In this document: one piece after another, positions 1 through 64,000 of the stretch | How the letters are laid out: every line of letters starts with the position of its first letter | Numbering within the stretch: position 1 is the first letter of the stretch | NCBI GenBank assembly: GCA_964187785.1 | Contig: OZ076409.1 | Span: 62,808,001-62,872,000, forward strand | Length of the DNA: 64,000 bases | From: Amphiscolops sp. MND2022 | Lineage: Eukaryota | Direction of reading: 5' to 3' | Notes under the pieces: generated by a model | Databases searched by the model: none | What the model saw: the letters and a program-made list of their open reading frames with translations, nothing else | Told to the model about the DNA's origin: nothing | Translations under genes and position numbers: made by a program

Positions 1-1
1 A

Positions 2-160
2 GAGGTCCTGTTGATGGCCTATTCTACTCCTCAATGGATTGAATTTACGCTTCTGCTCAATTCGCCGCACTTCGTGGTTCCCCGCTCTCACGGAATACGA
101 GGAATCATCGCAATCTACAAACTCCGCCGTATTTTACGCACGTGCTACGAAGGACTTTAA
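2..160 (+). CDS. 3' end of an ORF entering from the left edge (unknown product; possibly an accessory ORF of the retroelement)
   Basis: Frame 2 is open from base 2 to TAA at 158-160: EVLLMAYSTPQWIEFTLLLNSPHFVVPRSHGIRGIIAIYKLRRILRTCYEGL*. No recognisable motif. Confidence 0.3.
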   Translation, partial: EVLLMAYSTPQWIEFTLLLNSPHFVVPRSHGIRGIIAIYKLRRILRTCYEGL

Positions 161-610
161 AACACAACAATTCGAAGTGCTTATTCTTACATATCAGTAA
201 CATGCTCTCTCTTATCATATTTTAATTAAGTCTGGTACTGCATGCGATTTTCTCTCTTCTCTCAACAGCGTTCTCGTTAGTTCAATTTTACCAAACAACA
301 AAACTACTTTGTTTCACTCGTTTTTATGCTGAAATCGTCTTTGACTATTCGCATTCTACCTAAGTTTTTTACTGTGCTCTTTTCTACTTTTTGAGAAAAA
401 AAAACAAAAAAAACAAAAAACTAAACACTTAAAACAAATTAAACGAGCAGCAAAATAACTCAAATTAACTTATGAGAAGTAACGTCTTTGGTTTTAGTTT
501 GGGCCATTAACCATCTGAGTAACTGCCTTGGACGGTTTTTCTAGCATTAAGTTTGGCAAATTTTCTAGCTGTCGTGCTCGTTATCTCTCTAATTTTCACA
601 CTGACGGGCT

Positions 611-919
611 TTACTGTTCTTGAGCATTGCGGAGTCTCCGGTAACATTTATATCCAAAAAATGCACAGCCAAAGAGTATCAGGGGTAACACGACTGTCAA
701 CCAGGCCAACTGGTCATTGTTCGAACTTTTAACTTTTTGCTTCTCCACTGGTTTTATTTCACATATCACAGGGACAGTAGCACTCCATATAACCTTTCCA
801 CTGGTTGTCACAAATTTTGTTCCATTTGTGCAGCACCAAAACTTTTTGCCGCGCCACTGGTGCTCTTCACACGAAAAACAAACCATTATGTAAATGGCAA
901 TCACAACGCACGTTTTCAT
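611..919 (-). CDS. Small predicted type I membrane glycoprotein (102 aa), antisense to env
   Basis: N-terminal signal-like segment MKTCVVIAIYIMVCFS; Cys-containing ectodomain with NGT sequon; TM LAWLTVVLPLILFGCAFFGY; basic stop-transfer KCYRRLR. An acceptor-like TTTTCAG lies just upstream of the ATG on the minus strand. Confidence 0.55.
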   Translation of the reverse strand: MKTCVVIAIYIMVCFSCEEHQWRGKKFWCCTNGTKFVTTSGKVIWSATVPVICEIKPVEKQKVKSSNNDQLAWLTVVLPLILFGCAFFGYKCYRRLRNAQEQ

Positions 920-1251
920 TTTTCAGCTGAAAATACTAGGTTTTCCTTGCAACTTTGTTCTACACACAAAAAAAACCGGTGTTCCGTTGACACACCATGA
1001 CTTTTCATTCATTTTTCGTTGACATTTTCTCTACAACGCCCCTAATAAGACCTGCATCGGTCAATATTCACATAACACTCTGTTGACATTCTTTCAAATG
1101 ACCGACAAACAAACATTTTTCTCAATAGATCGCGAAAAGTCAATAATTTTCTTTGGTGACTGAACTCTGTCAAATTCTTCCGTGGGTCGATTGATAAATG
1201 CCGACAGGCGTACACAAACAAAAACTGACAAACATTTGACATTCTAAAACA

Positions 1252-1273
1252 ATTTTGCCATCTCTATCTTCAG
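1252..1273 (+). promoter_or_regulatory. Candidate splice acceptor for a subgenomic env mRNA
   Basis: Pyrimidine tract plus CAG (ttttgccatctctatcttcag) ending at 1273, 35 nt before the env ATG. Confidence 0.4.
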
Positions 1274-1308
1274 GCTCATTTTCTGGTTTGAACCATAACT
1301 GAGCAATC

Positions 1309-3663
1309 ATGCTGTTCTTTCTTGCCTACCTTGCTTTCACTCCTGCTTCCGTTTCTAGTCAATGGTCATCTAACATTGAAGCCTCTAATAACCCTAATGA
1401 TCTTCTAGAAAAAGGGATACTATTTAACGAGCGCAATAAAATCTTGCTTACAGAAAAATTTATCAGTGTGGAATTTCTTGTTCCTTTTCCCACTTATGAA
1501 TTTTCCTTGAAACCGGATATCGAACAACTGCTTCACCGCCTTTCGCAAATGTGGGACTTGCCCTCTATTTTTTGTCCCCTGAACTTCTCTAGTCACTTTT
1601 TATCAAATTCTTCTGGATTCAACGTCAATTGGATGCTCTTTCAAATCAATCATGAGATACACGAATCGGAAACCGACCTAAACACTATCCGGAATGAAAC
1701 CTCAATGTTTTTACGACCACCTTCTGAACAACAACCGCGTAAACGACGAGGCGCTGGTGTAGGCCTCGCTGCCCTGGCAGCTGTTGGACTTTTTGGGGGT
1801 GGTATCGCTATGGGCAGTTCCGACTCTTGTGGTCTTCAAGGAATTTTTGGGGGCTGTCACGATCAAGCCCGAGCCAATGCAGCCAACATACGGAGCCTTT
1901 CAGATTACCAAGATGTTCTGACCCAATTTGTCACAGAATTTCAACTGAACACTGACGAAAAATTCTTCTTAGTGAAAAACGAACTCGCCGCTCTTAATGC
2001 GATACAAGCTGAAATGTCAGAAACTCAAAACCGCAATTGGGCCATCATCCAAGAACAATTTGAAGTATTCGAAAATAACTTTCATATTTTACGCGACTGT
2101 AATCAAATGTTATTCTCTAACCAACAGTTGAATTTCAATTTTGACACACTATCTTCGCTTCTCAGTATGGTTCATGCTAGCATCAAAGCTTTTCGCTCAG
2201 CTTTATATGCTTTTCGCATGAACATTCTTAACTCTATTCCTGTTATTTTGCGAGGTCATCTACCAATGTCGCTTATTCCGATGGAATCACTCCTCGTGAT
2301 CTTGGAACGAGTAGCGATTGAACAAAGCACGGCAACAGATCGCTTATCCTTAGCAATTCCGATGACTGACCTCCTTTCATACTATGATTCTCGTTTGCTC
2401 GCTGATGCCGTTACAGTACCAGAAGGAATCTTGATGACCCTTAGTATACCGTTGGCTTCTCGACAAACTGTTTTCACACTCTTTGAGGCTAAAATAATTC
2501 CGATGCCTTACCCCGATGACCCTCAATTGGCTCTCAAGTGGGATATTGAGGCACCGTACTTAGCCATTTCAGAAGACCAAATGGAATCTTCTGTCCTCTC
2601 CGAAGCACAATTTGAACAATGCCTCGGCTCTTCCAAATATCGAATTTGTGCAGAAACTTTTCCTACTGAAATGGGTCATTCTTCATGTATTGCGACGCTC
2701 TTTTTTGACTCCTCTGTTGATGCACTTTCAGTTTGTGATACTTCCTTAGTTTCTTTACCATCTACTGAACAAGCCACTAACCTAGGTTTTGGTATATGGC
2801 TGATAACATCTGCCAATGATGATTTTATATTCCGAGAATCTCATGCAACAGCTGCTTCATCGAAAACACAATCATTTGCAGGCTGTCGTATCTGTATTAT
2901 CACCCTTGAATGTGGCATGCAAATCATGACAAAACACATTAAAATCAGGTCCGACTTATCAAGTTGCTCCCATATACCCGCAATAAAATTGCGAGTTTCA
3001 TTGCCAAACCCTCTAGCATCCCTAATCATGGAAGTTCCCCCTTTAGAGGATTTACCTTTATATGACTCGAAAGCAGAAGCAGGAGTGAAGCTTTTGAAAC
3101 AAGTACGTAAAGAACTCGTACATAGCCCAAGAGTTCGTGAAGTCAACCGATTAGTGGACATAGCCCGTCCCCTAGCGAGTGATATGAAACTTTTGAAACC
3201 CTCGCTCACCCGTGAATTTAATCAATATGTCCCCTTTAAAGTCTCTTTCACTCTGACTATTGTTGTTTTTATCGTTTCGACACTATTGCATTTACTATTC
3301 ATGTACATCTATCACAAGTATCATCTCGCTGATAGACTGTTTCCCAAAAAACTGATCAAAAACAAATTCAATGTCAAACCAAGTCTTGATGTTCCAGATG
3401 AACATAAAGAGGCCTTGCCTGACCTTCAGAAAAGTCTGGGACACCGCTTCAGTTTTCGCGTACCTTCCAAAAATCAAACGATTCATTTGCAAAAACCATC
3501 AACCTCTTTCATGGCTGATTCAGTCATAGGTAATTTCACTGATGGAAATACACAACTCAGCAGTAGCATGATTGATAATGTGCGCAGCCAGCTTACTGGC
3601 GGCAAACCTCTTGTCGCTCCTAATCAAATCCCCCCCGAACGTGAGCTTTCATCCAATTATTGA
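1309..3663 (+). CDS. env: Envelope class I fusion glycoprotein (baculovirus F / errantivirus Env-like), 784 aa, intronless and intact
   Basis: Signal peptide; furin site RKRR (aa 144-147, nt 1738-1749) directly followed by a Gly/Ala hydrophobic fusion peptide GAGVGLAALAAVGLFGGGIAMG; heptad-repeat region; F-like motifs GILFNERNKILL, GHLPMSLIP, SIPL..FTLF..IPMP, YLAIS..C, SCIATLF; Cys-rich ectodomain; TM VSFTLTIVVFIVSTLLHLLFMYIY at about aa 645-668; ~115-aa cytoplasmic tail. Confidence 0.85.
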   Translation: MLFFLAYLAFTPASVSSQWSSNIEASNNPNDLLEKGILFNERNKILLTEKFISVEFLVPFPTYEFSLKPDIEQLLHRLSQMWDLPSIFCPLNFSSHFLSNSSGFNVNWMLFQINHEIHESETDLNTIRNETSMFLRPPSEQQPRKRRGAGVGLAALAAVGLFGGGIAMGSSDSCGLQGIFGGCHDQARANAANIRSLSDYQDVLTQFVTEFQLNTDEKFFLVKNELAALNAIQAEMSETQNRNWAIIQEQFEVFENNFHILRDCNQMLFSNQQLNFNFDTLSSLLSMVHASIKAFRSALYAFRMNILNSIPVILRGHLPMSLIPMESLLVILERVAIEQSTATDRLSLAIPMTDLLSYYDSRLLADAVTVPEGILMTLSIPLASRQTVFTLFEAKIIPMPYPDDPQLALKWDIEAPYLAISEDQMESSVLSEAQFEQCLGSSKYRICAETFPTEMGHSSCIATLFFDSSVDALSVCDTSLVSLPSTEQATNLGFGIWLITSANDDFIFRESHATAASSKTQSFAGCRICIITLECGMQIMTKHIKIRSDLSSCSHIPAIKLRVSLPNPLASLIMEVPPLEDLPLYDSKAEAGVKLLKQVRKELVHSPRVREVNRLVDIARPLASDMKLLKPSLTREFNQYVPFKVSFTLTIVVFIVSTLLHLLFMYIYHKYHLADRLFPKKLIKNKFNVKPSLDVPDEHKEALPDLQKSLGHRFSFRVPSKNQTIHLQKPSTSFMADSVIGNFTDGNTQLSSSMIDNVRSQLTGGKPLVAPNQIPPERELSSNY

Positions 3664-3990
3664 TTGACTTCACGAACTGAATTTATGAAATCTATCATCT
3701 CATAAAACACTTTGCTTTTATATTTCTCTTGCAGTATATGTAAATTTATATAGCAGTAATCTGGCTAATAAACACCAAAGGATTCAAAATAATATCACCG
3801 AAGACAAACAACAACTGGATTCTTCACTCTGGACAACTTTGGATCTTGTGCTGCCCCTCTTTTCATCCTATTTTTATTTTGGATTCAATGCAAAACATTG
3901 GCATACTCAACTTTGGATTCTGTATTTCATACGACCTGACTCTTTCTTCAGCCGAATGATGGTTTCTTTTGGAGGCCGGAAAAGCTCGAT

Positions 3991-3999
3991 GGGAGGAAG
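3991..3999 (+). promoter_or_regulatory. Polypurine tract of LTR retroelement
   Basis: GGGAGGAAG immediately before TGTCATGTG at 4000, about 330 nt downstream of the env stop. Confidence 0.6.
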
Positions 4000-4362
4000 T
4001 GTCATGTGTTCCATGATGATCTTCTTGACCGAAAACAGAATATCAAAATTGAGAAGGAATATCTTGAATGCCTACCAATGACCTTTTATTTATATAAATA
4101 TAAACATACAAGTTGAAACTATTTGACTTTGACATTTAAAACTATTTGACATTTATTGAATACTTCACCAACTGAGAAAAGTAATTTTATAATCAGAAGA
4201 ACGAATAATACAGATAAAGAACAGTTTAGTTTTCCTAACCAAAAAGTGGATTGCGTCCCAAGCATCTTAGACTACCGCTCGACATCTTCTGAGGAATCGT
4301 CTTGAGAGAAGTGACAAAACCAAGACTCTGAAAATAAGAGTTATGACTCCTGGCCTGTAAGA
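4000..4362 (+). mobile_element. Putative 3' LTR of the env-bearing retroelement
   Basis: Starts with TG right after the PPT; TATA-like TATATAAATATAAA at 4091-4104; probable end at ...GGCCTGTAAGA (TGTAACA-like), after which decayed pol sequence begins. The right boundary is uncertain. Confidence 0.5.
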
Positions 4363-4369
4363 TCTGTAA

Positions 4370-5300
4370 TTCATTTTGGCTACATGATCCAAATTTTTCA
4401 GCACATTTTGTGTGGACAGAAAAAAGGTTAACGAATTCACCAGGGCTTGTTTACCCCCATTTACACGGAAAAAGAAGTTACAATCACAAAGTGGTGGATC
4501 TAGGTAAGCGGGTTATGTCCGGTGAGAGACACTCATTTGTAACTTATCAAAGACGCTGTCTCAGTCCCAGCAGAGATGTTCTAACATTGGGTGTGAGATA
4601 ATAGCCGTTGTCTTTGTGGTAAAACGTTCAAAACAGGTTTTACGTGGCTCCAAATTCCTGCTCGAATCATCGTTCTCCGGATAATGATAAATGCATGAGT
4701 GTTATGCTCATTTTGCAGATCTCGGCTTTCTGTCGAATAGTTGAAAAATGATAGTTAATGCGATCAATTAGCAAATAATCAAGGACGATTGCTAAGCATG
4801 TACGCAAGCGAAAAATTTTTTCTCTAAAAATTATTGAATAAGGACCGCGCGTACTGAAACCGGGATTTGGTGTAGGGAGAGATAGAATTTTTTGCCCTTA
4901 GTACACGGAGGGCGCAAGTGGTTCAAGAAAATATCAGGTGACCTCATTGTCTAGACTGGACTGCTTAATAATGGAATCTGACCATACATTCCACTTCGAA
5001 TGCGAAGCATCGTCGAGTGAGCTCGTGAGACTCACTCCGGTGTCTATGCAACTAAGAACATAATGAATCTAATGTCTTGGTGACTTGGAGCCGGAAAAGA
5101 CGTTGACAAGCTTGTAATCGCCTGTTGTGAATGTGCAAAAACCGACCATGGACCGAAAAATCTGCGGATACTTGACCAACCATTGAAGAGATCGCACATG
5201 GATTGTTCTTATATCCAAGAGGTAGGTAATATCCTCATCATAGTTGATGCCGGTTCTGCTTGAATAGAAGCATTTGTTTGCGGTGATCTTGCGACTCCAT
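4370..5300 (+). pseudogene. Decayed Ty3/Gypsy pol fragment (RT/RNase H remnant to integrase)
   Basis: Around 5020-5290 it translates to ...DVDKLVIACCECAK...QPLKRSHMDCSYIQEVGNILIIVDAGSA*IEAF, matching the integrase HHCC zinc finger and the start of the core (P..R.H.D...LI.VD..S.W.EA). Contains stops and frameshifts. Confidence 0.65.
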
Positions 5301-6030
5301 GCTTTCATCAATTATTCCATTCAAGACCTGAAAATATAAACATCCTGCAAAGTTTATCATACAGGATTGTAATAATATGGCATGTCTGACTCGGAAAATT
5401 CGGATGGATACTAGCAAGCACTCCTCAAATGCCCTATCTCCTAGTTCTGATGTTTGCCAGTGGCTGATACTTTTGTTTTAGCGGCACTTAGATCGCCTGC
5501 CGATTTCACTTTGCCTTTCTAGAGGAGGCATGTCTGCCCTTGTAGTCATCTGCTACATCATACATCTCAATTAGAACAGCACGTGTGAGGAAGCCGAACT
5601 CGAGATTTGATGATTACGTGTGCTGTGCGGTTTCATGGAAGGGATATGAAGTATACGCTGGGCTGTGTTTGTCATAATAATTTTGTATGTTGTTTCATTT
5701 CAGATCATGCGTCGATGTCCCTTTAATTACAATGATGCAAAAATTCTAATGATGCAAAAAGTTTCTATAAAACTGCGTTGGCATACCATTTGTCAACAAG
5801 TAAGCCCCTCCGGTTTTGCCTCTAGTTTAAACAACCTTAGTGTTAGTTGGTTTCTCGCTTCAGTTTTCAATCAGTGCCATCAGTCCGAAAAGTTGGGTCG
5901 ATCTGGTGACGTTTTTTGGGTGTGTTGTAATTGGTTTCTTAACATTCGTCACGTCTAAAGTTTTTTGTTTCTTTTCAGGCTCTTTTTAGTGCAAGATTTT
6001 TTTTATCAAGACATTTTGACGGTTATCACA

Positions 6031-7586
6031 TTTTTTTAGTCGGCGCTTCATGAAATCAAACGCGACTATTATAGTGACTCTTTTTTAGGAGTCGGAAAAA
6101 ATTTTCGACTACTTATGCAATCGTGCTGTTTTTTTTTTGTTTTTTTTTCTCCCGACCTTTTCATGAAAATTTCAATTTCTCAAAAACTGTCCATACGATT
6201 TTCACGAAATTTTGCACAGTCATTCTACACCCAAAGGGGCCCCTGCGTGTGCAAAGGCATCAAAATCGTATGGCTGGGATGTGAGAAACATAGCCAAAAA
6301 TGGCCAAAAAACAGCCATTTTTCGACTTTTTTCGATTTTCTCAAAAACTGTCCATACGATTCGAACAAAATTTTCTACAGTTATTCTACACCATATTAGA
6401 GTCCTATATGTGCAATGGCATCAAAATCGTATGGCTGGGATGTGAGAAACATAGCCAAAATTAGCCCAAAAACGGCCAAAAAACAGCCATTTTTCGACTT
6501 TTTCGATTTTTTCAAAAACTGTCCATACGATTCGAACGAAATTTTCTACAGTTATTCTACAGCATATTAGAGTCCTATATGTGCAATGGCATCAAAATCG
6601 TATGGCTGGGATGTGAGAAACATAGCCAAAATTAGCCCAAAAACGGCCAAAAAACAGCCATTTTTCGATTTTTTTTCGATTTTCTCAAAAACTGTCCATA
6701 CGATTCGAACGAAATTTTCTACAGTCATTCTACACCATATTATGGTCCTTTATGTGCAATTTCATTAAATTCGTATGGCTGGGATGTGAGAAACATAGCC
6801 AAATTTAGCCCAAAAATGGCCAAAAAAACAGTCATTTTCCGATTTTCTTACAAACTGTTCATACGATTCGAACGAAAGCGAGTCAGAAGGAAAAAGACTT
6901 AAGCCGACTCCTTTACCGCATATGCGGCTCTGGTTTTCTATCCACACGAACTGACCAAAATAGTTCTTAAAAGTTCTACGAAATATTGCACCAAATTGCA
7001 CCATTTGGCCTAGCGAACTGAACCAAAAAAGTTTTTCCTGTTTCTCCGCGTAACATACCATACCGGGCGAGACCAAAGGGTCCCCCTTTCAATTTTTTTC
7101 GACATTGCGAGACTTTTTTTCGGATTTTTTCCCCAAAGGGTCCCTTCATTTTTTTGGTGTTTTGCGTCAGAATGGATGTTGGAAAATCCCAAAGAGTCCC
7201 CCTTTCAATTTTCCGGCATTGTGAGACTTTTTTCTGAATTTTTTTTTCTCTCCAAAGGGTCCCCCCTTTAATTTCTTTGATATTTTACAACAGATTGGGT
7301 GTTTAAAAATCCCAAAGGGTCCCCCCTTTCAGTTTTTCGGCATTGTGAGACTTTTTTTGTCGAAAATTTGTTTTTTCTCCAAAGGGTCCCCCTTCAACTG
7401 CGACAAAAATGTTGACAATTTCGGAAGTGTCCCCCTTTTAGCGCGCCAGGGGCTCGCGCTAGCGGGCCCCGGTGCGCCACTCGGTCCATTTTTTGAAGTA
7501 TGTAATTTCAAAAAAATTTTCGAAAAAGTCTTTTTGCTGTTTTTGAACCTTGGATATGGCGCCGACTTGGGCCGGTCCCTGCTTGT
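6031..7586 (+). mobile_element. Non-autonomous Helentron/DINE-1-like element (copy 1) with internal tandem array
   Basis: T-run then AGTCGGCGC (6038-6046); its inverse GCGCCGACT at 7559-7567 followed by a degenerate GC hairpin and TTGT. Shares GGGTCCCCC(C)TTTCA...CGGCATTGTGAGAC subrepeats with the copies at 9860, 54372 and 59851. Confidence 0.6.
6178..6875 (+). repeat. Tandem repeat, ~160-172-bp unit, about 4 copies
   Basis: CAAAAACTGTCCATACGATT...CGTATGGCTGGGATGTGAGAAACATAGCCAAA recurs near 6180, 6340, 6512, 6684 and 6850. Confidence 0.9.
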
Positions 7587-7913
7587 ATTCTCTTAGAATG
7601 AATGAGTTTTCTCATTACTAAAGCCAATTGCGTGGACTCATTTTAGACGTCACAATCAGCAGTGTTATTTCTAGCTAATCTCAGACATCTCAGGTTGCTA
7701 CATGTATTTGCCAATATGCAAAAACATGATTCTTGATGAATTTTCCCCACAACGGGAAAAAATCTCTTGAAGACGAACTGGTTTCTCGTTTTTCCAATGG
7801 ACCCAACTTCTAGTTTTTGGTCTTCGATGGTCTTCGATCAGTGAATGGCATCCGAGAAACTATTTAATGCAGGTTTCCATATTCGTTCAAAAACGCTAAT
7901 TATTGCGTTTCAG

Positions 7914-10900
7914 GCCGGAAAAAGTCAAGCAAATGCTTCTCCTGATAATGGTTTCATGCAAGAAGAGATGCCGAAGGCGCTGGAGCCTCTGGAGTTATCC
8001 TCTGAGTTGCTAGATCAGTCCAGCAAGTTGATCCAAAAAGATGGCAAATCTTCTTCTGGGCGCAGTATTTTAATAGACGCTTGCAGAAGTTAGTTACATC
8101 TGGATTATAGTTGGCTGCTGTTGAGTTTTATAGTATTTTAATGCTGTTAGTTTCAGGATAGCCCACTATGAAGGTTACTACCCTCTATCTGCATGCATTT
8201 TTCTTTCCAATTTTTCTGATCTTTTAGGCCGGTAATAATTTAGTTCATTGGTTTTTTCTGTTGCGGAAAGCTCGTATTGATATTAGAATCGTTTATCCCT
8301 TCAAAGCAGTGAATTGATCCGCTAATAGCGTTTGCGGGTCGCTTCGTGGAAACTATGCTCAAATTTAGCTTAAAAAGCAATTTCTAGAATTTCAATGAAA
8401 TGAATTTTCTGTGATGACTTTTTTCATTAGCGGTCAGCGGATGCTTAGAAAAAAGCAGAATAAGCGAAAATCGCTCATCCAAAAAGCGGGTTAGCTTTTA
8501 TCGAATTTTCATTATCGAGTCAATACACTGCTTCAAAGCGTTGTTGAATGACTTAATCGTAAAGCAGTGTTTTATGTATATATCCAACCTCCAAAGAGTT
8601 AGTTCCGGAATATGTTCCAAGTTGAGTTGAATTCCTAACTGTAATTCTTGTTGATTTAAGCCTCTGAATTGTTCAAAATAATGCCTTAGGTTATTTATTG
8701 AACGCGGAAACTGTTTCTTTTCTGCCTGGGTAACGGCTGTTAAATGTACCCCCATTCTCCCATTCTGTATGCTCAATGCTCAGCTGTTTCGTTTGTTTAA
8801 TGAACGTTATTCCTGCGATTGCTACATTTTACTTTCATGTATCTTGCCAAATGTTGGAATACGCTGAAAGAAAAAATGAATGGGTCATTTTGAATTCTCA
8901 TGTTTCATGCTTGCAGTTTTATTTTAGTGCCCCCGCCCCCGTATCTATTAAAATGCATCAGTTACATGTTTTTTAAAAGCGGATCGATGTAAACCCACAA
9001 AATATGGAAACCGGAAAAGACCATTTTGGGGAGATTTCGAGGATTTATTTTATGACAGTGTTCTTTCGGACTCGCTTCACTTTCAATGAACAGTGCTTTA
9101 AAATGTGTACTTCTGGTTATGTTGAGCGCTTACTAGTTTTGAGTACAAAAAAACACTTGCCATTACTTTTTGTCCGAAGCGGTATCCGAAACTAATTCGT
9201 ACTTCAATACTGTGGTTGCGATAATACATTAGTTGCTACTATTCACAGATATCCTGTTCGGCACTTACAAAGTGTTGATAGTGAATGACGAGAACAATGT
9301 GCGGAGACTGGAGAACAACATCAAGATCCTCATGGACTCCTTCTACTGTGTAGAGGCCGCCAAGTCCCTCCAAGAAGTTGTCGCCTTCCTCAAGGTGAGC
9401 TTCCTTCATTATTTAAAATCACTCGTGAATAGAGCATTGCAGTATTGACACTGTTTGAGAAAACAGTCGCAGTAGAGGCTCTACATGGGCTCTCGTGTTC
9501 GAAAACTCTTTCACTGTTGGTTTGCTAGAATACTAGCTACAGAATTTTGGGAATATCATCTTAATGAGCAACAAGATAGAGTCCGGTTGGATACTAAAGT
9601 TCATTTGTTTAAAGAGGCGAAAGATGTGCTCGTATTTTCTGTATATTTCAAGTCACGGGAGTATGACATGCTCAAAAGCGTCATTTTGCTAGATATAAGA
9701 TAACGTTCTTTCTATGGTTCCGATGCTTACTATCCCTTCTGTCGAAATCAGATGAGACGGATCTGTCAACCGCGGCAGATAGAGTCCTCTGCAGATGAAA
9801 TTTTTGTGTGAGCCACTGAAAACCTTTCAGTGTTAAAACCCACTGAAAGTTACTAGTACGTTTTTAAGGAAAAATGCCCGACTATAGCAGTGACCTTTTT
9901 TTTCTTCAGACTACAATCCTCACACTGAAAGGTCCACTTTTCTTACAATTCTTACAATCTTTAAATTTTACAATTCTTACTTAGCAAATTTAAAATACTG
10001 GCGCCAAAGCTTGCGAAGTAGTATTTTTACATCATCTAAGAAACTCAAAGGGACCAAAGGGTACTGCCTTAGAGTATTTTCGGCGCTGTGAGACTTTTTT
10101 TTCAAAAAAAAATTTCCCCAAGGGGTCCCCCCTTCAATTTTTTTGGAGTTTTCCGACAGAACGGATGTTGAAAAATCCCAAAGGGTCCCCCCTTTCAGTT
10201 TTTTCGGCATTGTGAGACTTTTTTTCAAAAATTTTTTTTTCACCAAAAGTGCCCCTCCTTCATTTTTTTTGATTTGCGACAGAATGGATGAAAAATCTCA
10301 AAGTGTCCCCTCTGGTGCGCCAATTCGGTTCAACTTTGGGGTTTTTCCGGTATCGTAGAAGAGAATACTTTGACACTTTGAAGTCCTTTTGCTGTTTTTG
10401 AGCCTTAGATATGGCGCCGACTTGGGCCGTTCCCGGCTTGTTTAAATGACTATAAGTCAGTATAAAGATGTATATTTCGTCTAAGTTCTGATTTTATGCC
10501 GGCTAAGAAAGCGCTTGTAACAGGAGTATTGAATGGCTATGTAATTGAAACACGAAAGGTGTACCCTTTTTTTCGGTAGATTCTGACTTTCGTTGAGAAT
10601 GAAAGTGGTAAACAAGACGCCCGCTGAGCAGCGGGATATTTTCCGCCCCGAACTGTTCTACAACTACATGAGTTTGAGGCTCAAGAATAAGCCAATGCAC
10701 TATAAAAACGCCAATAAGTTCGAAGAAAAGAAAACTTTGATTCATCGTACCCCATTTTAAAGGAAACCCCTAATTTATTATTTGAGAGAGCTGGTCACTT
10801 TTCTTTTTTTCGGCACTATGCGACTTACCGAGAAAAAGAAAGTTTTCAATAAATTTTTTGAAATTTTTTTAAAAATTTTCAAAATTTTTAGTTTTTGAGG

Positions 10901-13900
10901 TTTTCTGTAAAGGAAACAAGTTTCCTGAGTCTTGAGGGTGACCTCTTTGTTACTTTTGATCATGTGCAACTGATGAGATTTCTTTTTGATTGTGGGAAAT
11001 AGCTCATTTAAGTTTTTTTCGACTTTGTACTTTCATTTGGTCAAAGTGTACCCCTTGCTTTCATAGCACATTTCGGCTTGAGAAAAGCAGTTTCGCGAGC
11101 TGAAACTCGTTTCGCCATAAATGGTAAAAGAGAAAATGGTAAAAGCTTGAAATTAGGTCTGTTTCAAATTTAGGAAAGTTGAGCAATCCCGGTTTGTTAT
11201 ATTATTGTACATTGTTTCACCAGAAGTGTCAAAAATTGCAAATAGTTTTGACAAGTTTAGGGTCAATTTGAGGAACTTTTCGAACATGAATCTACAGATG
11301 TCTCTTCAGAAATAAGCCTACTGGATACCGAGTTTAGCTGTCGTTGAATGTTTACACCATTCTAACCCACGAGTAGCTCGAAACATCTTTCTTAGGAAGG
11401 TGTACTCCATTTCTAGTGAATTTGCTTGGAGGTTTTTGAATGACAAATATTGGACAAATGAGGTTGAAATTTACGTTTTCAAGTAAAGTATTTGAGAGTT
11501 GTGCGAGTAAACTTGTCTGATATCTTTACGGAACACTACCGGTAACTAGACGTTTCAATACTGAGCCTATGATATTTCTCATTGAAGTAAATTTTAGGAA
11601 AGTGTCCAATATTGGGACTGTGTTGTCGAAAATAAAGAAAGTTCGGAAACTTTGACATCTTTGCTGTAAACTCGATGAAATTCATGCCTCTTTTTCCCAC
11701 AATTGCGTTTTGAATACCTTTTTGTTTAAACGCTGAGGTCATTAGAATTTCTCTTTCTTAAAAACTTTCGTGACTTGAACAAAAAATGGGATTAGTTTGT
11801 CAAACAACGTGCTTTTTGTTGTTTCATGGATTTTTGGGTGTTTTTGAGACCAATTCTAACAAAACATGCAGTTATCTCTTGAAAATTGCCAACTGGAGAT
11901 ATCCGGATGAGTTAGTGTTGAGTGTTTAAAACCATTTTATGCAAGGAAGTAGTTCAAAAAATCAACAAACAACTGCCTGAAAATGTTGAAAAACTTGAAT
12001 ATTTTCAGTTTTTCCAATAATTGTGTCATTTTGAGGAAACTTCCGACCATAAATTAGGCATTCTTTAAAACCGTGTTCCGGACCTAGTTTTATCAACGCG
12101 AGCGTTTTGAACTTTTTAGTTTACCAAAATTTTCCAATCTCAAAAAAAAATTCACTGAAAATGTGAGAAATCGACAAAACTTTTCAAGCTTTCGACTTTT
12201 TACGGTCACTTCTCAGCCATTTTCCAACCGAAATTTGCAAATATTCACCTGAAAGCCTAATTGAATAAGAGTTCAGTCTTTGTTGAACGTTTGCTGACAT
12301 TCTGACACCAAAATGATTCAAAAAGTACACAAGTTGCACAAAAACAAAGTTGAAATTTTTCGACTCCTTTGGAGTCATTCTGAAATGTTGGTGAAGCAAA
12401 ACACTGTAATGTTCTCTTCAAGAAAACATTGCATAGCTCGTTTTTTCGTTGTTGAGTGGATTGCGGAACTTAGAACAAAATCTTTCGAAAAATCTACAGA
12501 AAATGCATCAAAAACGACAAAAACTTCGAAATTTTGACATCTCAGGTCAATTTGAGGCCCTTTTCTTTTACGAATTGAACTTATCTCGTAACGAAAGCTC
12601 ACCGAAACAACAAGTTTGCCCACGCCTTAAGCGTTTAAACACTTTAGTCCAAGGAGTCTATCGATATTTTGACAAAAAGTGAAGAAAAAAAAGGAATTTG
12701 ATAATTTTTCGAGACTTTGTTTTTTCGATGTCGATTCCGGACAATTTCCTATCGAAAAACTGCATTTATCTCTTTTCTAAGCATATTGGACAACACTTAT
12801 TTTCCTTGTTGACCCTTTTCAACGTTCCAATTGACGAAGTCTGTCAAAAATTTGGAAAAAATGCATGAAATCTTTGAAAATTGGAAACTTTTGGGATTTT
12901 TGTCATTTACGGTGTCAATTTGAGACATTTTCAATCAGAACATTGCAATTATCTCTTAATTAAAGATTAAAGACAGACTACGGGACGTACCAATTTTTTC
13001 ATTGTTGACCCTTTAAAACATTCCAATCCACGAAGTCTGTGAAACTTTAACAAAAAATGCATAAAACTTTACTTTGAAAATTGGAAAATTTTGTGTTTTT
13101 TGTCAATTTCGGTGTCAATTTGAGACATTTTTATTTAGAAAAATGCAATAAACTCTTAAAAAGGGGTACTGGACAACCAACGTTTTCCTTGTTGACCCGT
13201 TAACACATTCCAATCCACGAAGTCTCCAAAATTTGACGAAAAATGCGTAGAAACTTTGAAAAATGGAAAATTTAGGGACTTTTGTCATTTTCGGTGTCAA
13301 GTTGAGACTTTTTTCAAATAAAAAACAGCCATTATCTCTTCTGAAACGCCTACTGGACAGCAAACTTGTACCATGTTGATCGTTTCCAACATTCTAGTCC
13401 ACAAATTCTATCGATAATTTGACAAAAATTGCTTAAAAACGTTAAAAATCTGGAAATTTTTGGTTTTCTTTGTCATTTTTGGGTATTTTTCTTTCCAAAA
13501 AACCGCATTTATCTCTTCATAAACAACTACTGGACAACGAGTTCTTGTCTTTGTGAATTTTTTCAACATTTTAATCCACGACATTTATCGGAAACTTGAC
13601 AAAATTGCATTAAAGCCTAAAAAAATGCAAATTTTCGCTTTTTGGGGTCATTTTTGAGTTATTTTGGGGTCATTCTGGGGTCCTTGGGGTCAACTAAAAA
13701 AAGTCCGGAAATCTCCACAAATACAAATCGCACGAAGCTAAATTTATGTGAGCTGAATTCTATGGGTGAAACCCTTTAGCTTTGATATAAATAAATTCTT
13801 GGCAAATTTTGTAAAAAAAACCCGTTCGATTTAAATATTTTCCTTTCCCATATGAAATATGGGCGGAAAATAATGAGCTGTTGTTTCAGGGAGTTCACGA

Positions 13901-16900
13901 GCCGTTTTACAAGGTGATCGAGGAGGTGAACCAGCGGGCCAAGATTCTGACCAACAAGGACTGTGCCATTGCACTCGAGTTCCACACTGACTTGCTGGCC
14001 AAGCTACTGGAACCGTTCGTCAACGCCGCCAAACTTGTATTCCTCACTCAAAATGGTAACTATACCTGTTGGGCTGGTTTCGCTCTCTTGTTTATACTTT
14101 TCGATTGTGGTTTTTCGAACCGTGAAAACCTTAAATGGATATGTCATTGAAATAGAATCGAGATTGTTGGTTAGCTAATTATCAATTTACGAGAATCACA
14201 TTTCAGATAGGCTTCAGTAATGTATGTTTGATACTTTTCACATTCTCATTTTGAATATATTTTTAAAAATTTACGGGTTTCGTTCAAATAAAAGACTGAA
14301 AGACACATTAACCATTAACTCAGCTTCAATGACTTAGTTTCGAGAAATAAGGTTTGTCGCTTGAGCCCCGAATAACATTTTCCATTTCAGACGACCGAAG
14401 CAGTTCGTCTCATATGTACGCAGAACGGTGCCGCATGTTTTTTATCAAAAGAATCATGGACGAGTTCGCCTTGATTCGCAAGTTCCTCAGACTGAGCAGT
14501 GCTGGCATGAACGCGTGGAATCTTTCCGAGAAATTGTCCATTGGTCTGGAGCTTCAACCAGGCGATGAGAACTGTTCCATCAACGAGAACGCGGCCATGA
14601 TCAGGAACCATCTTTACAACATAAAGTGCAACTTGCTAGAAAGGAGTCATAATTGGATCGACAATGACAATGAGACAGACGAGAATTTGGGTGAGTTGAT
14701 GTTTGTTTTAGCAACTTGCGTCGGTCTTATTCAAAGGCAACCTCTTTGGCCCAAACTCATTTTCAACGAAACATCATTTTTTCGTCGTGATTTAGTTTTT
14801 TTGGCGTTTCTAGGTACTGTTAGTTCTTGAATTATATATGCCTTTTTGATAAATGGATCATTGGTAAGTTGAAGGTTATATGCTGAAGTTTCCTCGTTTA
14901 AAATTGAAAGAATAGAATCGTGATTAGCTAGGTCCACATACCGATAGTACTCTGAATACAGACGTGCCATTGCTGGCCCAGTGGCTGGTTTTGTCGGAGG
15001 CCCGTCTCGGAATGAGGAAGGCCGAATCATAATGTTTTGATTTATATTTAGGGGTTCTTAAGTTGGGTGATTTTGACATGTAACAATTGCGAAAAACAAA
15101 TTTGAGGATAATGCCCCCTTCGAGCTCGAGATTTTTCGAGCGATGGAGGAACTTTTCTGGATCAGTGATTTGTTGGATATCTCTCGTCTAAAGTTGGTGG
15201 TTGTCCCAAGAAGACTTTCGATTGTACTGCTTAATTTAATTGGTCAGAGGTGTTTTTGCACATGACGAAGTCAATGTGCATTGCAGTCCAGCTAAGTAAT
15301 TTTTTTTCTACAATAGTCAACTTCATAATGAGCGCCTTTTAGATAAAAGCCAAAACCCCAGAGAGATTCGAACCTGCAGCCTCCCGATTGCGCGGCATAA
15401 GTGTTGACCACTGTGCCATAGGGACGTTATTGAACAAAGTTGAACTGTTGAATATATACGCATGCGATTAAAATAATATATATACGCATACTAAAATAAT
15501 CGATGTCTTCGTCATGTGTTGCGAAGCACCGCTTCGCCTCTGTGTAATAATAATAAGTTTGCTATGCTTTAGAAAACATCTTTCATAAGGTCTATCCGAG
15601 GATGAAAGCCAGACATTATTTCCATAAAAATGTTGCCATGTTTAATTTAACTGACAAATTTATTTATTGAGTTACTTTATTGAGTGTATCAAGTGATTAT
15701 TTTTTAAATATTCGGTAACTACCCAAATATCAAGTACATTGAATTTCTGCACTATCTATGAGTTTGGCATATCGTTGATGAAGTCAAATTTGCTTCCCGT
15801 TTTCAAAGTTCAGCACTTTTAAACTGTTTCAAGTCTTGACTCATCCTAGGAAATATTCGGTATAGGAATTGTCCGATCAACGCACAACGATATCCTGCTC
15901 TTTCTTGATTTTCATGCAAACGAATTGTCGATTCTATTTTGCGGTTTTCATTGCTCTTGTACTTTTATTCTTAGTTATATCGTATTGTTTAGTTATCTTT
16001 CCGTTTTCATTCGACGTTAAATTATGTCGTTACTTTCTCTCTCTGCCGCTGCACTTAGTGTAGAAAGCCTTTATAGCATCGAGGGTTACGATCAGAAATG
16101 TTGCTCTGTCTTGGACGATGTGACAGGTAGCGTATTGCAACTGAACATTTTTTTCGATTAACTTGAAATCATATGAGTATTCATGCCGCGTGTACTTCTC
16201 TAAAATAACAAAAATGAAAAGTTTCTGATCGGACTTTTTCTTTTTCTATTTTTGGAAGTACACCCCAAAACTCATTAGGATATGAAATTTGAAGTTTTCT
16301 GGTGTTTCAGAAGTTTCTCTTGTGATGGTCTAATTTGGCGTCTTCCGATACGCTTTGATCGTGTTTTGTACAATAAACTTCATTTATTCGAACAACATTG
16401 AAGTAGAATCACATAGAAGCAACACCTCCATTGGTCACTAAATATGTGCCACCTGTATTACATATAAAGTTTGATTTTATTGAAGGTTTAATTTCATTGG
16501 ATATTAAAACTAAGACAGTTCAATAAATGAAATACTTTATGTACAAAATATCCAATAACGATGAGAAAGGATATTAGTAGCTCTTCGAGTTCTCATCCTG
16601 GAGAATCAACTCAAAGGCACAACCTAAACTTTCAACACATTGAAATTGATAGTTCGGAGAAACTTGGAAAAAAGTTTGAAACGTCGATGATTGTCAATGA
16701 TGTAGAGTTTTCATAGTTTTTTTTATTTATTGTAGTTTTTAGTTTGTGATTCGGTCATCAAATGCAAGGCACAGGGTAGAAGATTGAATTGACTTAATCA
16801 GCTGTATCTTTAATCAGCTGTAACTTTCACAAAGTGCATTTTGAAGGCATTTTCGTTTTACTAACGTACCTCCTCTAGCCAGTGGCAATGAGATTGATGC

Positions 16901-19900
16901 CAGTGTCAATAATTCCTCTGAAACCTTGTGGTTACACTACTGTTGACAGTCGTTCCAAGTTGAGACAGAAAAATAGATGGTGATTTTAACCATGAACCTG
17001 TTTAAACAATTCTTTGATAAGTACAGAAAGAATTTGATTTTGAAGCAAAATATTCGCTAAAAGTTATGAAAAGGAGGTGAAGGAGACCTTTCACAACGTC
17101 AGTCGACATCTTGATTGTTGCTTCGCACTGAATGTAGGCTTCCTGTTCCTGAACAATCTGCTGTCGGAGGTGGCTTCTTTGGCAGATGCCATTGAGCAGA
17201 TTGCGGGTGATCGAGACAGTGCTGACAGAATCAGATCCAAGTGTGACATCATCAACCAAACGGCTCTACAACTTTCGGAGCTGCGCAAAAATGGGAAGGT
17301 TCGAAGAATTACTAAATGACCTTTCCTATACCTACGAATAAGTTTTTTTGAAGGAATCTCTCATCAGTTATTATCACTCGTTCTGATTTTTTTTGTGTTC
17401 ATAGGAACGCCAAAACAAAATCTGTAAGACCAGAGAAAGTTGAGGGGTTTTTATTGATTCTTCAAAATAACCTTTCATCGGAAAACTCCGATATTTTACA
17501 AATCAATGGAGCTGCAAGGAGTACGAAGGGTTGCTCTAGATTCTGATCGAAACTGTGGTTCATTCAATTTTCCAAAACAAATAGCGACTTTTAACAGCTC
17601 AGAGCTTTCTGAGATTTCAGGCGCCGACTTTAAGCTGTTTTTCGCTTGTTATTCTTGTTACGTATATTCACTGGCTCAGCTTCCTTGGCACAGCTAACAT
17701 GAGGTCTGTAGTTTCAATTGAATATGAATAGTGCATGTTAATCAATGTCCAGGGCTCGTCAGCAGAAGCGAGACAGTTGCAACAGACGCTACGTCACACA
17801 CTGGGTCAGTTGGTGGACCTGTGTGACGAGACATGCTTGCGCCACATCTCCTCCTCCAATGGCATCCTGCACCCTCTGCCATCAACCATGAACGGACTAC
17901 TGGACGAAGTGCGCATCTGGCTACAAAATCCAGACTATCATGCAGTTACAGGTAGGCTAACACTCGTTCAGTGGCTACTTTTAGTGCAGTTCATAAGATG
18001 TACAATGTAAGTCACCGGTGATAGCGAAATAGTTGATCAAGTCTTTTCGGTTATGGCGTCATCGTCTCCAACTTACTCTAAGCCATCGCTATATCCGTAT
18101 CAGAGATGCAAGTGGGTCATGGGTCAAATGGGTCGCTTTTTCTCGTGGGTCAGGGGCAAAAAAGTATGATGGGTTAGATGGGTCAAAGTTTACCGGGCAG
18201 TCATTAGCATCCTACAAGAGAAAAGCACAAGAACATGGTACAAGCATATTGGATCCTCTTCAATGGGTGTCAAAAACAGAAAAACTCTGCCAAAACTCAA
18301 AAATGGCCATAGTGCCTTCAACGCATGTCATATTATACACCACTGAGAAATTGACTTTCGCCAAATGTTGTTGAAGCTATTTCTGTAAATTTGGAATGTT
18401 ACAAAAATCTTTTGCTTTAAAATTTAACTTTCCTAGTAACACATCAAGTGAATCAAGTTATGGGTCATGGGTCAGAACTCCGATGGGTCAAGTGGGTGAT
18501 AGACCAGAGCCCCGATGGGTCGCTTTGGTCATTGGTCGAACATAACTGACCCACTTGCATCTCTAATCCGTATTACAATTTATATTTATATTGGTTTACA
18601 AAACTGGGGCTACCGATGTAAAAGTTGTATGACACTTATTTATCACAGATGTCGTGGCAACCTTGAATATTCAAATTCGTGGATTGAATAAATATTTCAT
18701 TTCATAGCCTTTTCGTCAAAAGTTGTCTCCAAAGAAGTCAACATTTTTTGATGCTAAAAAATCCATCGTGGAAGATTTAGTACTGATAGTGATTCCAAAT
18801 TTTATGAATGATCATGAGGTTTTTTTAATCCACACCCTTCGCCATACACTAATAGGTTACCACTTTTCACCATCACTTGTAGGATCAGAGTGTTTGGATG
18901 CAATCATTAAGTTGGCATGGAACTTCGGCCGCATTTTGGGAGGCGATGATCAGAGTGTGTTAAAGAGCAAATGTTCGCAGCTCATCAAACCCATGAATGA
19001 CCTGGTGGATTTGTCGCAGCAACAAAAAGTAAGTCGGTTTACTTATCGCAAAATTTGTAAGTGCTCCAATCATAACCCAATTTTCTCCACAAGTGAGAAC
19101 AAGGCTTCATCTCTGACAACCTGATACTGCCAATTTGCTATACAGTTGTGAACTGTGGGTTTACGAGAACATTGAACAAATTGAAGTGTTTCACAAATTT
19201 TTTGAGACGGATGTTAGAACTATGTAAAAGCGCGCCCAAGGCTATGATGTACGGAAAAGTGGGTCGCCACGAAACTAAATTTACTGTATGGAAACGAATG
19301 ATAAATTTCTGGAAAAAAGTTACTAAAACGCCTGATAAACTGTCATGCGTTGTTTTTCGTTGGCTACATGATAGAAATGAAGCCACGCAATGGCATTTGG
19401 GAATTAAACAGATTCTGATTAACTGTGGTCGGTCTAGTATTAAGATCTAGCTTTCCAGGCTTGGCAGATTATGCTTCAAAGCAACTCTATGCGATAACTA
19501 CCGTCTATATAAACACCGACTTGTGTTTGAACCCTAGTTGGAAACTCTATTAAGATCAGATAGAGTAAAACTAACGAATTTTAGGTGTGCTGCAACTGCT
19601 CTACTAACGGTAAAATCGAAATTCCTAAACTGTACAGTAGATTCCTGCCCCTTTTGTTAGACTCGATGTAAACTGGATGAGTATCATCTGGTTTTGAAGT
19701 GCGAGAGCTTTGACGATAAGCGTAAAGAACTTTTACCTGAATATTACTAAAACTACCCAAATGACATCAAGTATGACCAGCTGATGAATGTAACTGATAA
19801 AAATTTAGCGAAAAATTTCGCTAGTACTGATATCAACCTTTAAGTTGTTGTTTGTACGCCCTTGGGCAACAAAAAATACTTCTTCTCAATCACTGATTCG

Positions 19901-22900
19901 TCATTTGTCTCGTGTACTGTATCCAGAACCCATGTATAGAACCTCTGTTAAAAAATTCGTGGAAGTGGGTTTGATCCAAAATTTCGACAAATACCATCAT
20001 AATATTCCAATAATAGTTTCCATGTGCTGGCTCTTTCTTCATCTTTCATTAATTCTTTTTGATTTCTTTTCAGGCCGTATTTAGATCTTTTTCGAGAAGA
20101 GAAATGAAATACATTAGTAAAACTAAAAAGTTTTTTTTTCCATTTCAGGGCAACAGTGAAGAAGGGCGTCAACTAGTGAGCACTCTCCATTCCGGAATAG
20201 CCGACCTCATCCAAGTGGTTCGAAGCAGTCTTTCCCAGCAAGTCAGTTGGCACTTTACTGTAGCTATCATCTCTATTCCTGTCTTGAATGAAAAGCACTG
20301 AGATGTCATTTTCAATTGCTTTCAGGTTGTAAACATCTTCACCGATCCACATGTTTCCATCAATAGACTAGTTCAAGCTGCAAAGTCATCAGGTAATTTT
20401 GATATCATGTGTTTATCAGGAATTCCATAACTGAGATGTCAAACATTTATTCGCTTTTCTTTTGATTAATTCACTTGAATCTCGGAAACTGGATTCTGAA
20501 TCCCAGGAAGATCTCAATCTTTATAGACCTTTTTTTCTCTTCAAAAAGTCTCAATTTGTTTTGATTTCTTGATGTTTTGCTAAAAATTTGGATGGCCTGT
20601 TTAGACGGCGACGAAGTTTTTAACCAGAAGTTGGACAAGTTTCAACAGTTTGCGAAGGGGGCAGTGGTGACGGGATCTCAGTTCTCGCAATTGAATGAAA
20701 GCGACGACCAGGAAACGCTGCAGAACATCGCACGCTGTGCTAAACAAGTTAGTTTGCACAAATAGCATGCAGTTTTGTTGGGCCTCGTGGAGAATTTTGT
20801 TGGAATGCTTTTTTGTTGCTCTGATTCTGAGATTTCAGTACTAGGGCTAATTTGAATCGTCGCCGCTTTACTAGTGGGTTTTCACTGTTTTGTATATCTC
20901 GCAATGTTTTAATGTGGCATTTTCACCCCCTTTTAGTCGGGGCATTTTGAATGAAAACATACCCGACTATTTCTTCATGTTTCTTCATGATGACAATCCT
21001 CACATCGAATAGTCTTTTTCACAATCTTTCAGCCAAAAGTCTAATAGAATTATTCGAAGGCACTGGTTTCGATGCTTTTGAGCAACGCAACAAAATGTTC
21101 TACTCATCAGCTGTTCTAATCGTAGTCTGCTTAACGACTAGTATGCTTTGTGGATGGTCTGCTTATTAGACTTCCTCCTTTTGTGAGCACTAAATCCATG
21201 ACTAAAATGGGACTGTATAATTTCCACTGCATCGATCCTTATGTTTCAGCTAGATGATCTGATTCCCATCATCAGCTCGGCAGCCCAGCTAGTCTATTAT
21301 AGTGAGAGTTCCAAGAGGAGCAACGAAGAGTCGGCCGAGTCGACGAAGCAGTTGCATAATATTCAGAACTTGTGGGTGGACACAATAAACCAACTCATGC
21401 AGCAGATAGACTCAGTCGCGGACCTCGAGCTTTTCTTGGAATCATCAGGTATCATTTTTGATTATCAACTGAAATCTTGATTTGAAAGACGTCGCCTTTT
21501 CTGGTTTTGTAGGAGAGAGTTTGCAAAGAGTCGTCTGGTTTTTCTGTTCACTTGGATTTTTTGCCAGTTATTTACGTCTTAATTATGCAAACAAAACTGC
21601 AATAAGGGAATTGTGATACGGTATCATTATTATTCACATTTTTAGAATCGAAAATTCAAGATCTACTGAAAGAATGCATGACGAGTTTGCAGAATAAAGA
21701 TTGCAGGAAGTTTGTAGAGAACTCTACCCGAGTAGTGAACTGTCTGAATCGAGTTAGACAGCTTTGTGAAGTTCAAAGCAAGACATTCCAGGACGAGACT
21801 ACTGTTCAACAAATACAACAGCAGTCTTCGAATCTTGCAGCACGTTAGTAAAGAATGAAGTAACCATATAAGATAATAAAGCAGACGCAAATTGCAGCGA
21901 AACGCTCATTTTAGAGGTGGAACCATTTGTGGCTTTGGCTACAGCTTTCGCAAAGAATCCCAACAATCCACAAGTGGTGGTAGACTTCCATGAAACTTCT
22001 CACGAAGTAAGCTTTCCAGTAATTGGTACTATGAATAATTGGTTGATGAGTTCCAGTAAATTTACCTCCATTTGTCGCTTCTTCAGATTCTTGACATAAT
22101 GAGCGCATTGAAGGCGATTCTTCATGAGTACTTCGGACCAAAAATGATTGCAGTCAACCAAGGAGGAGATGGTGAGTCTTAACTTAGAACCTCATAATCT
22201 CGCTATACATTGCAAGACGCCTGCTCAGCACCGGGATTTTTGCGGGGCTAAAAATACGCTATGAAACTAATTCTTTCGTCATGGACGAGCCCCATCTTTT
22301 GTGTATGAGCCTCACTCATCACGCGCAGAAACCCACGTTAACCTCAATGCCAAGTGGCAAGTGAAGTGGCAGCGAAGGAGAAAGTCATCGATTTACTATA
22401 GTCACTTCACATCTCTAAAAAGTTCTCTAACGAGATTGCCGACTAAAATGGGTGGGAAATAATTTCCTTTTGAAAAATCTAGTTAAAAGCTTTGTGATTT
22501 TTCAAGGGCGACATTACACGTCATCACTCAACTATTTCATCACGCCTCTGCCAGCAGAAGCATTGGCCGAGATCGCAGAGGAAGTGGAACCAGAAGAAAC
22601 TCCTCCCCCGAGACCTCCGCCGCCTGCTTCAGGTAAATAAATTTGAGATAGATTAAGTTGTGATCTCCGCTAACGGAGATACTACTTTAATTTATTGGAC
22701 CATAACTGCGTACTATCGTTTGAGATCTGCGTTGGTTTTAAAATTGTTTGTTCTCTGGAGTAATTGTTACATTTCAAGAATAGTTTTTCTAAATCAAATG
22801 GACCCTAATTTTTCTAACCCCAATGGACCTGGGCATTTTTGCAAAAATTCGGACTGAAAATTTAAAATAATTAATATCTCCACAACTACGCGTACCAGAG

Positions 22901-25900
22901 AAACGAACTATACCGCGTTTGAAAGGTCTGGTATTGGGCTTTCATTTTGGCCAGGTGAGCCCCTGTCGCCGCGCGCCCCCTCCTTCAGAATTTGTTTCTT
23001 TTTCCGGTACCGACGCTTCGCGACAGTTCCGCACTTCGTGCGGCCCGCTGCGCGGGCGCTTGTAGTAACACAGAATATAATTGGGACTTGTTGCGTAAGA
23101 ACTTGTTTTGCAAGTGTAGGAGTTTGGTTTTTGCTATGGGTCAAGATTTTTTGAGAAAACTGGATTTCGCCAAAAACTGAAATTTAGAAAAAAGTAACAA
23201 TTTTTTGTGCAAAAAAAACTCATTTTTCTCAGTTTTGGAGACATATTTACTCTTCCTAATGCTTGTGCCATTTAAATCAGTCTAGGTACCAATGAACTGT
23301 TGAATACAAACTGTGCTAGAGAATATGGGCTGCTGTCAAAAGGAATCAGAAATTGAAAAAAATGGTAGGCTGCTTTAAAGTACCACCAGGTTAATTCGGG
23401 TTAATGCCGTTTTTGAAGTCAGACTTTTAATGACTTGAATTTTAGGTTCACGTCATGACTAACTTTGGGTATATTCATTCCTATATGAACGCAGTGAGAT
23501 ACGTTAAATTCACATAAAACTACCGAATTGTGAAAAACCAAACCAATAACGTCTTTTTGCTGTAAAAAACTTTGCGAATTCAATGACCAAACAGCTTTTC
23601 AATTGATTTACCATATCTGTGTGGATTTTGAAGTGCCATATATCACGTGTAGATAAAATGTACATGAAATGTAAATATGGTTACATGCATCCTGTTTTGA
23701 TGAGGTTTCGGCTTCTCTATGCATAATAACCCATAATTAGGCCTATTTGGTTCGTTAATAACTATTGTAATGAAATTGTAGTTCAAGCAAATTAGGAGCA
23801 ATTAGCCAAAATTGTTATGAAGTTGAAGTTGCGGAAGATTGGAAACGCAAAAAGTGAAATTGAATAAGTTGAAATGTCCTGACACCGAAACCTATGTGGA
23901 TATCTAATACGATTCCGTGGAAAGGTTTGGAAAAAAGTTTGATTGTGAAATTGTTGATGCCAAAAGGATGACAAGACAAAGGCGCGCTTTTTTTCGCATT
24001 GACTTTTTATGCACTTGTCGGCTTGGTTTGATTTGACACAACTTGTGAGTTCTATGTTTCAGAATTTTCTGTTCCAAAGTTGTAATTCAAGCAGCATAAC
24101 TAGTTTTTAACTTACTACTCACTTTTCACTAATTTGCGTGTCCATTGGTTCCAATTTATTCACTCGATGCTTGCTTCGCCAGAAGGCACATTGCCAATCA
24201 ACCGGAAATGGCAAATTATTCCACTTTTTATCGAAATAGTGAATCATTTCTCAATTGTACCACGCGCTTTTTTCAAATATAGCGTGATCGATAGCTTTTG
24301 ATATGTGGTATCGTTAGTAAAAACCGATTGAAAATTTTGTTGTATGGCTTGGCTTTCCTTCTCTCCGGGCGCTTCGCGCCCCTCCAGGTCGGCCTTCGTC
24401 AAAACCAGTCACTAGACCTGTCATGGCACCTCGCTCGGCTTCGCTCCTGGATTTAGGGCATTAGAGTTATGTGACCGTGGCGGATATCGATTGCCTCCCT
24501 TGGACGTTATTTATTACAAAACTTTAAGACGTTATTTACTGTCCCCGATAATTTGGGACCAAATAGTTTGGAACTAAGTGCTTTCTAGTCTCTCGTTCAT
24601 ACCATTCGTGATTGTACAACATTGTAATATTTGATCTGCATTCCGATAAATCGGTTGCGTGATGATTTATAGCGTTTGAAGAAGTTTTAAATTTAATTGA
24701 AAATTTCTTACTCTTATCCAGTTACTTTTTTCTCCATTCAAAGTAATACATACATGGCACGACGAATATCGGCTATTTTTCATCTTCCGGAGTAGTTCCC
24801 ACAGAATTGAAAGGAATAAAATGTTTTTAATAAAAGCGTGGTTACTCGATGTGCTGTTGTGGTTGATAAAATTACTAAATATTTTTTGGTGTGTTCCAGT
24901 GACGTTGATTCCTATGTTCTCTCAACCAACAGAAGAGTTGCCTGAGGAAGAAGAGGAGGAAGAGGTGATCGAAGCACCTGCGCCTGAAGAGCACAAACCT
25001 ATCTTGAAGGTAAGTCACTTTTGGCATTACTCCATAATGAGTAAATTCCGGGGCGGGGTTGATGTACATTTATGGTTCCTAGCAATGTCCCAAAAATTGA
25101 ACCTCTGCAATATTTTTTTTCATGCTAATCAGTATTATTTAAATGACCGAATTCTGAACCAATGCCAAAACTCGGCAGAAACAAAGAAATTTGCAGTACT
25201 AGCAGCGCCCAATAGAAAACCCATATTTTGTCATGATCTCTGTTTGAAGTTTTACAATTACTTTCTAATGAGACTAGCGCTGATCTCTAATTAAATACCC
25301 CACCTCCTATTATTGAGCTCAAAAAATGCCAGACCACCTAATTTTAACCCTATCTTCTGCCCCTTTTTCCCTATCCCACAAAAAGAGCGGGTTTTTTGTC
25401 TAAACCGTTGGGCTGATGGGTTTCAACACATGACAACTGATAGATGGTTTCTGTACTGTAGGCTGCCCATGAACTGCACGTGGAGGTGAGACAGTGGCAG
25501 AGTCAGGGCAATGACATCATCGCGGCTGCCAAACGGATGGCACTCCTATTGGCCAAGATGTCTCGCATCGTGAGGTTAGTTTCATTTGGTAAGCGGAAAA
25601 CGCCTCGAAAACAACTCACGGAATACAACTGGTCGAAATTGAAGGGTGGAAAACTAGTTGTCTGCTAATTCGTCGATTATTATTTATTAGGTACAAGCTC
25701 TTGGAATGATTACAGATTACCAATTAGCTGTTGGTAGCACACCAGAAAAGCATGTCTCATGAAATTTATGGCGAAGTGATAATTATGGATCAATTTTCTT
25801 TAATTATTGCTTCAAGTTTTCTTGTTAAAATACCTTGCGTTTTTGGCGAGTTATTTCATACGAGTTTTCCTGGATTCGTTTCATTAACTATAACGCCCCT

Positions 25901-28900
25901 TTTGTCATCTTCGTCGAACTTTCTGGTTGAGCATTGAAAATTAGCTAAATTTTGTGAGCCATAGTTCTAATTTTTCGAGAATGCATAAATATCGTTTGAA
26001 AGTGAAATGAAAGTTTTCTAGAGCAATCAAAAAGACCATAAACGTTATGAGTAAGACACTATAAATCACGCTACAAAACGATGTTGCATAATTGCTAGCG
26101 TTTGATTTGCAATCATAATAGAAGTTGAATGTAATGTCTTCAGGTGGTCTGCTTTTTGTGTGGGAGTTTCCTTTCGACTTTTTTTCATGCATTTGAAAAC
26201 AATATCTATCTTTCATTACCCCTTTACTGTTACAATTCTGAAGAAGTTTTAAGAACATTTCGATAGGAACTTCGAAACCGTTTTTAATTCGATAGGTTTC
26301 CTGCATGACAATACTATGTACTGAATAAAAAACGTTTTCAAAAGTGGTACGAAAATGGCAATGGAACTTCAGTATTTCTGACCGTATTTCATTCCATTTT
26401 GTCTCCGTTAGAAATAGAGATACATCTTAGTTGTTTCAGTGCTGCAACTCATAAATAAACTCATGAATCATTCACGATTCTCAGCCATTCATCATTCATC
26501 TTGGTCTCAAGTTTCTTGGTTCTTTCAAGGGACTGACATTTGTGATTGTCTCTATTGCTTTCAGAGGTGAAGAGGGAACGAAGATAGACTTGATAGAGAC
26601 TGCGAAGCTGATTGCGGATGCAGCCATGGTGGTATACAAACTTGCTCACGAAGTGGCCGCCGAGTGCCAAGAGAGGAAAATCAAGAGGGTAACTACTCAT
26701 TTGACTACTGATGCAGCTTTTATGCTAAATTTGTGAAGAGACATTTTGCTTGTTGTGAAGTGCTGTACATGCGCTGGTGGTTTTAATGAACGAGTTTAAT
26801 CACGAAAGAATTACAAGTCTCAAATTTACTTTCAATTAACTTTGTAGAATTGAGCTTTGAAATCTACTTAGCTTTGATTAAGGCAATTCAGAAGAGCTGA
26901 GATCATCAGACTAACCCAAACACTGTATTTCGAATGTACAGTCCTGATTGTATGATGTTTCGTTCATTAAGAATGATTTCTTCGAAAACATCTGCTCCCA
27001 AAATAATGTCTACGGGTTTTAGTTCATGGAAATTTGAATCAGCTAATTTGTAACTTTCTATATTCAATGGGCTGTGATGGCAGGTCACCCGTGAGGGTAT
27101 TAAGCGTTAAAGCTTCAACCCTGACTGCAGTTTTGGCTGTTTTCAAAATGGTTTGCACAACCTCTGATTTGTGGTTTGCTGTATGATCACCAGTTCCTCC
27201 GAGTGAGATGTCTCTAGGCTCTGTGTCGAGTTGCAGTTTCCTTGCCAAATCTTTCGTGATGAAGCTCACTTGAGATCCACTGTCCAGAAGTGCTCGCCAG
27301 AAAACTGTTTCACCATTCGGAACCTTGGCAGGGACCATTGCTGCAGAGAGTAGGATCGATTGTTTCGTTGAGATCTTTTGATGTCCTGAGAATTGTGACT
27401 CCGCAGCATTGTCCACATGCAGGTTTTAGTGATGCTTTTTCTGACAAGTTCGACATGTTGTTTTTGATTGACATTTGACCGCAGTATGACCTGGACGAAG
27501 ACAATTGAAGCACAGCCTCAGTTCTTTGACTTTTTCACGCTTTTCCTGCACCGCCAGAGCCAGAATTTTTGAGCATGAAAAGATGGTGGTTTTTAGCACA
27601 AAAATCACACTTGAATGCTGCTGCTTGGTAGCTTTGGGCTTGGTTGTGAGGTTTTTCTCTTGGTTTTGTCGAAATGGTAGAAGTTCTTTGAGAAGCCTCA
27701 AGTGCTGTAGCTCGTTCCAGAAAATTGAGTAAGGTATCAATCTTCTGCAAGTCCCCATTGCGAACTGAGAGCTGCCATTCTTTTGCTATGTCTGTATCCA
27801 GCTTCTGTGTCAATAGGTGAGTCCACAAGAAATCAGTTTGTCATATCAAGACCTGTAGACGAAAGTGCAATCTGATTCTCACGAAACGTGCCCACCGGTT
27901 GACGGAGTGTTTCAGGTGCATTCATTTTCGTTGGCGTAATCTTGTAGATGTGATCCAGATGAGCTGTCACTATCATCTGTAGATTCTGATATCGTTTTTT
28001 GAGCAAATTCATTGCAATTGTGTAGTTGGCTTCAGCTGCTGGGTGATGTGAAAGTAACTTCGCAGTATTGCCTTTCAGTGCTCCCTTCAAATAGCACAGC
28101 TTCTGTACATCTGGAATTGATTGATTGTTGACTGAGCCATTGAACATGTCGAGGAATGGTGTCCATTCTCTAGAATTGCCTGAGAAAACTGGCAAGTTGA
28201 TTCTTGGCTACCGCAAATTCTCTACTTTGCGTTGAAACAACTGGAGTCGCTTCTGAAGCTATTGGTTGAGGCAATTGAATAACATTGGTTTGCAACCAAA
28301 GTTCTATCCGTCGAATTGTTGATTTTAACTTTGGGTCAATCTCATCTGGTTCGTCTATTTCAACTTCGATTGATTCATCTGCAGTTTCAGAAAGAATCTC
28401 TTGATTCAAATGCAAGAAGATCGAAATCTTTTCTTTGAGACTGTCCAATAGCTCCCTTGCTTGAACTTTGTGTTCGTCAGTCAATTGATCTGGTTGAAGT
28501 TGTGAGATTTCGTTAAACTTGGTTAGTTTCTTAGTTACAACTGCAGCATGAGCCTTGCATGAGGCCAAATTCTTCTTTAAAGTGTTAGACATTTGAACTG
28601 TCTTGCTTTTTAGGCCACCTCAGAAGGTTTTTTTATCACGTCGGGGTCACCAAAATGTAGAATTGAGCCTTGAAATCTACTTAGTTTTGATTAGGGCAAT
28701 TCAGAAGAGCTGAGATCATCGGACTATATTTCGCAGTAATAAAAAAAGTGAAATAGTGAGTATTAATGAATATTTGTGAACAAGTTGAAATTGAAGTCAA
28801 ATATTTTTGCTTGAGACTTTTTAGAGTGACTTTGTATCGATTTAGGCTTCAACATACTTTATGAAGTGGTCAAGCGAGTTCGAACAAGAATAATTGTAAG

Positions 28901-31900
28901 ACTCAATTTTAGTCTACTTCATGAACACTTAGTTCACCTTTCTCATTTGTTGCTTGAAATCTCAAAGTAGTCTCGTACTTGAAATTTTCGCGACGGTGCC
29001 TTCCTACACTGCAACAAAGGTCGTCTCAGGTGTGAGTTCAGATGGAAGGACTTCATTTCTACGGCCCGGGACAAAAGAGTGTTTTGGTCCAGGAAAATGT
29101 AAATTGAACCTTTGTTACTATTAACCCTCTTCTGCATGACTTTTTTCTGGGAAGCCTTTAAAAATTTCAAAATACCCAAACCTGTTCATTTCACTCAAAA
29201 TTCAATGGAACAAACAATCAGATTTTTTTAACCAACCCATTTCAAGAAAACGGACCCTTTTTTCCTATACCTAAACATGTAAAGAGACGTTTCTATAGCA
29301 AATTTAATACATTACGCGTCAAATTTACATTTTTCTTGACATATAAAGCTTGTTCTACTGGCCGCTAGGTGGCTCGGATTTTGAAGAAAGTTATATCAGC
29401 CAATAGAAAACGATCTCAGCTTCAATATGGTGTGCTATTTATAGCTGTAGAGTGAATGAATAGTTTTCTAAAACTAATTCCGTGGTTTGTTGCGTTGACG
29501 CTACAATATTCAGAAGAGGGTTAAAATTGTAATGTCACTCAAAAGCAAAGTGCACAAATCAGTATGAGTTAAGTTGTTAGAAAGAAATTAAGCTAAGTTG
29601 TTTTTATGTTTTACCAGATCAAGAGGTGAAGCCTCTTTATAAGATGCAGCGATAGCGTGCAAGATGTTTATAGTCCACCGATTGTCAAGGACCGAGAAGA
29701 GAGCGAGTTGCTACTCTTGATTAAAGAACAGCAGAGTGTTGTACCGGTTTTATAAAGTGCTTATCAGCTACTCTTTGTCTGAAATTGAGAACTGTTTGGT
29801 TTGACGAGTCAAACAAAAGCTAAGTTATTTTGGGTCTCCTATAACCCAGCTGAAGCTGCGGTTCTGGTTTAAAGTCAGTATATCTACCAGACTTTGGTCT
29901 AGAGTCCACTGTAAAGTAAGGACTATTCCAATCTTCGCTGAGCAAAGACGGTATGATAGCTTTGGTTCACAGCATTAGTTAATTGAAACTCTGATCAAGA
30001 GAACAGTTGCTTTACGATGAAAGCAGATTTTTGTTTTAGTTTTGGGTTGAAAATAGTTTAGGACTTAGCTTGCCTTTACTTGAAGGCAGAATCGAAAATA
30101 GTCAAGAATTTAGTTGCTTCAAAGTGAAAGCAGAGTTGAAAAGCTTAAGACCTTATTTGTTTTGGCTCGGGAATTAATCAAGATAAAATTGCTTTCACTT
30201 TGAATGCAGAACTGAAAATTAGTCCAAGATAAAATTGCTTCCACTTCGAAAACTGCAATTACTGAGACAAAATTGAGCCAAAACTTCTAGCGATTTAAGA
30301 TTTACAATTTAGAGTCAAGAAAGTCAAGAAAAAGTCTTTGAAAATTAAGATAAAGCTCCTAAAGAAAATTGAAAAGATTTGACTAACAAATGTTGCACAT
30401 CGCTGATGACGGGGATAGAACCCGTGAATGAAGATTGTGGAGTTGAAGATGTAGGATTTATCAAGTTCGTATTTTGCCAAAGGAAGAGCCCTGAGAGTTG
30501 AAACTTTGGTCTGCTTTTATAATAAATTTGACCGCTTCGTCAACCAATAGAATTCAATCACAATCGTGATTGGCCGACGAACATGACGTAATAAGACGTC
30601 CAGTCAAATATGAAAGCGTTTTGTGTTTGTTATTCGCAGTCGTAGCGTCCACGACAAAATGATGTCATATGACGTCATGACCAGATATGGAATATGTACA
30701 GTGTCTCAGAACAATAGGGATGAACACGTTCGAGCGTGTTCAGAGATCAGCGCTGGAGGGGAGAATAATAAAGATAAAACTGCGCAAGCTACAGAAAATA
30801 AAATTATACATCACAAGTTTTGAGATTTATTTCTTTTTGAAATTTCAAGTAAGTTTCTTTTTTTTCCCAAGAGTCGCACACGACATTGTTTCATTGTTAT
30901 GGGTCTGAGACGACACATTTTTACACACTTCTTGCTTTTCGAATTATAATTTACACTCATAATGTTTCTTTCACTCGATTTTTTGTGTCCAGGTAAGTAC
31001 TCGTGACTCTGGTATGCCCAGTGGGAGATGTTGCGAGCAGCATTCACTTGATTCAGAGCGTCAAAAAATTGGAATTTAATTTTGTAATGACTCTTTTCAA
31101 AAACTTGCTCAAAACTGGGAAATATCTAAATTGTTCTTTCTGCGCCTGAGATTACACTTGATGCACCTGTCAAAATTTAAAGTGAGAGCAAATAAACAAT
31201 TCTAGTTGGTTGAAACGACGCTCAGTGCGTATGTCGACAATTTTTTAATCACAGTAGTGTTTTTGTGCGATTAGTATTAGATTTTGATACTATTTTTGCA
31301 TTCTATATCTGCCTTGATTTCTTTGATATTTCATCATGATAGAGTATTCGATATACACGTACCGTAGTTGGTGTTGTTTTAGAACCTCCAGAATGTGGCA
31401 CATAAGATACCCACTCTGGCTACTCAGCTCAACATCTTGTCCACTGTGAAGGCGACCACGTTAGGGGGCACTGCTACCGGTTAGTGCTTATACATACAGA
31501 CACACACTTTTCACCAACAATCTAAATGACGTGTACATATATGTCGGCTGCACTTGTCCAATGTTGTCAGATGTCTTTTGCACTTCAATATTGCATTCGA
31601 GTTTGGAAAAGTTCGGAAATATCATGGTTGAAAATACAACGTTTCCAATCTCTTTGATTGGGAATCACCGGACCTTTAAAATGCCGTGCGATCGGATAAC
31701 CGGACCAGACATGTTTAAGCGGGACACTGACCTGACAGGACAGTTTTAGTCACTGGAGACTTGAATCGAGTGTTGAAAGACTGCTTTCAGAATTGGGCCA
31801 AGGTTGTGTGGCCAAGTGGACCAAGGTTGTCATGATGTTTAAAACACATACCAATAAAACATGTTTTAAAACACCCATAAAAAACATTGTTTAAAACAAT

Positions 31901-33810
31901 TTACGTGCAATCATCTTTTTAAGGTTGAAATGGGTCAAAAAGAAGACTAAATTTGGGCTCTTTTTCAAAAAAAATTGAATGTTATTTAATAGAAACCGTT
32001 GACACAACAGGGGACCCACAAGCTTCAAAGCAATTTGGACGCCCAAAAAGCCGGCAAAATGGCCTTCCTCTACCGGCAACTGAACTCAGCTTGAATGAAT
32101 TGCTTCATTTTGTGATGCTTATGTTCTATATGTCGCTGGAAAATTAAAAAAAACAATACAAAAAAAACTTTTTTTCGATAAAAAACATGTATAATTGTTT
32201 TTTTTAGATAAAAAACGTTTTTTTGACAACCCTGTGTGTGACAGAAAATCCACCAAAATCTGTGGGATGCTTTTGTTTCGCGATTATTTTGTCAGGTTTT
32301 GATGTCTGTCGAGGAGTTACAAACAAATACACTTTGCACGTGAAATGAGATTATTAATTCGCTTATGATATGTATCCTGTAAGGACCCCGTATACCGGAC
32401 TGGACGCTTTTCTCAAATCCGGTCGGGTGTCAGACCGAACTTGATGTCTGGTGCACCCCTATTGGAAATTGTGTTAGCTAGTGTCAGCTTATTTATAGTG
32501 CTCCCAATTTTTTATAATGGAAGTTTCTGTTTACCTTACAGCACTGACGGAGAACGGCGATGCGAAATGCGCAGAAAAAAATGGCAACTGTAGTTATTCC
32601 AGTACAACCACAGTTGTTCATGTTGCTTTTAATAATGATAAAGCAGAAGCATTTTCATCGTCAACCACCACTTTCGACTGTCAAGACGATAATGGTACTT
32701 TTGTGTGATAAATACTTCACAAAATACATGTAATATCCGTGCATGATGCATGGTTTATAAAATAATATTTGAGCCATGCTATAAGTGTTTCATTAACTCC
32801 ATTTCCAGCTCAGTATTTTTAACACTAATTCAAGTTTCACCCGACATTTTGACTTTATTTTAGCTGAAGAAGGTAATTAAATTTGATATCACTGTATTTG
32901 TCTGCAGCAGATAAAATCCATATTATTTGTGTATGTAACAGTTTGATTTTAGGTCTAGTTTGTAGTTTTTACTAAACATTTGTGTGATCCAAAACAGACA
33001 AGGTCACCTATGACTACCAAAATGGGTTTCAAATTTGCACTACTATTTTTCAACTGTTCACGATTCTGTGGAAATCGCGAGTAAGAAATCTTCATTTGTG
33101 TGTATCATTTTCAGGAAACTTTTCCCGGCATTTTTTCGCCAAAAACGGCGGCACAAAGTTCACGATTTCCGCCATGCTTGAAAACTGCTGAAAGGCAATT
33201 TCGATACAAACTTACACTGTAGGAAACAGATCTGACGCAAGACGCTTGCAAAGTTTAATCGATAACTTTCATTTTTTTTCGAAAAAAATCTTTCAAAAAA
33301 AGTCTCAGTGCCGAAAATTTCCAAGGGAGACGGTAAATACTATGAAAAACTCAAAGGAAGTACCCTTTAGGCTCCATGGGGTCCTTGGGTACCCTTTAGA
33401 ACTTAGGCGTAAAGGTTGGGTGAAATTTATGAAAAATTATTAGAAGTGGGCCTTTCACGGTGACTGAAAAATAAGTTGCCACTGTAAGAGTCGTGCACGT
33501 TTTTTCACCACTCGACTAAAAATACACTGCTCTATGTGTTCTGAGAGGTTGCTTTATTTCAGGGTCGAAAGACGACATCGAAGCCACAGAGATGTTGGTT
33601 CTCAACGCGCAGAATATCATGACGTCAGTGAAAGACACGGTGAGAGCATCGGAGGCGGCCAGCATCAGAATCAGACTGGACAGTGGCCACATGCTCAAGT
33701 GGGTGCGAAAGAAGCGTAACCCCTCCTCTGCTGCTCTGGGCAGGTCTGTCTCCCTGCTGCAGAAACAACAGGCGAGGAGACTCATTCATAAAGAAGCTAA
33801 TCTTGAATAA
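7914..33810 (+). CDS. VCL: Vinculin (divergent), multi-exon; first coding exon not found in window
   Basis: GT-AG exons with consistent phases: 7914-8088, 9249-9394, 13890-14055, 14391-14690, 17138-17298, 17753-17951, 18883-19028, 20149-20241, 20326-20392, 20605-20747, 21250-21448, 21646-21843, 21915-22006, 22087-22171, 22507-22632, 24933(or 24900)-25009, 25462-25574, 26565-26688, 31383-31479, 32542-32694, 32864-32872, 33563-33810 (sum 3117 nt, in frame). The head follows vinculin (EEMPKAL, LIDACRNILFGT), the hinge has PPPRPPPP, and the tail has [62 protein letters not shown] and WVRK. Confidence 0.92.
9860..10443 (+). mobile_element. Helentron/DINE-1-like element (copy 2)
   Basis: 3' end GAGCCTTAGATATGGCGCCGACTTGG-GCCG TTCC CGGC-TTGTTT; same internal subrepeats as copy 1; 5' end degenerate. 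Confidence 0.6.
11150..13700 (+). repeat. Degenerate ~180-bp satellite-like array (vinculin intron)
   Basis: Recurring motifs GTCAATTTGAG, TTATCTCTT, CTGGACAAC, GTTGACCC and CATTCCAATCCACGAAGTCT at ~180-200-bp spacing (for example near 12913, 13113, 13295). Confidence 0.7.
15259..15518. mobile_element. MITE with CACATGACGAAG TIRs and 3-bp TSD (CACTA/CMC-like)
   Basis: CACATGACGAAG at 15259; CTTCGTCATGTG ending at 15518; TTG on both flanks. Confidence 0.6.
15353..15425 (-). pseudogene. tRNA-derived sequence (Pol III A and B boxes), not a functional tRNA
   Basis: Minus strand reads GTCCCTATGGCACAGTGGTC...GGTTCGAATC at tRNA-like spacing; T-stem and anticodon stem pair poorly. Confidence 0.55.
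18101..18565. mobile_element. hAT-type MITE
   Basis: TIR (C/T)AGAGATGCAAGTGGGTCA; perfect 8-bp TSD ATCCGTAT (18093-18100 and 18566-18573); subterminal ATGGGTCA repeats. Confidence 0.9.
19140..19810 (+). pseudogene. Decayed 3' end of a LINE ORF2 (CR1/L2-like)
   Basis: Translates with stops to [49 protein letters not shown], the typical C-terminal CxxC..E.H...C motif. Confidence 0.55.
26843..28854 (-). mobile_element. Internally deleted BEL/Pao LTR retrotransposon
   Basis: Frameshifted gag (LPVFSG..EW..F.DMF, QKL.YL..AL.G.TAKL, and CCHC knuckles [20 protein letters not shown]) and protease [21 protein letters not shown]. 5' LTR 28656-28854; 71-bp 3' LTR remnant 26843-26913 (4 mismatches); flanks AACTT / TACTT. 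Confidence 0.85.
28635..28652 (-). promoter_or_regulatory. Primer binding site (tRNA-Trp)
   Basis: Minus strand TGGTGACCCCGACGTGAT, 3 nt after the LTR end CTACA; same 18-mer as the tRNA-Trp PBS of avian leukosis/sarcoma viruses. Confidence 0.85.
29125..29520. mobile_element. piggyBac-type MITE
   Basis: TTAA-CCCTCTTCTG ... CAGAAGAGGG-TTAA: 10-bp TIR and TTAA target duplication. Confidence 0.8.
29528..30656 (-). mobile_element. Solo LTR (~1.13 kb)
   Basis: TGTAA...CGACA termini with 4-bp TSD AAAT on both sides; CCAAT and TATAAAA motifs near 30515-30575 on the minus strand; no ORF. Confidence 0.6.
31822..32234. mobile_element. hAT-like MITE
   Basis: CAAGGTTGTCA ... TGACAACCCTG imperfect TIRs; subterminal AAAACA / TGTTTT repeats; TSD degenerate. 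Confidence 0.5.
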
Positions 33811-35310
33811 TGGCCGAACGAAAGGAATGAATGACAATTGAATCAAGATAAATGGACGCCTTAAAAAGAGTTTGTATCAATCAGGTGTTATATTTATCAA
33901 TTTATCAATGGTGATATCAATGATCAAATACGTGAAAAAACTGTTCAAACCTAAGCAGACTTGAATTTTTATGATAAAATCTGGCCTTTTGATATTTTTT
34001 CTGAAAAGAGGTTTGGAAAAATCGTGGTTCGCGTTCTCTTCCGAACCACCATACACATAGTTCTGCATAAGTAACAATAGAATTCAGATATCACCTATGC
34101 CACGGTTTGCATCGCTGCTCGATATCATATTTTTCGTCATGGCTTCTATCATTTCGCAAAATCCATTATATAGTGACCTTAATGAAGCTTTTGTACCATT
34201 TAGTATGTGTGCTCACGATCACATAATATTGCAATTTGTAAAAGATTTTCTGAAAATTTTTTATTTATATTTATGAATAAATCGGAATTTGAAATATCTT
34301 CTTGCCATAAATTAAAGATACTTGCAAGTTAGCATTCAAAGTAACCACAGTTTGCGGTAACTCCTCTGAAGCGTAGTTTGCGTCGAATATATATTCTGTT
34401 CAAATTAAAGGTTTGGAAGAAAAAACATTTCATAATGTCTTAAAGATGTAATGTTTGTAATGGTACAAATCAAATGCTTACATGAAGTTTACCAACAGGA
34501 CACCTGTTGAGTAATTGAAACTATTATGCGACATACTTGCAAAAATCGTCCAAAAGTTCCATAAGAAACTTGAATATTGGAGTTGATTTTTTTTTCATTT
34601 CAGGCATTTCCTCAGTGAGTACAAAAATGTCAATCAATGTTCGTCTACTAAAATGGAATCGTAAAATAAAACGTTCAGAATTGGAATGAAAAAGGCTTGA
34701 GACAGCCCTCTGAAAATTATACATGTCTAAATATACCGCGAAGCTCGAGACAAATAGTGCAAAAGTACTTCAAAGCGTCAAGGAATCTTAACCCTAAGTG
34801 GTCCAGGAGGTTTCCGGATTCATCCGAAAAACTGGTGCTTAAACTCTAAAACCGCAATATCTAAACTATTCTAGTCCGACGAACGATTGGGATGAACGAT
34901 TTGAACAGATGGGTCCTTCGCAAGGTTTAAGTTACAAACCATATCCTCATTGATTAACTACCCGCCAAGTTTATCCGTCAAAAGGCATTTTACGCAAAAA
35001 GTGTCAACTCAGATCGTTGACTTCTGAAACTCTGAGAAAGAAGCAAGCTCCTACAATTCACGAATGTGGAATTTGCTTAGCAACGAATTTTTCTATCATA
35101 TGAGGTCAACAAAATAGTTTGCTGTAGAGAAATGATCTCATTTTTGCGAAGTTTCCAAACAATTTTATTGGATCGTGATCGACACTATAAGTAAACTTTC
35201 CGTCTACTCGCGTATTGACTTTCTCCACAGGACACGTCCCTCAGGAGACACTTTAGCATCTGCCTTAGTTCAGAGGACAAGTCGGGAACAGCATAAGTCG
35301 GCACCCGCAT

Positions 35311-35440
35311 AAGGCTCAAAAAGAGACAGTATCGAAGCATGAAGGGTTTGCTTTTGAATGAACTCTCATTTTCCCAAGGCTCAAAAAGAGACAGTATCGA
35401 AGCATGAAGGGTTTGCTTTTGAATGAACTCTCATTTTCCC
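35311..35440. repeat. Perfect 65-bp tandem duplication
   Basis: AAGGCTCAAAAAGAGACAGTATCGAAGCATGAAGGGTTTGCTTTTGAATGAACTCTCATTTTCCC occurs twice in tandem. Confidence 0.95.
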
Positions 35441-36999
35441 AATGACTTCGGATATAAGGTCAAATAAAAATCACAGTGTGCGTCTGTTTCTTTCGGCTTT
35501 GGGAGGAAAAACATGGAAACTTAAGATTCGAACCTCCGCCTCCTCTGTAGTAAAACGCAACTTGCTTCGGATATAACGTCAAAAATTCGGATACAGCACA
35601 ACGTATTGTTCATTTCAGGAAAAGCAATTAATAAAGTCCTGTTGACTGCGTCGAATGGTACAATTTAAATTTCAAGATTTTGTAGAACTTATAGAAATAA
35701 TTCGGTCAGTTCGTGTGAATTGAAAAAACCAGACGAACAAAAACTAATAGTCGAGTTTCATTTTCAATAAATCGCCGACTAAAATTGAGAGAAAATAGAA
35801 GGTAAATTGTAACTAGATGGAATTTCCATTTGAAATCAATTTTCCTGAGATGCCTTATTGACTGAACATTTGTCCTTAACGAAAAAACTCTCCAACTCAG
35901 AAATTTACATCTTTATTACAATTTAGTTTTTCATACGAATTTTTGTTCCAAAAAGATTTCCATGTCCCTGGCTACTTAAATGGGTATCACAAGTTTTCTC
36001 AGGTTGTTTCACTTTCTCTCAAGCATAGACACTAGAAACATTGCAGGGTAACCACTTTTAAATAAACTTGAAACAAATTCTCACGAAAAAAATAGGTGCA
36101 ACATCTTCCGTGTAGTTCAGCAAACTAGTGATACCTCTAGCGCAAGCGATGTTTTACTGCAACTGAAACGTTCCAAAATTTCAATTTTTTTTTGCTCACA
36201 AACTTAACCTTAAATCGACGATAGAGTCAAATTGCAGTTAGTTTCTGCAAACTTCTTAAGGCACCACCTGACCGAATGGTGAAGAAAACTCTTGAAAATT
36301 AGATTTTCAGATACTACATAGCATTGCACGCCTTTCCAAAAGTCAGGAAAGCTGTCTCAGAAATCAAGAAAACGGGACCAAGAAATCAGATCATGTTTTC
36401 AGTTTTGCCATTTCCGCTTGTGGCCACGTTATCCCATTGGTATCAAGATTGGGTTCAAGCGGACCTTACCTGTTTTGAAACTTGCGGAAATGAGGTCAGA
36501 GACACGAGGCGTGCAAGGTTTTGGCGCAAAGTCCGAAGCCAGTGTGGCGAAGAGGACCCCCGCTCAGCGGTTCAAAAATCAATTTCATAACCTTGATTGT
36601 CTTATTCCGAACGCTCTATTAATCGTTTGTCGGACTCGAGAAGTTTAGGAGATATTCCGGTTTAAAAATTAGATACCAGATTTTTGGATGGATCCAAAAT
36701 TCTTCCCGTCATTTACCGTTGAGGTATTTATTCATTAAATCATTTTCTGAGCTTTTGATTTGGCAGGTGAAGTATAAACACCGAACAGCATTTTCGTGGA
36801 TTCACATATCCCACTCGCTAATATATAATGCAACATTTATTGAGTTTTTTGTACCAAACAAGTCAATGGTTCTGCAGAAGGTGAGTCCCTATAGCATAAT
36901 TAGAGATCAAACTGTAAAAGATGAACCTGTTATGTTTATTATGTTATTCAAATACACTTAGACTTTCAGAAGTTCTTGCTTTTATTTTATTTATCAATA

Positions 37000-37530
37000 T
37001 GTAATGGAGCTCAGTGAGCAAAAGTGTACTCAATGAAAACAGTATTATGATCGATTCTTTTCTTAAAGTATGAGAATACAACATGGTGCAGAAACATCGA
37101 TCTACTTAACGGACAGTTATATTCAGAAATGAATGATACCAAAAACACTCCACGATCAAATGGAGAACAATCTACCCGGATGATGGAACAAACATCCAGA
37201 AGACAACTATTATCCAACGAGGCAATGACGAGAACGGGACACCAGATGTGAGGTCTGAAACATGTGGTGCACTAAATTGGTCCAAACAACATGACTGCCC
37301 AGCAAGAGCAAAAAAACGCGCAAAACGCGGAAAACCCGGGCACGTCGCCAAATGCTTGCGCTCGCGACGGAAGGGGACCAATATAGCAGAAGAAACATAC
37401 AACGCGCAAGAAGATGACTCGACACCAGACAGAACACACTCGATACAACAGAAAATCCACTCATTGGGACAAACAAAAAGAACGGACCTTCTTTGGGCTG
37501 CTTCTTTGTTAGAAATTAGACATTCATGAT
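37000..37530 (+). pseudogene. Decayed LTR-retrotransposon gag fragment with zinc knuckle
   Basis: CGALNWSKQHDCPARAKKRAKRGKPGHVAKCLR resembles the Gypsy gag C..CG....H.CPA....C..CGK.GH..K.C motif. Confidence 0.55.
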
Positions 37531-38089
37531 GTTTTTTGGTCGATGCTTGCTCCTTTAAACGTTTGATTCTGATATTGTATTAATGTTGATATTTGGTTTT
37601 AAATGGTCGCCTACTCGTTTCATGCAGAGCTGAATGCGTCGGATTTACGATTCCTCATGATCTTGACTCAGCATAAGATTTTTGTTCAATTTTATCAAAT
37701 TTTATCACAAAACGAGTTTGTTTTGAAAGATTGGACTTAGTTTGTGAGAGTTGACTCAGAGCTTCTCTCAGCTGGTATAACAAAGAGTCCTTCTTCATCC
37801 CTGTCATGACCCAGTTGACTGTGTCCGGATCCATTTCAATCATCTATGGTATTGTCGGATAGCAAGGAAGAGGAACACTCGATTGGGAACCAAGATGTTC
37901 ATGGTCATCTCCAGGTCTTTTGAACATGAGACTATTTAGTATAAGTTTAGCACAACAATTAGGCTTGAGCAACAGCAGCTGAAAATATCCATTGGCCTAC
38001 GTCTTGGAGCGAACATCTGTGTGGCGCACACATGCCACTGTGATTGAAAGGTCGAAAGAAGCGGTTTACACAGGCTTCCTTGCGTCACA

Positions 38090-38345
38090 ACTGTGAGTAG
38101 CTTCTCGCGTCACGCTAATCTCCACTCACTCAAAAAGCAGACGTCGGGATCTCTCGATTTGTTTTTAAAGCTGGGACCTCTTGGACTGTACCACACCGAC
38201 GGCATACGCTCAGACGTCGTCACCACTGTCCCTTGGGAAATGCGTAAGCAGTTGGTATGTGACGTCACGATTTTCGATCCCCTTGCACTCAGTCGCTTGA
38301 ACTCATCCCCTCTAGAATCACCGCCACTGATGCAGAATCACGGAA
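38090..38345 (+). pseudogene. Fragment of the same CRE-like restriction-like endonuclease (RLE) domain
   Basis: LGPLGLYHTDGIRSDVVTTVPWEMRKQLVCDVTIFDPLALSRLN parallels LEPHGLYRADGKRPDGVSMIPWEIGKQLVWDVTIVDALAPNRLN at 39649-39978. Confidence 0.7.
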
Positions 38346-39269
38346 TCTTGAGAAGTGTCAACGACGGCGAATACGATGACGACGGAAAATATTGATTGAC
38401 TGTGAATGGTCACTTCTCCTAATACCATTTGGTTCAACGTCATTTGGTTTAATTCATTGGGTCACTTGGCCTATTTTACCTAAAGCAAACGTCTTGGGGA
38501 AATTCTGTGAGTATTCTCGGAATAATACTTTTTGGCTGATAATCACTTAGTCAAAAATGCTTGACAGATTTTGTCGAAATTATCATTTCAACGTAGTCAG
38601 CTTTGTTCGCACCCCTAGTGCTCTAGATGCAGAAGCGCAGGAGCGAAGATCCATATTGCCATGCCTCAAGGTTGCTACAACAAGTACGCTAACCTTTTCG
38701 AATAATTTTTTATCCCTGCTGCTCTTTGAGACCTATTTTGTAAACTTGGCTGTATGTTAGTCACCACTTTTCTATACTGTACAATACTATACTCAAAGTC
38801 ATTTGCCCTAAAGTTTTGAAACCAAATGACTCGAAAATAAAATTGAGCCAAATGGTAATATTCAAAATACCTTTCAACCTGATTGGAAGAGGATACATCT
38901 CTCAGCTGGTCACACTGGAAGGAAGTACAGGGTGCTCTAGGTGAAAGTAGTGAAATGTTCATACCGTGCCTGTGTAAAATGCTCTATTGTTCGCAGCTTT
39001 CAAAATACGACTCATTGGTAAAACTCGATTCAACATGTTTGAATGTATCGTGGCGTGTTTTATGTCATCAGTTTTATTGACAATTGACAGTTCTATTGCC
39101 ATCAGTTTTATCTTTATTATTCTGCAATTTCAACGCATCAATGTCACAAATGATTGATTCTCTTTTTGTAACTATGAATTTTTCCTGAAATAGTAGGATT
39201 GTCCGCTGAAATGAAGAGGACAAAAGTCAGTGAATACTACAACTGAGCATCGTCGAGACCATTTATTTT

Positions 39270-42075
39270 TCCCTCTGTCAGATATCATGGATCTTTGTCA
39301 TCAAGTGCCATGTGTATCATCATGTTGGGCAGAGAAGACAGACACCAATGGTCCGCAACGAAAGTAGGCAACCGCGTACCTGCCACTTTCCCAGAAGACG
39401 AGTAACAAAAATAACAACCAACAACCTACTCATACCAGCCACTATCCCAGTCGACCGGTAGAAACATTTTTCAAAAAAGCTGAATAGATATAGAGGTTTA
39501 AAAATACTATATGTAACAAAACTCTTCGAACGCAATCTGTCGCTCTCAGTTCCTAAAACACAGGCCGCATTGCCGATCTGAAGAGCCATTGAATACCGTT
39601 GCTTCAAAAACCTGCCGGCTCGTTGATAGTCGTGCGAACGACAGTGCGTTAACAGAGACGCATGATGAAAATTTCACTGCTCGCGCCTAGAGAACCTTGT
39701 CCTTCCAAGGCCACCGGCTGAAAAATGTATCCATTGTCTATTAATTCGCGATGCGTCTCAATTTTACGCGCTTCAGCGTCGGTGCCGATGTTTGCCGGGT
39801 TGCATAAGGAGACTTGATTCAGGCGATTGGGTGCAAGAGCATCCACAATCGTGACATCCCACACCAGCTGTTTACCAATTTCCCAAGGAATCATTGAAAC
39901 ACCGTCTGGGCGTTTGCCATCAGCTCGGTACAGTCCATGCGGTTCGAGCAATGAAGGCAAGTCGAGAGAAACCAACATCAGCTTTATGAGAGAATTGAGA
40001 GTAGCATCACGCGAGAAGCGACCAGCACTCTTGGTGCAAGAAAGACCGTGTAAACCATCGCGTTCAACTCGTTTACCACAGTGGCACGTAAGCGGAACAC
40101 AGATGTTGGCTTCGAGACGTAAACCAATCGAATACCGATGCTGCTGATCATCGGCCTATGTTCTTGCGAGGAACGACGTTCAACCATTGAGACCTGAGTT
40201 CGCCTTGATGAGCGGTAAAAACTTTCGAACATTTGTCATCCATTCTAGAACTCAAATTTCTAGACAGGTTGTGTCCAATTTATCTGAGTTCCATCGAGAG
40301 GACTTTTCTTTTCATTAGTCAAACTCAACCATTTCTCATGCGCTTTTGTAAAGGAAACATCTCCTAATGTTTCCGACAAAATCGTCGTGAGAAAATCACT
40401 CGCACCAAAAGCTGAGGTCAAGTCAATAAGGCGGGAAGAGCTAATAATGATGCGGATGAAACACCAAGATTACCCATTTCAGCAGGCAGAGCCAGCTGAG
40501 TACTCGAATCATCGTCGAAGTTCACGTTACACACTTTGAAGAGCCTGTCGCGTACGGTTTTGTCAAACTTTTCCGAAAGAAGTGGATGATTAAAACTGGT
40601 TCTCAGAAAGTAAAACAACTTTGGCAGACTGAAGCAATATTTCAACACAAAAAAGCATAATATGCATGTAGTTTTTCAACAAATCCATTACCTTGTTCCA
40701 GTTCTTTAATTTTCTTTTCCAAAATGTCTGCCTGTGATTTCTGGCCGAGTCCTGAACCAAGAATGATAAATTCATGTTTCTTTGGTGGTTTGATCCCGAG
40801 GCAAAGCTTTTAGAAAGATGCTAAAATTGTCGATCGTCGTTTTTCAGTGATGTCAGCAAGAAAAAAATTTGCATTTCGTGGGTTTAACTTTTAGGTCCAG
40901 CGGTTTTTTCCGCTCCAACAATTTCTTTGAGATCTTTCAAAACGGTTTTGTAACCATCACTTAAATTTCCAAAGTCGAGGTACCATAAATTTGTTTTCGA
41001 CTACAAACTGTCAATCAGATCCTGAATGGAATCCGAAAAAAAGCTGGAGATTCAAGATCTCCTTGCTGGGTTCCTTCACAAGAATTGATTACTGAATCAC
41101 CGTAAAAAAACGAAAAATTGGCTGACTGTATGCCGAGTGTGAGCTCTTAAAACTTCAGGGTGTATTTCAAAAGTTTTCTCCAGCATGAATTGTCGGTTTA
41201 TCGGATTGAATGCGTTTTCGAAGTTAATTTTCAAAATTACGTTTTCTTTGGATCGGGGGTTTTCTATCAAATAACGGAAAACATGAGAGGCCAATTCAGC
41301 ACTTCTTTCGGTGCCTTCACCTACTTCTCGACTTCCGTATCTCGCTTGACGTGATTCGAAGACATGGTATCCGACTCATTTTGCGGACAACCGGCGGAAA
41401 GTATTGCCTAAAGTGATAGGACGAAGTCCTCCATCGGTCTTTTTCAGCGCGCGCAATTAGTTTTGCACGAAAGAAGTACGCCCGAAGTTCGAAAGGTACT
41501 TTTCCTTCAAAAATTGTTTTCACAAGATTTGTTAAAGCTCTGAGGTCAGTTCAGTTTGCCCGTTCGACTCGGCAGTCAAATCCTCCGAAACATGGGGCGA
41601 AATGCGTAAACCTGCACTAGAGCCGTTGGGAAAGGACTTGAGAGCATTGTGTACGAGAATCTCTGAGGTTGAAAAACAACCGATATCTGTTGGGTCCGAA
41701 ACTGAGCAAGTTTTCCTCTGCGGATGTTTCAGCTTGAGCACCGCGTAATTGTCGACCGTGAATTGTGCAAACGTGTCGTCGCCTACTGCCCTTCTGATTC
41801 CGGTCTTTACTCTATATTCGTCTAATTCAGTGCAAATAGAACGTAGTTGTCGATTTACCTCGCTTTTCGGCTGCGGTTTTCTGTCGCGTTTCTGTTTTTT
41901 TTTCAATGACACCATCCCGAATACGCTTGTTGATAGTTGCACTGAGTGATAAACTTTGACGTTTACCTCGTCGGTGTGGTGTTTCCAAAAAATAGCTTAG
42001 AGAGGTGAGCATTGAACAACTTAATGCAATATTTGACAAGGTTTCACAAATATCATTACTTTTGGGTATCAAGTT
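39270..42075 (-). mobile_element. Decayed CRE-clade non-LTR retrotransposon (RT + RLE endonuclease)
   Basis: Frameshifted pieces: FPNGSSAG, KINFENAFN (RT), GTQQGD, WYLD, LALPAEMGNLG, then CxC/H-rich region, RPDG..IPW..GKQLVWDVT (PD-D/ExK RLE) and SMALQIGNAACVLGT. The 3' region is also copied at ~42770-43020 (+) and ~51225-51400 (+). Confidence 0.8.
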
Positions 42076-43879
42076 TTCAGCTAATTATTGGTTATGGGTA
42101 AACAGCTGGTGTGGGATGTCATGGTTCTGGTAGCTCTTGCGCACAGTCGTCTGAATCAAGGCTTTTAATGCAACCCGGGAACCACTGCCATCGAAGCTGA
42201 AGCGGGTAAAAATGCGAAGTATTGCGAAGTAATAGACAATAGATACATTTTTCAATCTATTGCAAACCTGTATGATCATTTTGAAAATCAAAAAATGAAT
42301 TGAAATCAAAATTTATAATTATGGCCTAAATTATTGCTGCAAACAAATAATTTTTATGTGACACATCATAAATTGAAGTTGACGGTTTCGACAACATGGT
42401 CAAATTTCACTGTCTGAGTTCGACAGTAAACGTTGATTACGTATCCGCAGCCCGACTGGTTTCGACAGGTCTGTTTATACAGTGATAAAGTATTTCTGAT
42501 AATGGCGGGACTCGCCAAGATATCGTCTGAAAAGAGATATTTAGGGACGTGCGAGAAGTTAGACATTTGCTTTGGTGTTTTTCTGTTCTTTCAATCTACC
42601 AACTTTCTTCCAAACTTCTTGACGCTGAAATTAAAACTTCCTTTAAATATCCATTTCAACCTCAACCTATAATCTGAAATAACATTTAATATAACTTAAC
42701 CTTCTTTTGGAGTCAACTCCACTTTCATCAAATTCAACGAAACGTTCAACTCACAACGTTTGAAATCGATGGCCGTGGAGGTACACGCGTCTCTGTAAAA
42801 TGCTCTTTCGTTCGCAAGACCATCAACGAGCTCACAGTTTTTTAAAACAACGGATTTCGTTGGTTATCAGATTGGCAATGCGGCCTGTGTTCTAGGAACT
42901 GTGAGCGACAGAGGTGCGTTCAAAGAAAATTATTGCAATTAGTTAATTTTTGAAAAAAACCTGTGTGTCATTGCAGCTCCTTGAACAAATGTTTCTATCG
43001 GTCGACTGGGATAATCGGTATGGAACCAAATTGTAGAAAACCAGTTTATAGAATCCAGTTTGTAGAAAAGTGAGGTTCAGTTTGTAGGATTTTTTCTACA
43101 GACTGGACCAGGGTATTATTTTTACGACCAGTTTGTAGAAAAACTGACCAGTTTGTAGAAAAAAAGTTTGTAGAATCGAGTTTGTAAATCATCAATTCAA
43201 GAAAAAAGTTAAGAACAATCATGTAGGAATGATGTAAGTTATAAAACGTGCCTCGCATTTGTCCGCATTTCCTCTAGTGCACGGCGGCTCCTTGGGGCCG
43301 CTTTTGTACCCATCGTAATAAGTGAGGTCAAACAGGAGGTGTGGTATATTTGGATCAAATTTTTGAAATTTTTTTGTGAGCGAAAATCGAGATCGAAACT
43401 TTTGAGATCGAACTGTTTAGTTTTTGCTTCTGCAAAGCGTTTAAATGCGTTTAAAATTTTTTAAGTAGTTCCCCCCGCCTAAGAGCGAGTCATATACGGT
43501 ATATGCACGCTTGCCCTCACTGTCGCAAAGACCAGCTCCCACCACGATCGCTCCGCGATCCTCCGTTCCCGCTAAATCTTTGCTCCTATTCGACCTCACT
43601 TAGAAAGATGGGAACATAAGCGGCCCCAAGGGGCTGCGGGGAACTAGAGGAAATGGGGGCATATCAGACGGCCAAAAACAATGTTATTTGGATCCGCTAG
43701 GTATTTGAAAACATTGATTCGATCTCATTTTCTTTGACCATTTCACTTCGATCTCCGATCTCAAGGACAGATTGTATTTTCGCGCAAATTCATTCAATCC
43801 AAACGCCCACAGCCGAACAGGAGCAAAACCTAGCGGGAACAGAGGAAGCAAGGTAAGGCAGACAACACGACACTGTCAG

Positions 43880-45500
43880 CGTATCGACCGATGCCAATTG
43901 GATGCCAGGCTGGTAAGTTTCTTCAAAAAATTCAACCTGATAGACGAAGAGCAGGAAGGCTTACATTCCAACACGAGCACAGTAAGGTCGTTGTAGAGGT
44001 TGAAAATGGAATGACAAGAATGAGCGGGAAAAAAGGCGCCTTGATATTCATTGACTTCGAGAAGGCTTTCGTTTCCGTATGGAACAATGGACCGCTCAAA
44101 AAACTCTATCAATCGGGACTTAGAGGTAACTTCAAAAGATTGATTGAAAATTTTTTGAAACGCCAATAACTCAGCCTAGAAACTAGTAATCTGAGAATCC
44201 AATACTTTGGAGCCAAAGATGGACTCCCACAAGGTATTGTGTTATCACCAATTCTGTTCTTTTTTTGTTTCCGACATGTTCAAAATCCTCTACTGTACGA
44301 TGTTCAAATTCGCTGACGATGGAAACCTCCGAGTGACAGGAGACACTGGAACTCAAATCTATCTGAATTGTCAATTTATTCTCAAACAACTGGAACGGTT
44401 GTGCAAAAGTTGGTGGATCGCAGTCAATGGTGATAAGACGTCAATATTCAACCTCAACAATGAGAACACGCACACCCCGAAGTTTTTTAGCGAAGCCTGC
44501 AAGGTCACCAAAAAGGCAAAAATCCTGGGTTTGATTGTTGACAACAAACTGATTTTCAACGAACATCTACATTAGGTAGAAGGGAAAATTGCTGAGCAGC
44601 TGAACATGTTTAAAAAGTTTTGTGGCTCTAATAGGTGTGTAAAGTAACCAACGCTCATAATGCTTTACCAAACTCTAGTGCTCCCCCGACTTCTGTGCGC
44701 GGCACTTGTGTGGGCCAGGAAACACGTTCAAGCGTTTAGGCGATTCCAATACACAACGCTCAAACTTAGCATAGGTACAAGTACGAAATTCGACCAGTTG
44801 GCAGCTGAAATACTGTACGGTCTCCCGCCTATGCAATCACAAATTAACATTACCACTCCTAAATTTGGAATTAAGCTTTCGAAATCGCAGGACATTTTTG
44901 GAAACTGTACCGGAAATGTCAATTTCCAAAAATATAAAGTGATAAAAACCTCATTGACGATTTTTATAAAGTCACACGTGCAACAAATTGTTTCACGGTG
45001 TCAACTTGCCATGCGTATCTGAAAAGTAGATGGAATAGAAAACCTAAGAACGCGCTCACGACTATCCCACTGGATTGGTCAATCACACAAATTGAATTGG
45101 AAGGGATTGTCTATCCAAAAACAAAGCAGACACCTCAAATCTACTCCCAACAAGCCCCGTTTGAATTGAAACGTGGAGCTGGCAGAATTTGCGTACAAAA
45201 TTTGGCGAGCGGAGACTCCACTATGCCCTTGTTGAGCAAATACAGAATCAGTCCTGCAATACTCATTCTTAGGCCTCCTGTACGAGCAGTTTCGTGCGCC
45301 CGAACTTGCCACAGGAAATATCTTTTCACTTGGCTGAATCACGAGCGTAAAAAATTTCATCAAAGATTCAGGATGTTTCGAAAGTAGAACAGAAAGGAAA
45401 CGGCACTTTCAAGACAAGTACTTTACTACTGAAGACGCATAATTTTTGAGGCAATGACTAACAGACCTTCAACTTTTACTTCATTTACACAGAACTGATA
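43880..45500 (+). pseudogene. 5'-truncated, decayed LINE reverse transcriptase (Jockey/CR1/I-like)
   Basis: FIDFEKAFVSVW..GPLKKL...GLRG, PQG.VLSP, FADDG, KILGLIVDNKLIFNEH and LYQTLVLPRL motifs; multiple stops and frameshifts. Confidence 0.8.
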
Positions 45501-46997
45501 CCACGTGCCTGAAACATATTTGTTAAATTAACCCGCAACTTAGGGGTTGTGTAGATTCTATCCCCCACCTAATTTGGGGGTCATGTACAGTGTATGCACG
45601 TTAGCCCTCACTGTCGTAAAGACCAGCTCCCACCACTATCGCTTCGCGATCTCCGTTCCCGCTATGGGGTGGCTGTAAATAGGTCGAATTTTTCTGGTCG
45701 AAAGGACAAAGGTCGAAGCTTTTGATCGAATTGCAGGGATCGAATGGAAGGTAAGGGGTCACTTGGGTTAATGGCATCTGGCTTGAAGTCATTTGACTTA
45801 ATACAATTGGTCACTTGACCTAATTTTTGTAAGCCAAGTGTCTCGGGTTTTGGCTTAAAATTACTTAGTTGAAAATACGTGGCAGATTTTGTCGATTTTA
45901 TTATTATAACGTCGTCAGCGTATAATTATAACGTCATATCAAGCACCCCTCGTATATGTCCCCATTTCCTCTAGTGCCCCCTGCCCCTTGGGGCCGCTTA
46001 CATTTCCATCTTGCTAAGCGAGGTCAAACAGGAGCAAAGACCTAGCGGGAACGGAGATCGCGGAGCGATCGTAGTGGAAGCTGGTCTTTGCGACGATGAG
46101 GGCGAGCATGCATACACCGCATATGCCCCACATTGATATTTCCGTGAGTTGACTTATTTATTCCGTGGGTTGGAATGGAGTTGGCTTAATTTTGTGGTCA
46201 CTTGGCTCTAAATTTACAAGCTAAATGACCCGACGAAAAAAGTAGGCCAAATGATTTTAAGCCAATATACTAGTGACCTGAATGGAATGCGGTCGAATTC
46301 GATCGAAGCCTCGGGTCGAAAACGTTTTTTGTTTGCCTCAATTCGGTTGACTATCATAATGTGGGGCATATGCTGTGTATGCACGCTCGCCCTCACCGTC
46401 GCAAAGACCAGCTCCCACTACGATCTCTTCGCGATTTCCGTTCACGCTGGGTCTTTGCTCCTGTTCGACCTCGCTTAGCAAGATGGGAATATACGCATCC
46501 ACGTGACGCCGACCCACAAATTCAAGAAATGGAAATTCAACAGTACATCCATCGTAAGGACAGCAAGATTATTGAATGTTTTTCCCAACCGATCGAAAGC
46601 AAAACACTTACTGGAACCAGTTTGTAGAAAACCAGTTTGTAGAATCCAGTTTGTACAAAACTGAGGTCCAGTTCATAGACTTTTTTTCTACAAACTGTAT
46701 TCAACAAACTGGTATTCTACAAACTGGTTGGGTCCACTTTGTAGAACACCAGTTTGTAGATTTTTGGAATGGAAGAAAAACAATACGACCAAAAATGTAG
46801 GATTGATGAAAAGTACAAAACGTGCCACATCAAACACCTAAAGGTTGAAAACATTCATGATGTGGCTTCCTTTCAACAATTCATCAGAAGAGTATCTTCT
46901 TTTTTGAAAAAAAACATTCAGTAAATGTTCCCTCGTGCACACACATATCAAGAGTCCGTATTGAAGATTAGGTTTCATGTATGTGTTGTAAAATATT

Positions 46998-47440
46998 ACC
47001 AAGGGGCCGCCGTGCACTAGAGGAAATGCGGACAAATGCGAGGTACGTTTTATAACTTACATCATTCCTACATGATTGGTCTTATTTTTTTTCTTCTTGA
47101 ATTGACGATTTACAAACTCGATTCTACAAACTGTTTTTCTACAAACTGGTCAGTTTTTCTACAAACTGGTCGTAAAAATAGCACCCTGGTCCAGTTTGGG
47201 GAAAAAATCCTACAAAGTGGACCTCACTTTTCAACAAACTGGACCAGGGTTTTAATTTTACTACCAGTTTGTAGAAAATTTGACCAATTTGTAGAAAAAC
47301 CGTTTGTAGAATCGAGTTTGTAAATCATCAATTCAAGAAGAAAAACAATAAGACCAATCATGTAGGGATGATGTAAGTTATAAAACGTGCCTCGCATTTG
47401 TCCGCATTTCCTCTAGTGCACCGCGGCCCCTTGGGGCCGC
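46998..47440. repeat. Large imperfect palindrome with CCAGTTTGTAGAA subrepeats; right arm duplicated at ~43100-43540
   Basis: 47000-47180 is the reverse complement of ~47255-47440 (for example GCACTAGAGGAAATGCGGACAAATGCGAGG versus CCTCGCATTTGTCCGCATTTCCTCTAGTGC). Confidence 0.8.
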
Positions 47441-47683
47441 TTTTGTTCCCATCTTAATAAGTGAGGTCAAACAAGAGGTGTGGTATATTTGGATCAATTT
47501 TTTGTGTGAGCGAAAATCGAGATCGAAAGTTTTGAGATCGAACTGTTTAGTTTTTGCTAAGTTTTTGCTCCTGCAAAGCGTTTAAATGCGTTTAAAAGTT
47601 TTTAGGTAGTTCCCCCTCCTAATAGCGAGTCATGTACGGTGTATGCACGCTTGCCCTCACCGTCGCAAAGACCAGCTCCCACC

Positions 47684-49389
47684 CAGGGATATCAAAACCA
47701 ATACCAATACCAATACCAAAACCAATACCAATACCACAATACCAATACCAATACCAATACCGTGCAAATCCTCAATACCAATACCAATACCAATACCAAT
47801 ACCAATACCAAACTTCTTCAATACCTCAATACCATTTTTGAATACCTTATATTTGCACAATTTTTACAATTTTGTATTCCCACTACGCATTCCTAATTTT
47901 TTTTTCACTTTTTTTGTACCGCGTTGAGCTTTTGACAATTTTTGTTTTCTCCAAAATTTCCTACCACACATTGAATAAAGTCATGGATGAGAAATTCAGT
48001 TTGATCACCAGCCAAATTGAAAGTCTGCTCAAGAATCGTGCTACTGAACAATTTCTCACCATCACTTTTGACAAATGGTCTGCCCAAGATGGAAAAAAGT
48101 ACATTGGTGTATATGTCTATGTGGAGGAGAAATCAATTTTTCCTGGATTGATTCCTTATAAACATTTTTGTGGCAGTGAAGAAATTGCGGCACATCTCCG
48201 GAAGTTACTGGATCTCTTTAGTTTAAAACCAAGTGGTATTACTGTTTCGTTTACGGATTGTGGTGCAGATGTGCAAAATGTTGCTGACATTTTTGGTTGG
48301 TTCTCGTTCCCTTGCCTCGCTCATGTCATTAATTTGTGTGTAAAAAAATAATTTTTGCAAACCCTGATGACGACAATATCGCACTGGAAGATGGCATTGA
48401 AGATCCGTTGGAGGATGCCGATATCGCGGTCGGGAAATTCCAAGATACTATCGAAATCATGCGTAGAGTGACTAAGAAGATTCACAGTTCATCGAAGATC
48501 ATGGATGCTCTTGAAAAAGTTCAACAAGACGCGGGACGACTGCCGTTAAAAATAATATGTGAAAATTCCACGCGTTGGAATTCCGTGTATGACTCTATGA
48601 AACGTTTCCTTCAACTCAAACCTTCACTTTGTCTTTTACTTTCCGAAGAGTTGGTTGAATTTGATTGGGATAAACTAGAAAGGACTTGTAAGTTGTAACA
48701 GCCATTCAAAGAGTGCACTATGAAACTCCAAGATGCCGGTACCTCTGCAGATACTGCTAAAAAGGTCATACTTCATCTCCAACCGCGAGTACAGAAAATG
48801 AACGTCGAGGTAAAAGCTGTGTTGACAAATTGGTTGACTGACAATCATTTTGTGGAAGCCCTCATAAGAAAACGGGTGGACTTTTATGACATGATGAAAG
48901 ATCAGCTGATATAAGAGGGATATGCTGAAAATGAGCATTTGTACAATCTCGACAACGATATTACCTTTGAAGACTTCTCTAAAAAGGTGACTGAAGATGA
49001 CTTCTGCATTAAAAACTACTTGAGAAGCTCTCGCCCACGAGTGTTGATCCCGAGCGTCTATTCTCCTTATGCAGATACTTAAAAAACTATTCACAAAATC
49101 GCATGACGGCTGAAAACCACGCGCGCAATGTCTTTATTACAAAAAACACCAAGTTCCTTCCACCTTCTGTGTAACTTGGTTTGATTTGCAATCAATTTAT
49201 TTTTCAATTCAAATTGTAATACACTATACCCTTTACTTTCAGAGAGATATTAGTATTTCGATCAATGCCAATATATGCGATCAGGTATTGATCAATACCA
49301 ATACTTGAGGCCAGGTATTGATCAATACCAATACGAATACCAAATTTGCTCAATACCAATACCAAAGTTTCGAGGTATTGATTTCCCTG
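47684..49389 (+). mobile_element. hAT DNA transposon with defective transposase
   Basis: TIRs CAGGGATATCAAAACC / CAGGGAAATCAATACC; perfect 8-bp TSD CTCCCACC; (CAATAC)n subterminal arrays; transposase motifs ITFDKWS, TDCGADV, PCLAHVINL and TRWNS split across ORFs 47872-48351, 48336-48698 and 48720-48914. Confidence 0.92.
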
Positions 49390-49648
49390 CTCCCACCACG
49401 ATCGCTTCGCGATACTCCGTTCCCGCCAAATCTTTGCACCTGTTCGACCTCGCTTAGCAAGATGGGAACATATGCGGCCCCAAGGGGTCGAGGGGCACTA
49501 GAGGAAATGGGGACATATCCGAGACACGTTTTATACTTTTCTAGAAAATTCTATCTGCGGCAATTCGATTTCGTGCCCAAAAATCAAAATTTCGATCCGA
49601 GTTGTTTCTATCCCATTCAAAAACTTGGCGTGTCGACCCGAGGACTAA

Positions 49649-50007
49649 CGGGTCAGGGACATTTCGTCACCAGCCATTTGGGCGACGATAAGGCGTCGGT
49701 CACATGGGCGACAAAAGTGTCGACCAAATGGGTTGATCAAATTGATCAATTAACTGACATATTTGAAGAGGTTAGCATATTTGTTGTATGGATCGGTCGC
49801 TTCGCTCCCTTCGCCAAGTAGCAACATTGAGGCATGGCAATAAGGCACGTCGCTCCGCTTCGCTTCGCTCCTGCATTTAGGGCACTAGGCGTGTGAGAAC
49901 ATATTTGGCCATTTAGTCTACGGGACATTTGGGCGACATTTTTGTCGCCGAAATGGCCCTGAAATTTTTGTCGCCCAAATGGCTGGTGACGAAACGTCCC
50001 TGCCCCG
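49649..50007. mobile_element. MITE with ~38-bp TIRs
   Basis: CGGGTCAGGGACATTTCGTCACCAGCCATTTGGGCGAC ... GTCGCCCAAATGGCTGGTGACGAAACGTCCCTGCCCCG; TSD not resolved. Confidence 0.75.
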
Positions 50008-51566
50008 GACGACAAATGGTCACTTGGCTTAATACCATTTGGCTTAAAGTCACTTGGCCTAATGACATTAGGAGTAAAGATAAGTGTCGTGATAAAAAAA
50101 ACTTCTATTGAGTAAACGTTTTCGACGTTTCCGTCATTGTCAAACTCTAGAAACAAATTATACATAAAACAATAGCAAACAACTTTAAGTTTTCAAAAAC
50201 TATAAACATTAAAACAAGTAATCCAGCACACTGGTTAACAGCTATCTTTAATTACACATTGAGACATCGACTAATGACATTAGTCACTTGGCCTAATTTT
50301 TTAAAGCTAAGTGTCTCAGGTATTGGTCACTTGGCCTAAAGTGACTTGACTTAAAACCACTTATGTGAAAACACCTGGAAGCTTTTGTCGAATTTATCAT
50401 TGTAACGTAGTCAGCGTATTATTATAACTGTCATATCAAGTACCCCTCGGATATTTCCCCATTTCCTCTAGTGCCCTGCGGCCCCTTGGGGCCGCATATT
50501 TTCCCATCTTGCTAAGCGAGGTCGAACAGGAGCAAAGACCTAGCGGGAACGGAGATCGCGGAGCGATCGTAGTGGGAGCTGGTCTTTGCGACGGTGAGGG
50601 CGAGCGTGCATACACCGTATATGCCCCGCATTATGATATTTCTGGGAGTTGACTTATTTATTCCGTGAGTTGGAATGGAGTTGGCTTAATTTCGTGGTCA
50701 CTTGGCTTGAAATTTTCAAGCCAAGTGACTCAAGAAAAAAATTAAGCCAACCCCCCCCCCCCCGGACTGACTCTGATTTCCGATCCCGTTCCTTCGACCT
50801 ACTTCCGCCCACCCCCGCTATGTCTTCGCTCCTGTACCACCTCGCTTAGGAAGATGGGAACACTGGAGGTAATGGCGGCATATCAGACGGCCAAAAACAT
50901 TGTTATTTGAAAACGCTAGGTATTTGAAGACATTGATTCGATCTAATTTTCTTTGACCATTTCACTTCCATCTCAGTGACAGATGGTATTTTCGCGCAAA
51001 TTCATTCAATCCAAATGCCCACCGCCGAACAGGAGCAAAGACCTAGCGGGAACCGATTTCGCGAAGCGATCGTAGTTGGAGCTGGTCTTTGCGACGGTGA
51101 GGGCGAGCGTGCATTTACCGGATATGCCCCACATTTCAGTTTTTGGATCATTCCTTTAGATCTTAGGCATTGGAGCTCTCAGGATGTCCAGTTTGTAACA
51201 AAAAATTCTCCAAACTGGACCTAATTCGGATAGTGGCTTTTATGAGTAGTTTGTTGGTTGTTTTTTTTTGTTACTGGGATAGTGGCTGGTATGGGGTTCC
51301 CTACTTTTGTTGCAGACCACGGGTGTGTGTTTTCTCCCCCAACATGATGATACACATGGCACTTCATTGATGACGAAGATCCTTGATAACTGATAGTGGA
51401 AAAATTGCAGTTCGGCAATTGCGTCACCGAGCCTACGCAAACAAAATTGTTTCATGTATATGTATATGATTCATGTATAAATATGTCGATGTTTAAGCTG
51501 CTTTCAGACTGCTGATATGTAAATTGTCAACATGTGTCCGACAATTGTTTACTAACTGAATCCATA

Positions 51567-54500
51567 ATGGCTGCTCTGAAGATCATCGTCACCTTCTTAT
51601 ATGCCGGACAAGTATTGGTTAGATTTTTGGACATTAATTCAATATATTCCTTATATATGCACCTTATATATGATCCTTGTGAATTATCTTTTGTACATTA
51701 CAGTGCATCTATAAGCTATTTCTGATCGTGTTGCAGAAATCAGGTCTTAATATTTTCTTGAGGTGAGATTTCCTAAAGGAATCTTTGCTTTCCGAAGAGT
51801 AGGCCAGAATTGTTGTCTTCAGAACAGTTGTCTCGCATTGCTAACGTAGGAGACCATAGGTCTCTATGATATTCTTTCTCCTATCTTTTTGACAAAACTA
51901 AAGTTTTCATGTTTTGGCTGAACGGTATTTGGTTGACACTTAGAGCAAATGTTTCTTCAAGCCGGAAACGGCTTCAAACAATATCGAAGGGAGGACCTTT
52001 GTGACTGGAACGCTTTTTTGAAAAAAATCGAAACCGAGAAAATCAATATTGTGATTTTTTTCGAAATGTCGCACAGTACCGAAAAACGATCAGGAAATCT
52101 AAGTTCATTAGACCAAGCCAGAAAGTTCTCAGTTTTCCAGAAAATTTGGTGATCTCTCATCATGCCCCTTGAACTAACGGTTCAAAAATTTGGACTTGGA
52201 TTTGAATTGAAACAAATAGTTAGGTTCTCATAACGTTGAGTCGCAAAACTGAATAAACAGTGTGCGGTATTATTTTTCCAAGTTGGGCTGCATATCGTAT
52301 TTAATGGCACTTAGCAAGATTGTCTAACATTATATTGGTGGAAAATGGTTCGTTCATCAGCAATAATAATACTATGGGCCCGCACCTAAATGTTTATACA
52401 ATGATTGATTTGTGATTGGCTACTTTTTTCTACGCTTGCTTTCAAGAGAACACAGTGCAAAAAGATCTCTTGAAGGAAGCGAGATAATGTTCGCTAGAAA
52501 GCTTGTAGGAAATTGAGTTTTGAAACCAAGAATCAAACCACTGTGAATGATTTCTGAGTGAATCTCGATCTGAGCATGTTTTATTAAGGATTTGTTTGAT
52601 GTCATAATGAATAGTTGAACATTTGCGGACCTAACAAAAAGCAATAAAAAAGCGATTTCGATTTGAAACTTAAGTTTGGTCTGTTTAGCTATTGGTTTGA
52701 ATACTCAATAAAAAGTACGCTCATGTTTTTAATTGACCAGTTCTGTGTCACCGTCTGAAACTTTTATAGTTGAAGTATGATGGCAAACTATTAAAAGCAT
52801 GCTTTGGATGGAAATGATGATAAATATGTCCTTTTCTTTGTTTCAGGCTACACTTTACACACCTAGCCATGAATCCAATTTATGTGCTACTAAGAGCAGT
52901 TGCAATAAGGGAGGAAATCTGGGCTTCCTTCAGAGCTGCGTGGCCAATTCTGAGCCAGAGGCAATTCCCGACAAGGACCCCATGGACTCGGAGGCCTTCT
53001 ACTTTTTCAATTACATGTGCCCACATCTAGCCAAGTCACGCAACTCACAAGTGTGCTGTGATACGCCACAACTTCTGCAATTAAAGGTTCATTGTCTCCT
53101 AGATCTCTTGTTCATCCATTATTTCCCCCCAAAGAAAACTCCCTTTGATCATATTTTTGTAAACTATGCTTTTGGGTTATTGAAGTTTTAATGCTTGAAG
53201 CAATAGAGTTTGTTGTACAAAATATACATGTACAAACGTTTTTTGAGAAAGCGTTTTTGCATATTACAGTAGAATCCGCCTAATTCGTATCACTGGGGAC
53301 CGAATAAAATAGTACGAATAGTGAGAAATACGATTTAACCGGATGATATTACTTTGGTCCCTGCGAAATGGGGGTCTCAGATACATACGAATTAAACGAA
53401 GATCCGAATTATCCGGATACGAATTAACCGGAGTTGACTGTAACATGTTTTTCCTTATGAAGATTTTTTCTCATCAGTTTCTGTAAATTTTCAGCTGACA
53501 TATCGTATGTTGAGCTTCAAATGCTCCTGGATTTGGTGAAAATGTTGTATACGAAGAACACTCGTGTGTGTATTTCGTGTTGCTGTGTTTTAGAACCAGA
53601 TAGGGGTGATGGAGAGTCTATTAGGACGGTGTCCCTCCTGTCTGCAGAACTTCTACACCCTTTGGTGCAATATCATGTGCCACCCAGATCAGGCCACCTT
53701 CACCAACGTCACCCAAGCACGCCCATTCAGTTAGTAAATAAATAAGCCCCGCCAACATACCTTTCCAAACTGCCATTATTCATCATCAGCCTCATGAATT
53801 GAACAAGCCTAACCGTCATTCGTTGGAATAATTTCCTAAAATTATTTTCCGTCTTTTGACTCTGTCTAGATGTACCTTAAACTTCTCTTTTCTCAACCTT
53901 TATTTTAGGATAAATGATTCCGGTATAAACTCGGTTTTTTGTTGCTGATTAAGAAGATGAATTGCACTAAGAGTAATTTTTGATCAAACGGTTCTTCAAA
54001 CTGATGTCACTTTCGTTTCGAGATGTAATTTGTTTGACTTTTAAGGCAGCCAATCACAAAGCGAAAGCCAGTGGGCTCATCTGGGTGAGTTTTCTGTGTG
54101 CTGAGTTTGCTGCAATCCAATGTATTATCATTAGGGCAAATCAATAGTAGTTTGTAATTCTAACTTCCACGCTTTGAATTGAAACTCGGATTTGATTTAA
54201 GTCACTCCTTGTAATAATAGTTTTGCCCTAGTGGTCATATTTGTATCTGTGTGTCTCCTTTGCATTTGCTCGGGTTATCAATCACTCTCATCTTCATCAA
54301 CGTCCTTGAAAACATCCTGAATCTTTTAAAATCTAAATTGAACTGAAGCTCCCAATAAAATCCTCGCACGCTTTTTAGTCGGCGCCTTTTCCCTTGAGGA
54401 AAAAAGCCCGACTATTACAGTGGGTAGTTTTTTTTCACCTGACAATCTCACTCTGAATGGTCCACTTTTTTAACAATCTTTTGATCATTTGTTCAACTAA

Positions 54501-57500
54501 TTTTCTGAGAAGCAGGAGATCATGGGTTCGATTCTCGCACTAAACCACAAATTTTTTATGCCTCCAAAAGTAGAGGCGAGACCAAAGGGTCCCCCTTTGG
54601 GTTTTTTCGGCACTGCGACTTTTTTTTCGAAAATTTTCGAATTCTATCAAAGGGTACCCCCTTGCATTTTTTTGAAGTTTTCGGTGTGTAAAAACGTTTA
54701 ATGAACCTAAATGGCCTCTTTTTGAGTTTTTCGGCATTGTGCAATTTTTTTACCAAATACATTTTTTTGAAAAAAAATTTTCCAAATGTTGTTCCTTGAA
54801 TATTTTTGAGCTTTAGATTTGGCGCCGACTTTTGACGGTCCGGTGTTGTTAGTAGTAGATGAAGTTTTAGATGCAAGTAACTGCAAAAAAAGTCTTTCGA
54901 AATAATGCATGATTTGTGCAATCAATCAACTCAACTCTCATTTCTGCTGCGCTCGCCGGTGGTATTTGTTAAATTCCTTGTATCGTAGTTATTTAGAGGT
55001 ATGAGTGAAGTATAAGATTTTCCCATGAACTTTTTCATGAATTTGGAAGAATCGCGCGATCAAGTTTCTATCAAAATTCTGTTTTTATTCGACAATCGGT
55101 TTTATTCTAGTAACTAGCCGTGAAACTTTCCATCATTGTTCAGCCTTGTTAGGTCTTTTAACACAGTAGCATCGTAATGACAAAAATACTCATTTAGTGG
55201 AGAAGAACACGAGGGACGGTATTGAGTCTTCAGACCTTTGATATTTTGACCAAGTCACTGTGAGGCAAGAGCTTTAAGCTGCAAAATGCCAATTGACTCG
55301 TGCTTTTTGGGCATCAATCTCGCTGCATCTCAGATATTAAACCTTCTCTTCAGAAGAGTTCAGTTTGCTCCTGTAGTTCCTTCGAGCTTGTTTTCCTTTG
55401 GGTATGCGAGAGTACATTTTACGGAAATGAAAAGAACACGCTAGTTTATGATTGTATATGTGGTTATTCGTTGTTTTAGCAGCCAACAGAGATAAGGACA
55501 CTGTGTACGAGTACTCTACGGACACAGTGACGGTATGGCTGGAAGACAGCTTTGCCACCAAGTTGTATGAGTCATGCAACAAAGTCAGTGTGCCTTCGAC
55601 AAGCCAACCTGTGATGTCGACTCTTTGTGGCACCGGTTCCATAGACCAGTGCTCGCCTCAGGGGTTCCTAGATTACATCGGAAGCAGGAGCAATGGACGC
55701 TCGCCGAGTGATATCAATTTTGTGCTCGTCAACTCAAAAACAGCCTCCAAGTTGCCAAAAGGTTACCTTACAAGGCTTACAATATCTTAGTGATCAGTTA
55801 CATTCTAAAAGTACTCAGAGTTTTTTCCAATTTCGAACAGCTGTGTTGTACTTTTTTGCAACAGGATACTATCGATCTTGTGCAATTTTCTTGAATGAAA
55901 AGCTTTAGCGGTGGTTGCCTTGGATTTCTTATTTCCGGAGACATATTCATCTAAATTTTACTGCGATGACAAAAGCTACTTATGGGCTGTTAGAAACTCG
56001 GAGTGTCTACTCGTAATGTTACATCCTTGTCAAACAAAATGAACAACTTCAAGCTTAAAAAGGATGATGTTTCCAGGAATCCGGCCGATGGACACTCCTC
56101 TGTACTTCTGCAACGAGACTGGCCACAACAACACAGATGCGTGCACTTGTGTCGACTGTGCTAACTCTTGTTCAGCCCTAGAGGCCCCCTCTTACGAGGA
56201 ATGGGGACGCCCGGGCGAGAACCTTTGGCTAATATTCGGGGTGCCAGGATACGTGATTGTGGTCGTGGCGATTTACATAGCCGTCGCTTGTATATATGTA
56301 GTCGTGTCCTACATGCACTGCTTGTATTATAAGAAGTCAAATGCAGAGGATCTTAGCTACACTTTGACAGTGAGGAGAACTTTTAGTATTTTCATTCATA
56401 ACGTCAAAAGTTTCTACTTTCGGTGACGTGAATCAAAAATAAGTAACATTGAAATACACGAGAGAGACAACGTGCCTCGTTGCTTCTGTATGGTTTTATG
56501 AAAAGGTTCGTGGCCAAAATCAGGTGTGAAAACCAGGCGCTAATCAATTTGCTAATTTTTTGCAGTATGTAATTCATTTTCCCCAAGATCTAGCAATACA
56601 CATTTCCAGTTTTCATCAAAAGTTTTCAATAGCGATTGAATGTCACCAAACTATAATGTATGCTCAACTATAATACTCGCTTTAAAAACATGTATCACCT
56701 TATCGGTTTCCAGATCTCACAAACTGTAGTACGTCTACTGTAGTAATTTGTTTTGCTTACTGCGAAATTGCTAAGCCTTAGATAGGTTGTTGCTTGATTC
56801 AGGATGACAGAAGCATCAAAGGCATGTACCCTGGCAATGGCAGCGGGGCAGCCCCGCCAGAATACAGAGAGACCTCCTCTGCTAAGAAGGGGCCCTCAGA
56901 TGACAGCTCGAACGGCGGCGGGGTCATCGTAGTGGAGATAGGGGTGTTTGAACAGATGGGACGCAGATTCCAGCAGAGTCTCAGGGCTTTCTTCTTCAGA
57001 TGGGGTCTAGCCATGTCTTATCAACCAGTAGCTGCTTTGCTCTTTGGTGGAATGGTTGTTGCCATCTGCAGCAATGGGTAATTACTTTCATGCTTTGTTT
57101 GGTTTTGGTCATGAGGACAAGTGTACGTGCGTGTTGAAATGAGCGGGAATTGCTTGCCTCTTTCTTTAGGAGCATTGTATTTTATTACAAATTATTATTA
57201 TCTGTCATTTTCAGGGGATTATTTTCCTTTAAGGTTTCGTTTTAACAAATCTCTTGTAGTTTTGATGGTGGGGACTAGTCTCCAAATTTTTTGTCATTTA
57301 TACTGAGATGAACGATACTTTCAATGTTGAATTCTGTCTTGTGACGTTGAATTGATGTCTGATTTCGTTGTGACGTAGCACCATTTTATTCTCTTCTGAG
57401 TTCAACCAAGTTGAGTGCCTCTATACCACTGCTGAATACCTTTCTAAGGGTACATAATGTTATTGCATCAAAAAATCTTTTTTTTCTGAGTAGTTGTCTG

Positions 57501-60500
57501 CAGACCGGACGTAATTATACAAACAGTTGCGTCAATCTGGCAAAACGTTTCGTCTTTTCTGTTTTAATGAAGTTGTCACCTCTGATTACCTTTTTCGTAT
57601 CCTTCTGAGCAGTCATTACGAAACGACGCCGTATTTATTTCACATTGGCCCCAATTTTGTCCCTGAGGCGAAAGGTTTAGTCGAGTTTGCACCGAAAAAA
57701 ATACATGTTGTAACTTGAAGTGGTAGCATGTAGAGTTGTTAAGGTTTGACTTAAGTCTGGAACAATCAAAAGTTGTTCGATGACTAGAATCAAACAAATT
57801 CTTAAGCGTCGCCATAGACCAAGTTTTGAATTGCTTCAGTTGTCTCTAATAGCTTTTTGCTACGTTGGTGCTCTTGGTCAATTCAAATTCTGTGAATATT
57901 CAATCATTGTACCAAAATTGTGTAAAACTTCTCACGTTTTCGTTGACCCAAGAAAGGCCCAAAATTAGTAAAAACTACAAATTTTTTCCCGATTTTAACG
58001 CTTTAGGCACAATTTTTGATAGATTTCGCGGCCTAGAATCTTGAAAACGTTCAAAAGGGAAATTTCGCTATCCGAGACACTTTTTCGAAAAAATAAATTC
58101 AATTTTTCAATGAAAAAATGCCTCAAATTTAGATCGAAATTGAAAAAAATCCAAAACATTCAGATTTTTAAAGTTTTCATGCAGTTTTTGCCTTTTTTTC
58201 GAAAGACTTGGTCGCTTAGAATTTTGAAGACGTTCAACAAGGAAAGACTTCGTTGTCCGGAAGGCTTTTGTTGATAAATAGAGGCGGTTTTCTAATGAAA
58301 AAGGCTCAAATTGCGACCAAAAATGACAAAAACTTCAAAATATACCGATTTTTCACATTTTTATGCTCATTTTGTCAAATTTTGAAGAGATTTAATGAAT
58401 GAATGCGTTGTCCAATGGGGTTGTCCGGGAAAATAGATGCAGTTTTGTAAGAAAAAATTGCCACAATGACCCCAAAATAGTCCAAACTTCTCATTTCTTC
58501 TTTCACAGTTTTTGATTCTCCAACGTAATTTTTATGAAAATTTATATGTTTTCTTGGATTAAAACTCTAAAACGTTTCAACAACAACTGAATGCGTTGTC
58601 CAGTAGTTTTTTTGAATTGATAAATTCCGGTTCCTGAAAAAATAAATGTGCTTTAGTTTGACAGAAATTGTCGAAAAGTCCAACATTTCCAGTTTATGTA
58701 GCTTCATCATGTTATTGAGTACAATTTTTGAGAATTTTGTGAGTAAGAAGGTTCAAAGTAATCAAAGATGAACGAATCAGGTACGTAGTGTCCTTTTTTG
58801 ATGGGAACATTACAGTATTTACATCAGAAATACCTCAAAACCAGTTGATATCCAGTTAGCTTTGTGGGAGGCATTTGCTGAGTTATGTTTGGAAAATGTC
58901 TCATTATGAACCCTAAAAGTATCATTATGAACCGAAGAGTTTCAAATGTCGATTTTTTTACAATTTTGGTGATTGTTTGTGAAAGTTTTCGTGAACTAGA
59001 TGGTTCTAAAGCTCCAGACGATTTATCAAGCTATGCAGTACGGCTTTTGAACGAAACTTTCGTAGTTTTCCTGGTATAACGTTATCTCAGAATGACCCAA
59101 AGGAGCCGAAAATCCAAAACATTTCCGAAAAACGAGTTTTGTTGGAAAATTCGTAATTTTCGTTTACTAGAAGAATGAAAACATTCAACACCAAACAAAG
59201 GCTAACTAGAGTAGACTTGTTGAACATCAATTGTAGTTTCATGTTCGAAAAGAGCCTCAGATTGACCCCAGAATAACTAAAAAGTCAAAAGTTTAATGTT
59301 TTTAACCCATTTCGCAATTTTGAACGTTTTTGTGCCTAAGAAAGCTCAAAACACTCAAAAACGAACAAACTAGCTATGCAGTTTGCTATTCTGAAGAGAG
59401 AGAGAGAGAGAGAGAGAGAGTTCAAAGCACTTCAAAAGTGATCCTACTGATTCGGAAATGAAAAAAATCTAAATTCAACGCTTCTCTTACAAATTTGAAT
59501 TTTTTGAGAAGTTTCCATCTTTGGAAGATTGAAAACGTTCAACAGCACGCAAATGCGTTGCCCAGTAGGCTTTTTGAAGGCCAATTGCAGTTTCACTTTT
59601 GAAAAGAGCCTCAAATTGACCCCCAAATAGTCCAAGAAAACAAGTTTTGGCAGTTGTTTGACAAATCAGTGAATTTTCAATAAAAGGTACCAAAATTTCG
59701 TAATATTCGAAAACTCGTGTCAAAACTTTTTTCATCAAACTTTTTTGCGTTTTTATAGTGCAACGCCTACTCTTGAGCCTCAAAATTATGTCATTGCTAG
59801 AACAGTTTGGACGGAATATATCCTGCTGGTTAGCGGACATCTTGTTTTGATTTTTAGTCGGCGCTTCATGAAGTGAAACGCGACCGTTATAGTGACGTTT
59901 TTTTTCAATCCACACGAACTGACCACAACAGTTGTTTGAAAGTTCTACAAAATTTTATGGTCCCAAATTGAATTATTTGGCCTAGCGAAGTGAACCAAAA
60001 AGGTTTTTCTTCTTTTTCCGCGTAACATACAATACCGGCAGAGACTAAAGGGTTCTACCTTTCAGTTTTTTTCGGCATTGTGAGACTTGGTTTTTCAATT
60101 TTTTTGCCAAAGAGTCCCCCTTCATTTTTTTGATGTTTTGCGACAGCATAGAGGTTGAAAAAAACCCAAAGGGTGCCCCTTTCCGTTTTTTTCGGCATTG
60201 TAAGAATTTTTTTGAAAAATTTTTTTTACCCAAAGGGTCCCCCCTTCAATTTTTGACAGCAATGGATGTTTGGACAATGGATGTTTGACAGCAATGGATG
60301 TTAGTTAATAAATCCGAAAGGGTCCCCCTTTTAGCGCGCCGGGTCCAATTCGGCCCAACTTTCGTATTGGAAAAGAATACTTGACACTTTCAGGTTTCAG
60401 GTACTGCAAAAGAATACTTTACACTTTGACGTCTTTTTGCTATTTTTGAGCCTTAGATATGGCGCCGACTTATGCTGATCCCGGCTTGTTCTTTTAAACA

Positions 60501-63500
60501 TTTGACTTTTCATTTGAAGTAATGCTAAATAGCTCATTGTTTAGTCGTTGAACTCAAGTCGCTGAAGTCATGCTCAGCAATGTGTTGGATATCATCATGA
60601 CATTGATCGAATTTATTGTCGCGAGTATCTCATCAGAATAACACCAATTAGCTTTGAAAATATCATCGATCAGCCAGAAATTGTCTTCAAGTTTTTGCGG
60701 AAAGATATTATTTCTAAATAGTGTCGAATTCTGTAGTTTGGTTCAACTCTGAAAACAATGCGTTACTTATCGCCATCATGCTAATTAAGTTGCACTAATA
60801 AACCTTGCATTTCTATTAGTTTTCCGGATTTTCAGTTCTCAAAACGTTTTGTGTTCTCATTTCATTGTATTAACAGTTATTCGCCAAGAAAATCTTTTGA
60901 TCCGTCGGGAAAACAATCCTTTCTTAATGCATGTCAACTGTCGCCAGCTGAACAATATTCAATTATTTCTGATCCATTTCGGCCCATGAATAGAAAATGA
61001 ACATGTATACGAGGTTTTCCGACGTCCGCTGTGATGATAATGGAATTGAAGTTCATTTCAAAAATTTTTGCTGCCTTTTTCCTGTTATCAGATGCATGTC
61101 TACGCGATTGTGTTGTCCTGTCTTTTGTAAGTTTGCGGCCGTTGCTGAAAATTCAAAGATACTTTGGCTGTGCAATAAAATTTAGATGAGGGATGTTTCC
61201 GCAAAGAACATTTTTAAGCAAAGAAATGTCATACTGCAAGAACATGGAATAGTACATGAAGTTGGAAACTTCTAAAATTTAGTAAACTGAAGCAAGCTTC
61301 ACTGGTTTTATAGAAGTTTTGTTCGTTTATGAAAATATGAAAAATTTTTGGTTTGGTCATATAATGGTGGTTTATAGCGTCTTGAATCAATTGACTTTCA
61401 TTATGGTTTTTCTGCGGTTGAGAAAATGCCATTACATGAATTAATTGTCCAACTAAATTTATATTACCAACCTAGATTTTTGCAAGGTTTGTATTATTTA
61501 TACATGATTGATTAATGTATGCGCCTTCGTTATATATAATGAGATTAATGTCTTCATTATATGTCAGATCTTGCAGCGTGCGCTACGAGGTTTTAGAGTT
61601 TGATTAGAGTGACGTAAAAACTCTTTTGAAGGTTGTACCAAATTGTTAAAAGTGAAAATACTAATTTTTCAGTGATAGGTTACGTTTTCAAGTGTACTCT
61701 TTGCATGTGTGTGGCATTTTAATTGGCGTGAACAGAAACGCTGCTCAAAAGTGCTGCCAAGTTTCATGATATTCTGAAACGAAGTAGATGATTCGAGATT
61801 ATCTAAAAATTAGTAGTGTAGGCGCGTCTCCACAACACGTTTTTCAATGACGTTCATGTGGTCAAAAAGTAGACTTCGTTAGGTCATTCGTTTGCTTTGA
61901 ATGTAATAAAGTCAATTCAATCAAATAGTTGGTGTGGCTTTTGGATTCATCTGGATGAAAAACATGAACAGTGGAGCATGTCCACCAAATTGGTATCTAT
62001 CTGGTTATCGGTTTGAAGCAATTGTTTCATTTAAAATAAGCGAGGACACTAGTATTATTGGGGGAAAAGACACAAACGGAGGGAGAGATTTTTGCTGGTG
62101 GTTTGAATAATGCAGTTAAATTTTTGCTCCGGGCTTCCATGGGGTAATTTTGAGGGAAAATCATTGTGTAAAATCCAAATGCGGTACTCTTTGAGCTCTT
62201 TTTGCTTCCGTATGCATACAAAAGATCAATCTAGTCAAAGGAGTCGATGTTCCGACCAAAGAACCGAAAATGTCAAACATAATTATGCTTTGAATGTTTT
62301 CAGTGAAGCCGATTCTGGCGCCAGCTTTCTAATATTTTGATCGTTTGCGACCATGTCGAAACGAAAAGAACCTAAAAGGTCTCAACTTCTGATTTATTGG
62401 TTGCTGTGAGACAAACACAGTTTGCTGTGAGAATTCAAAGAACTTACTGCTTTTCGACGCTTAATCGAGAGACACTTTAAAAAGCGGCCGTATGCATGTT
62501 TTTTATTCTCATTCTAAAGTAGCACTATGAGCAACATGATTTTCTCTTTTGTTTTCTCTGACGTCATAACCAGTGATGTTTCAGATTGAACTACCTGGAG
62601 TGGACGACTGACCCCGTGGATTTATGGTCTTCCTCCACCAGCCAGGCGTATCAAGAGATGGAGCACTTCAACCACAACTTTGGGCCCTTCTACCGCATAG
62701 AGCAGATCATCATCAAACTCAGCCCAAACCACACTCTGGCGGCGCCCCATATCAAGAAACACAAGAGCTCTACCTTCAGTCCCCTGTTCGCCAAAGAAAT
62801 TCTACATGACGTAAGCCAAACCAATCACTCCATGTTCCAGTAAGCATTTAGGTTTCATCAGTCTTCGTATTTGGCATTCTAATACTAAACATTACAGCTT
62901 GAAATGAAAGGTCTTGTGTATTTTTGAACGTTATACCCTTCAAACGCTTCAAACCTTCTGCCATTTTGCAAATATTGCTGGCTTTATAAATTTTCATAAA
63001 AATTGAAAAGACCTGCTTCTTAAACTCCATTAAGGAGCGGTCCATTATGTGTCTTGCTTATAGGTAGTTGTATTAGTTTTCGGAGTTTTCTCGTATATTT
63101 TTTTGTAGTGAAGCAAAGTAATTGCCAAACCAAATAATGCAAAACAATGAAAAAATGAAAGCGTAACCCATTTTCACGATTCTTGCTGTGATATAAAAAT
63201 GGGCTTCTACGCAATAAAGCTTGTAGGTTATCCTCAACTTTACAATTCGTATAAATTACGTAGATGGGCTGAAATTAAATACGCCAAAATTGGCTGATAC
63301 AATATTTCAGCATAATAATGGATAATGTAATAAATGTTCATCCTCGTTTTTCCATAATTACAGCACTGCGACATCCGTTGCCCTTTATGGTGGAGTGAAA
63401 AAAGTAGTTGCTACCCATCTATCTTTGAAAAAATAAGGCAATATCGCTGCTCAATTTAGGTGCTATATCTGCAAGAGAATATCACCAAGTTGGTTGCGTG

Positions 63501-63704
63501 GTCAGAAAAGCATGAGCGAAATGTGACCTTGTCTGACATATGTTTCAAACCCATGGCACCTGTGAACCCACATTGCGCAATTCTCAGTCCCACCGAGTGG
63601 TTCCAGAACTCACACGAGAACATTGATCACATCATATACGGGACGGGACGAAGACGTAGAATACCCATGGCAACACATTATCAGCATTTGGAAGCTTGCA
63701 TAAA
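51567..63704 (+). CDS. NPC1: NPC1-family intracellular cholesterol transporter, 5' part (continues beyond the window)
   Basis: Exons 51567-51617 (tentative signal peptide MAALKIIVTFLYAGQVL), 52847-53086, 53594-53729, 55480-55761, 56077-56369, 56803-57077, 62585-62810, 63460-63704; phases consistent. NTD motifs VCCD..QL..LK, RCPSC..NF..LWC...C.PDQ..F.NVT, LYESC..V, CTCVDC..SC; TM1 and TM2; luminal domain C motifs TTDPVDLWS, FGPFYRIEQII, VTLSDICFKP. Confidence 0.92.
53267..53440. mobile_element. Tc1/mariner (pogo/Tigger-like) MITE
   Basis: TA-CAGTAGAATCCGCCTAATTCGTAT ... ATACGAATTAACCGGAGTTGACTG-TA. Confidence 0.8.
54372..54850 (+). mobile_element. Helentron/DINE-1-like element (copy 3)
   Basis: TTTTTAGTCGGCGC at the 5' end; GGCGCCGACT at 54821-54830; shared internal subrepeats. 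Confidence 0.6.
57900..59700 (-). repeat. Degenerate satellite-like array related to 11150-13700, inverted (NPC1 intron)
   Basis: Recurring CTCAAATTGACCCC, GTTGTCCAGTAG and TGAAAACGTTCAAC motifs, reverse complements of those in the first array. Confidence 0.6.
59395..59420. repeat. (GA)n microsatellite
   Basis: About 13 AG units. Confidence 0.95.
59851..60490 (+). mobile_element. Helentron/DINE-1-like element (copy 4)
   Basis: TTTTTAGTCGGCGCTTCATGAA at the 5' end, as in copy 1; 3' GAGCCTTAGATATGGCGCCGACT...CCGGCTTGTT. Confidence 0.6.
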
Positions 63705-64000
63705 GTAATTAGTTATGATTAACAGTCCCGAAGGTACAACGAGTACCAGTTAGTTACGCAAAAATGTCCAATTCTTTTCCTTGTACTACTCTGCCGTTCC
63801 TATTAGAAGTCGCCCGCCCCTCTTACTGTCTGAGCCCTGATATTATTGACGCCCCCTCTCTAATTAAGACCCCTTCTATTGTTTTTCTAGGATATAAAAG
63901 AAATGATTCCTGAGCAAATCGGATTTAGAGTTTTCGACAGACCTAAGAGTTTTCATGGAAAATTTGAGGATTTCATGAGCAATAGCCCCACACTGCCCTA

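Follow-up and report, generated by a model that had tools for sequence, protein, structure and literature searches.

The antisense open reading frame ORF-A (102 amino acids; positions 611..919, minus strand) is a genuine accessory gene whose product belongs to a so far unnamed family of proteins, and it is carried in an unusual cassette arrangement by an LTR retroelement of Amphiscolops sp. MND2022. Positions are those of the window, the whole stretch of 64,000 nucleotides that was analyzed. An earlier note, made from the letters alone, had described ORF-A as a small membrane glycoprotein encoded directly upstream of env and had suggested that it is an accessory gene. Since ORF-A lies inside the element and is kept in sister copies by purifying selection, this status is now well supported. 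As for its function, we tentatively favor the reading that the product is a small cell-surface glycoprotein cofactor, which works with the F-type Env in cell-to-cell particle transfer; we give this slightly less than an even chance.

The host of ORF-A is a young Ty3/gypsy LTR element of 14.3 kb with LTRs, gag, pol and env. The window starts inside the element, and the 3′ third is at positions 1..4348 (plus strand). The 3′ LTR (4000..4348, plus strand) is 100% identical to the 5′ LTR (L031:7-355), which lies ~9.6-10 kb upstream of the window start and is followed by a primer-binding site starting with TGG. The segment encoding ORF-A is located between these LTRs, and thus within the element and not outside it. 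A polypurine tract was found at 3991..3999 (plus strand), and a 5-bp target-site duplication (4349-4353) gives the same CCTGG at both element ends. Upstream of the window, gag possesses a zinc knuckle (L031:1137-2402), and pol (L031:2261-8049) encodes protease, a dUTPase-like region, RT, RNase H, integrase and a C-terminal macrodomain of the TARG1 type (E 1e-16). The order of the Pfam matches in gag-pol was zf-CCHC (E 0.009), aspartyl protease (E 0.015), RVT_1, RT_RNaseH and Integrase_H2C2. In the window copy, pol is split over two frames within the integrase. The env gene (1309..3663, plus strand) encodes an F-type class I fusion protein of 784 amino acids with a signal, an RKRR furin-type site, a hydrophobic fusion peptide and a C-terminal TM. 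In the Atlas search, the top matches of Env were Fusion_gly and Baculo_F (0.90-0.92). No significant match was obtained with Env in the Pfam and PDB sequence searches, and its fold model was unusable (pLDDT 35). The paired LTRs, the target-site duplication, the primer-binding site, the polypurine tract, the gag-pol order and the F-type Env show that the element fits the env-carrying Ty3/gypsy (errantivirus-like) elements.

Three further observations were made in and around the element. The dUTPase match between the protease and RT of pol (L031:2261-5848) is weak (E 0.012). Just upstream of the 5′ LTR, decayed LINE-like sequence contains a 1.23-kb tandem duplication, which is 99.9% identical (C1:62795239-62797706, L032). 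Positions 43054-51135 of the window hold a dense, MITE-like cluster of repeats, both direct and inverted, that are 50-207 nt long; among them is a 207-nt hairpin at 46999-47434.

The minus strand indeed contains, at 919-611, the 102-amino-acid frame described in the earlier note. Its claimed type I topology was borne out by hydropathy, which gave an N-terminal hydrophobic stretch, a TM at ~71-87 and then a basic tail. The signal peptide and the TM were judged by hydropathy, conservation and an AlphaFold model. In the predicted layout of this type I membrane glycoprotein, a signal (~1-16) is followed by a four-Cys core (17-53), a stalk, the TM and the tail; the NGT sequon (32-34) and the Cys residues of the ectodomain (17, 29, 30 and 53) are in place. 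The note had also held that such a topology is unlikely in a chance ORF. In agreement with this, the topology filter was passed by one ORF in the real window, which was ORF-A, and by none in 40 shuffled windows. The AlphaFold model (35-sequence alignment, pLDDT 68) possesses helices at 2-14 and 68-101 with four short strands between them. From the alignment and the model, the four-strand core is predicted to comprise 37 amino acids and to hold the four conserved Cys and the glycan site. W22, T34 and C53 are invariant in 35/35 aligned sequences, and no invariant residue was observed within the TM. The sequon follows the CC in 30/33 representatives, and a Cys near the TM end was found in all 33. 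Intact forms have 98-138 amino acids, with a steady ectodomain size, a variable tail length and 1-6 basic residues in the 15 positions after the TM. Despite divergent tails, 11/12 long-tailed subfamilies (e.g., L053, L063, L067, L097 and L111) end in R/K-x-x-S-hydrophobic. Such endings resemble 14-3-3 trafficking motifs.

ORF-A matched no Pfam family. Its profile gave nothing significant against PDB (best E 1.4), and Foldseek gave 0 matches at E<=0.001 in the PDB and viral libraries. The VIA wide search gave nothing significant (best Z 4.2, helical), and in the Atlas search (best 0.85) recognition was below the threshold. Because the model is middling, these blank fold searches do not show that the fold is new. 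One near-identical match was present in a large protein collection. When 1.8 billion proteins were searched with the profile, 71 matches were obtained, many of them 93-100% identical to copies from this genome, and the 10 ENA records looked up behind the profile matches were all unnamed. Two matches, P0069 and P0064, are 26-37% identical to this genome and are encoded on contigs under 2 kb; therefore, they probably come from another organism. As these two divergent sequences have no close match here, the ORF-A family probably extends to other organisms. Reading P0069 and P0064 as transcripts was not accepted, the contigs themselves being unseen.

Sister copies retain the frame. The genome contains 86 matches to ORF-A with 25-100% identity, and 80 of these are without an internal stop. 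Two of the 86 are second matches at loci already counted and three are outside the 10-kb set; 81 loci, the window and 80 others, were examined at 10 kb. ORF-A is full length in 62/81 loci and truncated or broken in 19/81. At 95% DNA identity, the full-length copies, of which 54 are distinct in sequence, fall into 33 subfamilies. Pooled pN/pS of ORF-A was 0.43 (Fisher p 3e-29, eight independent pairs), and it was 0.36 within young subfamilies. Over the same DNA, the mirror frame gave 0.55, and four further frames gave 1.04-1.32. A codon model for 32 representatives, with one read-through form left out, gave an omega of 0.24 overall. Thus, the dN/dS comparison proposed in the earlier note shows purifying selection.

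These values bear on the reading that ORF-A is an antisense frame that arose by chance or is dead, or that it is a host gene fragment carried along without use to the element. The missing family match and the 19 truncated or broken copies are in line with it. However, pN/pS is lowest in the ORF-A frame and stays low in the young subfamilies, most loci keep the full length, the acceptor described below is kept in 70/72 copies, and no ORF-A copy away from env was present among the loci fetched. The selection tests refute this reading, and we consider it scarcely credible.

The selection is not uniform along the protein. In the 32 representatives, the regional omega was 0.093 for the core (17-53), 0.62 for the signal, 0.54 for the stalk and 0.30 for the TM and tail. 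A small single-pass protein of a virus-like element might also be a viroporin or a channel of the small-hydrophobic type that oligomerizes via its TM. However, the conservation sits in the ectodomain, and the TM is less constrained and without an invariant residue. We therefore regard a channel as very improbable.

ORF-A is the first gene of an antisense cassette of ~3 kb between pol and env. The right-hand third of this swappable cassette occupies positions 1..1020, and the remainder is upstream of the window. The second antisense gene (L033, minus strand, 5673-5366, 5279-5014, 4945-4779 and 4706-4509) has four predicted exons, which splice into 312 open codons, and its GT-AG sites are at matching places across subfamilies. 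The N-half of its product is zinc-finger-like, with an integrase-like His/Cys pattern seen by eye, and the C-half is an OTU-like protease. In hhalign, the C-half matched 7 Pfam-OTU regions of this genome at 95.4% (E 1.7e-8), and 30 shuffles gave <=1.2%. Motifs are present in the OTU order: a GxGxC-W-type motif with an invariant Cys in 29/29 and FHCEP, invariant in 25/25 aligned exons. When single exons were scanned, no Pfam PF02338 or PDB match was detected; the domain is split over three exons. Over the 81 loci, the second slot holds an OTU-like gene in 75, a JmjC-like gene in four, neither in two and both in none. In a scan of nine slot-2 proteins with JmjC PF02373, the distant form L139 was above the cut-off (E 6e-7) and another, L142, just below it (E 3e-4). 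The other seven gave no PF02373 match; six of them belong together in a family with an 80% match to the L139/L142 group, and the assignment of the main JmjC-like family is indirect, through this match.

Some cassettes contain additional genes. ORF-B (95 amino acids, L033:5873-6160, plus strand) starts ~127 nt before the window, and its 3′ part is at positions 1..160. It lies between the two antisense genes in some subfamilies and is absent from others, is 27-99% identical where present, occurs with both OTU-like and JmjC-like cassettes, and matched no Pfam family. A conserved sense-strand ORF of ~94 amino acids, unlike ORF-B by eye, follows pol in JmjC-like clades (L133, L134 and L149). At L135:5714-6379 (minus strand), a third kind of slot-2 gene encodes 221 amino acids; Pfam gave no match, and in phmmer the protein matched none of the other slot-2 products. 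In L037, L080 and L104, part or the whole of the cassette is tandemly duplicated inside the element. Elsewhere in the genome, OTU domains were observed in very long open frames (L166, L167 and L168; 2244-2747 amino acids), which are probably other retroelements.

Clades with an Env that is ~50% identical keep an ORF-A homolog in the same slot, and the second gene there is OTU-like or JmjC-like. In hhalign, the distant ORF-A forms matched the main family at 52% and 84%, values that are modest but exceed those of the shuffles (<=5%). The distant homologs mostly start with M-C or M-x-x-C and are without a signal peptide. Since their start context is A-rich, an upstream signal exon would not be expected.

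The cassettes are exchanged between backbones. In comparisons of the window with L038 and L049, DNA identity was mostly 90-100% on both flanks and 42-82% in the cassette, with sharp borders; the low-identity stretch begins ~2000 nt before the window and ends at position 1000. L040 and L044 gave a similar sharp-bordered pattern with borders elsewhere. Among 30 representatives, 44/435 pairs had integrase and Env both >=95% identical, and their ORF-A proteins were only 17-54% identical. Tree lengths for integrase, Env and ORF-A were 1.4, 2.2 and 22.2, respectively. These representatives had been chosen to differ by >5% in ORF-A, which does not force gaps so large, and one of them, L049, has a truncated ORF-A. 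In 12 pairs whose backbones are closely related, ORF-A showed a synonymous divergence between 1.2 and saturation, as against 0-0.39 in integrase and 0.03-0.32 in env. The reverse was observed between the window and L036 (integrase dS 0.74, ORF-A dS 0.10) and likewise between the window and L037. Fast point evolution was rejected as the source of the diversity because silent and non-coding sites diverge too, the borders are abrupt, and there are pairs with the reverse pattern. Judged from these alignments, the cassettes are old and were recombined between near-identical backbones. The right border is ~100 nt upstream of the ORF-A ATG. Thus, it is the OTU/JmjC cassette, not env, with which ORF-A moves in recombination.

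This recombination bears on a second reading, that ORF-A is a host counter-defense or superinfection-exclusion factor on the surface of the producing cell, which binds a restriction factor or receptor of the host or removes it. In that case, the cassette as a whole would be a module directed against the host, and balancing selection would maintain its diversity. Support comes from the finding that a single Env occurs with widely differing ORF-A proteins, and from the joint inheritance of ORF-A and a gene for a JmjC-like enzyme or an OTU-like protease. The independence of ORF-A from the Env sequence, the coexistence of deeply diverged cassettes on close backbones (the 12 pairs above), the TARG1-type macrodomain at the end of pol and the R/K-x-x-S-hydrophobic tails are also consistent with it. 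However, the core is the most constrained part of the protein, no sign of an arms race is seen at the whole-region level, and the slot beside env is kept while the enzyme gene is replaced. We regard this reading as unlikely, although it deserves serious attention.

The position of ORF-A relative to env is one of the grounds for the Env-cofactor reading. The claimed divergence from env was confirmed: the env ATG is at 1309 on the opposite strand, 390 nt from the ORF-A ATG. The head-to-head spacer (934..1308), in which the right cassette border falls at ~1000-1020, is the putative divergent promoter region. TGACA/TGTCA occurs there at 6.5 per kb, compared with 2.2 per kb elsewhere. The env gene is the head-to-head neighbor of ORF-A on the opposite strand in 81/81 loci, and it was also beside ORF-A in 18/18 further loci, the places of which partly overlap the 81. 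The start-to-start spacing is 354-513 nt in the 16/33 representatives where the env start was placed. When loci were picked by env alone, an antisense ORF with the C..CC..C pattern and a TM was found just upstream of env in 20/32, as against 0/224 control bins. An intact ORF-A was absent by the pattern scan in the other 12; four of these matched the ORF-A profile, and several others look decayed or rearranged.

We favor a cofactor of Env because ORF-A stays beside env at all loci inspected, outlasts the swaps of the enzyme gene and is most constrained outside the cell. ORF-A persists while the slot-2 gene varies, even in the clades with ~50% Env identity. The strong constraint on the ectodomain core with its three invariant residues, the sequon after the CC, the Cys near the TM end and the F-type nature of Env point in the same direction, as does the acoel-type leader of the host described below. 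In paramyxoviruses, F proteins leave attachment and triggering to a separate glycoprotein. Several results stand against a cofactor. Near-constant Env proteins (dN 0.005-0.02) are paired with very different versions of ORF-A, and thus there is no lock-and-key co-evolution. Furthermore, ORF-A recombines with the enzyme cassette instead of env, 12/32 env-picked loci lack an intact ORF-A by the pattern scan, and no leader-bearing retrocopy of the cassette was found (see below). In addition, known attachment proteins are far larger than the ORF-A core.

If ORF-A is a cofactor of Env, it would be transcribed from a divergent promoter in the 390-nt spacer and, since the spacer is shared, would be made in the same cells as Env. 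Its mRNA would receive a spliced leader at the acceptor, and ORF-A might head an operon of two genes. The protein would then enter the ER, be N-glycosylated, form two disulfides, be S-acylated at the Cys near the TM and be delivered to the plasma membrane. At the surface, ORF-A may attach to the target membrane or hold it, or may trigger Env.

The earlier note had pointed to an acceptor-like TTTTCAG before the ORF-A ATG. This splice acceptor, a candidate trans-splice site, is at 927..933 on the minus strand, 7 nt before the start codon; in the window it is also half of a palindrome. TTYAG was present 1-10 nt before the ORF-A ATG in 70/72 copies, compared with 97/3977 background ATGs, and the second gene has a comparable acceptor before its ATG in most copies. 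No conserved cis donor was found in the spacer; strong donors were present in 10/33, were scattered, and did not include the window copy. The stop context of ORF-A had no conserved donor, and a further exon downstream was rejected. The host genome contains an acoel-type spliced leader (2436 matches vs 1 for the control), with a tandem array. The matches are to a published acoel leader, and 30% of genes are reported to be trans-spliced in the species studied (PMC9911081). The array at C1:16.23-16.41 Mb, much of it at a 904-bp period, is likely an SL RNA gene cluster. Because the host has spliced-leader arrays, trans-splicing of ORF-A at the acceptor is plausible.

In cassettes without ORF-B, 204-395 nt separate the two antisense genes, and a poly(A) signal was present between them in only 1/8 examined. 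The acceptors, the lack of a spacer donor, the host leader and the short intergenic gap with a rare poly(A) signal suggest that the antisense genes form a trans-spliced operon driven from a divergent promoter. A promoter internal to an element and serving env has a precedent in Tor elements (PMC4402516). Alternatively, the acceptor of ORF-A could be served in cis by a donor far away, such as one in the 3′ LTR. No leader-bearing retrocopy (spliced fossil) of a cassette gene was detected in 66 loci of 2436, 234 and 88 pattern matches, and no frame >229 amino acids was found among the 150 best OTU exon-2 matches. Dispersed leader copies directly head ORFs in L172-L207, several of which have PHD-like Cys resembling those of non-LTR ORF1 by eye. 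These leader-headed families may transpose as leader-capped RNAs.

Small membrane proteins similar in build to ORF-A have been described as fusogens. Like ORF-A, sORF2 (PMC11952523) and the reovirus protein p10 FAST (PMC3961370) are short single-pass proteins with a small ectodomain, a juxtamembrane basic patch and a variable tail. sORF2 is likewise encoded by an LTR element, and p10 likewise has Cys in the ectodomain and near the membrane: its 36-40 amino acid ectodomain holds a cystine-loop hydrophobic fusion peptide, and a palmitoylated di-Cys and a polybasic motif are also described (PMC3961370). ORF-A might therefore be a stand-alone FAST-like cell-cell fusogen, similar to sORF2 of the Drosophila MDG1 group, and give the element a second transfer route. 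Its single TM, steady Cys-rich ectodomain, Cys near the TM in all representatives and basic patch would suit this role, as would the M-C or M-x-x-C starts of the distant clades, mostly without a signal peptide. On the other hand, the N-terminal myristoylation motif that served as a search criterion for sORF2 is absent (0/33 start with MG), and the proteins of the window clade carry a signal peptide and, midway along the core, a conserved glycan site. ORF-A also differs in its four-Cys core of ~37 amino acids plus stalk, and no sequence similarity was shown. Moreover, the element already has an F-type fusogen; the sORF2 candidates reported in PMC11952523 are all in forward orientation and were defined in elements lacking Env, whereas ORF-A is antisense beside env in all 81 loci. 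We consider a fusogen quite unlikely, and a cofactor of Env remains the reading that we favor.

The element shares the LTR-gag-pol-env order, the F-type Env with furin site and fusion peptide, and several young copies with the env-carrying Ty3/gypsy elements (errantiviruses) of metazoans (PMC13524379), but differs from them by the 3-kb multi-gene cassette between pol and env. In the main text of that paper, supplements aside, "antisense", "accessory", "small ORF", "macro", "acoel" and "Xenacoelomorpha" have 0 occurrences. Conserved antisense genes in the 3′ half are known from plant Retand, Grande and RIRE2 and from HTLV (HBZ and APH-2) (PMC11963269). In most copies, ORF-A has the Retand/Grande-type placement, antisense to gag-pol and between pol and the 3′ LTR. 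The products of those genes are nuclear or DNA-binding (PMC11963269), whereas ORF-A is a predicted membrane glycoprotein upstream of env with an enzyme-like cassette partner; with no Pfam match and a signal plus TM topology, it does not resemble a TRP28-type, DNA-binding or nuclear product. The Tor elements of Oikopleura (PMC4402516) are a precedent for a promoter in the pol-env interval of an invertebrate element with env, as is inferred here. No divergent antisense gene was seen in the account of Tor, whereas the spacer here is flanked by genes on both strands. In rotifer Vesta/Juno (PMC5408684), one lineage has a paramyxovirus-type F env, and others have small Cys-containing TM ORFs or captured enzymes (GDSL, DEDDy). 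There, the extra ORF takes the ORF3 position instead of env; here, env, the TM gene and the enzyme gene coexist, the last two being antisense. Thus, antisense extra ORFs (PMC11963269) and small TM ORFs and captured enzymes (PMC5408684) were already known in LTR elements. Literature searches, with subscription journals and supplements outside their coverage, found no paper on the ORF-A cassette.

How most env-bearing Ty3/gypsy elements use Env to spread has been described as elusive (PMC13524379). Such elements are treated as simple gag-pol-env units; here, a second membrane protein is fixed beside env across deep clades. The receptor-binding or contact step that is missing for F-type Envs has a direct candidate in ORF-A. 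The cassette is also a case of complex accessory-gene content (OTU-like, JmjC-like, macrodomain) in an element from an invertebrate, and its antisense writing suggests a way in which a retroelement could retain an intron-containing multi-gene cargo. Furthermore, dozens of natural combinations of cassette and backbone in one genome are material for studies of conflict between host and element. In a wider and doubtful proposal, the element would be an invertebrate "complex retrovirus", in which a trans-spliced antisense operon supplies an attachment or fusion helper for Env and an interchangeable anti-host enzyme (deubiquitinase or demethylase), with serotype-like cassette swaps. If this is true, the swaps would change the target cell and the counter-defense at once.

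Follow-up and report, generated by a model that had tools for sequence, protein, structure and literature searches.

We consider it probable that the left end of the window (the whole 64,000-nucleotide stretch of DNA analysed here) holds the 3' portion of an env-bearing LTR retrotransposon from an animal, a mobile one that was amplified recently and is likely a Ty3/gypsy element of the "ancient errantivirus" type, together with a conserved antisense gene (Table 1). Env-bearing LTR elements of this type are already known across invertebrates, F-type env genes having been described in Ty3/gypsy elements of cnidarians, ctenophores, tunicates, annelids and others (Chary & Hayashi 2026, PMC13524379), and on its env alone the element would be one more family of a kind described in 2026. 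The antisense gene, which the initial annotation had overlooked, is what is new here, and it is a more unusual feature than env.

Table 1. Positions of the features discussed (window coordinates)
Feature	Position	Strand	Remark
Element internal region	1..610	+	reaches past left window edge; no pol domain recognised
Antisense small ORF (sORF), 102 aa	611..919	-	type I membrane glycoprotein by prediction; head-to-head with env
Spacer between divergent ATGs, 389 nt	920..1308	.	candidate two-way internal promoter (putative function)
Candidate splice acceptor TTTTCAG	920..933	-	just before sORF ATG, inside palindrome TTTTCAGCTGAAAA
Candidate env splice acceptor	AG at 1272-1273	+	within spacer
Intact F-type (class I) envelope gene	1309..3663	+	784 aa; fold predicted
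Furin-type site RKRR	1738-1749	+	residues 144-147
Predicted fusion peptide	1750-1821	+	residues 148-171, hydrophobic
Env transmembrane segment	3223..3318	+	residues 639-670, then cytoplasmic tail of ~114 aa
Polypurine tract candidate GATGGGAGGAAG	3988..3999	+	immediately before TGTCA at 4000
Likely 3' LTR, TGTCA...TGACA, 317 bp	4000..4316	+	TATATAA at 4091; repeated AAACTATTTGAC
BEL/Pao gag-protease remnant	27042-28619		broken
RT piece	44195-44572		broken
hAT remnant	47842-48348		broken

The envelope gene and its predicted fold

The env frame is open throughout and is the sole ORF longer than 200 aa across the 64 kb window, so that the 2355-nt uninterrupted ORF of the initial annotation stands, as does its remark that the other transposable-element ORFs (here the BEL/Pao, hAT and RT remnants) are all broken. 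The layout read there from the letters (furin site and fusion peptide, heptads, Cys-rich ectodomain and transmembrane segment) is likewise borne out. Residues 1-17 were assigned by eye as a putative signal peptide. Of the 69 alignment rows, 13 do not reach across the cleavage site and were left out of its count; 51 of the other 56 have the motif R-x-K/R-R. Each of the 12 Cys is retained in 83-100% of rows, and the AlphaFold model has three long helices (residues 183-211, 219-260 and 264-314). Against its counterpart in a relative, L001, whose protein is 53% identical, codon positions 1, 2 and 3 match at 237, 283 and 131 of 373.

The suggested comparison of a predicted structure with baculovirus F and paramyxovirus F gave matches to both, and to chu-like virus glycoproteins as well. 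For instance, Foldseek returned 179 matches in the PDB at E<=0.001, and the best 40 listed are all F proteins of paramyxoviruses or pneumoviruses (top E 2e-6); the best nine rows of a VIA structure search are also F proteins (Z 6.4-8.0 across 305-366 residues); and in BFVD the top places go to glycoproteins of chu-like viruses and to baculovirus F (E 1e-20 to 1e-14). The scores are modest (TM-score 0.17-0.28 by query length, VIA Z <=8) and the top matches agree; the model has pLDDT <50 at residues 141-195 and 204-227. By sequence, the query matched nothing in the PDB and no Pfam family, PF12259 (baculovirus F) included. Of its relatives, 6 of the 69 aligned match PF12259 at E<=0.1, and on a rescan 4 of 16 matched, three of them exceeding the curated cut-off. 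PF12259 is also found on 12-23% of the members of the three best Atlas clusters (score 0.95-0.96). Weak HA2 and F0 profile matches near the fusion peptide, at E 0.014 or worse, were set aside. The structural and PF12259 matches support a class I, F-type envelope gene, with a predicted fold (long heptad helices and a beta-rich head) and motif order like those of baculovirus F, the F proteins of paramyxoviruses and pneumoviruses and the chu-like glycoproteins, from all of which it differs in being a chromosomal repeat, in a sequence identity of just 10-15%, and in that the query misses the Pfam model.

Alternatively, the gene might belong to a non-autonomous env-only element, or to an endogenised piece of a non-retroviral virus, either chu-like or malacoherpes-like, and be mobilised by some other machinery. 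An abalone herpesvirus ORF does stand beside the chu-like glycoproteins among the best predicted-structure matches, and no pol was found upstream of env within 1.3 kb in the window or 0.8 kb at L001. However, a polypurine tract and a TG...CA unit are present in both lineages, searches of viral_contigs (queries A1, P0001 and the sORF alignment) returned no relatives, and the identities to virus proteins are low, and we hold such an origin to be very unlikely.

Copies, 3' end and affiliation of the element

We are highly confident that env is part of a mobile LTR element, and the copies support one that is multicopy and recently amplified. The env clusters have 21 and 18 members; among the 30 listed, 17 are at least 770 aa long and 10 are shorter than 700 aa, and the env relatives number 103, at 43-98% identity. 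Twelve proteins of 784-785 aa are 97-99% alike and differ by 1-36 residues, six of them by just 1-4, the counts being at the protein level and possibly including alleles of several individuals or assemblies. The window's frame 2-157 forms the terminal part of P0182, a 95-aa ORF from gene calling whose cluster has five members, on contigs of 671,501 (as the window's own), 566,031, 843,934, 110,125 and 141,082 bp; these are sizes of contigs that carry env, so the upstream DNA appears to travel with the env copies. As a piece of pol this frame was rejected, since a search among longer proteins gave just the 95-aa ORF, which has no Pfam match.

Because near-identical and shortened env copies sit on different contigs, we read a mobile family and not a domesticated gene. 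The initial annotation had left the choice between a young lineage and a co-opted fusogen, and the copy number favours the former. A host fusogen of the syncytin or iris type, standing beside an LTR remnant, would suit the fact that env is the only long intact ORF amid broken transposable elements, and also the strong purifying pattern seen against L001. A domesticated env would be single-copy, syntenic and free of retroelement flanks, whereas there are dozens of near-identical, shortened and diverged copies on many contigs, accompanied by upstream element DNA and retaining the polypurine tract and the TG, which makes domestication most improbable.

At the 3' end, the previously proposed polypurine tract, TG-starting LTR and TATA-like box were recovered, but the proposed LTR end at 4362 was rejected, there being no CA and no inverted end there. 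GATGGGAGGAAG is the sole one of five runs of at least nine purines in 3664-5000 with TG next, and it fails a stricter 12-of-13 purine test. At L001, AAAGATGGGTAG precedes the TG (3360-3371), and the LTR-like unit that follows is 331 bp long with 8-bp inverted ends, TGTAACAT...ATGTTACA. The 5-bp inverted end in the window is weak by itself (~25% by chance), and it is from this end together with the 331-bp unit of L001 that we infer an end at 4316, which is more likely than one at 4362. No AATAAA lies in the window's LTR candidate, and the two LTR candidates have no sequence similarity (score 33; shuffles reach 40). In both lineages env is thus a separate last ORF before a polypurine tract and a TG...CA LTR, the CA end in the window being the one inferred above.

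The part of the element inside the window shows no gag, pol, PBS, 5' LTR or target-site duplication; presumably gag-pol and a 5' LTR lie to the left of the window. A search of genome_contigs for loci with more flank gave none, and a metagenome scan with 53 pattern matches yielded a single locus, 3.8 kb long. In the BEL/Pao element roo, env is in frame with gag-pol. The window env, by comparison, has its own ATG with a stop codon just upstream, and none of the env cluster members listed exceeds 870 aa. For these reasons, and given that the Ty3/gypsy elements of invertebrates widely carry F-type env (PMC13524379), we think it reasonably likely that the carrier is Ty3/gypsy rather than BEL/Pao. 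That it belongs to BEL/Pao (Belpaoviridae), or to another LTR lineage of the same architecture, is unlikely but deserves weight: roo has an F-like protein (PMC13524379), a broken BEL/Pao gag-protease occurs in the same 64-kb window, and the polypurine tract and TG...CA ends are common to the superfamilies and do not discriminate. A quick env tree of 48 rows, built with no named reference sequences, carries no superfamily signal.

The comparison with the "ancient errantiviruses" (PMC13524379) is drawn from the 3' part of the element, in which no pol was recognised. The likeness is in a separate env ORF before the 3' LTR, in the many near-identical copies, and in an Env that has a putative signal peptide, a furin site and predicted fusion peptide, a predicted F-like head and stalk, and a transmembrane segment; the difference is in more than 1.1 kb that has no long ORF before env and that holds the antisense gene. 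Xenacoelomorpha is absent from the groups surveyed in that study, a gap that matters solely for an acoel host, in which case F-type errantiviruses would extend to a deep-branching bilaterian phylum beyond that survey.

The antisense gene

The small antisense ORF is, we believe, a real, selected gene, and comparison of the two lineages, window and L001, makes this likely. Its protein, which begins MKTCVV, has a predicted signal peptide (~1-16), an ectodomain with C17, C29, C30 and C53 and an N-glycan sequon (N32-G-T34), a transmembrane segment (~71-90) and then a basic tail (4 K/R); just one of the 63 ATG-initiated ORFs of 70-200 aa in the window has this combination of signal peptide, transmembrane segment, basic tail and sequon. 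A homologue lies at L001 152-421 on the minus strand (BLASTP E 3e-8, 21 of 69 residues identical), with the Cys and the sequon invariant. The antisense frame pair reaches a Smith-Waterman (SW) score of 87 and the other 35 frame pairs at most 42 (one match in 36), and 0 of 5000 shuffles reached the score. Codon positions agree at 36, 34 and 22 of 66, a count that leans toward the frame used in aligning, and 7 of the 21 identical residues are encoded by different codons. The L001 copy is decayed, its frame starting ~15 residues shorter with no clear signal peptide; a second copy of the window's sORF, P0361, is 99% identical and was the only other protein found for it.

It may be asked whether the element is an ordinary env-bearing retrotransposon and the antisense ORF incidental to it, being either a fragment captured from the host or a conserved DNA or RNA element read in a chance frame. 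The comparison is of two lineages, gene callers recorded one other copy, and the N-termini differ, all of which would fit. Against this, the antisense frame pair alone matches L001, third codon positions are the most variable, blastn finds no DNA match over the sORF region, the Cys and sequon are invariant, the spacing between the divergent ATGs is kept (389 and 397 nt), and the layout is that rare one; we therefore judge such a by-product distinctly unlikely.

The product may be an undescribed accessory membrane protein. Its structure model was unusable (pLDDT 41.5), and Atlas matches to US6, PRIMA1 and ORF7a (0.82-0.85) were rejected as below the lead threshold and in disagreement over family. 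Our literature searches turned up no comparable antisense gene in animal env-bearing retrotransposons. Conserved antisense coding regions are present in the 3' part of other LTR elements, as with hbz of HTLV-1 and asp of HIV-1. The plant element Retand is similar in this respect, but its antisense ORFs are reported to carry TRP28, which is likely a DNA-binding domain (PMC11963269), as compared to a predicted membrane glycoprotein, head-to-head with env, in an animal element. The main text of PMC13524379 makes no mention of antisense, accessory or small ORFs, or of sORFs. Similar in form are the MDG1-group sORF2/FAST-like proteins (10.1101/2025.03.14.642691), which are short, encoded by LTR elements, and have a basic patch behind their one transmembrane segment, as here. 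They differ in that sORF2 elements are without env, whereas our sORF is antisense and beside an intact one. Ours is also predicted to have a signal peptide, an ectodomain with Cys and an N-glycan site, and it lacks MGxxxS/T, an N-terminal myristoylation motif that is missing from 2 of 6 Drosophila sORF2 as well.

A possible two-way cassette and its spacer

Env mRNA might arise by splicing to the acceptor at 1273, or else start at an internal promoter, as it does in Tor3b/4b. These Oikopleura elements (PMC4402516) have a furin-cleaved membrane Env like the one predicted here, and in Tor4b the interval that follows pol contains an env promoter, which offers a parallel to the 389-nt spacer; no antisense gene appears in the passages on them considered here. 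Env would enter the ER, trimerise and be cut by furin after R147, and the cleaved protein would enable particles to fuse into further cells, most probably passing from soma to germline. The antisense gene would have a transcript of its own, begun in the spacer or, if spliced, in the 3' LTR, and its product would most likely sit in the producer-cell membrane beside Env, where it might tune Env trafficking or fusion, or block re-entry or a host restriction factor; we offer these roles tentatively.

This leads us to speculate, with equal reserve, that the element represents a "complex" lineage of invertebrate endogenous retroviruses, possibly from an acoel, with a two-way cassette for an F-type Env and a small accessory glycoprotein. 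If so, it would parallel, in invertebrates, the antisense and accessory genes known from retroviruses, and the sORF would be a candidate for partnering Env, blocking superinfection or antagonising a restriction factor. Should the conserved antisense membrane gene itself be real, it would show that env-bearing retrotransposons of invertebrates are able to carry accessory genes like those of retroviruses, which fall outside the scope of standard gag-pol-env pipelines, and it would offer a compact, testable way into the question of how such an element controls entry or meets host defences.

The spacer at L001 is 397 nt long, near that of the window, though the spacer DNA does not align. TTTTCAG with an ATG within 10 nt, a motif chosen post hoc, has five occurrences in the window and a single one in L001, and in both precedes the first sORF ATG. 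The window's spacer also has TTGACATT at 1019, 1083 and 1236, and 6 of the 10 copies in the window fall in 1-4400.

The envelope protein

The 784-aa env ORF is uninterrupted, as initially annotated, and is the sole ORF of more than 200 aa in the window. The env query gave no match in Pfam or in a sequence search of the PDB; the baculovirus F family PF12259 is found in 6 of the 69 aligned env rows (the query plus 68 of 103 relatives), and a rescan of 16 env relatives gave four matches to it, three of them above cut-off. A structure model was also compared (pLDDT 73, pTM 0.60; pLDDT below 50 at residues 141-195 and 204-227). All of the best 40 rows of a PDB structure search with it were paramyxovirus or pneumovirus F (best E 2e-6, with low TM-scores), and the nine top rows from VIA were F proteins (Z 6.4-8.0; 305-366 residues at rmsd 5.8-16.9). 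At E 1e-20 to 1e-14, the leading BFVD matches were chu-like virus glycoproteins, an abalone herpesvirus ORF and baculovirus F. An Atlas comparison agrees with the F-type assignment. With paramyxovirus/pneumovirus F and baculovirus F among the top structural matches, the class I fusion protein proposed in the initial annotation is upheld: by its modelled fold env is an F-type class I fusogen, with predicted fusion activity.

The annotated motifs were likewise recovered, namely an RKRR furin-type site (residues 144-147) followed by a hydrophobic stretch, the predicted fusion peptide (148-171), a Cys-rich ectodomain (12 Cys, residues 89-553) and a TM segment (639-670). R-x-K/R-R is present in 51 of the 56 alignment rows spanning the site, and each Cys is conserved in 83-100% of rows. 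The signal peptide was assigned by eye, and N-glycosylation sequons lie at residues 92, 100 and 129. We note that the third-best BFVD match, A0A145VUZ2, an uncharacterised abalone herpesvirus protein of 801 aa (E 1.3e-19, 15% identity), suggests from modelled structure an F-type protein in a herpesvirus.

A probably mobile family of a known kind

The initial annotation proposed either a young mobile lineage or a co-opted fusogen. The exact env protein belongs to a 90% cluster of 21 members with a sister cluster of 18, counts that may be inflated by alleles from several individuals. Among the 30 members listed (15 per cluster), nearly all on contigs that differ in length, 17 have at least 770 aa and 10 fewer than 700; the 12 proteins of 784-785 aa show 1-36 residue differences, and six of these proteins just 1-4. 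Many members also fall in subfamilies at 87%, 66% and 43-55% identity, and 1554 representatives reach E<=0.001. Cluster members of a 95-aa ORF upstream (P0182) sit on contigs equal in length to those of env copies, so the DNA 1.2 kb upstream moves with env. This copy pattern is that of a transposon family; near-identical, truncated and diverged copies speak for the mobile reading, which we hold with high confidence, and against domestication. Env belongs to a young LTR element family of putative infectivity, and the element, known here from its 3' end alone, is probably Ty3/gypsy.

F-type env Ty3/gypsy elements are reported across most invertebrate phyla (PMC13524379), so this kind of element was already known. 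Xenacoelomorpha is absent from the groups listed in that paper, its main text is silent on antisense and accessory ORFs, and neither the acoel names nor the one motif searched for occur in seven of its supplementary files; our comparison with its elements is by description rather than by clade sequences. Vertebrate lokiretroviruses are also described as having an F-like Env (PMC9040795). In a literature search that covered subscription papers thinly, we found no antisense membrane gene described for env-bearing elements, and no env-bearing elements described for acoels.

A conserved antisense ORF and its possible role

The initial feature list overlooked a 102-aa ORF (sORF) lying head-to-head with env. 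The sORF reads as a signal peptide, a short ectodomain bearing Cys residues and an N-G-T sequon, a TM segment and a basic tail. The window has 63 ATG ORFs of 70-200 aa, and no other among them passes a test for this layout, defined after the sORF had been seen. At L001, a relative locus with a decayed env of 53% identity, an antisense frame occupies the equivalent place (ATG-to-ATG spacing 397 nt vs 389 in the window) and matches the sORF by BLASTP at E 3e-8 (21/69 identical). Among 36 upstream-region frame pairs only this one scores, at 87 (others <=42), a value reached by none of 5000 shuffles; the highest score among 330 further frames of the window is 41. Matches by codon position are 36/34/22 of 66, different codons encode seven of the 21 identical residues, C17, C29, C30, C53, N32 and T34 are invariant, and blastn over the region gave no DNA match between window and L001.

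TTTTCAG lies shortly ahead of the first sORF ATG in both loci; the window has five instances of this pattern and L001 has one. A second copy on record is 99% identical, its frame 27 codons longer upstream; the L001 frame begins about 15 residues shorter, naturally or through decay. A family search gave no match, and the sORF structure model was unusable. On this sequence comparison, with conservation known from two lineages, the sORF is likely a real gene: a conserved, predicted antisense small membrane gene added to a known kind of element, and one that we did not find in print. The sORF2 of insect elements is described as a short TM protein (10.1101/2025.03.14.642691), but those elements lack env, whereas the sORF lies beside an intact one; the plant Retand antisense product is described as likely DNA-binding (PMC11963269), whereas the sORF product is a predicted membrane protein.

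TTGACATT has 10 copies in the window, 6 of them within 1-4400; it occurs at 1019, 1083 and 1236 in the sORF-env spacer, at 4129 and 4146 in the LTR, and once in the L001 spacer. It is possibly a shared transcription-factor site. We propose that a 5' LTR would drive a genomic RNA carrying gag-pol, and that env mRNA would arise by splicing to the AG at 1272-1273 or, alternatively, from an internal promoter, as reported for Tor3b/4b (PMC4402516). Env would be glycosylated at its three sequons, cleaved after R147, and would fuse particles into other cells. Transcription of the sORF might start in the spacer, where TTGACATT clusters; alternatively, a spliced transcript might start in the 3' LTR. 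The sORF product would most likely, if tentatively, be an Env accessory in the producer-cell membrane.

The probable LTR and the rest of the window

The annotated polypurine tract and the TG start of the candidate LTR were recovered, the tract being followed by TGTCA. The proposed LTR end at 4362 is not upheld, having no CA; TGACA at 4316 gives a candidate unit of 317 bp, near the 331 bp of the LTR-like unit of L001, which has 8-bp inverted ends. The two units have no sequence similarity, and the 5-bp inverted end of the window candidate could by itself be chance. AATAAA is absent from the window candidate and occurs once within the L001 unit; another lies at 3767, between env stop and purine tract. 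Troyka termini are described as CG (PMC12440569), unlike those of the window element.

Features of the window
Feature	Position	Strand	Remark
sORF	611-919	-	102 aa
env	1309-3663	+	784 aa
Purine tract	3988-3999
Vinculin-family gene exons	7845-33807	+	~26 kb spread; Pfam scan
BEL/Pao-type gag (DUF1759) and protease	27042-28619	-	broken
Possible non-LTR element end	39652-40155	-	by eye; no Pfam match
RT fragment	44195-44572	+	weak
hAT-like transposase remnant (DUF659)	47842-48348	+
NPC1-like gene exons	52781-63705	+	NPC1_N, NPC1_MLD matches
Short tandem/dispersed repeat families	6135-6877, 7066-7400, 10047-10442, 12800-13665, 43000-51150, 54574-54850, 60041-60490

The window has 179 other frames of >=72 aa, of which 141 were scanned against Pfam; the scan bore out the annotation of the remaining TE ORFs (BEL/Pao, hAT and RT remnants) as broken. 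The best-matched vinculin exon reached E 5e-14 against solved vinculin structures. With the vinculin-family and NPC1 exons in the window, the host is most probably an animal. The BEL/Pao remnant lies between vinculin exons, antisense to that gene. Just beyond the LTR, two neighbouring frames (5072-5477, minus strand) resemble decayed coding sequence and have no Pfam match. The window repeats, including dispersed ones at 6.1-7.6 kb, may resemble acoel repeats, which together with the GC content gives a tentative lead towards an acoel host. Some have long inverted arms, for instance 46999-47434. Window GC (~39%) agrees with the 39.1% given for Praesagittifera naikaiensis (PMC6451197).
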